From Auanema rhodensis (lineage: Eukaryota > Animalia > Nematoda), in contig OZ059896.1 in NCBI GenBank assembly GCA_964057225.1, positions 4,526,001 to 4,590,000 on the forward strand: a stretch of DNA of 64,000 bases. Direction: 5' to 3'. Shown piece after piece: positions 1 through 64,000 of this stretch. The notes beneath the pieces are model-generated. The model was not told the origin of the DNA. It worked only from the letters and a program-made list of their open reading frames with translations, and did no database searches. Position numbers and translations under genes: made by a program. Every line of letters starts with the position of its first letter. The first letter of the stretch is position 1.

Positions 1-3000
1 CTTTCACGTGAAGCGAGTTACATACCAAGTGCACATCACGTGTACACTTAATTAGCATAAATTAAAGTTCACGTAAATTTCAAAGTCATGGTTACCATGC
101 ACCAATATCAATAAAAATTGGTTTTTAGACTAATATGGACATGGGGAATCTAATTTTGAAAACCGCATCTCTTTATCTTTCACGTGAAGCGAGTTACATA
201 CCAAGTGCACATCACGTGTACATTTAATTAGCATAAATTAAAGTTCACGTAAATTTCAAAGTCATGGTTACCATGCACCAATATTAATAAAAATTTGTTT
301 TTAGATTAATATGGACATGGGGAATCTAATTTTGAAAACCGCATCTAATTATCTTTCACGTGAAGCGAGTTACATACCAAGTGCACATCACGTGTACACT
401 TAATTAGCATAAATTAAAGTTCATGTAAATTTCAAAGTCATGGTTACCATGCACCAATATCAATAAAAATTGGTTTTTAGACTAATATGGACATGGGGAA
501 TCTAATTTTGAAAACCGCATCTCTTTATCTTTCACGTGAAGCGAGTTACATACCAAGTGCACATCACGTGTACATTTAATTAGCATAAATTAAAGTTCAC
601 GTAAATTTCAAAGTCATGGTTACCATGCACCAATATCAATAAAAATTTGTTTTTAGACTAATATGGACATGGGGAATCTAATTTTGAAAATCGCATCTCT
701 TTATCTTTCACGTGAAGCGAGTTACATACCAAGTGCACATCACGTGTACATTTAATTAGCATAAATTAAAGTTCACGTAAATTTCAAAGTCATGGTTACC
801 ATGAACCAATATCAATAAAAATTTGTTTTTAGACTAATATGGACATGGGGAATCTAATTTTGAAAATCGCATCTCTTTATCTTTCACGTGAAGCGAGTTA
901 CATATAAAGTGCACATCACGTGTACATTTAATTAGCATAAATTAAAGTTCACGTAAATTTCAAAGTCATGGTTACCATGCACCAATATTAATAAAAATTT
1001 GTTTTTAGATTAATATGGACATGGGGAATCTAATTTTGAAAACCGCATCTCTTTATCTTTCACGTGAAGCGAGTTACATACCAAGTGCACATCACGTGTA
1101 CATTTAATTAGCATAAATTAAAGTTCACGTAAATTTCAAAGTCATGGTTACCATGCACCAATATCAATAAAAATTCGTTTTTAGACTAATTTGGACATGG
1201 GGAATCTAATTTTGAAAACCGCATCTCTTTATCTTTCACGTGAAGCGAGTTACATACCAAGTGCACATCACGTGTACATTTAATTAGCATAAATTAAAGT
1301 TCACGTAAATTTCAAAGTCATGGTTACCATGCACCAATATCAATAAAAATTTGTTTTTAGATTAATATGGACATGGGGAATCTAATTTTGAAAACCGCAT
1401 CTATTTATCTTTCACGTGAAGCGAGTTACATACCAAGTGCACATCACGTGTACACTTAATTAGCATAAATTAAAGTTCATGTAAATTTCAAAGTCATGGT
1501 TACCATGCACCAATATCAATAAAAATTGGTTTTTAGACTAATATGGACATGGGGAATCTAATTTTGAAAACCGCATCTCTTTATCTTTCACGTGAAGCGA
1601 GTTACATACCAAGTGCACATCACGTGTACATTTAATTAGCATAAATTAAAGTTCACGTAAATTTCAAAGTCATGGTTACCATGCACCAATATCAATAAAA
1701 ATTTGTTTTTAGACTAATATGGACATGGGGAATCTAATTTTGAAAATCGCATCTCTTTATCTTTCACGTGAAGCGAGTTACATACCAAGTGCACATCACG
1801 TGTACATTTAATTAGCATAAATTAAAGTTCACGTAAATTTCAAAGTCATGGTTACCATGAACCAATATCAATAAAAATTTGTTTTTAGACTAATATGGAC
1901 ATGGGGAATCTAATTTTGAAAATCGCATCTCTTTATCTTTCACGTGAAGCGAGTTACATATAAAGTGCACATCACGTGTACATTTAATTAGCATAAATTA
2001 AAGTTCACGTAAATTTCAAAGTCATGGTTACCATGCACCAATATTAATAAAAATTTGTTTTTAGACTAATATGGACATGGGGAATCTAATTTTGAAAACC
2101 GCATCTCTTTATCTTTCACGTGAAGCGAGTTACATACCAAGTGCAGATCACGTGTACATTTAATTAGCATAAATTAAAGTTCACGTAAATTTCAAAGTCA
2201 TGGTTACCATGCACCAATATCAATAAAAATTCGTTTTTAGACTAATTTGGACATGGGGAATCTAATTTTGAAAACCGCATCTCTTTATCTTTCACGTGAA
2301 GCGAGTTACATACCGAGTGCACATCACGTGTACATTTAATTAGCATAAATTAAAGTTCACGTAAATTTCAAAGTCATGGTTACCATGAACCAATATCAAT
2401 AAAAATTTGTTTTTAGACTAATATGGACATGGGGAATCTAATTTTGAAAATCGCATCTCTTTATCTTTCACGTGAAGCGAGTTACATATAAAGTGCACAT
2501 CACGTGTACATTTAATTAGCATAAATTAAAGTTCACGTAAATTTCAAAGTCATGGTTACCATGAACCAATATCAATAAAAATTTGTTTTTAGACTAATAT
2601 GGACATGGGGAATCTAATTTTGAAAATCGCATCTCTTTATCTTTCACGTGAAGCGAGTTACATATAAAGTGCACATCACGTGTACATTTAATTAGCATAA
2701 ATTAAAGTTCACGTAAATTTCAAAGTCATGGTTACCATGCACCAATATTAATAAAAATTTGTTTTTAGACTAATATGGACATGGGGAATCTAATTTTGAA
2801 AATCGCATCTCTTTATCTTTCACGTGAAGCGAGTTACATACCAAGTGCACATCACGTGTACATTTAATTAGCATAAATTAAAGTTCACGTAAATTTCAAA
2901 GTCATGGTTACCATGAACCAATATCAATAAAAATTTGTTTTTAGACTAATATGGACATGGGGAATCTAATTTTGAAAATCGCATCTCTTTATCTTTCACG

Positions 3001-6000
3001 TGAAGCGAGTTACATACCAAGTGCACATCACGTGTACATTTAATTAGCATAAATTAAAGTTCACGTAAATTTCAAAGTCATGGTTACCATGAACCAATAT
3101 CAATAAAAATTTGTTTTTAGACTAATATGGACATGGGGAATCTAATTTTGAAAATCGCATTTCTTTATCTTTCACGTGAAGCGAGTTACATACCAAGTGC
3201 ACATCACGTGTACATTTAATTAGCATAAATTAAAGTTCACGTAAATTTCAAAGTCATGGTTACCATGCACCAATATCAATAAAAATTGGTTTTTAGACTA
3301 ATATGGACATGGGGAATCTAATTTTGAAAACCGCATCTCTTTATCTTTCACGTGAAGCGAGTTACATACCAAGTGCACATCACGTGTACATTTAATTAGC
3401 ATAAATTAAAGTTCACGTAAATTTCAAAGTCATGGTTACCATGCACCAATATCAATAAAAATTTGTTTTTAGACTAATATGGACATGGGGAATCTAATTT
3501 TGAAAATCGCATCTCTTTATCTTTCACGTGAAGCGAGTTACATACCAAGTGCACATCACGTGTACATTTAATTAGCATAAATTAAAGTTCACGTAAATTT
3601 CAAAGTCATGGTTACCATGAACCAATATCAATAAAAATTTGTTTTTAGACTAATATGGACATGGGGAATCTAATTTTGAAAATCGCATCTCTTTATCTTT
3701 CACGTGAAGCGAGTTACATACCAAGTGCACATCACGTGTACATTTAATTAGCATAAATTAAAGTTCACGTAAATTTCAAAGTCATGGTTACCATGCACCA
3801 ATATTAATAAAAATTTGTTTTTAGATTAATATGGACATGGGGAATCTAATTTTGAAAACCGCATCTCTTTATCTTTCACGTGAAGCGAGTTACATACCAA
3901 GTGCACATCACGTGTACACTTAATTAGCATAAATTAAAGTTCACGTAAATTTCAAAGTCATGGTTACCATGCACCAATATCAATAAAAATTGGTTTTTAG
4001 ACTAATATGGACATGGGGAATCTAATTTTGAAAACCGCATCTCTTTATCTTTCACGTGAAGCGAGTTACATACCAAGTGCACATCACGTGTACATTTAAT
4101 TAGCATAAATTAAAGTTCACGTAAATTTCAAAGTCATGGTTACCATGCACCAATATCAATAAAAATTCGTTTTTAGACTAATTTGGACATGGGGAATCTA
4201 ATTTTGAAAACCGCATCTCTTTATCTTTCACGTGAAGCGAGTTACATACCGAGTGCACATCACGTGTACATTTAATTAGCATAAATTAAAGTTCACGTAA
4301 ATTTCAAAGTCATGGTTACCATGAACCAATATCAATAAAAATTTGTTTTTAGACTAATATGGACATGGGGAATCTAATTTTGGAAACCGCATCTCTTTAT
4401 TTTTCACGTGAAGCGAGTTACATACCAAGTGCACATCACGTGTACATTTAATTAGCATAAATTAAAGTTCACGTAAATTTCAAAGTCATGGTTACCATGC
4501 ACCAATATCAATAAAAATTTGTTTTTAGACTAATATGGACATGGAGAATCTAATTTTGAAAATCGCATCTCTTTATCTTTCACGTGAAGCGAGTTACATA
4601 CCAAGTGCACATCACGTGTACATTTAATTAGCATAAATTAAAGTTCACGTAAATTTCAAAGTCATGGTTACCATGAACCAATATCAATAAAAATTTGTTT
4701 TTAGACTAATATGGACATGGGGAATCTAATTTTGAAAACCGCATCTCTTTATCTTTCACGTGAAGCGAGTTACATACCAAGTGCACATCACGTGTACACT
4801 TAATTAGCATAAATTAAAGTTCACGTAAATTTCAAAGTCATGGTTACCATGCACCAATATCAATAAAAATTGGTTTTTAGACTAATATGGACATGGGGAA
4901 TCTAATTTTGAAAACCGCATCTCTTTATCTTTCACGTGAAGCGAGTTACATACCAAGTGCACATCACGTGTACATTTAATTAGCATAAATTAAAGTTCAC
5001 GTAAATTTCAAAGTCATGGTTACCATGCACCAATATTAATAAAAATTTGTTTTTAGATTAATATGGACATGGGGAATCTAATTTTGAAAACCGCATCTAA
5101 TTATCTTTCACGTGAAGCGAGTTACATACCAAGTGCACATCACGTGTACACTTAATTAGCATAAATTAAAGTTCATGTAAATTTCAAAGTCATGGTTACC
5201 ATGCACCAATATCAATAAAAATTGGTTTTTAGACTAATATGGACATGGGGAATCTAATTTTGAAAACCGCATCTCTTTATCTTTCACGTGAAGCGAGTTA
5301 CATACCAAGTGCACATCACGTGTACATTTAATTAGCATAAATTAAAGTTCACGTAAATTTCAAAGTCATGGTTACCATGCACCAATATCAATAAAAATTT
5401 GTTTTTAGACTAATATGGACATGGGGAATCTAATTTTGAAAATCGCATCTCTTTATCTTTCACGTGAAGCGAGTTACATACCAAGTGCACATCACGTGTA
5501 CATTTAATTAGCATAAATTAAAGTTCACGTAAATTTCAAAGTCATGGTTACCATGAACCAATATCAATAAAAATTTGTTTTTAGACTAATATGGACATGG
5601 GGAATCTAATTTTGAAAATCGCATCTCTTTATCTTTCACGTGAAGCGAGTTACATATAAAGTGCACATCACGTGTACATTTAATTAGCATAAATTAAAGT
5701 TCACGTAAATTTCAAAGTCATGGTTACCATGCACCAATATTAATAAAAATTTGTTTTTAGATTAATATGGACATGGGGAATCTAATTTTGAAAACCGCAT
5801 CTCTTTATCTTTCACGTGAAGCGAGTTACATACCAAGTGCACATCACGTGTACATTTAATTAGCATAAATTAAAGTTCACGTAAATTTCAAAGTCATGGT
5901 TACCATGCACCAATATCAATAAAAATTCGTTTTTAGACTAATTTGGACATGGGGAATCTAATTTTGAAAACCGCATCTCTTTATCTTTCACGTGAAGCGA

Positions 6001-9000
6001 GTTACATACCAAGTGCACATCACGTGTACATTTAATTAGCATAAATTAAAGTTCACGTAAATTTCAAAGTCATGGTTACCATGCACCAATATCAATAAAA
6101 ATTTGTTTTTAGATTAATATGGACATGGGGAATCTAATTTTGAAAACCGCATCTATTTATCTTTCACGTGAAGCGAGTTACATACCAAGTGCACATCACG
6201 TGTACACTTAATTAGCATAAATTAAAGTTCATGTAAATTTCAAAGTCATGGTTACCATGCACCAATATCAATAAAAATTGGTTTTTAGACTAATATGGAC
6301 ATGGGGAATCTAATTTTGAAAACCGCATCTCTTTATCTTTCACGTGAAGCGAGTTACATACCAAGTGCACATCACGTGTACATTTAATTAGCATAAATTA
6401 AAGTTCACGTAAATTTCAAAGTCATGGTTACCATGCACCAATATCAATAAAAATTTGTTTTTAGACTAATATGGACATGGGGAATCTAATTTTGAAAATC
6501 GCATCTCTTTATCTTTCACGTGAAGCGAGTTACATACCAAGTGCACATCACGTGTACATTTAATTAGCATAAATTAAAGTTCACGTAAATTTCAAAGTCA
6601 TGGTTACCATGAACCAATATCAATAAAAATTTGTTTTTAGACTAATATGGACATGGGGAATCTAATTTTGAAAATCGCATCTCTTTATCTTTCACGTGAA
6701 GCGAGTTACATATAAAGTGCACATCACGTGTACATTTAATTAGCATAAATTAAAGTTCACGTAAATTTCAAAGTCATGGTTACCATGCACCAATATTAAT
6801 AAAAATTTGTTTTTAGACTAATATGGACATGGGGAATCTAATTTTGAAAACCGCATCTCTTTATCTTTCACGTGAAGCGAGTTACATACCAAGTGCAGAT
6901 CACGTGTACATTTAATTAGCATAAATTAAAGTTCACGTAAATTTCAAAGTCATGGTTACCATGCACCAATATCAATAAAAATTCGTTTTTAGACTAATTT
7001 GGACATGGGGAATCTAATTTTGAAAACCGCATCTCTTTATCTTTCACGTGAAGCGAGTTACATACCGAGTGCACATCACGTGTACATTTAATTAGCATAA
7101 ATTAAAGTTCACGTAAATTTCAAAGTCATGGTTACCATGAACCAATATCAATAAAAATTTGTTTTTAGACTAATATGGACATGGGGAATCTAATTTTGAA
7201 AATCGCATCTCTTTATCTTTCACGTGAAGCGAGTTACATATAAAGTGCACATCACGTGTACATTTAATTAGCATAAATTAAAGTTCACGTAAATTTCAAA
7301 GTCATGGTTACCATGAACCAATATCAATAAAAATTTGTTTTTAGACTAATATGGACATGGGGAATCTAATTTTGAAAATCGCATCTCTTTATCTTTCACG
7401 TGAAGCGAGTTACATATAAAGTGCACATCACGTGTACATTTAATTAGCATAAATTAAAGTTCACGTAAATTTCAAAGTCATGGTTACCATGCACCAATAT
7501 TAATAAAAATTTGTTTTTAGACTAATATGGACATGGGGAATCTAATTTTGAAAACCGCATCTCTTTATCTTTCACGTGAAGCGAGTTACATACCAAGTGC
7601 ACATCACGTGTACATTTAATTAGCATAAATTAAAGTTCACGTAAATTTCAAAGTCATGGTTACCATGCACCAATATCAATAAAAATTCGTTTTTAGACTA
7701 ATTTGGACATGGGGAATCTAATTTTGAAAACCGCATCTCTTTATCTTTCACGTGAAGCGAGTTACATACCGAGTGCACATCACGTGTACATTTAATTAGC
7801 ATAAATTAAAGTTCACGTAAATTTCAAAGTCATGGTTACCATGAACCAATATCAATAAAAATTTGTTTTTAGACTAATATGGACATGGGGAATCTAATTT
7901 TGAAAATCGCATCTCTTTATCTTTCACGTGAAGCGAGTTACATATAAAGTGCACATCACGTGTACATTTAATTAGCATAAATTAAAGTTCACGTAAATTT
8001 CAAAGTCATGGTTACCATGCACCAATATTAATAAAAATTTGTTTTTAGACTAATATGGACATGGGGAATCTAATTTTGAAAACCGCATCTCTTTATCTTT
8101 CACGTGAAGCGAGTTACATACCAAGTGCACATCACGTGTACATTTAATTAGCATAAATTAAAGTTCACGTAAATTTCAAAGTCATGGTTACCATGCACCA
8201 ATATCAATAAAAATTGGTTTTTAGACTAATATGGACATGGGGAATCTAATTTTGAAAACCGCATCTCTTTATCTTTCACGTGAAGCGAGTTACATACCAA
8301 GTGCACATCACGTGTACATTTAATTAGCATAAATTAAAGTTCACGTAAATTTCAAAGTCATGGTTACCATGCACCAATATCAATAAAAATTTGTTTTTAG
8401 ACTAATATGGACATGGGGAATCTAATTTTGAAAATCGCATCTCTTTATCTTTCACGTGAAGCGAGTTACATACCAAGTGCACATCACGTGTACATTTAAT
8501 TAGCATAAATTAAAGTTCACGTAAATTTCAAAGTCATGGTTACCATGAACCAATATCAATAAAAATTTGTTTTTAGACTAATATGGACATGGGGAATCTA
8601 ATTTTGAAAATCGCATCTCTTTATCTTTCACGTGAAGCGAGTTACATATAAAGTGCACATCACGTGTACATTTAATTAGCATAAATTAAAGTTCACGTAA
8701 ATTTCAAAGTCATGGTTACCATGCACCAATATTAATAAAAATTTGTTTTTAGACTAATATGGACATGGGGAATCTAATTTTGAAAACCGCATCTCTTTAT
8801 CTTTCACGTGAAGCGAGTTACATACCAAGTGCACATCACGTGTACATTTAATTAGCATAAATTAAAGTTCACGTAAATTTCAAAGTCATGGTTACCATGC
8901 ACCAATATCAATAAAAATTCGTTTTTAGACTAATTTGGACATGGGGAATCTAATTTTGAAAACCGCATCTCTTTATCTTTCACGTGAAGCGAGTTACATA

Positions 9001-12000
9001 CCGAGTGCACATCACGTGTACATTTAATTAGCATAAATTAAAGTTCACGTAAATTTCAAAGTCATGGTTACCATGAACCAATATCAATAAAAATTTGTTT
9101 TTAGACTAATATGGACATGGGGAATCTAATTTTGAAAATCGCATCTCTTTATCTTTCACGTGAAGCGAGTTACATATAAAGTGCACATCACGTGTACATT
9201 TAATTAGCATAAATTAAAGTTCACGTAAATTTCAAAGTCATGGTTACCATGCACCAATATTAATAAAAATTTGTTTTTAGACTAATATGGACATGGGGAA
9301 TCTAATTTTGAAAACCGCATCTCTTTATCTTTCACGTGAAGCGAGTTACATACCAAGTGCACATCACGTGTACATTTAATTAGCATAAATTAAAGTTCAC
9401 GTAAATTTCAAAGTCATGGTTACCATGCACCAATATCAATAAAAATTCGTTTTTAGACTAATTTGGACATGGGGAATCTAATTTTGAAAACCGCATCTCT
9501 TTATCTTTCACGTGAAGCGAGTTACATACCGAGTGCACATCACGTGTACATTTAATTAGCATAAATTAAAGTTCACGTAAATTTCAAAGTCATGGTTACC
9601 ATGCACCAATATCAATAAAAATTTGTTTTTAGACTAATATGGACATGGGGAATCTAATTTTGAAAATCGCATCTCTTTATCTTTCACGTGAAGCGAGTTA
9701 CATACCAAGTGCACATCACGTGTACATTTAATTAGCATAAATTAAAGTTCACGTAAATTTCAAAGTCATGGTTACCATGAACCAATATCAATAAAAATTT
9801 GTTTTTAGACTAATATGGACATGGGGAATCTAATTTTGAAAATCGCATCTCTTTATCTTTCACGTGAAGCGAGTTACATATAAAGTGCACATCACGTGTA
9901 CATTTAATTAGCATAAATTAAAGTTCACGTAAATTTCAAAGTCATGGTTACCATGCACCAATATTAATAAAAATTTGTTTTTAGACTAATATGGACATGG
10001 GGAATCTAATTTTGAAAACCGCATCTCTTTATCTTTCACGTGAAGCGAGTTACATACCAAGTGCACATCACGTGTACATTTAATTAGCATAAATTAAAGT
10101 TCACGTAAATTTCAAAGTCATGGTTACCATGCACCAATATCAATAAAAATTCGTTTTTAGACTAATTTGGACATGGGGAATCTAATTTTGAAAACCGCAT
10201 CTCTTTATCTTTCACGTGAAGCGAGTTACATACCGAGTGCACATCACGTGTACATTTAATTAGCATAAATTAAAGTTCACGTAAATTTCAAAGTCATGGT
10301 TACCATGAACCAATATCAATAAAAATTTGTTTTTAGACTAATATGGACATGGGGAATCTAATTTTGGAAACCGCATCTCTTTATTTTTCACGTGAAGCGA
10401 GTTACATACCAAGTGCACATCACGTGTACATTTAATTAGCATAAATTAAAGTTCACGTAAATTTCAAAGTCATGGTTACCATGCACCAATATCAATAAAA
10501 ATTTGTTTTTAGACTAATATGGACATGGGGAATCTAATTTTGAAAATCGCATCTCTTTATCTTTCACGTGAAGCGAGTTACATATAAAGTGCACATCACG
10601 TGTACATTTAATTAGCATAAATTAAAGTTCACGTAAATTTCAAAGTCATGGTTACCATGCACCAATATTAATAAAAATTTGTTTTTAGATTAATATGGAC
10701 ATGGGGAATCTAATTTTGGAAACCGCATCTCTTTATCTTTCACGTGAAGCGAGTTACATACCAAGTGCACATCACGTGTACATTTAATTAGCATAAATTA
10801 AAGTTCACGTAAATTTCAAAGTCATGGTTACCATGCACCAATATCAATAAAAATTTGTTTTTAGACTAATATGGACATGGAGAATCTAATTTTGAAAATC
10901 GCATCTCTTTATCTTTCACGTGAAGCGAGTTACATACCAAGTGCACATCACGTGTACATTTAATTAGCATAAATTAAAGTTCACGTAAATTTCAAAGTCA
11001 TGGTTACCATGAACCAATATCAATAAAAATTTGTTTTTAGACTAATATGGACATGGGGAATCTAATTTTGAAAACCGCATCTCTTTATCTTTCACGTGAA
11101 GCGAGTTACATACCAAGTGCACATCACGTGTACACTTAATTAGCATAAATTAAAGTTCACGTAAATTTCAAAGTCATGGTTACCATGCACCAATATCAAT
11201 AAAAATTGGTTTTTAGACTAATATGGACATGGGGAATCTAATTTTGAAAACCGCATCTCTTTATCTTTCACGTGAAGCGAGTTACATACCAAGTGCACAT
11301 CACGTGTACATTTAATTAGCATAAATTAAAGTTCACGTAAATTTCAAAGTCATGGTTACCATGCACCAATATTAATAAAAATTTGTTTTTAGATTAATAT
11401 GGACATGGGGAATCTAATTTTGAAAACCGCATCTATTTATCTTTCACGTGAAGCGAGTTACATACCAAGTGCACATCACGTGTACACTTAATTAGCATAA
11501 ATTAAAGTTCATGTAAATTTCAAAGTCATGGTTACCATGCACCAATATCAATAAAAATTGGTTTTTAGACTAATATGGACATGGGGAATCTAATTTTGAA
11601 AACCGCATCTCTTTATCTTTCACGTGAAGCGAGTTACATACCAAGTGCACATCACGTGTACACTTAATTAGCATAAATTAAAGTTCACGTAAATTTCAAA
11701 GTCATGGTTACCATGCACCAATATTAATAAAAATTTGTTTTTAGACTAATATGGACATGGGGAATCTAATTTTGAAAACCGCATCTCTTTATCTTTCACG
11801 TGAAGCGAGTTACATACCAAGTGCACATCACGTGTACATTTAATTAGCATAAATTAAAGTTCACGTAAATTTCAAAGTCATGGTTACCATGCACCAATAT
11901 CAATAAAAATTCGTTTTTAGACTAATTTGGACATGGGGAATCTAATTTTGAAAACCGCATCTCTTTATCTTTCACGTGAAGCGAGTTACATACCAAGTGC

Positions 12001-15000
12001 ACATCACGTGTACATTTAATTAGCATAAATTAAAGTTCACGTAAATTTCAAAGTCATGGTTACCATGCACCAATATCAATAAAAATTCGTTTTTAGACTA
12101 ATTTGGACATGGGGAATCTAATTTTGAAAACCGCATCTCTTTATCTTTCACGTGAAGCGAGTTACATACCGAGTGCACATCACGTGTACATTTAATTAGC
12201 ATAAATTAAAGTTCACGTAAATTTCAAAGTCATGGTTACCATGAACCAATATCAATAAAAATTTGTTTTTAGACTAATATGGACATGGGGAATCTAATTT
12301 TGGAAACCGCATCTCTTTATTTTTCACGTGAAGCGAGTTACATACCAAGTGCACATCACGTGTACATTTAATTAGCATAAATTAAAGTTCACGTAAATTT
12401 CAAAGTCATGGTTACCATGCACCAATATCAATAAAAATTTGTTTTTAGACTAATATGGACATGGGGAATCTAATTTTGAAAATCGCATCTCTTTATCTTT
12501 CACGTGAAGCGAGTTACATATAAAGTGCACATCACGTGTACATTTAATTAGCATAAATTAAAGTTCACGTAAATTTCAAAGTCATGGTTACCATGCACCA
12601 ATATTAATAAAAATTTGTTTTTAGATTAATATGGACATGGGGAATCTAATTTTGAAAACCGCATCTCTTTATCTTTCACGTGAAGCGAGTTACATACCAA
12701 GTGCACATCACGTGTACATTTAATTAGCATAAATTAAAGTTCACGTAAATTTCAAAGTCATGGTTACCATGCACCAATATCAATAAAAATTCGTTTTTAG
12801 ACTAATTTGGACATGGGGAATCTAATTTTGAAAACCGCATCTCTTTATCTTTCACGTGAAGCGAGTTACATACCAAGTGCACATCACGTGTACACTTAAT
12901 TAGCATAAATTAAAGTTCATGTAAATTTCAAAGTCATGGTTACCATGCACCAATATCAATAAAAATTGGTTTTTAGACTAATATGGACATGGGGAATCTA
13001 ATTTTGAAAACCGCATCTCTTTATCTTTCACGTGAAGCGAGTTACATACCAAGTGCACATCACGTGTACATTTAATTAGCATAAATTAAAGTTCACGTAA
13101 ATTTCAAAGTCATGGTTACCATGCACCAATATCAATAAAAATTCGTTTTTAGACTAAATTGGACATGGGGAATCTAATTTTGAAAACCGCATCTCTTTAT
13201 CTTTCACGTGAAGCGAGTTACATACCGAGTGCACATCACGTGTACATTTAATTAGCATAAATTAAAGTTCACGTAAATTTCAAAGTCATGGTTACCATGA
13301 ACCAATATCAATAAAAATTTGTTTTTAGACTAATATGGACATGGGAAATCTAATTTTGGAAACCGCATCTCTTTATTTTTCACGTGAAGCGAGTTACATA
13401 CCAAGTGCACATCACGTGTACATTTAATTAGCATAAATTAAAGTTCACGTAAATTTCAAAGTCATGGTTACCATGCACCAATATCAATAAAAATTTGTTT
13501 TTAGACTAATATGGACATGGGGAATCTAATTTTGAAAATCGCATCTCTTTATCTTTCACGTGAAGCGAGTTACATATAAAGTGCACATCACGTGTACATT
13601 TAATTAGCATAAATTAAAGTTCACGTAAATTTCAAAGTCATGGTTACCATGCACCAATATTAATAAAAATTTGTTTTTAGATTAATATGGACATGGGGAA
13701 TCTAATTTTGGAAACCGCATCTCTTTATCTTTCACGTGAAGCGAGTTACATACCAAGTGCACATCACGTGTACATTTAATTAGCATAAATTAAAGTTCAC
13801 GTAAATTTCAAAGTCATGGTTACCATGCACCAATATCAATAAAAATTTGTTTTTAGACTAATATGGACATGGAGAATCTAATTTTGAAAATCGCATCTCT
13901 TTATCTTTCACGTGAAGCGAGTTACATACCAAGTGCACATCACGTGTACATTTAATTAGCATAAATTAAAGTTCACGTAAATTTCAAAGTCATGGTTACC
14001 ATGAACCAATATCAATAAAAATTTGTTTTTAGACTAATATGGACATGGGGAATCTAATTTTGAAAACCGCATCTCTTTATCTTTCACGTGAAGCGAGTTA
14101 CATACCAAGTGCACATCACGTGTACACTTAATTAGCATAAATTAAAGTTCACGTAAATTTCAAAGTCATGGTTACCATGCACCAATATCAATAAAAATTG
14201 GTTTTTAGACTAATATGGACATGGGGAATCTAATTTTGAAAACCGCATCTCTTTATCTTTCACGTGAAGCGAGTTACATACCAAGTGCACATCACGTGTA
14301 CATTTAATTAGCATAAATTAAAGTTCACGTAAATTTCAAAGTCATGGTTACCATGCACCAATATTAATAAAAATTTGTTTTTAGATTAATATGGACATGG
14401 GGAATCTAATTTTGAAAACCGCATCTATTTATCTTTCACGTGAAGCGAGTTACATACCAAGTGCACATCACGTGTACACTTAATTAGCATAAATTAAAGT
14501 TCATGTAAATTTCAAAGTCATGGTTACCATGCACCAATATCAATAAAAATTGGTTTTTAGACTAATATGGACATGGGGAATCTAATTTTGAAAACCGCAT
14601 CTCTTTATCTTTCACGTGAAGCGAGTTACATACCAAGTGCACATCACGTGTACATTTAATTAGCATAAATTAAAGTTCACGTAAATTTCAAAGTCATGGT
14701 TACCATGCACCAATATCAATAAAAATTTGTTTTTAGACTAATATGGACATGGGGAATCTAATTTTGAAAATCGCATCTCTTTATCTTTCACGTGAAGCGA
14801 GTTACATACCAAGTGCACATCACGTGTACATTTAATTAGCATAAATTAAAGTTCACGTAAATTTCAAAGTCATGGTTACCATGAACCAATATCAATAAAA
14901 ATTTGTTTTTAGACTAATATGGACATGGGGAATCTAATTTTGGAAATCGCATCTCTTTATCTTTCACGTGAAGCGAGTTACATATAAAGTGCACATCACG

Positions 15001-18000
15001 TGTACATTTAATTAGCATAAATTAAAGTTCACGTAAATTTCAAAGTCATGGTTACCATGCACCAATATTAATAAAAATTTGTTTTTAGATTAATATGGAC
15101 ATGGGGAATCTAATTTTGAAAACCGCATCTCTTTATCTTTCACGTGAAGCGAGTTACATACCAAGTGCACATCACGTGTACATTTAATTAGCATAAATTA
15201 AAGTTCACGTAAATTTCAAAGTCATGGTTACCATGCACCAATATCAATAAAAATTCGTTTTTAGACTAATTTGGACATGGGGAATCTAATTTTGAAAACC
15301 GCATCTCTTTATCTTTCACGTGAAGCGAGTTACATACCGAGTGCACATCACGTGTACATTTAATTAGCATAAATTAAAGTTCACGTAAATTTCAAAGTCA
15401 TGGTTACCATGAACCAATATCAATAAAAATTTGTTTTTAGACTAATATGGACATGGGGAATCTAATTTTGGAAACCGCATCTCTTTATTTTTCACGTGAA
15501 GCGAGTTACATACCAAGTGCATATCACGTGTACATTTAATTAGCATAAATTAAAGTTCACGTAAATTTCAAAGTCATGGTTACCATGCACCAATATCAAT
15601 AAAAATTTGTTTTTAGACTAATATGGACATGGGGAATCTAATTTTGAAAATCGCATCTCTTTATCTTTCACGTGAAGCGAGTTACATATAAAGTGCACAT
15701 CACGTGTACACTTAATTAGCATAAATTAAAGTTCACGTAAATTTCAAAGTCAAGGTTACCATGCACCAATATCAATAAAAATTTGTTTTTAGACTAATTT
15801 GGACATGGGGAATCTAATTTTGAAAACCGCATCTCTTTATCTTTCACGTGAAGCGAGTTACATACCGAGTGCACATCACGTGTACATTTAATTAGCATAA
15901 ATTAAAGTTCACGTAAATTTCAAAGTCATGGTTACCATGAACCAATATCAATAAAAATTTGTTTTTAGACTAATATGGACATGGGGAATCTAATTTTGGA
16001 AACCGCATCTCTTTATTTTTCACGTGAAGCGAGTTACATACCAAGTGCACATCACGTGTACATTTAATTAGCATAAATTAAAGTTCACGTAAATTTCAAA
16101 GTCATGGTTACCATGCACCAATATCAATAAAAATTTGTTTTTAGACTAATATGGACATGGGGAATCTAATTTTGAAAATCGCATCTCTTTATCTTTCACC
16201 TGAAGCGAGTTACATACCAAGTGCACATCACTTGTACATTTAATTAGCATAAATTAAAGTTCACGTAAATTTCAAAGTCATGGTTACCATGCACCAATAT
16301 CAATAAAAATTTGTTTTTAGACTAATATGGACATGGGGAATCTAATTTTGAAAATCGCATCTCTTTATCTTTCACGTGAAGCGAGTTACATACCAAGTGC
16401 ACATCACGTGTACACTTAATTAGCATAAATTAAAGTTCACGTAAATTTCAAAGTCAAGGTTACCATGCACCAATATCAATAAAAATTTGTTTTTAGACTA
16501 ATTTGGACATGGGGAATCTAATTTTGAAAACCGCATCTCTTTATCTTTCACGTGAAGCGAGTTACATACCGAGTGCACATCACGTGTACATTTAATTAGC
16601 ATAAATTAAAGTTCACGTAAATTTCAAAGTCATGGTTACCATGAACCAATATCAATAAAAATTTGTTTTTAGACTAATATGGACATGGGGAATCTAATTT
16701 TGGAAACCGCATCTCTTTATTTTTCACGTGAAGCGAGTTACATACCAAGTGCACATCACGTGTACATTTAATTAGCATAAATTAAAGTTCACGTAAATTT
16801 CAAAGTCATGGTTACCATGCACCAATATCAATAAAAATTTGTTTTTAGACTAATATGGACATGGGGAATCTAATTTTGAAAATCGCATCTCTTTATCTTT
16901 CACCTGAAGCGAGTTACATACCAAGTGCACATCACTTGTACATTTAATTAGCATAAATTAAAGTTCACGTAAATTTCAAAGTCATGGTTACCATGAACCA
17001 ATATCAATAAAAATTTGTTTTTAGACTAATATGGACATGGGGAATCTAATTTTGAAAACCGCATCTCTTTATCTTTCACGTGAAGCGAGTTACATACCAA
17101 GTGCACATCACGTGTACATTTAATTAGCATAAATTAAAGTTCACGTAAATTTCAAAGTCATGGTTACCATGAACCAATATCAATAAAAATTTGTTTTTAG
17201 ACTAATATGGACATGGGGAATCTAATTTTGAAAACCGCATCTCTTTATCTTTCACGTGAAGCGAGTTACATACCAAGTGCACATCACGTGTACATTTAAT
17301 TAGCATAAATTAAAGTTCACGTAAATTTCAAAGTCATGGTTACCATGCACCAATATCAATAAAAATTTGTTTTAAACTAATATGGACATGGGGAATCTAA
17401 TTTTGAAAACCGCATCTCTTTATCTTTCACGTGCAGCGAGTTACATACCAAGTGCACATCACGTGTTTACTTAATTAGCATAAATTAAAGTTCACGTAAA
17501 TTTCAAAGTCATGGTTACCATGCACCAATATCAATAAAAATTGGTTTTTAGACTAATATGGACATGGGGAATCTAATTTTGAAAACCGCATCTCTTTATC
17601 TTTCACGTGAAGCGAGTTACATACCAAGTGCACATCACGTGTACATTTAATTAGCATAAATTAAAGTTCACGTAAATTTCAAAGTCATGGTTACCATGCA
17701 CCAATATCAATAAAAATTTGTTTTTAGACTAATTTGGACATGGGGAATCTAATTTTGAAAACCGCATCTCTTTATCTTTCAAGTGAAGCGAGTTACATAC
17801 CAAGTGCACATCACGTGTACATTTAATTAGCATAAATTAAAGTTCACGTAAATTTCAAAGTCATGGTTACCATGCACCAATATCAATAAAAATTTGTTTT
17901 TAGACTAATTTGGACATGGGGAATCTAATTTTGAAAATCGCATCTCTTTATCTTTCACGTGAAGCGAGTTACATATAAAGTGCACATCACGTGTACATTT

Positions 18001-21000
18001 AATTAGCATAAATTAAAGTTCACGTAAATTTCAAAGTCATGGTTACCATGCACCAATATTAATAAAAATTTGTTTTTAGATTAATATGGACATGGGGAAT
18101 CTAATTTTGAAAACCGCATCTCTTTATCTTTCACGCGAAGCGAGTTACATACCAAGTGCACATCACGTGTACACTTAATTAGCATAAATTAAAGTTCACG
18201 TAAATTTCAAAGTCATGGTTACCATGCACCAATATCAATAAAAATTGGTTTTTAGACTAATATGGACATGGGGAATCTAATTTTGAAAACCGCATCTCTT
18301 TATCTTTCACGTGAAGCGAGTTACATACCAAGTGCACATCACGTGTACATTTAATTAGCATAAATTAAAGTTCACGTAAATTTCAAAGTCATGGTTACCA
18401 TGCACCAATATCAATAAAAATTTGTTTTTAGACTAATTTGGACATGGGGAATCTAATTTTGAAAACCGCATCTCTTTATCTTTCAAGTGAAGCGAGTTAC
18501 ATACCAAGTGCACATCACGTGTACATTTAATTAGCATAAATTAAAGTTCACGTAAATTTCAAAGTCATGGTTACCATGCACCAATATCAATAAAAATTTG
18601 TTTTTAGACTAATTTGGACATGGGGAATCTAATTTTGAAAACCGCATCTCTTTATCTTTCACGTGAAGCGAGTTACATACCAAGTGCACATCACGTGTAC
18701 ATTTAATTAGCATAAATTAAAGTTCACGTAAATTTAAAAGTCATGGTTACCATGCACCAATATCAATAAAAATTTGTTTTTAGACTAATTTGGACATGGG
18801 GAATCTAATTTTGAAAACCGCATCTCTTTATCTTTCAAGTGAAGCGAGTTACATACCAAGTGCACATCACGTGTACATTTAATTAGCATAAATTAAAGTT
18901 CACGTAAATTTCAAAGTCATGGTTACCATGCACCAATATCAATAAAAATTTGTTTTTAGACTTATATGGACACGGGGAATCTAATTTTGAAAATCGCATC
19001 TCTTTATCTTTCACGTGAAGCGAGTTACATACCAAGTGCACATCACGTGTACATTTAATTAGCATAAATTAAAGTTCACGTAAATTTCAAAGTCATGGTT
19101 ACCATGAACCAATATCAATAAAAATTTGTTTTTAGACTAATATGGACATGGGGAATCTAATTTCGAAAACCGCATCTTTTTATCTTTCACGTGAAGCGAG
19201 TTACATACCAAGTGCACATCACGTGTACATTTAATTAGCATAAATTAAAGTTCACGTAAATTTCAAAGTCATGGTTACCATGAACCAATATCAATAAAAA
19301 TTTGTTTTTAAACTAATATGGACATGGGGAATCTAATTTTGAAAACCGCATCTCTTTATCTTTCACGTGAAGCGAGTTACATACCAAGTGCACATCACGT
19401 GTACATTTAATTAGCATAAATTAAAGTTCACGTAAATTTCAAAGTCATGGTTACCATGCACCAATATCAATAAAAATTTGTTTTTAGACTAATTTGGACA
19501 TGGGGAATCTAATTTTGAAAACCGCATCTCTTTATCTTTCAAGTGAAGCGAGTTACATACCAAGTGCACATCACGTGTACATTTAATTAGCATAAATTAA
19601 AGTTCACGTAAATTTCAAAGTCATGGTTACCATGCACCAATATCAATAAAAATTTGTTTTTAGACTAATATGGACATGAGGAATCTAATTTTGAAAACCG
19701 CATCTCTTTATCTTTCACGTGAAGCGAGTTACATACCTAGTGCACATCACGTGTACATTTAATTAGCATAAATTAAAGTTCACGTAAATTTCAAAGTCAT
19801 GGTTACCATGAACCAATATCAATAAAAATTTGTTTTTAAACTAATATGGACATGGGGAATCTAATTTTGAAAACCGCATCTCTTTATCTTTCACGTGAAG
19901 CGAGTTACATACCTAGTGCACATCACGTGTACATTTAATTAGCATAAATTAAAGTTCACGTAAATTTCAAAGTCATGGTTACCATGAACCAATATCAATA
20001 AAAATTTGTTTTTAAACTAATATGGACATGGGGAATCTAATTTTGAAAACCGCATCTCTTCATCTTTCACGTGAAGCGAGTTACATACCTAGTGCCCATC
20101 ACGTGTACATTTAATTAGCATAAATTAAAGTTCACGTAAATTTCAAAGTCATGGTTACCATGAACCAATATCAATAAAAATTTGTTTTTAGACTAATATG
20201 GACATCGGGAATCTAATTTTGGTAACCGCATTTCTTTATCTCTCACGTGAAGCGAGTTACATACCAAGTGCACATCACGTGTACATTTAATTAGCATAAA
20301 TTAAAGTTCACGTAAATTTCAAAGTCATGGTTACCATGAACCAATATCAATAAAAATTTGTTTTTAAACTAATATGGACATGGGGAATCTAATTTTGAAA
20401 ACCGCATCTCTTTATCTTTCACGTGAAGCGAGTTACATACCTAGTGCACATCACGTGTACATTTAATTAGCATAAATTAAAGTTCACGTAAATTTCAAAG
20501 TCATGGTTACCATGAACCAATATCAATAAAAATTTATTTTTAGACTAATATGGACATGGGGAATCTAATTTCGAAAACCGCATCTCTTTATCTTTCACGT
20601 GAAGCGAGTTACATACCAAGTGCACATCACGTGTACACTTAATTAGCATAAATTAAAGTTCACGTAAATTTCAAAGTCATGGTTACCATGAACCAATATC
20701 AATAAAAATTTGTTTTTAGACTAATATGGACATGGGGAATCTAATTTTGAAAACCGCATCTCTTTATCTTTCACGTGAAGCGAGTTACATACCAAGTGCA
20801 CATCACGTGTACATTTAATTAGCATAAATTAAAGTTCACGTAAATTTCAAAGTCATGGTTACCATGAACCAATATCAATAAAAATTTGTTTTTAAACTAA
20901 TATGGACATGGGGAATCTAATTTTGAAAACCGCATCTCTTTATCTTTCACGTGAAGCGAGTTACATACCTAGTGCACATCACGTGTACATTTAATTAGCA

Positions 21001-24000
21001 TAAATTAAAGTTCACGTAAATTTCAAAGTCATGGTTACCATGAACCAATATCAATAAAAATTTATTTTTAGACTAATATGGACATGGGGAATCTAATTTC
21101 GAAAACCGCATCTCTTTATCTTTCACGTGAAGCGAGTTACATACCAAGTGCACATCACGTGTACACTTAATTAGCATAAATTAAAGTTCACGTAAATTTC
21201 AAAGTCATGGTTACCATGAACCAATATCAATAAAAATTTGTTTTTAGACTAATATGGACATGGGGAATCTAATTTTGAAAACCGCATCTCTTTATCTTTC
21301 ACGTGAAGCGAGTTACATACCAAGTGCACATCACGTGTACATTTAATTAGCATAAATTAAAGTTCACGTAAATTTCAAAGTCATGGTTACCATGAACCAA
21401 TATCAATAAAAATTTGTTGTTAGACTAATATGGACATGGGGAATCTAATTTTGAAAACCGCATCTCTTTATCTTTCACGTGAAGCGAGTTACATACCAAG
21501 TGCACATCACGTGTACATTTAATCAGCATAAATTAAAGTTCACGTAAATTTCAAAGTCATGGTTACCATTAACCAATATCAATAAAAATTTGTTTTTAGA
21601 CTAATATGGACATGGGGAATCTAATTTCGGAAACCGCATCTATTTACCTTTCACGTGAAGCGAGTTACATACCAAGTGCACATCATGTGTACATTTAATT
21701 AGCATAAATTAAAGTTCACGTAAATTTCAAAGTCATGGTTACAATGCACCAATATCAATAAAAATTTGTTTTTAGACTAATATGGACATGGGGAATCTAA
21801 TTTTGAAAACCGCATTTCTTTATCTCTCACGTGAAGCGAGTTACATACCAAGTGCACATCACGTGTACATTTAATTAGCATAAATTAAAGTTCACGTAAA
21901 TTTCAAAGTCATGGTTACCATGAACCAATAACAATAAAAATTTGTTTTTAGACTAATATGGACATGAGGAATCTAATTTTGAAAACCGCATCTCTTCATC
22001 TTTCACGTGAAGCGAGTTACATACCAAGTGCACATCACGTGTACATTTAATTAGCATAAATTAAAGTTCACGTAAATTTCAAAGTCATGGTTACAATGCA
22101 CCAATATCAATAAAAATTTGTTTTTAGACTAATATGGACATGGGGAATCTAATTTTGAAAACCGCATTTCTTTATCTCTCACGTGAAGCGAGTTACATAC
22201 CAAGTGCACATCACGTGTACATTTAATTAGCATAAATTAAAGTTCACGTAAATTTCAAAGTCATGGTTACCATGAACCAATATCAATAAAAATTTGTTTT
22301 TAGACTAATATGGACATGGGGAATCTAATTTTGAAAACCGCATCTCTTTATCTTTCACGTGAAGCGAGTTACATACCAAGTGCACATCACGTGTACATTT
22401 AATTAGCATAAATTAAAGTTCACGTAAATTTCAAAGTCATGGTTACCATTAACCAATATCAATAAAAATTTGTTTTTAAACTAATATGGACATGGGGAAT
22501 CTAATTTTGAAAACCGCATCTCTTTATCTTTCACGTGAAGCGAGTTACATACCTAGTGCACATCACGTGTACATTTAATTAGCATAAATTAAAGTTCACG
22601 TAAATTTCAAAGTCATGGTTACCATGAACCAATATCAATAAAAATTTATTTTTAGACTAATATGGACATGGGGAATCTAATTTCGAAAACCGCATCTCTT
22701 TATCTTTCACGTGAAGCGAGTTACATACCAAGTGCACATCACGTGTACACTTAATTAGCATAAATTAAAGTTCACGTAAATTTCAAAGTCATGGTTACCA
22801 TGAACCAATATCAATAAAAATTTGTTTTTAGACTAATATGGACATGGGGAATCTAATTTTGAAAACCGCATCTCTTTATCTTTCACGTGAAGCGAGTTAC
22901 ATACCAAGTGCACATCACGTGTACATTTAATTAGCATAAATTAAAGTTCACGTAAATTTCAAAGTCATGGTTACCATGAACCAATATCAATAAAAATTTG
23001 TTGTTAGACTAATATGGACATGGGGAATCTAATTTTGAAAACCGCATCTCTTTATCTTTCACGTGAAGCGAGTTACATACCAAGTGCACATCACGTGTAC
23101 ATTTAATCAGCATAAATTAAAGTTCACGTAAATTTCAAAGTCATGGTTACCATTAACCAATATCAATAAAAATTTGTTTTTAGACTAATATGGACATGGG
23201 GAATCTAATTTCGGAAACCGCATCTATTTACCTTTCACGTGAAGCGAGTTACATACCAAGTGCACATCATGTGTACATTTAATTAGCATAAATTAAAGTT
23301 CACGTAAATTTCAAAGTCATGGTTACAATGCACCAATATCAATAAAAATTTGTTTTTAGACTAATATGGACATGGGGAATCTAATTTTGAAAACCGCATT
23401 TCTTTATCTCTCACGTGAAGCGAGTTACATACCAAGTGCACATCACGTGTACATTTAATTAGCATAAATTAAAGTTCACGTAAATTTCAAAGTCATGGTT
23501 ACCATGAACCAATAACAATAAAAATTTGTTTTTAGACTAATATGGACATGAGGAATCTAATTTTGAAAACCGCATCTCTTCATCTTTCACGTGAAGCGAG
23601 TTACATACCAAGTGCACATCACGTGTACATTTAATTAGCATAAATTAAAGTTCACGTAAATTTCAAAGTCATGGTTACAATGCACCAATATCAATAAAAA
23701 TTTGTTTTTAGACTAATATGGACATGGGGAATCTAATTTTGAAAACCGCATTTCTTTATCTCTCACGTGAAGCGAGTTACATACCAAGTGCACATCACGT
23801 GTACATTTAATTAGCATAAATTAAAGTTCACGTAAATTTCAAAGTCATGGTTACCATGAACCAATATCAATAAAAATTTGTTTTTAGACTAATATGGACA
23901 TGGGGAATCTAATTTTGGAAACCGCATCTCTTTATCTTTTACGTGAAGCGAGTTACATACCAAGTGCACATCACGTGTACATTTAATTAGCATAAATTAA

Positions 24001-27000
24001 AGTTCACGTAAATTTCAAAGTCATGGTTACCATGAACCAATATCAATAAAAATTTGTTTTTAGACTAATATGGACATGGGGAATCTAATTTTGAAAACTG
24101 CATCTCTTTATCTTTCACGTGAAGCGAGTTACATACCAAGTGCACATCACGTGTACATTTAATTAGCATAAATTAAAGTTCACGTAAAATTCAAAGTCAT
24201 GGTTACGATGAACCAATATCAATAAAAATTTGTTTTTAGACTAATATGGTCATGTGGAATCTAATTTTGAAAACCGCATCTCTTTATCTTTCACGTGAAG
24301 CGAGTTACATACTGAGTGCACATCACGTGTACATTTCATTAGCATAAATTAAAGTTCACGTAAATTTCAAAGTCATGGTTACCATGAACCAATATCATTA
24401 AAAATTTGTTTTTAGACTAATATGGACATGAGGAATCTAATTTTGAAAACCGCATCTCTTCATCTTTCACGTGAAGCGAGTTACATACCAAGTGCACATC
24501 ACGTGTACATTTAATCAGCATAAATTAAAGTTCACGTAAATTTCAAAGTCATGGTTACCATGAACCAATATCAATAAAAATTTGTTTTTAGACTAATATG
24601 GACATGGGGAATCTAATTTTGAAAACCGCATCTATTTATCTTTCACGTGAAGCGAGTTACATACCAAGTGCACATCACGTGTACATTTAATTAGCATAAA
24701 TTAAAGTTCACGTAAATTTCAAAGTCATGGTTACCATGAACCAATATCAATAAAAATTTGTTTTTAGACTAATATGGACATGGGGAATCTAATTTTGGAA
24801 ACCGCATCTCTTTATCTTTTACGTGAAGCGAGTTACATACCAAGTGCACATCACGTGTACATTTAATTAGCATAAATTAAAGTTCACGTAAATTTCAAAG
24901 TCATGGTTACCATGAACCAATATCAATAAAAATTTGTTTTTAGACTAATATGGACATGGGGAATCTAATTTTGAAAACTGCATCTCTTTATCTTTCACGT
25001 GAAGCGAGTTACATACCAAGTGCACATCACGTGTACATTTAATTAGCATAAATTAAAGTTCACGTAAATTTCAAAGTCATGGTTACCATGAACCAATATC
25101 AATAAAAATTTGTTTTTAGACTAATATGGACATGGGGAATCTAATTTTGAAAACCGCATCTCTTCATCTTTCACGTGAAGCGAGTTACATACCAAGTGCA
25201 CATCACGTGTACATTTAATTAGCATAAATTAAAGTTCACGTAAATTTCAAAGTCATGGTTACCATGAACCAATATCAATAAAAATTTGTTTTTAGACTAA
25301 TATGGACATGAGGAATCTAATTTTGAAAACCGCATCTCTTCATCTTTCACGTGAAGCGAGTTACATACCAAGTGCACATCACGTGTACATTTAATTAGCA
25401 TAAATTAAAGTTCACGTAAATTTCAAAGTCATGGTTACCATGAACCAATATCAATAAAAATTTGTTGTTAGACTAATATGGACATGGGGAATCTAATTTT
25501 GAAAACCGCATCTCTTTATCTTTCACGTGAAGCGAGTTACATACCAAGTGCACATCACGTGTACATTTAATTAGCATAAATTAAAGTTCACGTAAATTTC
25601 AAAGTCATGGTTACCATGAACCAATATCAATAAAAATTTGTTTTTAGACTAATATGGACATGGGGAATCTAATTTTGAAAACCGCATCTCTTTATCTTTC
25701 ACGTGAAGCGAGTTACATACCAAGAGCACATCACGTGTACATTAAATTAGCATAAATTAAAGTTCACGTAAATTTCAAAGTCATGGTTACCATGAACCAA
25801 TATCAATAAAAATCTGTTTTTAGACTAATTTGGACATGGGGAATCTAATTTTGAAAACCGCATCTATTTATCTTTCACGTGAAGCGAGTTACATACCAAG
25901 TGCACATCACGTGTACATTTAATTAGCATAAATTAAAGTTCACGTAAATTTCAAAGTCATGGTTACCATGAACCAATATCAATAAAAATTTGTTTTTAGA
26001 CTAATATGGACATGGGGAATCTAATTTTGAAAACCGCATCTCTTCATCTTTCACGTGAAGCGAGTTACATACCAAGTGCACATCACGTGTACATTTAATT
26101 AGCAAAAATTAAAGTTAACGTAAATTTCAAAGTCATGGTTACCATGAACCAATATCAATAAAAATTTGTTTTTAGACTAATATGGACATGGGGAATCTAA
26201 TTTTGAAAACCGCATCTCTTTATCTTTCACGTGAAGCGAGTTACATACCAAGTGCACATCACGTGTACATTTAATTAGCATAAATTAAAGTTCACGTAAA
26301 TTTCAAAGTCATGGTTACCATGAACCAATATCAATAAAAATTTGTTTTTAGACTAATATGGACATGGGGAATCTAATTTCGAAAACCGCATCTATTTATC
26401 TTTCACGTGAAGCGAGTTACATACCAAGTGCACATCACGTGTACATTTAATTAGCATAAATTAAAGTTCACGTAAATTTCAAAGTCATGGTTACCATGAA
26501 CCAATATCAATAAAAATTTGTTTTTAGACTAATATGGACATGGGGAATCTAATTTTGGAAACCGCATCTCTTTATCTTTCACGTGAAGCGAGTTACATAC
26601 CAAGTGCACATCACGTGTACATTTAATTAGCATAAATTAAAGTTCACGTAAATTTCAAAGTCATGGTTACCATGAACCAATATCAATAAAAATTTGTTTT
26701 TAGACTAATATGGACATGGGGAATCTAATTTCGAAAACCGCATCTATTTATCTTTCACGTGAAGCGAGTTACACACCAAGTGCACATCACGTGTACATTT
26801 AATTAGCATAAATTAAAGTTCACGTAAATTTCAAAGTCATGGTTACCATGAACCAATATCAATAAAAATTTGTTTTTAGACTAATATGGACATGGGGAAT
26901 CTAATTTCGGAAACCGCATCTATTTATCTTTCACGTGAAGCGAGTTACATACCAAGTGCACATCACGTGTACATTTAATTAGCATAAATTAAAGTTCACG

Positions 27001-30000
27001 TAAATTTCAAAGTCATGGTTACCATGAACCAATATCAATAAAAATTTGTTTTTAGACTAATATGGACATGGGGAATCTAATTTTGAAAACCGCATCTCTT
27101 CATCTTTCACGTGAAGCGAGTTACATACCAAGTGCACATCACGTGTACATTTAATTAGCAAAAATTAAAGTTAACGTAAATTTCAAAGTCATGGTTACCA
27201 TGAACCAATATCAATAAAAATTTGTTTTTAGACTAATATGGACATGGGGAATCTAATTTTGAAAACCGCATCTCTTCATCTTTCACGTGAAGCGAGTTAC
27301 ATACCAAGTGCACATCACGTGTACATTTAATTAGCATAAATTAAAGTTCACGTAAATTTCAAAGTCATGGTTACCATGAACCAATATCAATAAAAATTTG
27401 TTTTTAGACTAATATGGACATGGGGAATCTAATTTCGAAAACCGCATCTATTTATCTTTCACGTGAAGCGAGTTACATACCAAGTGCACATCACGTGTAC
27501 ATTTAATTAGCATAAATTAAAGTTCACGTAAATTTCAAAGTCATGGTTACCATGAACCAATATCAATAAAAATTTGTTTTTAGACTAATTTGGATATGGG
27601 GAATCTAATTTCGAAAACCGCATCTATTTATCTTTCACGTGAAGCGAGTTACATACCAAGTGCACATCACGTGTACATTTAATTAGCATAAATTAAAGTT
27701 CACGTAAATTTCAAAGTCATGGTTACCATGAACCAATATCAATAAAAATTTGTTTTTAGACTAATTTGGACATGGGGAATCTAATTTTGAAAACCGCATC
27801 TATTTATCTTTCACGTGAAGCGAGTTACATACCAAGTGCACATCACGTGTACATTTAATTAGCATAAATTAAAGTTCACGTAAATTTCAAAGTCATGGTT
27901 ACCATGAACCAATATCAATAAAAATTTGTTTTTAGACTAATATGGACATGGGGAATCTAATTTTGGAAACCGCATCTCTTTATCTTTCACGTGAAGCGAG
28001 TTACATACCAAGTGCACATCACGTGTACATTTAATTAGCATAAATTAAAGTTCACGTAAATTTCAAAGTCATGGTTACCATGAACCAATATCAATAAAAA
28101 TTTGTTTTTAGACTAATATGGACATGGGGAATCTAATTTCGAAAACCGCATCTATTTATCTTTCACGTGAAGCGAGTTACACACCAAGTGCACATCACGT
28201 GTACATTTAATTAGCATAAATTAAAGTTCACGTAAATTTCAAAGTCATGGTTACCATGAACCAATATCAATAAAAATTTGTTTTTAGACTAATATGGACA
28301 TGGGGAATCAAATTTCGGAAACCGCATCTATTTATCTTTCACGTGAAGCGAGTTACATACCAAGTGCACATCACGTGTACATTTAATTAGCATAAATTAA
28401 AGTTCACGTAAATTTCAAAGTCATGGTTACCATGAACCAATATCAATAAAAATTTGTTTTTAGACTAATATGGACATGGGGAATCTAATTTTGAAAACCG
28501 CATCTCTTTATCTTTCACGTGAAGCGAGTTACATACCAAGTGCACATCACGTGTACATTTAATTAGCATAAATTAAAGTTCACGTAAATTTCAAAGTCAT
28601 GGTTACCATGAACCAATATCAATAAAAATTTGTTTTTAGACTAATATGGACATGGGGAATCTAATTTCGAAAACCGCATCTATTTATCTTTCACGTGAAG
28701 CGAGTTACATACCAAGTGCACATCACGTGTACATTTAATTAGCATAAATTAAAGTTCACGTAAATTTCAAAGTCATGGTTACCATGAACCAATATCAATA
28801 AAAATTTGTTTTTAGACTAATATGGACATGGGGAATCTAATTTCGAAAACCGCATCTATTTATCTTTCACGTGAAGCGAGTTACATACCAAGTGCACATC
28901 ACGTGTACATTTAATTAGCATGAATTAAAGTTCACGTAAATTTCAAAGTCATGGTTACCATGAACCAATATCAATAAAAATTTGTTTTTAGACTAATTTG
29001 GACATGGGGAATCTAATTTTGAAAACCGCATCTATTTATCTTTCACGTGAAGCGAGTTACATACCAAGTGCACATCACGTGTACATTTAATTAGCATAAA
29101 TTAAAGTTCACGTAAATTTCAAAGTCATGGTTACCATGAACCAATATCAATAAAAATTTGTTTTTAGACTAATATGGACATGGGGAATCTAATTTTGGAA
29201 ACCGCATCTCTTTATCTTTCACGTGAAGCGAGTTACATACCAAGTGCACATCACGTGTACATTTAATTAGCATAAATTAAAGTTCACGTAAATTTCAAAG
29301 TCATGGTTACCATGAACCAATATCAATAAAAATTTGTTTTTAGACTAATATGGACATGGGGAATCTAATTTTGAAAATCGCATCTCTTTATCTTTCACGT
29401 GAAGCGAGTTACATACCAAGTGCACATCACGTGTACATTTAATTAGCATAAATTATAGTTCACGTAAATTTCAAAGTCATGGTTACCATGAACCAATATC
29501 AATAAAAATTTGTTTTTAGACTAATTTGGACATGGGGAATCTAATTTTGAAAACCGCATCTATTTATCTTTCACGTGAAGCGAGTTACATACCAAGTGCA
29601 CATCACGTGTACATTTAATTAGCATAAATTAAAGTTCACGTAAATTTCAAAGTCATGGTTACCATGAACCAATATCAATAAAAATTTGTTTTTAGACTAA
29701 TATGGACATGGGGAATCTAATTTTGGAAACCGCATCTCTTTATCTTTCACGTGAAGCGAGTTACATACCAAGTGCACATCACGTGTACATTTAATTAGCA
29801 TAAATTAAAGTTCACGTAAATTTCAAAGTCATGGTTACCATGAACCAATATCAATAAAAATTTGTTTTTAGACTAATATGGACATGGGGAATCTAATTTC
29901 GAAAACCGCATCTATTTATCTTTCACGTGAAGCGAGTTACATACCAAGTGCACATCACGTGTACATTTAATTAGCATAAATTAAAGTTCACGTAAATTTC

Positions 30001-33000
30001 AAAGTCATGGTTACCATGAACCAATATCATTAAAAATTTGTTTTTAGACTAATATGGACATGGGGAGTCTAATTTTGAAAACCGCATCTCTTTATCTTTC
30101 ACGTGAAGCGAGTTACATACCAAGTGCACATCATGTGTACATTTAATTAGCATAAATTAAAGTTCACGTAAATTTCAAAGTCATGGTTACCATGAACCAA
30201 TATCAATAAAAATTTGTTTTTAGACTAATATGGACATGGGGAATCTAATTTCGAAAACCGCATCTATTTATCTTTCACGTGAAGCGAGTTACATACCAAG
30301 TGCACATCACGTGTACATTTAATTAGCATAAATTAAAGTTCACGTAAATTTCAAAGTCATGGTTACCATGAACCAATATCAATAAAAATTTGTTTTTAGA
30401 CTAATTTGGACATGGGGAATCTAATTTTGAAAACCGCATCTATTTATCTTTCACGTGAAGCGAGTTACATACCAAGTGCACATCACGTGTACATTTAATT
30501 AGCATAAATTAAAGTTCACGTAAATTTCAAAGTCATGGTTACCATGAACCAATATCAATAAAAATTTGTTTTTAGACTAATATGGACATGGGGAATCTAA
30601 TTTCGAAAACCGCATCTATTTATCTTTCACGTGAAGCGAGTTACATACCAAGTGCACATCACGTGTACATTTAATTAGCATAAATTAAAGTTCACGTAAA
30701 TTTCAAAGTCATGGTTACCAATAACCAATATCAATAAAAATTTGTTTTTAGACTAATTTGGACATGGGGAATCTAATTTTGAAAACCGCATCTATTTATC
30801 TTTCACGTGAAGCGAGTTACATACCAAGTGCACATCACGTGTACATTTAATTAGCATAAATTAAAGTTCACGTAAATTTCAAAGTCATGGTTACCATGAA
30901 CCAATATCAATAAAAATTTGTTTTTAGACTAATATGGACATGGGGAATCTAATTTTGGAAACCGCATCTCTTTATCTTTCACGTGAAGCGAGTTACATAC
31001 CAAGTGCACATCACGTGTACATTTAATTAGCATAAATTAAAGTTCACGTAAATTTCAAAGTCATGGTTACCATGAACCAATATCAATAAAAATTTGTTTT
31101 TAGACTAATATGGACATGGGGAATCTAATTTCGAAAACCGCATCTATTTATCTTTCACGTGAAGCGAGTTACATACCAAGTGCACATCACGTGTACATTT
31201 AATTAGCATAAATTAAAGTTCACGTAAATTTCAAAGTCATGGTTACCATGAACCAATATCAATAAAAATTTATTTTTAGACTAATATGGACATGGGGAAT
31301 CTAATTTCGAAAACCGCATCTATTTATCTTTCACGTGAAGCGAGTTACATACCAAGTGCACATCACGTGTACATTAAATTAGCATAAATTAAAGTTCACG
31401 TAAATTTCAAAGTCATGGTTACCATGAACCAATATCAATAAAAATTTGTTTTTAGACTAATATGGACATGGGGAATCTAATTTTGGAAACCGCATCTATT
31501 TATCTTTCACGTGAAGCGAGTTACATACCAAGTGCACATCACGTGTACATTTAATTAGCATAAATTAAAGTTCACGTAAATTTCAAAGTCATGGTTACCA
31601 TGAACCAATATCAATAAAAATTTGTTTTTAGACTAATATGGACATGGGGAATCTAATTTTGAAAACCGCATCTCTTTATCTTTCACGTGAAGCGAGTTAC
31701 ATATAAAGTGCACATCACGTGTACATTTAATTAGCATAAATTAAAGTTCACGTAAATTTCAAAGTCATGGTTACCATGCACCAATATTAATAAAAATTTG
31801 TTTTTAGACTAATATGGACATGGGGAATCTAATTTTGAAAACCGCATCTCTTTATCTTTCACGTGAAGCGAGTTACATACCAAGTGCACATCACGTGTAC
31901 ACTTAATTAGCATAAATTAAAGTTCACGTAAATTTCAAAGTCATGGTTACCATGCACCAATATCAATAAAAATTTGTTTTTAGACTAATTTGAACATGGG
32001 GAATCTAATTTCGAAAACCGCATCTATTTATCTTTCACGTGAAGCGAGTTACATACCAAGTGCACATCACGTGTACATTTAATTAGCATAAATTAAAGTT
32101 CACGTAAATTTCAAAGTCATGGTTACCATGAACCAATATCATTAAAAATTTGTTTTTAGACTAATATGGACATGGGGAATCTAATTTTGAAAACCGCATC
32201 TCTTTATCTTTCACGTGAAGCGAGTTACATACCAAGTGCACATCATGTGTACATTTAATTAGCATAAATTAAAGTTCACGTAAATTTCAAAGTCATGGTT
32301 ACCATGAACCAATATCAATAAAAATTTGTTTTTAGACTAATATGGACATGGGGAATCTAATTTCGGAAACCGCATCTATTTATCTTTCACGTGAAGCGAG
32401 TTACATACCAAGTGCACATCACGTGTACATTTAATTAGCATAAATTAAAGTTCACGTAAATTTCAAAGTCATGGTTACCATGAACCAATATCAATAAAAA
32501 TTTGTTTTTAGACTAATATGGACATGGGGAGTCTAATTTTGAAAACCGCATCTCTTTATCTTTCACGTGAAGCGAGTTACATACCAAGTGCACATCATGT
32601 GTACATTTAATTAGCATAAATTAAAGTTCACGTAAATTTCAAAGTCATGGTTACCATGAACCAATATCAATAAAAATTTGTTTTTAGACTAATATGGACA
32701 TGGGGAATCTAATTTCGAAAACCGCATCTATTTATCTTTCACGTGAAGCGAGTTACATACCAAGTGCACATCACGTGTACATTTAATTAGCATAAATTAA
32801 AGTTCACGTAAATTTCAAAGTCATGGTTACCATGAACCAATATCAATAAAAATTTGTTTTTAGACTAATTTGGACATGGGGAATCTAATTTTGAAAACCG
32901 CATCTATTTATCTTTCACGTGAAGCGAGTTACATACCAAGTGCACATCACGTGTACATTTAATTAGCATAAATTAAAGTTCACGTAAATTTCAAAGTCAT

Positions 33001-36000
33001 GGTTACCATGAACCAATATCAATAAAAATTTGTTTTTAGACTAATATGGACATGGGGAATCTAATTTCGAAAACCGCATCTATTTATCTTTCACGTGAAG
33101 CGAGTTACATACCAAGTGCACATCACGTGTACATTTAATTAGCATAAATTAAAGTTCACGTAAATTTCAAAGTCATGGTTACCAATAACCAATATCAATA
33201 AAAATTTGTTTTTAGACTAATTTGGACATGGGGAATCTAATTTTGAAAACCGCATCTATTTATCTTTCACGTGAAGCGAGTTACATACCAAGTGCACATC
33301 ACGTGTACATTTAATTAGCATAAATTAAAGTTCACGTAAATTTCAAAGTCATGGTTACCATGAACCAATATCAATAAAAATTTGTTTTTAGACTAATATG
33401 GACATGGGGAATCTAATTTTGGAAACCGCATCTCTTTATCTTTCACGTGAAGCGAGTTACATACCAAGTGCACATCACGTGTACATTTAATTAGCATAAA
33501 TTAAAGTTCACGTAAATTTCAAAGTCATGGTTACCATGAACCAATATCAATAAAAATTTGTTTTTAGACTAATATGGACATGGGGAATCTAATTTCGAAA
33601 ACCGCATCTATTTATCTTTCACGTGAAGCGAGTTACATACCAAGTGCACATCACGTGTACATTTAATTAGCATAAATTAAAGTTCACGTAAATTTCAAAG
33701 TCATGGTTACCATGAACCAATATCAATAAAAATTTATTTTTAGACTAATATGGACATGGGGAATCTAATTTCGAAAACCGCATCTATTTATCTTTCACGT
33801 GAAGCGAGTTACATACCAAGTGCACATCACGTGTACATTAAATTAGCATAAATTAAAGTTCACGTAAATTTCAAAGTCATGGTTACCATGAACCAATATC
33901 AATAAAAATTTGTTTTTAGACTAATATGGACATGGGGAATCTAATTTTGGAAACCGCATCTATTTATCTTTCACGTGAAGCGAGTTACATACCAAGTGCA
34001 CATCACGTGTACATTTAATTAGCATAAATTAAAGTTCACGTAAATTTCAAAGTCATGGTTACCATGAACCAATATCATTAAAAATTTGTTTTTAGACTAA
34101 TATGGACATGGGGAATCTAATTTTGAAAACCGCATCTCTTTATCTTTCACGTGAAGCGAGTTACATACCAAGTGCACATCATGTGTACATTTAATTAGCA
34201 TAAATTAAAGTTCACGTAAATTTCAAAGTCATGGTTACCATGAACCAATATCAATAAAAATTTGTTTTTAGACTAATATGGACATGGGGAATCTAATTTC
34301 GAAAACCGCATCTTTTTATCTTTCACGTGAAGCGAGTTACATACCAAGTGCACATCACGTGTACATTTAATTAGCATAAATTAAAGTTCACGTAAATTTC
34401 AAAGTCATGGTTACCATGAACCAATATCAATAAAAATTTGTTTTTAGACTAATTTGGACATGGGGAATCTAATTTTGAAAACCGCATCTATTTATCTTTC
34501 ACGTGAAGCGAGTTACATACCAAGTGCACATCACGTGTACATTTAATTAGCATAAATTAAAGTTCACGTAAATTTCAAAGTCATGGTTACCATGAACCAA
34601 TTTCAATAAAAATTTGTTTTTAGACTAATATGGACATGGGGAATCTAATTTCGAAAACCGCATCTATTTATCTTTCATGTGAAGCGAGTTACATACCAAG
34701 TGCACATCACGTGTACATTTAATTAGCATAAATTAAAGTTCACGTAAATTTCAAAGTCATGGTTACCATGAACCAATATCAATAAAAATTTGTTTTTAGA
34801 CTAATATGGACATGGGGAATCTAATTTTGGAAACCGCATCTATTTATCTTTCACGTGAAGCGAGTTACATACCAAGTGCACATCACGTGTACATTTAATT
34901 AGCATAAATTAAAGTTCACGTAAATTTCAAAGTCATGGTTACCATGAACCAATATCAATAAAAATTTGTTTTTAGACTAATATGGACATGGGGAATCTAA
35001 TTTCGAAAACCGCATCTATTTATCTTTCACGTGAAGCGAGTTACATACCAAGTGCACATCACGTGTACATTAAATTAGCATAAATTAAAGTTCACGTAAA
35101 TTTCAAAGTCATGGTTACCATGAACCAATATCAATAAAAATTTGTTTTTAGACTAATATGGACATGGGGAATCTAATTTCGAAAACCGCATCTATTTATC
35201 TTTCACGTGAAGCGAGTTACATACCAAGTGCACATCACGTGTACATTTAATTAGCATAAATTAAAGTTCACGTAAATTTCAAAGTCATGGTTACCATGAA
35301 CCAATATCAATAAAAATTTGTTTTTAGACTAATTTGGACATGGGGAATCTAATTTTGAAAACCGCATCTATTTATCTTTCACGTGAAGCGAGTTACATAC
35401 CAAGTGCACATCACGTGTACATTTAATTAGCATAAATTAAAGTTCACGTAAATTTCAAAGTCATGGTTACCATGAACCAATATCAATAAAAATTTGTTTT
35501 TAGACTAATATGGACATGGGGAATCTAATTTCGAAAACCGCATCTATTTATCTTTCACGTGAAGCGAGTTACATACCAAGTGCACATCACGTGTACATTT
35601 AATTAGCATAAATTAAAGTTCACGTAAATTTCAAAGTCATGGTTACCATGAACCAATATCAATAAAAATTTGTTTTTAGACTAATTTGGACATGGGGAAT
35701 CTAATTTTGAAAACCGCATCTATTTATCTTTCACGTGAAGCGAGTTACATACCAAGTGCACATCACGTGTACATTTAATTAGCATAAATTAAAGTTCACG
35801 TAAATTTCAAAGTCATGGTTACCATGAACCAATATCAATAAAAATTTGTTTTTAGACTAATATGGACATGGGGAATCTAATTTCGAAAACCGCATCTATT
35901 TATCTTTCACGTGAAGCGAGTTACATACCAAGTGCACATCACGTGTACATTTAATTAGCATAAATTAAAGTTCACGTAAATTTCAAAGTCATGGTTACCA

Positions 36001-36682
36001 ATAACCAATATCAATAAAAATTTGTTTTTAGACTAATTTGGACATGGGGAATCTAATTTTGAAAACCGCATCTATTTATCTTTCACGTGAAGCGAGTTAC
36101 ATACCAAGTGCACATCACGTGTACATTTAATTAGCATAAATTAAAGTTCACGTAAATTTCAAAGTCATGGTTACCATGAACCAATATCAATAAAAATTTG
36201 TTTTTAGACTAATATGGACATGGGGAATCTAATTTTGGAAACCGCATCTCTTTATCTTTCACGTGAAGCGAGTTACATACCAAGTGCACATCACGTGTAC
36301 ATTTAATTAGCATAAATTAAAGTTCACGTAAATTTCAAAGTCATGGTTACCATGAACCAATATCAATAAAAATTTGTTTTTAGACTAATATGGACATGGG
36401 GAATCTAATTTCGAAAACCGCATATATTTATCTTTCACGTGAAGCGAGTTACATACCAAGTGCACATCACGTGTACATTTAATTAGCATAAATTAAAGTT
36501 CACGTAAATTTCAAAGTCATGGTTACCATGAACCAATATCAATAAAAATTTATTTTTAGACTAATATGGACATGGGGAATCTAATTTCGAAAACCGCATC
36601 TATTTATCTTTCACGTGAAGCGAGTTACATACCAAGTGCACATCACGTGTACATTAAATTAGCATAAATTAAAGTTCACGTA
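1..36682 (+). repeat. Satellite A, 176-bp tandem array, forward orientation (~208 monomers; continues off the left edge)
   Basis: CTTTCACGTGAAGCG recurs at 1, 177, 2641 (15x176) and onward. Monomers differ by only a few substitutions. There is a single net 1-bp phase shift near 17372. Confidence 0.99.
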
Positions 36683-36683
36683 G

Positions 36684-39600
36684 TTCCCCATGTCCATATT
36701 AGTCTAAAAACAAATTTTTATTGATATTGGTTCATGGTAACCATGACTTTGAAATTTACGTGAACTTTAATTTATGCTAATTAAATGTACACGTGATGTG
36801 CACTTGGTATGTAACTCGCTTCACGTGAAAGATAAATAGATGCGGTTTCCAAAATTAGATTCCCCATGTCCATATTAGTCTAAAAACAAATTTTTATTGA
36901 TATTGGTTCATGGTAACCATGACTTTGAAATTTACGTGAACTTTAATTTATGCTAATTTAATGTACACGTGATGTGCACTTGGTATGTAACTCGCTTCAC
37001 GTGAAAGATAAATAGATGCGGTTTTCGAAATTAGATTCCCCATGTCCATATTAGTCTAAAAATAAATTTTTATTGATATTGGTTCATGGTAACCATGACT
37101 TTGAAATTTACGTGAACTTTAATTTATGCTAATTAAATGTACACGTGATGTGCACTTGGTATGTAACTCGCTTCACGTGAAAGATAAATAGATGCGGTTT
37201 TCGAAATTAGATTCCCCATGTCCATATTAGTCTAAAAACAAATTTTTATTGATATTGGTTCATGGTAACCATGACTTTGAAATTTACGTGAACTTTAATT
37301 TATGCTAATTAAATGTACACGTGATGTGCACTTGGTATGTAACTCGCTTCACGTGAAAGATAAAGAGATGCGGTTTCCAAAATTAGATTCCCCATGTCCA
37401 TATTAGTCTAAAAACAAATTTTTATTGATATTGGTTCATGGTAACCATGACTTTGAAATTTACGTGAACTTTAATTTATGCTAATTAAATGTACACGTGA
37501 TGTGCACTTGGTATGTAACTCGCTTCACGTGAAAGATAAATAGATGCGGTTTTCAAAATTAGATTCCCCATGTCCAAATTAGTCTAAAAACAAATTTTTA
37601 TTGATATTGGTTCATGGTAACCATGACTTTGAAATTTACGTGAACTTTAATTTATGCTAATTAAATGTACACGTGATGTGCACTTGGTATGTAACTCGCT
37701 TCACGTGAAAGATAAATAGATGCGGTTTTCGAAATTAGATTCCCCATGTCCATATTAGTCTAAAAACAAATTTTTATTGATATTGGTTCATGGTAACCAT
37801 GACTTTGAAATTTACGTGAACTTTAATTTATGCTAATTTAATGTACACGTGATGTGCACTTGGTATGTAACTCGCTTCACGTGAAAGATAAATAGATGCG
37901 GTTTTCGAAATTAGATTCCCCATGTCCATATTAGTCTAAAAACAAATTTTTATTGATATTGGTTCATGGTAACCATGACTTTGAAATTTACGTGAACTTT
38001 AATTTATGCTAATTAAATGTACACATGATGTGCCCTTGGTATGTAACTCGCTTCACGTGAAAGATAAAGAGATGCGGTTTTCAAAATTAGATTCCCCATG
38101 TCCATATTAGTCTAAAAACAAATTTTTAATGATATTGGTTCATGGTAACCATGACTTTGAAATTTACGTGAACTTTAATTTATGCTAATTAAATGTACAC
38201 GTGATGTGCACTTGGTATGTAACTCGCTTCACGTGAAAGATAAATAGATGCGGTTTTCGAAATTAGATTCCCCATGTCCATATTAGTCTAAAAACAAATT
38301 TTTATTGATATTGGTTCATGGTAACCATGACTTTGAAATTTACGTGAACTTTAATTTATGCTAATTAAATGTACACGTGATGTGCACTTGGTATGTAACT
38401 CGCTTCACGTGAAAGATAAATAGATGCGGTTTCCAAAATTAGATTCCCCATGTCCATATTAGTCTAAAAACAAATTTTTATTGATATTGGTTCATGGTAA
38501 CCATGACTTTGAAATTTACGTGAACTTTAATTTATGCTAATTAAATGTACACGTGATGTGCACTTGGTATGTAACTCGCTTCACATGAAAGATAAATAGA
38601 TGCGGTTTTCGAAATTAGATTCCCCATGTCCATATTAGTCTAAAAACAAATTTTTATTGATATTGGTTCATGGTAACCATGACTTTGAAATTTACGTGAA
38701 CTTTAATTTATGCTAATTAAATGTACACGTGATGTGCACTTGGTATGTAACTCGCTTCACGTGAAAGATAAATAGATGCGGTTTTCAAAATTAGATTCCC
38801 CATGTCCAAATTAGTCTAAAAACAAATTTTTATTGATATTGGTTCATGGTAACCATGACTTTGAAATTTACGTGAACTTTAATTTATGCTAATTAAATGT
38901 ACACGTGATGTGCACTTGGTATGTACCTCGCTTCACGTAAAAGATAAAGAGATGCGGTTTTCAAAATTAGATTCCCCATGTCCATATTAGTCTAAAAACA
39001 AATTTTTATTGATATTGGTTCATGGTAACCATGACTTTGAAATTTACGTGAACTTTAATTTATGCTAATTAAATGTACACATGATGTGCACTTGGTATGT
39101 AACTCGCTTCACGTGAAAGATAAAGAGATGCGGTTTTCAAAATTAGATTCCCCATGTCCATATTAGTCTAAAAACAAATTTTTAATGATATTGGTTCATG
39201 GTAACCATGACTTTGAAATTTACGTGAACTTTAATTTATGCTAATTAAATGTACACGTGATGTGCACTTGGTATGTAACTCGCTTCACGTGAAAGATAAA
39301 TAGATGCGGTTTTCGAAATTAGATTCCCCATGTCCATATTAGTCTAAAAACAAATTTTTATTGATATTGGTTCATGGTAACCATGACTTTGAAATTTACG
39401 TGAACTTTAATTTATGCTAATTAAATGTACACGTGATGTGCACTTGGTATGTAACTCGCTTCACGTGAAAGATAAATAGATGCGGTTTCCAAAATTAGAT
39501 TCCCCATGTCCATATTAGTCTAAAAACAAATTTTTATTGATATTGGTTCATGGTAACCATGACTTTGAAATTTACGTGAACTTTAATTTATGCTAATTTA

Positions 39601-42074
39601 ATGTACACGTGATGTGCACTTGGTATGTAACTCGCTTCACGTGAAAGATAAATAGATGCGGTTTTCGAAATTAGATTCCCCATGTCCATATTAGTCTAAA
39701 AACAAATTTTTATTGATATTGGTTCATGGTAACCATGACTTTGAAATTTACGTGAACTTTAATTTATGCTAATTAAATGTACACGTGATGTGCACTTGGT
39801 ATGTAACTCGCTTCACGTGAAAGATAAATAGATGCGGTTTTCAAAATTAGATTCCCCATGTCCAAATTAGTCTAAAAACAAATTTTTATTGATATTGGTT
39901 CATGGTAACCATGACTTTGAAATTTACGTGAACTTTAATTTATGCTAATTAAATGTACACGTGATGTGCACTTGGTATGTAACTCGCTTCACGTGAAAGA
40001 TAAATAGATGCGGTTTTCGAAATTAGATTCCCCATGTCCATATTAGTCTAAAAACAAATTTTTATTGATATTGGTTCATGGTAACCATGACTTTGAAATT
40101 TACGTGAACTTTAATTTATGCTAATTAAATGTACACATGATGTGCACTTGGTATGTAACTCGCTTCACGTGAAAGATAAAGAGATGCGGTTTTCAAAATT
40201 AGACTCCCCATGTCCATATTAGTCTAAAAACAAATTTTTAATGATATTGGTTCATGGTAACCATGACTTTGAAATTTACGTGAACTTTAATTTATGCTAA
40301 TTAAATGTACACGTGATGTGCACTTGGTATGTAACTCGCTTCACGTGAAAGATAAATAGATGCGGTTTTCGAAATTAGATTCCCCATGTCCATATTAGTC
40401 TAAAAACAAATTTTTATTGATATTGGTTCATGGTAACCATGACTTTGAAATTTACGTGAACTTTAATTTATGCTAATTAAATGTACACGTGATGTGCACT
40501 TGGTATGTAACTCGCTTCACGTGAAAGATAAAGAGATGCGGTTTCCAAAATTAGATTCCCCATGTCCATATTAGTCTAAAAACAAATTTTTATTGATATT
40601 GGTTCATGGTAACCATGACTTTGAAATTTACGTGAACTTTAATTTATGCTAATTAAATGTACACGTGATGTGCACTTGGTATGTAACTCGCTTCACGTGA
40701 AAGATAAATAGATGCGGTTTTCAAAATTAGATTCCCCATGTCCAAATTAGTCTAAAAACAAATTTTTATTGATATTGGTTCATGGTAACCATGACTTTGA
40801 AATTTACGTGAACTATAATTTATGCTAATTAAATGTACACGTGATGTGCACTTGGTATGTAACTCGCTTCACGTGAAAGATGAAGAGATGCGGTTTTCAA
40901 AATTAGATTCCCCATGTCCATATTAGTTCACAAACAAATTTTTATTGATATTGGTTCATGGTAACCATGACTTTGAAATTTACGTGAACTTTAATTAATG
41001 CCAATTAAATGTACACGTGATGTGCCCTTGGTATGTAACTCGCTTCACGTGAGAGATAAAGAGATGCGGTTTTCAAAATTAGATTCCCCATGTCCATATT
41101 AGTCTAAAAACAAATTTTTATTGATATTGGTGCATGGTAACCATGACTTTGAAATTTACGTGAACTTTAATTTATGCTAATTAATTGTACACGTGATGTG
41201 CACTTGGTATGTAACTCGCTTCACGTGAAAGATAAATAGATGCGGTTTTCGAAATTAGATTCCCCATGTCCATATTAGTCTAAAAACAAATTTTTATTGA
41301 TATTGGTTCATGGTAACCATGACTTTGAAATTTACGTGAACTTTAATTTATGCTAATTAAATGTACACGTGATGTGCACTTGGTATGTAACTCGCTTCAC
41401 GTGAAAAATAAAGAGATGCGGTTTTCAAAATTAGATTCCCCATGTCCATATTAGTCTAAAAACAAATTTTTATTGACATTGGTTCATGGTAACCATGACT
41501 TTGAAATTTACGTGAACTTTAATTTATGCTAATTAAATGTACACGTGATGTGCACTTGGTATGTAACTCGCTTCACGTGAAAGATGAAGAGATGCGGTTT
41601 TCAAAATTAGATTCCCCATGTCCATATTAGTCTAAAAACAAATTTTTATTGATATTGGTTCATGGTAACCGTGACTTTGAAATTTACGTGAACTTTAATT
41701 TATGCTAATTAAATGTACACGTGATGTGCACTTGGTATGTAACTCGCTTCACGTGAAAGATGAAGAGATGCGGTTTCCAAAATTAGATTCCCCATGTCCA
41801 TATTAGTTCACAAACAAATTTTTATTGATATTGGTTCATGGTAACCATGACTTTGAAATTTACGTGAACTTTAATTTATGCTAATTAAATGTACACGTGA
41901 TGTGCACTTGGTATGTAACTCGCTTCACGTGAAAGATGAATAGATGCGGTTTTCGAAATTAGATTCCCCATGTCCATATTAGTCTAAAAACAAATTTTTA
42001 TTGATATTGGTTCATGGTAACCATGACTTTGAAATTTACGTGAACTTTAATTTATGCTAATTAAATGTACACGT
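36684..42074 (-). repeat. Satellite A, inverted block (~30.6 monomers)
   Basis: Reverse complement of the A monomer (TTCCCCATGTCCATATTAGTC...) begins after ...GTTCACGTA-G at 36683. The period stays 176 (TTGATATTGG at 36721, 39361, 42001). The block ends at ...GTACACGT 42074. Confidence 0.99.
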
Positions 42075-44438
42075 TCGGACGTTTATTGTTCAGTATTACA
42101 GGTTTTAACGTTAAGTATAGTACGAAAAGATATGCATTAGTTCCATACAATATGAACATAAAGATAATAACATAAAAAATTACAAATATCAGTGAAGTAT
42201 AGTTAGAAAAAAGAGTGTTAGGGTTGCAGTTAGCTCATCATACCTATCCGCATATGCATCGTATATGTCAACGTCTCTTTTTTAAGCAGGGGTTTGTTCA
42301 GTTTGAGAAACTGACCTCTCTTTAAAAGCTAACCAGGTGCGGTGGAACTTAGAAATAAGTCAAGCCCGTTCTGGAAGTCAGAGGTAACTAGCACCCGATC
42401 CGTATGGCTAATGCCCATAAGATTCAATGGTGAAGTAACAGTGAAAAAAAGTATGGGAAAAGAGGATAGTTGATCAAATGACACATAGACGAAGATAATA
42501 GAAGAGTTGCAATAACCCAAATAGTACAGAGCAAGTAAAAGAAACAATTGAAATAAACATGTTAATATTAATATTAATCTAAAAGGAAAATACTCAAATG
42601 TTTTCGAAAGCTGCTGATTTTTTCTAGACAAACAATGTTGTTTGGAATTGAGTTCCATGTATTGATGGCTCGATATTCGATGCCTTTTCTGGACTGAGTT
42701 TTCCTTAGATTAGGAAATTCAATAGTCCATGGATGCCGTCTAAGACTATGAGAGTGGTTTCTGAGTGAAAAAAGATTATCTGTAATAGTTGATTTAATTT
42801 GTTTGAAATAAAAAAGCAAATCAAAAATTTGTCTTCTGAAAGCTAGTTCTTCACTCCCTAAGAAAGAGAGTTGATCTTTGTATTTTAAGTTCAAACCAGA
42901 TCGCATGAAAACAGCACGCAAAAATTTTTTTTGTACGTTTTCTAAGCGTGTTTTGCATCTATTATCTTGCGGAGACCAGATAATAGAAGCATATTCAAGT
43001 ATAGGTCTTATATAGCAGCAGAAAAGTTTGAACATCAAGACTGGTGATCTTGAATAAAAGCATCTGAGAATTATGCGGCATTTTCTCGCTGCATCGTTGG
43101 TTATCTTATCTATATGTTTATCAAACATAAGATTGTGTTCGGTTAGAACACCCAGGTCTTTATAGCTTTGAACGTTAGCAAGAATAATGTCACCAAACAT
43201 AAATTTTTGGACTTCAGAATTTTTTTTACTTGGAACCACCATGATTTTTGATTTGGAGGTGTTAACGCTCATACCGTTTTGTTGACACCATACTTTCAAC
43301 TGATTGAGAGCACATTGTAAACTAACCGGACTTTTGCTGTAAATTTTAAGATCATCAGCATAAAGAACAGAATTGACATCGCTGGGAAATTCTGATGTGA
43401 TGTCGTTGATATAAAACAGGAATAGGAGAGGACCGAGAACAGTGCCTTGAGGAACTCCACAAGTAAGTGGTTTAGATGGAGATAGTGCTTTTTTGATAAG
43501 AACAGAAAAGGATCTACCAGAAATAAAACTTGTAAGAAAAGAGTGAAGAGAACCTTTGATACCCATGGAGTTGAGTTTATGTGAGAGGACGGCATGATTT
43601 ATTAAATCGAATGCTTTTGAGAAGTCAATGAAAGCAACAAAAACTGTATCGTTGCAGTCGAGAGAAGATCTCCAACTTACGTGACTGTCTAGGATGGCAG
43701 AAACAGTATTCCTATTAGGAAGAAAGGCATGTTGATAGTTAGGAATGGAGCCAGAAGATATGCCAAATGTAAGAAGAGGAGTGCGAACAAGACGTTCAAA
43801 CACTTTAGAGAGGCTAGAAGTGAGAGAGATTGGTCGATAGTTTTCTGGATTTTTAGTGACACCAGATTTGAAGACAGGGCGGATCCAGGCCACTTTCCAA
43901 TCAGGAGGGCAGGTTGAACTAACAAGAAGGTTGTGAAAGATGAAAGCTAATGGATTAGCTAGAGGAGCAGCACATTGTTTAAGAAAGTAGTACGGAATAC
44001 CGTCTGGAGATGTGGATACCCTAAGTGGAAGATGATAGAGTGTTTTATATACAATTTCAGGTGATATATCAACAAAGTCGATATAGGAGCCGGAACTGGT
44101 AGAAGTAGAGCTATAAGTAGGTTGAGATGTTAAAAAGAGAGGGTTAACAGTAAAAACGTTGGAAAAAACGGAGGCCTTGTCAGCATCCGAAGAAACTGTT
44201 TGTTGATTAATGGTGAGGTTTGGGACGTCCGATGAATTGCCACCTAACCGTTCTCTACAGAAGCGATGGAAAAGTCTGGGATTTCTGGAATTAGCAATGC
44301 GTTCTTCTTCTGATGCATACTTGCGTTTTGTGAGTCTATCGAGAGCAGCACAGAGTTTCTTACGGCGAATTTCGTCAGATGGGTATAGAGAGCAACTAAG
44401 TTTTTTAATTTGGTTGTGAAGTTTTTTGATTTCACGAT
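42075..44438 (-). mobile_element. 5'-truncated non-LTR retrotransposon (LINE), CR1-like (CR1/L2/Jockey group), ~2.36 kb including ~500-bp 3' UTR
   Basis: The only non-tandem sequence in the window. It encodes a non-LTR RT, has AATAAA 7 nt before its 3' end, and lacks the endonuclease domain, ORF1 and LTRs. Confidence 0.93.
42082..42087 (-). promoter_or_regulatory. Putative polyadenylation signal AATAAA at the LINE 3' end
   Basis: TTTATT on the + strand, 7 nt from the LINE/satellite A junction. Confidence 0.55.
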
Positions 44439-44439
44439 C
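42574..44439 (-). pseudogene. LINE ORF2 fragment: pre-RT region, reverse transcriptase and C-terminal domain (~621 aa open frame, N-terminally truncated)
   Basis: Motifs: SPDGIP..LKQCA..LA.PL, WKVAWIRPVFKSG, NYRPISLTS, QHAF, FIDFSKAFD, GVPQGTVLGP, YADD, YKDLGV, and the CR1-type C-terminus IRPILEYASIIWSP..LENVQKKF. Manual translation shows the frame stays open 182 codons upstream of the track's GTG 'start' at 43893, up to the satellite B junction. Confidence 0.93.
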
Positions 44440-45672
44440 AAATCTGATAACACAGATCGACGCAGCTTAAAAATCCGCATCGAATGCACTATATTACATT
44501 GAGGAAAGCTTAATACAAAAATTAGTTATGATCGTTTGAAAAATGATGCATTAGTGTATGTTGAGTTTCCATGTACACTCAACATTGCTTCCAAAAACAT
44601 TTTGACAAAAATTTTTTCGAAAAATTTCAAGATAATTTAGCAAAAAGTAGATGTTTTTAGATTCCTTTTTTCAAGGCAAAAACGATGGACAATGTTATTC
44701 AACGAAAAAATTAATTCTTCAGGGTGAAAATCGAGGATATAAGTGTGAACTTATATCAGATGATATCTAGGTGCATTTTTAAGCTAGCGCAAATCTGATA
44801 ACACAGATCGACGCAGCTTAAAAAACCGCAGCGGATGCACTATATTACATTGAGGAAAGCTTAATACAAAAATTAGTTATGATCGTTTGAAAAATGATGC
44901 ATTAGTGTATGTTGAGTTTCCATGTACACTCAACATTGCTTCCAAAAACATTTTGACAAAATTTTTTCGAAAAATTTCAAAATAATTTAGCAAAAAGTAG
45001 ATGTTTTTAGATTCCTTCTTTCAAGGCAAAAACGATGGACAATGTTATTCAACGAAAAAATTAATTCTTCAGGGTGAAAATCGAGGATATAAGTGTGAAC
45101 TTATATCAGTTAATATCTCGGTGCATTTTCAAGCTAGCGCAAATCTGATAACACAGATCGACGCAGCTTAAAAATCCGCATCGAATGCACTATATTACAT
45201 TGAGGAAAGCTTAATACAAAAATTAGTTATGATCGTTTGAAAAATGATGCATTAGTGTATGTTGAGTTTCCATGTACACTCAACATTGCTTCCAAAAACA
45301 TTTTGACAAAATTTTTTCGAAAAATTTCAAAATAATTTCGCAAAAAGTAGATGTTTTTAGATTCCTTTTTTTGAGGCAAAAACGATGGACAATGTTATTC
45401 AACGAAAAAATTAATTCTTCAGGGTGAAAATCGAGGATATAAGTGTGAACTTATATCAGTTAATATCTCGGTGCATTTTTAAGCTAGCGCAAATCTGATA
45501 ACACAGATCGACGCAGCTTAAAAATCCGCATCGAATGCACTATATTACATTGAAGAAAGCTTAATACAAAAATTAGTTATGATCGTTTGAAAAATTATGC
45601 ATTAGTGTATGTTGAGTTTCCATGTACACTCAACATTGCTTCCAAAAACATTTTGACAAAAATTTTTTCGAA
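44439..45672 (-). repeat. Satellite B, short inverted arm (~3.5 monomers of 350/351 bp)
   Basis: CAAATCTGATAACACAGATCGACG recurs at 44439, 44790, 45140 and 45490. It is the reverse complement of the array to the right. Confidence 0.98.
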
Positions 45673-45694
45673 TTTTTTTTCGAAAATTTTTAAA
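45673..45694. other. 22-bp junction filler at the satellite B inversion point
   Basis: TTTTTTTTCGAAAATTTTTAAA is out of register with both arms but resembles the adjacent TTTTTTCGAAAAATTT motif. Confidence 0.8.
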
Positions 45695-48600
45695 ATGGAA
45701 ACTCAACATACACTAATGCATAATTTTTCAAACGATCATAACTAATTTTTGTATTAAGCTTTCTTCAATGTAATATAGTGCATTCGATGCGGATTTTTAA
45801 GCTGCGTCGATCTGTGTTATCAGATTTGCGCTAGCTTAAAAATGCACCGAGATATTAACTGATATAAGTTCACACTTATATCCTCGATTTTCACCCTGAA
45901 GAATTAATTTTTTCGTTGAATAACATTGTCCATCGTTTTTGCCTCAAAAAAAGGAATCTAAAAACATCTACTTTTTGCGAAATTATTTTGAAATTTTTCG
46001 AAAAAATTTTGTCAAAATGTTTTTGGAAGCAATGTTGAGTGTACATGGAAACTCAACATACACTAATGCATAATTTTTCAAACGATCATAACTAATTTTT
46101 GTATTAAGCTTTCTTCAATGTAATATAGTGCATTCGATGCGGATTTTTAAGCTGCGTCGATCTGTGTTATCAGATTTGCGCTAGCTTAAAAATGCACCGA
46201 GATATTAACTGATATAAGTTCACACTTATATCCTCGATTTTCACCCTGAAGAATTAATTTTTTCGTTGAATAACATTGTCCATCGTTTTTGCCTCAAAAA
46301 AAGGAATCTAAAAACATCTACTTTTTGCGAAATTATTTTGAAATTTTTCGAAAAAATTTTGTCAAAATGTTTTTGGAAGCAATGTTGAGTGTACATGGAA
46401 ACTCAACATACACTAATGCATCATTTTTCAAACAATCATAACTAATTTTTGTATTAAGCTTTCCTCAATGTAATATAGTGCATTCGATGCGGATTTTTAA
46501 GCTGCGTCGATCTGTGTTATCAGATTTGCGCTAGCTTGAAAATGCACCGAGATATCAACTGATATAAGTTCACACTTATATCCTCGATTTTCACCCTGAA
46601 GAATTAATTTTTTCGTTGAATAACATTGTCCATCGTTTTTGCCTTGAAAGAAGGAATCTAAAAACATCTACTTTTTGCTAAATTATTTTGAAATTTTTCG
46701 AAAAAATTTTGTCAAAATGTTTTTGGAAGCAATGTTGAGTGTACATGGAAACTCAACATACACTAATGCATCATTTTTCAAACGATCATAACTAATTTTT
46801 GTATTAAGCTTTCCTCAATGTAATATAGTGCATTCGATGCGGATTTTTAAGCTGCGTCGATCTGTGTTATCAGATTTGCGCTAGCTTGAAAATGCACCGA
46901 GATATCAACTGATATAAGTTCACACTTATATCCTCGATTTTCACCCTGAAGAATTAATTTTTTCGTTGAATAACATTGTCCATCGTTTTTGCCTTGAAAG
47001 AAGGAATCTAAAAACATCTACTTTTTGCTAAATTATTTTGAAATTTTTCGAAAAAATTTTGTCAAAATGTTTTTGGAAGCAATGTTGAGTGTACATGGAA
47101 ACTCAACATACACTAATGCATCATTTTTCAAACGATCATAACTAATTTTTGTATTAAGCTTTCCTCAATGTAATATAGTGCATCCGCTGCGGTTTTTTAA
47201 GCTGCGTCGATCTGTGTTATCAGATTTGCGCTAGCTTAAAAATGCACCTAGATATCATCTGATATAAGTTCACACTTATATCCTCGATTTTCACCCTGAA
47301 GAATTAATTTTTTCGTTGAATAACATTGTCCATCGTTTTTGCCTTGAAAAAAGGAATCTAAAAACATCTACTTTTTGCTAAATTATCTTGAAATTTTTCG
47401 AAAAAATTTTTGTCAAAATGTTTTTGGAAGCAATGTTGAGTGTACATGGAAACTCAACATACACTAATGCATCATTTTTCAAACGATCATAACTAATTTT
47501 TGTATTAAGCTTTCCTCAATGTAATATAGTGCATTCGATGCGGATTTTTAAGCTGCGTCGATCTGTGTTATCAGATTTGCGCTAGCTTAAAAATGCACCT
47601 AGATATCATCTGATATAAGTTCACACTTATATCCTCGATTTTCACCCTGAAGAATTAATTTTTTCGTTGAATAACATTGTCCATCGTTTTTGCCTTGAAA
47701 AAAGGAATCTAAAAACATCTACTTTTTGCTAAATTATTTTGAAATTTTTCGAAAAAATTTTTGTCAAAATGTTTTTGGAAGCAATGTTGAGTGTACATGG
47801 AAACTCAACATACACTAATGCATCATTTTTCAAACGATCATAACTAATTTTTGTATTAAGCTTTCCTCAATGTAATCTAGTGCATTCGATGCGGTTTTTT
47901 AAGCTGCGTCGATCTGTGTTATCAGATTTGCGCTAGCTTAAAAATGCACCTAGATATCATCTGATATAAGTTCACACTTATATCCTCGATTTTCACCCTG
48001 AAGAATTAATTTTTTCGTTGAATAACATTGTCCATCGTTTTTGCCTTGAAAGAAGGAATCTAAAAACAGCTACTCTTTGCTAAATTATTTTGAAATTTTT
48101 CGAAAAAATTTTTGTCAAAATGTTTTTGGAAGCAATGTTGAGTGTACATGGAAACTCAACATACACTAATGCATCATTTTTCAAAAGATCATAACTAATT
48201 TTTGTATTTAGCGTTTCTCAATGTAGTATAGTGCATTCGATGCGGATTTTTAAGCTGCGTCGATCTGTACTATCAGATTTGCGCTAGCTTAAAAATGCAC
48301 CTAGATATCATCTGATATAAGTTCACACTTATATCCTCGATTTTCACCCTGAAGAATTAATTTTTTCGTTGAATAACATTGTCCATCGTTTTTGCCTTGA
48401 AAAAAGGAATCTAAAAACATCTACTTTTTGCTAAATTATTTTGAAATTTTTCGAAAAAATTTTTGTCAAAATGTTTTTGGAAGCAATGTTGAGTGTACAT
48501 GGAAACTCAACATACACTAATGCATAATTTTTCAAACGATCATAACTAATTTTTGTATTGAGCTTTTCTCAATGTAATATAGTGCATTCGATGCGGATTT

Positions 48601-51600
48601 TTAAGCTGCGTCGATCTGTGTTATCAGATTTGCGCTAGCTTAAAAATGCACCGAGATATTAACTGATATAAGTTCACACTTATATCCTCGATTTTCACCC
48701 TGAAGAATTAATTTTTTCGTTGAATAACATTGTCCATCGTTTTTGCCTCAAAAAAAGGAATCTAAAAACATCTACTTTTTGCGAAATTATTTTGAAATTT
48801 TTCGAAAAAATTTTGTCAAAATGTTTTTGGAAGCAATGTTGAGTGTACATGGAAACTCAACATACACTAATGCATCATTTTTCAAACAATCATAACTAAT
48901 TTTTGTATTAAGCTTTCCTCAATGTAATATAGTGCATTCGATGCGGATTTTTAAGCTGCGTCGATCTGTGTTATCAGATTTGCGCTAGCTTGAAAATGCA
49001 CCGAGATATCAACTGATATAAGTTCACACTTATATCCTCGATTTTCACCCTGAAGAATTAATTTTTTCGTTGAATAACATTGTCCATCGTTTTTGCCTTG
49101 AAAGAAGGAATCTAAAAACATCTACTTTTTGCTAAATTATTTTGAAATTTTTCGAAAAAATTTTGTCAAAATGTTTTTGGAAGCAATGTTGAGTGTACAT
49201 GGAAACTCAACATACACTAATGCATCATTTTTCAAAAGATCATAACTAATTTTTGTATTAAGCTTTCCTCAATGTAATATAGTGCATTCGATGCGGATTT
49301 TTAAGCTGCGTCGATCTGTGTTATCAGATTTGCGCTAGCTTAAAAATGCACCTAGATATCATCTGATATAAGTTCACACTTATATCCTCGATTTTCACCC
49401 TGAAGAATTAATTTTTTCGTTGAATAACATTGTCCATCGTTTTTGCCTTGAAAAAAGGAATCTAAAAACATCTACTTTTTGCTAAATTATTTTGAAATTT
49501 TTCGAAAAAATTTTTGTCAAAATGTTTTTGGAAGCAATGTTGAGTGTACATGGAAACTCAACATACACTAATGCATCATTTTTCAAACGATCATAACTAA
49601 TTTTTGTATTAAGCTTTTCTCAATGTAATATAGTGCATTCGATGCGGATTTTTAAGCTGCGTCGATCTGTGTTATCAGATTTGCGCTAGCTTAAAAATGC
49701 ACCGAGATATTAACTGATATAAGTTCACACTTATATCCTCGATTTTCACCCTGAAGAATTAATTTTTTCGTTGAATAACATTGTCCATCGTTTTTGCCTC
49801 TAAAAAAGGAATCTAAAAACATCTACTTTTTGCGAAATTATTTTGAAATTTTTCGAAAAAATTTTGTCAAAATGTTTTTGGAAGCAATGTTGAGTGTACA
49901 TGGAAACTCAACATACACTAATGCATCATTTTTCAAACGATCATAACTAATTTTTGTATTAAGCTTTCCTCAATGTAATATAGTGCATTCGATGCGGTTT
50001 TTTAAGCTGCGTCGATCTGTGTTATCAGATTTGCGCTAGCTTAAAAATGCACCGAGATATTAACTGATATAAGTTCACACTTATATCCTCGATTTTCACC
50101 CTGAAGAATTAATTTTTTCGTTGAATAACATTGTCCATCGTTTTTGCCTTGAGAGAAGGAATCTAAAAACATCTACTTTTTGCTAAATTATTTTGAAATT
50201 TTTCGAAAAAATTTTTGTCAAAATGTTTTTGGAAGCAATGTTGAGTGTACATGGAAACTCAACATACACTAATGCATCATTTTTCAAAAGATCATAACTA
50301 ATTTTTGTATTAAGCGTTTCTCAATGTAGTATAGTGCATTCGATGCGGATTTTTAAGCTGCGTCGATCTAGGTTATCAGATTTGCGCTAGCTTAAAAATG
50401 CACCGAGATATTAACTGATATAAGTTCACACTTATATCCTCGATTTTCACCCTGAAGAATTAATTTTTTCGTTGAATAACATTGTCCATCGTTTTTGCCT
50501 CAAAAAAAGGAATCTAAAAACATCTACTTTTTGCGAAATTATTTTGAAATTTTTCGAAAAAATTTTGTCAAAATGTTTTTGGAAGCAATGTTGAGTGTAC
50601 ATGGAAACTCAACATACACTAATGCATAATTTTTCAAACGATCATAACTAATTTTTGTATTAAGCTTTCTTCAATGTAATATAGTGCATTCGATGCGGAT
50701 TTTTAAGCTGCGTCGATCTGTGTTATCAGATTTGCGCTAGCTTAAAAATGCACCGAGATATTAACTGATATAAGTTCACACTTATATCCTCGATTTTCAC
50801 CCTGAAGAATTAATTTTTTCGTTGAATAACATTGTCCATCGTTTTTGCCTCAAAAAAAGGAATCTAAAAACATCTACTTTTTGCGAAATTATTTTGAAAT
50901 TTTTCGAAAAAATTTTGTCAAAATGTTTTTGGAAGCAATGTTGAGTGTACATGGAAACTCAACATACACTAATGCATCATTTTTCAAACAATCATAACTA
51001 ATTTTTGTATTAAGCTTTCCTCAATGTAATATAGTGCATTCGATGCGGATTTTTAAGCTGCGTCGATCTGTGTTATCAGATTTGCGCTAGCTTAAAAATG
51101 CACCGAGATATTAACTGATATAAGTTCACACTTATATCCTCGATTTTCACCCTGAAGAATTAATTTTTTCGTTGAATAACATTGTCCATCGTTTTTGCCT
51201 CAAAAAAAGGAATCTAAAAACATCTACTTTTTGCGAAATTATCTTGAAATTTTTCGAAAAAATTTTTGTCAAAATGTTTTTGGAAGCAATGTTGAGTGTA
51301 CATGGAAACTCAACATACACTAATGCATCATTTTTCAAACGATCATAACTAATTTTTGTATTAAGCTTTCCTCAATGTAATATAGTGCATTCGATGCGGA
51401 TTTTTAAGCTGCGTCGATCTGTGTTATCAGATTTGCGCTAGCTTAAAAATGCACCTAGATATCATCTGATATAAGTTCACACTTATATCCTCGATTTTCA
51501 CCCTGAAGAATTAATTTTTTCGTTGAATAACATTGTCCATCGTTTTTGCCTTGAAAAAAGGAATCTAAAAACATCTACTTTTTGCTAAATTATTTTGAAA

Positions 51601-54600
51601 TTTTTCGAAAAAATTTTTGTCAAAATGTTTTTGGAAGCAATGTTGAGTGTACATGGAAACTCAACATACACTAATGCATCATTTTTCAAACGATCATAAC
51701 TAATTTTTGTATTAAGCTTTCCTCAATGTAATCTAGTGCATTCGATGCGGTTTTTTAAGCTGCGTCGATCTGTGTTATCAGATTTGCGCTAGCTTAAAAA
51801 TGCACCTAGATATCATCTGATATAAGTTCACACTTATATCCTCGATTTTCACCCTGAAGAATTAATTTTTTCGTTGAATAACATTGTCCATCGTTTTTGC
51901 CTTGAAAGAAGGAATCTAAAAACAGCTACTCTTTGCTAAATTATTTTGAAATTTTTCGAAAAAATTTTTGTCAAAATGTTTTTGGAAGCAATGTTGAGTG
52001 TACATGGAAACTCAACATACACTAATGCATCATTTTTCAAAAGATCATAACTAATTTTTGTATTTAGCGTTTCTCAATGTAGTATAGTGCATTCGATGCG
52101 GATTTTTAAGCTGCGTCGATCTGTACTATCAGATTTGCGCTAGCTTAAAAATGCACCTAGATATCATCTGATATAAGTTCACACTTATATCCTCGATTTT
52201 CACCCTGAAGAATTAATTTTTTCGTTGAATAACATTGTCCATCGTTTTTGCCTTGAAAAAAGGAATCTAAAAACATCTACTTTTTGCTAAATTATTTTGA
52301 AATTTTTCGAAAAAATTTTTGTCAAAATGTTTTTGGAAGCAATGTTGAGTGTACATGGAAACTCAACATACACTAATGCATAATTTTTCAAACGATCATA
52401 ACTAATTTTTGTATTGAGCTTTTCTCAATGTAATATAGTGCATTCGATGCGGATTTTTAAGCTGCGTCGATCTGTGTTATCAGATTTGCGCTAGCTTAAA
52501 AATGCACCGAGATATTAACTGATATAAGTTCACACTTATATCCTCGATTTTCACCCTGAAGAATTAATTTTTTCGTTGAATAACATTGTCCATCGTTTTT
52601 GCCTCAAAAAAAGGAATCTAAAAACATCTACTTTTTGCGAAATTATTTTGAAATTTTTCGAAAAAATTTTGTCAAAATGTTTTTGGAAGCAATGTTGAGT
52701 GTACATGGAAACTCAACATACACTAATGCATCATTTTTCAAACAATCATAACTAATTTTTGTATTAAGCTTTCCTCAATGTAATATAGTGCATTCGATGC
52801 GGATTTTTAAGCTGCGTCGATCTGTGTTATCAGATTTGCGCTAGCTTGAAAATGCACCGAGATATCAACTGATATAAGTTCACACTTATATCCTCGATTT
52901 TCACCCTGAAGAATTAATTTTTTCGTTGAATAACATTGTCCATCGTTTTTGCCTTGAAAGAAGGAATCTAAAAACATCTACTTTTTGCTAAATTATTTTG
53001 AAATTTTTCGAAAAAATTTTGTCAAAATGTTTTTGGAAGCAATGTTGAGTGTACATGGAAACTCAACATACACTAATGCATCATTTTTCAAAAGATCATA
53101 ACTAATTTTTGTATTAAGCTTTCCTCAATGTAATATAGTGCATTCGATGCGGTTTTTTAAGCTGCGTCGATCTGTGTTATCAGATTTGCGCTAGCTTAAA
53201 AATGCACCTAGATATCATCTGATATAAGTTCACACTTATATCCTCGATTTTCACCCTGAAGAATTAATTTTTTCGTTGAATAACATTGTCCATCGTTTTT
53301 GCCTTGAAAAAAGGAATCTAAAAACATCTACTTTTTGCTAAATTATTTTGAAATTTTTCGAAAAAATTTTTGTCAAAATGTTTTTGGAAGCAATGTTGAG
53401 TGTACATGGAAACTCAACATACACTAATGCATCATTTTTCAAACGATCATAACTAATTTTTGTATTAAGCTTTTCTCAATGTAATATAGTGCATTCGATG
53501 CGGATTTTTAAGCTGCGTCGATCTGTGTTATCAGATTTGCGCTAGCTTAAAAATGCACCGAGATATTAACTGATATAAGTTCACACTTATATCCTCGATT
53601 TTCACCCTGAAGAATTAATTTTTTCGTTGAATAACATTGTCCATCGTTTTTGCCTCAAAAAAAGGAATCTAAAAACATCTACTTTTTGCGAAATTATTTT
53701 GAAATTTTTCGAAAAAATTTTGTCAAAATGTTTTTGGAAGCAATGTTGAGTGTACATGGAAACTCAACATACACTAATGCATCATTTTTCAAACGATCAT
53801 AACTAATTTTTGTATTAAGCTTTCCTCAATGTAATATAGTGCATTCGATGCGGTTTTTTAAGCTGCGTCGATCTGTGTTATCAGATTTGCGCTAGCTTAA
53901 AAATGCACCGAGATATTAACTGATATAAGTTCACACTTATATCCTCGATTTTCACCCTGAAGAATTAATTTTTTCGTTGAATAACATTGTCCATCGTTTT
54001 TGCCTTGAGAGAAGGAATCTAAAAACATCTACTTTTTGCTAAATTATTTTGAAATTTTTCGAAAAAATTTTTGTCAAAATGTTTTTGGAAGCAATGTTGA
54101 GTGTACATGGAAACTCAACATACACTAATGCATCATTTTTCAAACGATCATAACTAATTTTTGTATTAAGCTTTCCTCAATGTAATATAGTGCATTCGAT
54201 GCGGATTTTTAAGCTGCGTCGATCTGTGTTATCAGATTTGCGCTAGCTTAAAAATGCACCTAGATATCATCTGATATAAGTTCACACTTATATCCTCGAT
54301 TTTCACCCTGAAGAATTAATTTTTTCGTTGAATAACATTGTCCATCGTTTTTGCCTTGAAAAAAGGAATCTAAAAACATCTACTTTTTGCTAAATTATTT
54401 TGAAATTTTTCGAAAAAATTTTTGTCAAAATGTTTTTGGAAGCAATGTTGAGTGTACATGGAAACTCAACATACACTAATGCATCATTTTTCAAACGATC
54501 ATAACTAATTTTTGTATCAAGCTTTTCTCAATGTAATATAGTGCATTCGATGCGGATTTTTAAGCTGCGTCGATCTGTGTTATCAGATTTGCGCTAGCTT

Positions 54601-57600
54601 AAAAATGCACCGAGATATTAACTGATATAAGTTCACACTTATATCCTCGATTTTCACCCTGAAGAATTAATTTTTTCGTTGAATAACATTGTCCATCGTT
54701 TTTGCCTCAAAAAAAGGAATCTAAAAACATCTACTTTTTGCGAAATTATTTTGAAATTTTTCGAAAAAATTTTGTCAAAATGTTTTTGGAAGCAATGTTG
54801 AGTGTACATGGAAACTCAACATACACTAATGCATCATTTTTCAAACGATCATAACTAATTTTTGTATTAAGCTTTCCTCAATGTAATATAGTGCATTCGA
54901 TGCGGTTTTTTAAGCTGCGTCGATCTGTGTTATCAGATTTGCGCTAGCTTAAAAATGCACCGAGATATTAACTGATATAAGTTCACACTTATATCCTCGA
55001 TTTTCACCCTGAAGAATTAATTTTTTCGTTGAATAACATTGTCCATCGTTTTTGCCTTGAGAGAAGGAATCTAAAAACATCTACTTTTTGCTAAATTATT
55101 TTGAAATTTTTCGAAAAAATTTTTGTCAAAATGTTTTTGGAAGCAATGTTGAGTGTACATGGAAACTCAACATACACTAATGCATCATTTTTCAAAAGAT
55201 CATAACTAATTTTTGTATTAAGCGTTTCTCAATGTAGTATAGTGCATTCGATGCGGATTTTTAAGCTGCGTCGATCTAGGTTATCAGATTTGCGCTAGCT
55301 TAAAAATGCACCGAGATATTAACTGATATAAGTTCACACTTATATCCTCGATTTTCACCCTGAAGAATTAATTTTTTCGTTGAATAACATTGTCCATCGT
55401 TTTTGCCTCAAAAAAAGGAATCTAAAAACATCTACTTTTTGCGAAATTATTTTGAAATTTTTCGAAAAAATTTTGTCAAAATGTTTTTGGAAGCAATGTT
55501 GAGTGTACATGGAAACTCAACATACACTAATGCATCATTTTTCAAACGATCATAACTAATTTTTGTATTAAGCTTTCCTCAATGTAATATAGTGCATTCG
55601 ATGCGGTTTTTAAAGCTGCGTCGATCTGTGTTATCAGATTTGCGCTAGCTTAAAAATACACCGAGATATTAACAGATATAAGTTCACACTTATATCCTCG
55701 ATTTTCACCCTGAAGAATTAATTTTTTCGTTGAATAACATTGTCCATCGTTTTTGCCTCAAAAAAAGGAATCTAAAAACATCTACTTTTTGCGAAATTAT
55801 TTTGAAATTTTTCGAAAAAATTTTGTCAAAATGTTTTTGGAAGCAATGTTGAGTGTACATGGAAACTCAACATACACTAATGCATCATTTTTCAAACGAT
55901 CATAACTAATTTTTGTGATGAGCGTTTCTCCATGTAGTATAATGCATTCGATGCGGATTTTTAAGCTGCGTCGATCTGTGTTATCAGATTTGCGCTAGCT
56001 TGAAAATGCACCGAGATATTAACTGATATAAGTTCACACTTATATCCTCGATTTTCACCCTGAAGAATTAATTTTTTCGTTGAATAACATTGTCCATCGT
56101 TTTTGCCTTGAGAGAAGGAATCTAAAGACATCTACTTTTTGCTAAATTATTTTGAAATTTTTCGAAAAAATTTTTGTCAAAATGTTTTTGGAAGCAATGT
56201 TGAGTGTACATGGAAACTCAACATACACTAATGCATCATTTTTCAAAAGATCATAACTAATTTTTGTATTAAGCGTTTCTCAATGTAGTATAGTGCATTC
56301 GATGCGGATTTTTAAGCTGCGTCGATGTGTACTATCAGATTTGCGCTGGCTTGAAAATGCACCGAGATATCAACTGATATAAGTTCACACCTATATCCTC
56401 GATTTTCACCCTGAAGAATTAATTTTTTCGTTGAATAACATTGTCCATCGTTTTTGCCTTGAAAGAAGGAATCTAAAAGCATCTACTTTTTGCGAAATTA
56501 TTTTGAAATTTTTCGAAAAAATTTTGTCAAAATGTTTTTGGAAGCAATGTTGAGTGTACATGGAAACTCAACATACACTAATGCATCATTTTTCAAACGA
56601 TCATAACTAATTTTTGTGATGAGCGTTTCTCCACGTAGTATAATGCATTCGATGCGGATTTTTAAGCTGCGTCGATCTGTGTTATCAGATTTGCGCTAGC
56701 TTAAAAATGCACCTAGATATCATCTGATATAAGTTCACACTTATATCCTCGATTTTCACCCTGAAGAATTAATTTTTTCGTTGAATAACATTGTCCATCG
56801 TTTTTGCCTTGAAAAAAGGAATCTAAAAACATCTACTTTTTGCTAAATTATTTTGAAATTTTTCGAAAAAATTTTTGTCAAAATGTTTTTGGAAGCAATG
56901 TTGAGTGTACATGGAAACTCAACATACACTAATGCATAATTTTTCAAACGATCATAACTAATTTTTGTATTGAGCTTTTCTCAATGTAATATAGTGCATT
57001 CGATGCGGATTTTTAAGCTGCGTCGATCTGTGTTATCAGATTTGCGCTAGCTTAAAAATGCACCGAGATATTAACTGATATAAGTTCACACTTATATCCT
57101 CGATTTTCACCCTGAAGAATTAATTTTTTCGTTGAATAACATTGTCCATCGTTTTTGCCTCAAAAAAAGGAATCTAAAAACATCTACTTTTTGCGAAATT
57201 ATTTTGAAATTTTTCGAAAAAATTTTGTCAAAATGTTTTTGGAAGCAATGTTGAGTGTACATGGAAACTCAACATACACTAATGCATCATTTTTCAAACA
57301 ATCATAACTAATTTTTGTATTAAGCTTTCCTCAATGTAATATAGTGCATTCGATGCGGATTTTTAAGCTGCGTCGATCTGTGTTATCAGATTTGCGCTAG
57401 CTTGAAAATGCACCGAGATATCAACTGATATAAGTTCACACTTATATCCTCGATTTTCACCCTGAAGAATTAATTTTTTCGTTGAATAACATTGTCCATC
57501 GTTTTTGCCTTGAAAGAAGGAATCTAAAAACATCTACTTTTTGCTAAATTATTTTGAAATTTTTCGAAAAAATTTTGTCAAAATGTTTTTGGAAGCAATG

Positions 57601-60600
57601 TTGAGTGTACATGGAAACTCAACATACACTAATGCATCATTTTTCAAAAGATCATAACTAATTTTTGTATTAAGCTTTCCTCAATGTAATATAGTGCATT
57701 CGATGCGGTTTTTTAAGCTGCGTCGATCTGTGTTATCAGATTTGCGCTAGCTTAAAAATGCACCTAGATATCATCTGATATAAGTTCACACTTATATCCT
57801 CGATTTTCACCCTGAAGAATTAATTTTTTCGTTGAATAACATTGTCCATCGTTTTTGCCTTGAAAAAAGGAATCTAAAAACATCTACTTTTTGCTAAATT
57901 ATTTTGAAATTTTTCGAAAAAATTTTTGTCAAAATGTTTTTGGAAGCAATGTTGAGTGTACATGGAAACTCAACATACACTAATGCATCATTTTTCAAAC
58001 GATCATAACTAATTTTTGTATTAAGCTTTTCTCAATGTAATATAGTGCATTCGATGCGGATTTTTAAGCTGCGTCGATCTGTGTTATCAGATTTGCGCTA
58101 GCTTAAAAATGCACCGAGATATTAACTGATATAAGTTCACACTTATATCCTCGATTTTCACCCTGAAGAATTAATTTTTTCGTTGAATAACATTGTCCAT
58201 CGTTTTTGCCTCAAAAAAAGGAATCTAAAAACATCTACTTTTTGCGAAATTATTTTGAAATTTTTCGAAAAAATTTTGTCAAAATGTTTTTGGAAGCAAT
58301 GTTGAGTGTACATGGAAACTCAACATACACTAATGCATCATTTTTCAAACGATCATAACTAATTTTTGTATTAAGCTTTCCTCAATGTAATATAGTGCAT
58401 TCGATGCGGTTTTTTAAGCTGCGTCGATCTGTGTTATCAGATTTGCGCTAGCTTAAAAATGCACCGAGATATTAACTGATATAAGTTCACACTTATATCC
58501 TCGATTTTCACCCTGAAGAATTAATTTTTTCGTTGAATAACATTGTCCATCGTTTTTGCCTTGAGAGAAGGAATCTAAAAACATCTACTTTTTGCTAAAT
58601 TATTTTGAAATTTTTCGAAAAAATTTTTGTCAAAATGTTTTTGGAAGCAATGTTGAGTGTACATGGAAACTCAACATACACTAATGCATCATTTTTCAAA
58701 CGATCATAACTAATTTTTGTATTAAGCTTTCCTCAATGTAATATAGTGCATTCGATGCGGATTTTTAAGCTGCGTCGATCTGTGTTATCAGATTTGCGCT
58801 AGCTTAAAAATGCACCTAGATATCATCTGATATAAGTTCACACTTATATCCTCGATTTTCACCCTGAAGAATTAATTTTTTCGTTGAATAACATTGTCCA
58901 TCGTTTTTGCCTTGAAAAAAGGAATCTAAAAACATCTACTTTTTGCTAAATTATTTTGAAATTTTTCGAAAAAATTTTTGTCAAAATGTTTTTGGAAGCA
59001 ATGTTGAGTGTACATGGAAACTCAACATACACTAATGCATCATTTTTCAAACGATCATAACTAATTTTTGTATTAAGCTTTTCTCAATGTAATATAGTGC
59101 ATTCGATGCGGATTTTTAAGCTGCGTCGATCTGTGTTATCAGATTTGCGCTAGCTTAAAAATGCACCGAGATATTAACTGATATAAGTTCACACTTATAT
59201 CCTCGATTTTCACCCTGAAGAATTAATTTTTTCGTTGAATAACATTGTCCATCGTTTTTGCCTCAAAAAAAGGAATCTAAAAACATCTACTTTTTGCGAA
59301 ATTATTTTGAAATTTTTCGAAAAAATTTTGTCAAAATGTTTTTGGAAGCAATGTTGAGTGTACATGGAAACTCAACATACACTAATGCATCATTTTTCAA
59401 ACGATCATAACTAATTTTTGTATTAAGCTTTCCTCAATGTAATATAGTGCATTCGATGCGGTTTTTTAAGCTGCGTCGATCTGTGTTATCAGATTTGCGC
59501 TAGCTTAAAAATGCACCGAGATATTAACTGATATAAGTTCACACTTATATCCTCGATTTTCACCCTGAAGAATTAATTTTTTCGTTGAATAACATTGTCC
59601 ATCGTTTTTGCCTTGAGAGAAGGAATCTAAAAACATCTACTTTTTGCTAAATTATTTTGAAATTTTTCGAAAAAATTTTTGTCAAAATGTTTTTGGAAGC
59701 AATGTTGAGTGTACATGGAAACTCAACATACACTAATGCATCATTTTTCAAAAGATCATAACTAATTTTTGTATTAAGCGTTTCTCAATGTAGTATAGTG
59801 CATTCGATGCGGATTTTTAAGCTGCGTCGATCTAGGTTATCAGATTTGCGCTAGCTTAAAAATGCACCGAGATATTAACTGATATAAGTTCACACTTATA
59901 TCCTCGATTTTCACCCTGAAGAATTAATTTTTTCGTTGAATAACATTGTCCATCGTTTTTGCCTCAAAAAAAGGAATCTAAAAACATCTACTTTTTGCGA
60001 AATTATTTTGAAATTTTTCGAAAAAATTTTGTCAAAATGTTTTTGGAAGCAATGTTGAGTGTACATGGAAACTCAACATACACTAATGCATCATTTTTCA
60101 AACGATCATAACTAATTTTTGTATTAAGCTTTCCTCAATGTAATATAGTGCATTCGATGCGGTTTTTAAAGCTGCGTCGATCTGTGTTATCAGATTTGCG
60201 CTAGCTTAAAAATACACCGAGATATTAACAGATATAAGTTCACACTTATATCCTCGATTTTCACCCTGAAGAATTAATTTTTTCGTTGAATAACATTGTC
60301 CATCGTTTTTGCCTCAAAAAAAGGAATCTAAAAACATCTACTTTTTGCGAAATTATTTTGAAATTTTTCGAAAAAATTTTGTCAAAATGTTTTTGGAAGC
60401 AATGTTGAGTGTACATGGAAACTCAACATACACTAATGCATCATTTTTCAAACGATCATAACTAATTTTTGTGATGAGCGTTTCTCCATGTAGTATAATG
60501 CATTCGATGCGGATTTTTAAGCTGCGTCGATCTGTGTTATCAGATTTGCGCTAGCTTGAAAATGCACCGAGATATTAACTGATATAAGTTCACACTTATA

Positions 60601-63600
60601 TCCTCGATTTTCACCCTGAAGAATTAATTTTTTCGTTGAATAACATTGTCCATCGTTTTTGCCTTGAGAGAAGGAATCTAAAGACATCTACTTTTTGCTA
60701 AATTATTTTGAAATTTTTCGAAAAAATTTTTGTCAAAATGTTTTTGGAAGCAATGTTGAGTGTACATGGAAACTCAACATACACTAATGCATCATTTTTC
60801 AAAAGATCATAACTAATTTTTGTATTAAGCGTTTCTCAATGTAGTATAGTGCATTCGATGCGGATTTTTAAGCTGCGTCGATGTGTACTATCAGATTTGC
60901 GCTGGCTTGAAAATGCACCGAGATATCAACTGATATAAGTTCACACCTATATCCTCGATTTTCACCCTGAAGAATTAATTTTTTCGTTGAATAACATTGT
61001 CCATCGTTTTTGCCTTGAAAGAAGGAATCTAAAAGCATCTACTTTTTGCGAAATTATTTTGAAATTTTTCGAAAAAATTTTGTCAAAATGTTTTTGGAAG
61101 CAATGTTGAGTGTACATGGAAACTCAACATACACTAATGCATCATTTTTCAAACGATCATAACTAATTTTTGTGATGAGCGTTTCTCCATGTAGTATAAT
61201 GCATTCGATGCGGATTTTTAAGCTGCGTCGATCTGTGTTATCAGATTTGCGCTAGCTTGAAAATGCACCGAGATATCAACTGATATAAGTTCACACTTAT
61301 ATCCTCGATTTTCACCCTGAAGAATTAATTTTTTCGTTGAATAACATTGTCCATCGTTTTTGCCTTGAAAGAAGGAATCTAAAAACATCTACTTTTTGCT
61401 AAATTATTTTGAAATTTTTCGAAAAAATTTTTGTCAAAATGTTTTTGGAAGCAATGTTGAGTGTACATGGAAACTCAACATACACTAATGCATCATTTTT
61501 CAAACGATCATAACTAATTTTTGTATTGAGCTTTCCTCAATGTAATATAGTGCATTCGATGCGGTTTTTAAAGCTGCGTCGATCTGTGTTATCAGATTTG
61601 CGCTAGCTTAAAAATACACCGAGATATTAACAGATATAAGTTCACACTTATATCCTCGATTTTCACCCTGAAGAATTAATTTTTTCGTTGAATAACATTG
61701 TCCATCGTTTTTGCCTCAAAAAAAGGAATCTAAAAACATCTACTTTTTGCGAAATTATTTTGAAATTTTTCGAAAAAATTTTGTCAAAATGTTTTTGGAA
61801 GCAATGTTGAGTGTACATGGAAACTCAACATACACTAATGCATCATTTTTCAAACGATCATAACTAATTTTTGTGATGAGCGTTTCTCCATGTAGTATAA
61901 TGCATTCGATGCGGATTTTTAAGCTGCGTCGATCTGTGTTATCAGATTTGCGCTAGCTTGAAAATGCACCGAGATATTAACTGATATAAGTTCACACTTA
62001 TATCCTCGATTTTCACCCTGAAGAATTAATTTTTTCGTTGAATAACATTGTCCATCGTTTTTGCCTTGAGAGAAGGAATCTAAAGACATCTACTTTTTGC
62101 TAAATTATTTTGAAATTTTTCGAAAAAATTTTTGTCAAAATGTTTTTGGAAGCAATTTTGAGTGTACATGGAAACTCAACATACACTAATGCATCATTTT
62201 TCAAACGATCATAACTAATTTTTGTGATGAGCGTTTCTCCATGTAGTATAATGCATTCGATGCGGATTTTTAAGCTGCGTCGATCTGTGTTATCAGATTT
62301 GCGCTAGCTTGAAAATGCACCGAGATATTAACTGATATAAGTTCACACTTATATCCTCGATTTTCACCCTGAAGAATTAATTTTTTCGTTGAATAACATT
62401 GTCCATCGTTTTTGCCTTGAGAGAAGGAATCTAAAGACATCTACTTTTTGCTAAATTATTTTGAAATTTTTCGAAAAAATTTTTGTCAAAATGTTTTTGG
62501 AAGCAATGTTGAGTGTACATGGAAACTCAACATACACTAATGCATCATTTTTCAAAAGATCATAACTAATTTTTGTATTAAGCGTTTCTCAATGTAGTAT
62601 AGTGCATTCGATGCGGATTTTTAAGCTGCGTCGATGTGTACTATCAGATTTGCGCTGGCTTGAAAATGCACCGAGATATCAACTGATATAAGTTCACACC
62701 TATATCCTCGATTTTCACCCTGAAGAATTAATTTTTTCGTTGAATAACATTGTCCATCGTTTTTGCCTTGAAAGAAGGAATCTAAAAGCATCTACTTTTT
62801 GCGAAATTATTTTGAAATTTTTCGAAAAAATTTTGTCAAAATGTTTTTGGAAGCAATGTTGAGTGTACATGGAAACTCAACATACACTAATGCATCATTT
62901 TTCAAACGATCATAACTAATTTTTGTGATGAGCGTTTCTCCATGTAGTATAATGCATTCGATGCGGATTTTTAAGCTGCGTCGATCTGTGTTATCAGATT
63001 TGCGCTAGCTTGAAAATGCACCGAGATATCAACTGATATAAGTTCACACTTATATCCTCGATTTTCACCCTGAAGAATTAATTTTTTCGTTGAATAACAT
63101 TGTCCATCGTTTTTGCCTTGAAAGAAGGAATCTAAAAACATCTACTTTTTGCTAAATTATTTTGAAATTTTTCGAAAAAATTTTTGTCAAAATGTTTTTG
63201 GAAGCAATTTTGAGTGTACATGGAAACTCAACATACACTAATGCATCATTTTTCAAAAGATCATAACTAATTTTTGTATTAAGCGTTTCTCAATGTAGTA
63301 TAGTGCATTCGATGCGGATTTTTAAGCTGCGTCGATGTGTACTATCAGATTTGCGCTGGCTTGAAAATGCACCGAGATATCAACTGATATAAGTTCACAC
63401 CTATATCCTCGATTTTCACCCTGAAGAATTAATTTTTTCGTTGAATAACATTGTCCATCGTTTTTGCCTTGAAAGAAGGAATCTAAAAGCATCTACTTTT
63501 TGCTAAATTATTTTGAAATTTTTCGAAAAAAGTTTTGTCAAAATGTTTTTGGAAGCAATGTTGAGTGTACATGGAAACTCAACATACACTAATGCATCAT

Positions 63601-64000
63601 TTTTCAAACGATCATAACTAATTTTTGTGATGAGCGTTTCTCCATGTAGTATAGTGCATTCGATGCGGATTTTTAAGCTGCGTCGATCTGTGTTATCAGA
63701 TTTGCGCTAGCTTAAAAATGCACCGAGATATCAACTGATATAAGTTCACACTTATATCCTCGATTTTCACCCTGAAGAATTAATTTTTTCGTTGAATAAC
63801 ATTGTCCATCGTTTTTGCCTTGAAAGAAGGAATCTAAAAACATCTACTTTTTGCTAAATTATTTTGAAATTTTTCGAAAAAATTTTTGTCAAAATGTTTT
63901 TGGAAGCAATTTTGAGTGTACATGGAAACTCAACATACACTAATGCATCATTTTTCAAACGATCATAACTAATTTTTGTATTAAGCTTTCCTCAATGTAA
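45695..64000 (+). repeat. Satellite B, 350/351-bp tandem array, main orientation (~52 monomers; continues off the right edge)
   Basis: AATGCACCGA at 45841 and 46191 gives a period of 350. The 351-bp units have an extra T in CGAAAAAATTTT(T)GTC. Confidence 0.99.

Follow-up and report, generated by a model that had tools for sequence, protein, structure and literature searches.

The window, the whole 64,000-nt stretch of DNA analysed here, opens with a long + strand array of satellite A (positions 1 to 36682). TRF, probe matches and monomer tables identify it as about 208 monomers of the 176-bp AT-1 repeat of Auanema rhodense. The FISH probe published for AT-1 is 28 nt long (A. rhodense preprint, Methods) and has 162 exact matches in the window against 0 expected. 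Since the 176-bp repeat contains this probe, we assign the window to the germline-only DNA that somatic cells eliminate. The orientation of the main A array is the one that would receive an AT-1 LINE on the + strand. Self-matches and monomer tables show that the array is organised towards its right end by a 14-monomer (2,464-bp) higher-order repeat, and it stops at 36682 at monomer phase 73, 1 base beyond the third ACGT of the monomer (phase 69-72). One filler base (G, 36683) forms a head-to-head A/A junction, after which satellite A continues on the − strand as an inverted arm. The first part of this arm (36684 to 40878, about 24 monomers) shares the 14-monomer repeat of the main array, which it matches exactly over 1,282 bp and 929 bp. 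In the 1.2 kb adjoining the LINE (40879 to 42074, − strand), monomer tables show that monomers 1 and 6 have the variant set 123G/125G/126A/172C, found in 0 of the 208 main-array monomers; this stretch recurs exactly, and often, at other places on the chromosome arm, in every case on the opposite strand. The switch between the two parts of the arm, near 40879, is in register.

The LINE follows on the − strand, with 499 nt of 3′ UTR (42075 to 42573) and the C-terminal part of ORF2 (42574 to 44438). It meets satellite B at a non-homologous joint (44438/44439). A short B arm on the + strand (44439 to 45672, 3.5 monomers of a 351-bp repeat) is inverted relative to the main B array, which occupies 45695 to 64000 on the − strand with at least 52 monomers (TRF for both). 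Between the two B segments lies a 22-nt filler (45673 to 45694) that resembles an adjacent TTCGAA quasi-palindrome. Satellite B is probably the AT-2 repeat, judging from its matches near both ends of several large contigs and from the description in the A. rhodense preprint. The block from 36684 to 45672 (9 kb) is thus reversed relative to both large arrays, with a head-to-head junction at each end, and because the satellites flip at 36683 and at 45673-45694, the LINE/B joint lies inside it. The TRF repeat boundaries fall at 42074 and 44439, and LINE sequence fills all 2,364 bp from 42075 to 44438, which bears out the statement of a preliminary description that the element is the sole DNA between the two satellites. 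That description also proposed that the retroelement marks, and may have created, a satellite boundary. The LINE does sit at the A/B joint; that it created the boundary is not established. A and B blocks alternate many times along the chromosome arm that carries the window.

The fragment corresponds to the 3′ half (nt 2354-4718), on the − strand, of a 4,718-nt full-length copy on contig C82, and is without the endonuclease domain, ORF1 and the 5′ UTR. Its frame (− strand) has no interruption between the first codon, at the 5′ break, and the stop at 42574-42576, a run of 620 codons plus stop (aa 325-944 of 944), and contains a reverse transcriptase domain (RVT_1, E = 2.5e-35). The full-length copy matches RVT_1 with E = 4.8e-35, and the full-length copy L033 matches Exo_endo_phos at ORF2 aa 40-232 (E = 5.6e-10). 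By its predicted domains the element is a 4.7-kb APE-type non-LTR retrotransposon (LINE) with APE and RT; a protein Atlas search with it returned generic APE+RT clusters only. Its 3′ end reads ...AATAAACGTCCGA and has no poly-A tail. The element had been described as young, which is borne out: an alignment of 1,727 bp with the copy on C5 shows 5 mismatches and 1 gap, and one of 2,368 bp with a full-length copy shows 10 mismatches. A handful of young copies was found in the assembly, two of them full length with both reading frames open.

We tabulated the flanks of the young copies genome-wide. All 3′ ends (6/6) abut satellite A at monomer phase 35/36, in one orientation. In the window the A/LINE junction falls at an ACGT (phase 36-39) and is 2 bp shorter than in the five siblings, and is therefore private to this copy. 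The 5′ truncation points differ among the six copies, as do the flanking monomer variants in every copy, so we take them as independent insertions; segmental duplication as the origin of the common A/LINE junction was rejected on the same flanking variants. Because all six share the ACGT and the orientation, the A-side junction at 42074/42075 is best read as a normal target-primed junction. These insertion sites place the start of cleavage by the predicted endonuclease, and of reverse transcription, at a single ACGT in the 176-bp monomer. Among the best-scoring matches, all copies of at least 98% identity lie in A; two fragments at C4:12.39 Mb, 93% identical, are flanked by DNA that belongs to neither satellite.

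Four siblings have the arrangement A-LINE-A with target-site duplications (TSDs). These copies with normal junctions are 4,718, 4,682, 861 and 483 nt long, share a common 3′ end, and have upstream ends at phase 39, 39, 40 and 67. TSD length is bimodal, 5-6 nt or about 29-33 nt: three normal copies have 5-6 nt, the copy C82a has about 33 nt, and the rearranged C5 copy shows an overlap of ~29 nt. For the C5 and C82a copies, the upstream flank stops at phase 63-67. The 5′ end of the C5 copy is a LINE snap-back with a 9-nt filler and 3-nt microhomology, so that aberrant 5′ ends occur in two of the six young copies, this one and the window copy.

In the window copy only the 5′ end is abnormal, being joined to satellite B with 1 nt of microhomology. 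As the preliminary description had stated, the copy has no TSD: its flanks belong to different repeats, and that single nucleotide is all the LINE/B joint shares. A search of the 181-Mb assembly for a second LINE-B joint found none, and a search of this single inbred-line assembly for a direct A/B joint at the same bases, the empty allele named earlier as evidence against a joining of the arrays by the insertion, also found none. The window thus combines a canonical endonuclease-site 3′ junction with a 5′ joint to non-contiguous DNA and the lack of a TSD. Different DNA on either side and no TSD would also be expected if LINE cDNA had been used, independently of the endonuclease, to repair a double-strand break already present between A and B, one of the origins first suggested. 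We consider this capture highly unlikely, because the 3′ junction uses the canonical endonuclease site and lies no more than 2 bp from the position in 5/5 siblings, a site that a random break would hit with a chance of about 1 in 100.

The B/B junction has the structure of a fold-back inverted duplication, with reverse-complement arms and a short spacer. Positions 45247-45623 are the exact reverse complement of 45695-46071, a 377-bp inverted repeat at the junction, and 44439-45111 are the exact reverse complement of 46907-47579; from these matches, the short B arm is a mirrored copy minus two monomers. The arms are separated by a 71-nt spacer (45624-45672 plus the 22-nt filler). In-place inversion of the short B arm was rejected, as its pre-inversion neighbours would be off monomer register. 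At the A/A junction, a mirror register offset by 249 nt was the best among near-axis registers (3 mismatches in 900 nt), a result confounded by the higher-order repeats. The end of the inverted A arm exactly matches a higher-order-repeat copy 5 kb away, and self-matches of the main A array reach up to 2.8 kb; after calibration against the array's own self-matches, we withdrew the candidate that the inverted A arm is a recent inverted duplicate. An ungapped mirror test, likewise confounded by higher-order repeats, gave no favoured register for the A flip and an ambiguous one for the B flip.

Other simple schemes were also rejected. Staggered-break inversion and duplication/inverted-triplication predict a LINE in the main A array or another order of copies, and neither is seen. 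Comparison of 36682 with 42074 gives a would-be TSD of 38 nt with one difference, at phase 47, which is a higher-order-repeat variant; the two ends are therefore not from the same monomer. A plain target-site inversion that duplicated 38 nt fits in phase and fails on this difference, so that a multi-monomer cut must be assumed, and that version was kept.

The three junctions at 36683, 44438/44439 and 45673-45694 are unique in the assembly, as they would be if at least one of them reflected a read that was chimeric or palindromic, or an error in how the satellite graph was traversed. The 2.4-kb LINE fragment and the 9-kb inverted block should each, however, fit within single HiFi reads of typical length. 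The private 3′ junction was not borrowed from another LINE locus, a mis-join would have no second LINE-B locus to pass through, and the mirrored B arm differs by whole-monomer deletions, unlike the product of a palindromic read. The locus is also internal to a contig of several megabases, from an inbred line. An artefact is therefore improbable in our judgement, even with the roughly 29-fold HiFi coverage of repeat-rich regions and the hifiasm assembly reported in the A. rhodense preprint, which count in its favour.

A similarly low probability attaches to a templated patch, in which break-induced replication with serial template switching would have copied part of an existing LINE with its A flank from another locus and then B, with no reverse transcription at this locus. 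The count of 4-5 switches in 9 kb, with 0-1 nt of microhomology or fillers of 1 nt and 22 nt and one in-register homologous switch, together with mirrored arms that show monomer slippage, fits microhomology-mediated break-induced replication. The junction at the canonical endonuclease site speaks against it, and the donor should have stayed intact, yet a search of the assembly for a locus with the window's 3′ junction or flank variants found none. The lack of a donor locus in the assembly points to the fragment being the original insertion and not a templated copy.

Our preferred reading, to which we give a probability of about 0.4, is that the insertion of an AT-1-specific LINE was resolved abnormally, with the free cDNA end joined to broken B DNA as part of a compound repair. 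Target-primed reverse transcription began at the ACGT of an A monomer, as the 3′ junction documents, and covered 2.36 kb. Instead of being rejoined to the upstream half of the cut monomer, the free cDNA end may have been ligated, over 1 nt of microhomology, to a break in the adjacent 351-bp satellite. That repair would also have made the head-to-head junctions at 36683 and 45673-45694, between which the LINE, 5.4 kb of A and 1.2 kb of B now run opposite to the two large arrays. A variant of this model takes the A(−) end at 36682 as a second endonuclease-type break, at ACGT+1 and near the upstream ends of two siblings. Under this model the LINE marks the boundary because its insertion intermediate was among the misjoined DNA ends.

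The aberrant-resolution reading is supported by the site specificity (6/6), by the existence of normal A-LINE-A siblings and by the recurrence of aberrant 5′ ends (2/6). LINE DNA appears, on a rough estimate, to make up a very small part of the satellite blocks, so unrelated breakpoints should rarely land inside LINE copies. If one flip is placed at random in each array, the post hoc chances of junctions this near the LINE are ~0.13 and 0.064, ~0.008 jointly. The A(−) end at phase 73 fits the endonuclease pattern; a phase drawn at random would land in the pooled zones in ~7% of cases (post hoc). Against this reading, all parts are equally young and the sequence gives no timing, there is no ACGT at A 36684, B 44439 or the B flip breakpoints, and the in-register switch near 40879 requires a further homologous step.

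The LINE may also have been passive, a normal A-LINE-A insertion later cut by an unrelated rearrangement in which the 5′ half and the upstream A flank were lost. End-joining deletion or inversion, fold-back and breakage cycles, or replication template switching could all have produced such a loss, and we regard it as a serious, if somewhat doubtful, possibility. Orientation flips occur in other A arrays, for example as mixed strands at C1:18.17-18.20 Mb, and the B flip is a classic fold-back with no endonuclease motif. The copies of the would-be TSD are not identical, and the in-register switch in the A arm shows that ordinary array recombination acted at the locus. Yet LINE DNA would be a tiny target, and breakpoints fall in 2/6 young copies; three rare junctions are packed into the 9 kb around the element, and the A(−) end falls inside the zone of the siblings' upstream ends. 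A simple later inversion through the LINE would, moreover, have left the 5′ half at 36682, where it is absent. The preliminary description had offered both routes, an insertion that joined the arrays or a later rearrangement that removed the 5′ part, and both are possible and inseparable from sequence alone. The LINE/B joint is one of at least three non-homologous junctions within 9 kb, which indicate a compound rearrangement and not a simple insertion-mediated deletion.

A bolder extension of the aberrant-resolution reading would make the satellite-specific LINE endonuclease a recurrent architect of the germline-only genome, whose failed or multiple cuts invert, delete and juxtapose blocks. 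The break at 36682 (ACGT+1) would then be the reciprocal end of the insertion that welded cDNA to B, and the LINE would have created the A/B boundary. We consider this extension unlikely. The LINE target is present in every monomer of multi-megabase arrays that form a large part of the germline-restricted genome, and so could steadily supply breaks; such breaks could shape where satellite domains begin, end and flip. There is ample documentation of misjoining LINE insertions from human tumours and cell models; germline cases that are fixed and have all junctions resolved are rarer, and those in satellite DNA are rarer still. The inbred line, the HiFi assembly and the few young copies, two of them full length and two with aberrant 5′ ends, make this a tractable system.

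Among known systems, R1 and R2 target 28S rDNA, and TRAS/SART target insect telomeric repeats. Like these target-specific LINEs, the window LINE family inserts at the same nucleotide in one orientation, with variable 5′ truncation and short TSDs. It differs from them in that its target is a non-coding 176-bp satellite eliminated by somatic cells and in its bimodal TSD length. Fold-back inversions and inverted duplications arise from breakage-fusion-bridge cycles or replication template switching (FoSTeS/MMBIR). They share with the window head-to-head junctions and short fillers and, on its B side, exact inverted-repeat arms around the 71-nt spacer and monomer slippage in the mirrored copy. Unlike such systems, the window has two fold-back-like junctions that face each other across a retroelement fragment, and duplication is shown on the B side only.

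L1 insertion-mediated deletions and chimeric L1 insertions were reportedly described by Gilbert et al. in 2002, Symer et al. in 2002 and Han et al. in 2005. Both resemble the window in their 5′-truncated element, flanks that were not neighbours before and 5′ microhomology. In the window, the element is flanked by two unlike satellites and sits, in addition, in a block that is inverted between head-to-head junctions. For human LINE-1 ORF2p, a 2024 preprint by Mendez-Dorantes et al. (PMC11702581, sections 7 and 10) describes reverse-transcribed cDNA ends ligated to distal ends, reciprocal-end inversions and foldbacks at ORF2p-made ends, and LINE-1-caused rearrangements are also a subject of the PCAWG L1 study (PMC7058536). 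The experimental spectrum of the preprint is a precedent for the aberrant-resolution reading. In human LINE-1, as in the window, a canonical endonuclease-site 3′ junction is combined with an end ligated far off with little or no homology and with no TSD; DNA at the reciprocal end can be inverted, and foldbacks lie beside or contain reverse-transcribed sequence. The window differs from human LINE-1 in that causality is inferred here and not observed, in the lack of a poly-A tail, in that the structure is fixed in the germline of an inbred nematode line and is not a somatic or cell-culture event, and in an endonuclease specific to one satellite site, with thousands of targets in cis. Taken by itself, we tentatively view the locus as one more scar of a known type, a misfired jumping-gene insertion that rearranged the DNA around it.

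Nearly all of the window, which is AT-rich (~32% GC), consists of two tandem repeats, a 176-bp satellite (A) and a 351-bp satellite (B). A preprint on DNA elimination in Auanema rhodense (bioRxiv 10.64898/2026.08.27.747507) gives in its Methods the sequence of a 28-nt FISH probe for AT-1; this probe has 162 exact matches in the window against 0 expected and is located in A. According to that preprint, AT-1 is an autosome-terminal repeat eliminated by somatic cells from the 12-cell stage onward, and the germline assembly of inbred line APS4 (HiFi/hifiasm) comprises 180.9 Mb. Because A is AT-1 and is eliminated in the soma, the window (C4:4,526,001-4,590,000) lies in germline-only DNA. Our searches covered an assembly of 180.9 Mb in 112 contigs (G000), in which B matches close to both ends of several large contigs; B is probably AT-2, the second terminal repeat of the preprint.

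The main A array (1-36682) varies in higher-order structure along its length. Toward the left end, exact probe matches alternate between 176- and 352-bp spacing, and from ~26 kb on the unit is a higher-order repeat of 14 monomers (2,464 bp). The array repeats itself exactly over as much as 2.8 kb (1-2802 = 4753-7554), and there is one 1-bp deletion near 17.4 kb. The main B array (45695-64000) also shows higher-order periodicity.

The LINE sequence at 42075-44438 (− strand) lies directly between A and B, with A on one side and B on the other, so the preliminary description was right that nothing else separates the satellites and that there is no target-site duplication (TSD). One frame stays open for 620 codons, from the codon next to the 5′ break up to a stop at 42574, and includes a reverse transcriptase match (RVT_1, E = 2.5e-35); the 499-nt 3′ UTR ends in AATAAACGTCCGA and has no poly-A tail. 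Two full-length copies of 4.7 kb, both on contig C82, keep two reading frames open: ORF1 (420 aa) has no Pfam match, and ORF2, of 944 aa in one copy and 951 aa in the other, encodes an APE endonuclease domain and RVT_1. The fragment corresponds to nt 2354-4718 of the full-length copy measuring 4,718 nt (ORF2 aa 325-944), in agreement with the 5′ truncation described earlier, and the proposed youth of the element is borne out by 5 mismatches and 1 gap over 1,727 bp relative to its closest sibling, a copy on contig C5. The 5′ UTR of one full-length element starts with six copies of a 17-bp tandem repeat, TCGTTGACCTAGTTTCC (L033 1703-1805); in the other (L034, reverse complement, ~3907-3990) the repeat differs in number and form, and that element also begins with an (AC)n run.

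A search with the fragment and its 3′ UTR revealed six young 3′ ends: that of the window, two on C82, and a single one on each of C5, C81 and C83. All six adjoin A at one position and in one orientation (…CGTCCGA joined to ACACGTGTACATTT); of the ACGT sites in the A monomer, three in number (phases 4, 36 and 69, counted within the monomer), the target is the second. As the LINE is satellite-specific, the A-side junction of the window is normal. It is 2 bp shorter than in the siblings (junction followed by ACGTGTAC) and is therefore private rather than borrowed from another copy. The young copies differ in length and their neighboring A monomers carry different variants every time, indicating independent events. 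Four siblings are complete A-LINE-A insertions, with upstream flanks ending at phases 39, 39 and 40 (TSD 5-6 nt) or at phase 67 (TSD ~33 nt), and TSD length across the family is bimodal, at 5-6 nt or ~29-33 nt.

At the 5′ junction of the C82 copy with the ~33-nt TSD (L033 1640-1710), the upstream flank ends in AAAGTT just before the third ACGT, and between this flank and the 5′ UTR lie 29 additional nt, made up of TC and a second, 27-nt copy of the target region. Related LINE families (~69% nucleotide identity; loci L009-L064, several contigs) also lie within A, yet point the other way with respect to the monomer, implying a second preferred site or strand. The sole relatives of the fragment's own subfamily seen outside A are two ~1-kb LINE pieces, 93% identical to its family (L007 and L008; G000:C4:12389991-12390851 and 12397623-12398483), which lie in opposite orientations 7.6 kb apart with flanks that are neither A nor B.

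The abnormal joint is the B-side (5′) one only. In sense orientation, B (…TTATCAGATTTG) passes directly into LINE nt 2354, the two sharing a single G. The 120-nt junction sequence has no second occurrence in the assembly, B adjoins the LINE at no other locus among those retrieved, and no direct joint of A to B at the same bases was found in the assembly. We consider an assembly artefact improbable.

Both satellites flip near this joint, which is thereby enclosed in an inverted block of 9 kb. A reverses orientation at 36683, where one G serves as filler, and continues inverted from 36684 to 42074; B runs from 44439 to 45672 and flips across a 22-nt filler (45673-45694) resembling the adjacent TTCGAA quasi-palindrome. 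Neither flip junction has a second copy in the assembly. In B, 45247-45623 and 45695-46071 are exact reverse complements of each other (377 bp each, 71-nt spacer), as are the 673 bp adjoining the LINE and 46907-47579; the short B arm is thus a mirrored copy of the main-array start minus two monomers, and the B side is a fold-back inverted duplication. The short arm is ~99.1-99.2% identical to the main array at registers 6, 11 and 13 monomers apart and 95.3-98.9% at others.

Most of the A arm is made of the 14-monomer higher-order repeat also found in the main array, with which it shares exact stretches of 1,282 bp and 929 bp. A mirror offset of 249 nt fits best near the axis (3 mismatches/900 nt), but since the main array matches itself exactly up to 2.8 kb, the arm could be either an inverted duplicate or a resident piece that was turned around. 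The 1.2 kb of A adjoining the LINE differ from the remainder of the arm. The variant set 123G/125G/126A/172C occurs in the first and sixth monomers beside the LINE and in 0/208 main-array monomers, and exact copies of this stretch are common elsewhere on C4 (2.86-5.38 Mb), always on the other strand; the A arm thus also holds an in-register, homologous switch near 40879. The LINE/B joint is part of a compound rearrangement that also includes two flips of fold-back-like type. The earlier alternatives, that the insertion joined two arrays or that a later rearrangement removed the 5′ part of the element with its other A flank, stand in part and can be made sharper: the A flank is the designed target of the element, and only the 5′ joint is abnormal.

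We tentatively favor a LINE-linked origin by aberrant resolution during insertion (probability roughly 0.42), based on four arguments and on a match to features of human L1 ORF2p. First, aberrant 5′ ends occur in two of the six young copies, the window and C5, although LINE DNA appears, by rough estimate, to make up a very small share of these satellite blocks. The C5 copy (L004, G000:C5:21796864-21801589, locus 1500-4218) consists of A, 1,727 bp from the 3′ part of the LINE, a filler of 9 nt (TTGATGACA), an inverted 983-bp stretch of that same LINE region, 3 nt of microhomology, and A in the orientation of the first flank, with a ~29-nt overlap of the A flanks; it is a snap-back insertion. 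A further head-to-head LINE structure, with flanks other than A, is possible at L016 (G000:C3:10136858-10142055, locus 1501-5190), where 175 bp separate a related-family LINE from a subsequent LINE piece of opposite strand.

Second, three rare junctions fall within 9 kb around the LINE. Assuming a random flip position in each array, the joint chance of both flips lying this close to the LINE is ~0.008, calculated from coordinates and, like all statistics behind this reading, post hoc. A rearrangement after insertion and unrelated to it is only somewhat less likely: on coordinates, A also flips in arrays with no LINE seen at C1:18.17-18.20 Mb, where monomers change strand several times in 25 kb with irregular spacing (G000:C1:18174346-18199928), so orientation flips within AT-1 arrays extend beyond the window. 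One simple version, a later inversion with its breakpoint within the LINE, is excluded, as the LINE 5′ half would remain attached at 36682. As a third argument, the assembly contains no donor that combines this 3′ junction with such flanks; the fragment is therefore the original insertion, and a templated patch is unlikely.

Fourth, the end of the main A array falls at phase 73, a single base beyond the third ACGT, and the upstream ends of the C5 copy and the C82 copy with the long TSD fall at phases 63-67; a random phase would lie inside the sibling-used zones ~7% of the time (post hoc). Several points weaken this reading. Breakpoints other than the 36682 end and the LINE/A junction are without ACGT. 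The 38 nt common to the 36682 end and the 42074 flank differ at phase 47, a higher-order-repeat variant. These ends are thus not halves of one monomer, which rules out a clean target-site inversion. Under aberrant resolution, an insertion would have begun at an A target and then been resolved abnormally, giving the 5′ joint to B; cuts in different A monomers would have to be assumed, since the two ends are not one monomer's halves.

In kind, the locus is a LINE-associated rearrangement scar, a phenomenon already known; what is unusual is the setting, with a satellite-specific LINE inside DNA that is lost from the worm's soma. In experimental clones, human L1 ORF2p gives rise to ligation of reverse-transcribed ends to distant ones, to inversion of genomic DNA at the reciprocal end, and to foldbacks at or near endonuclease-made ends (PMC11702581). 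The features of the present locus match these outcomes.
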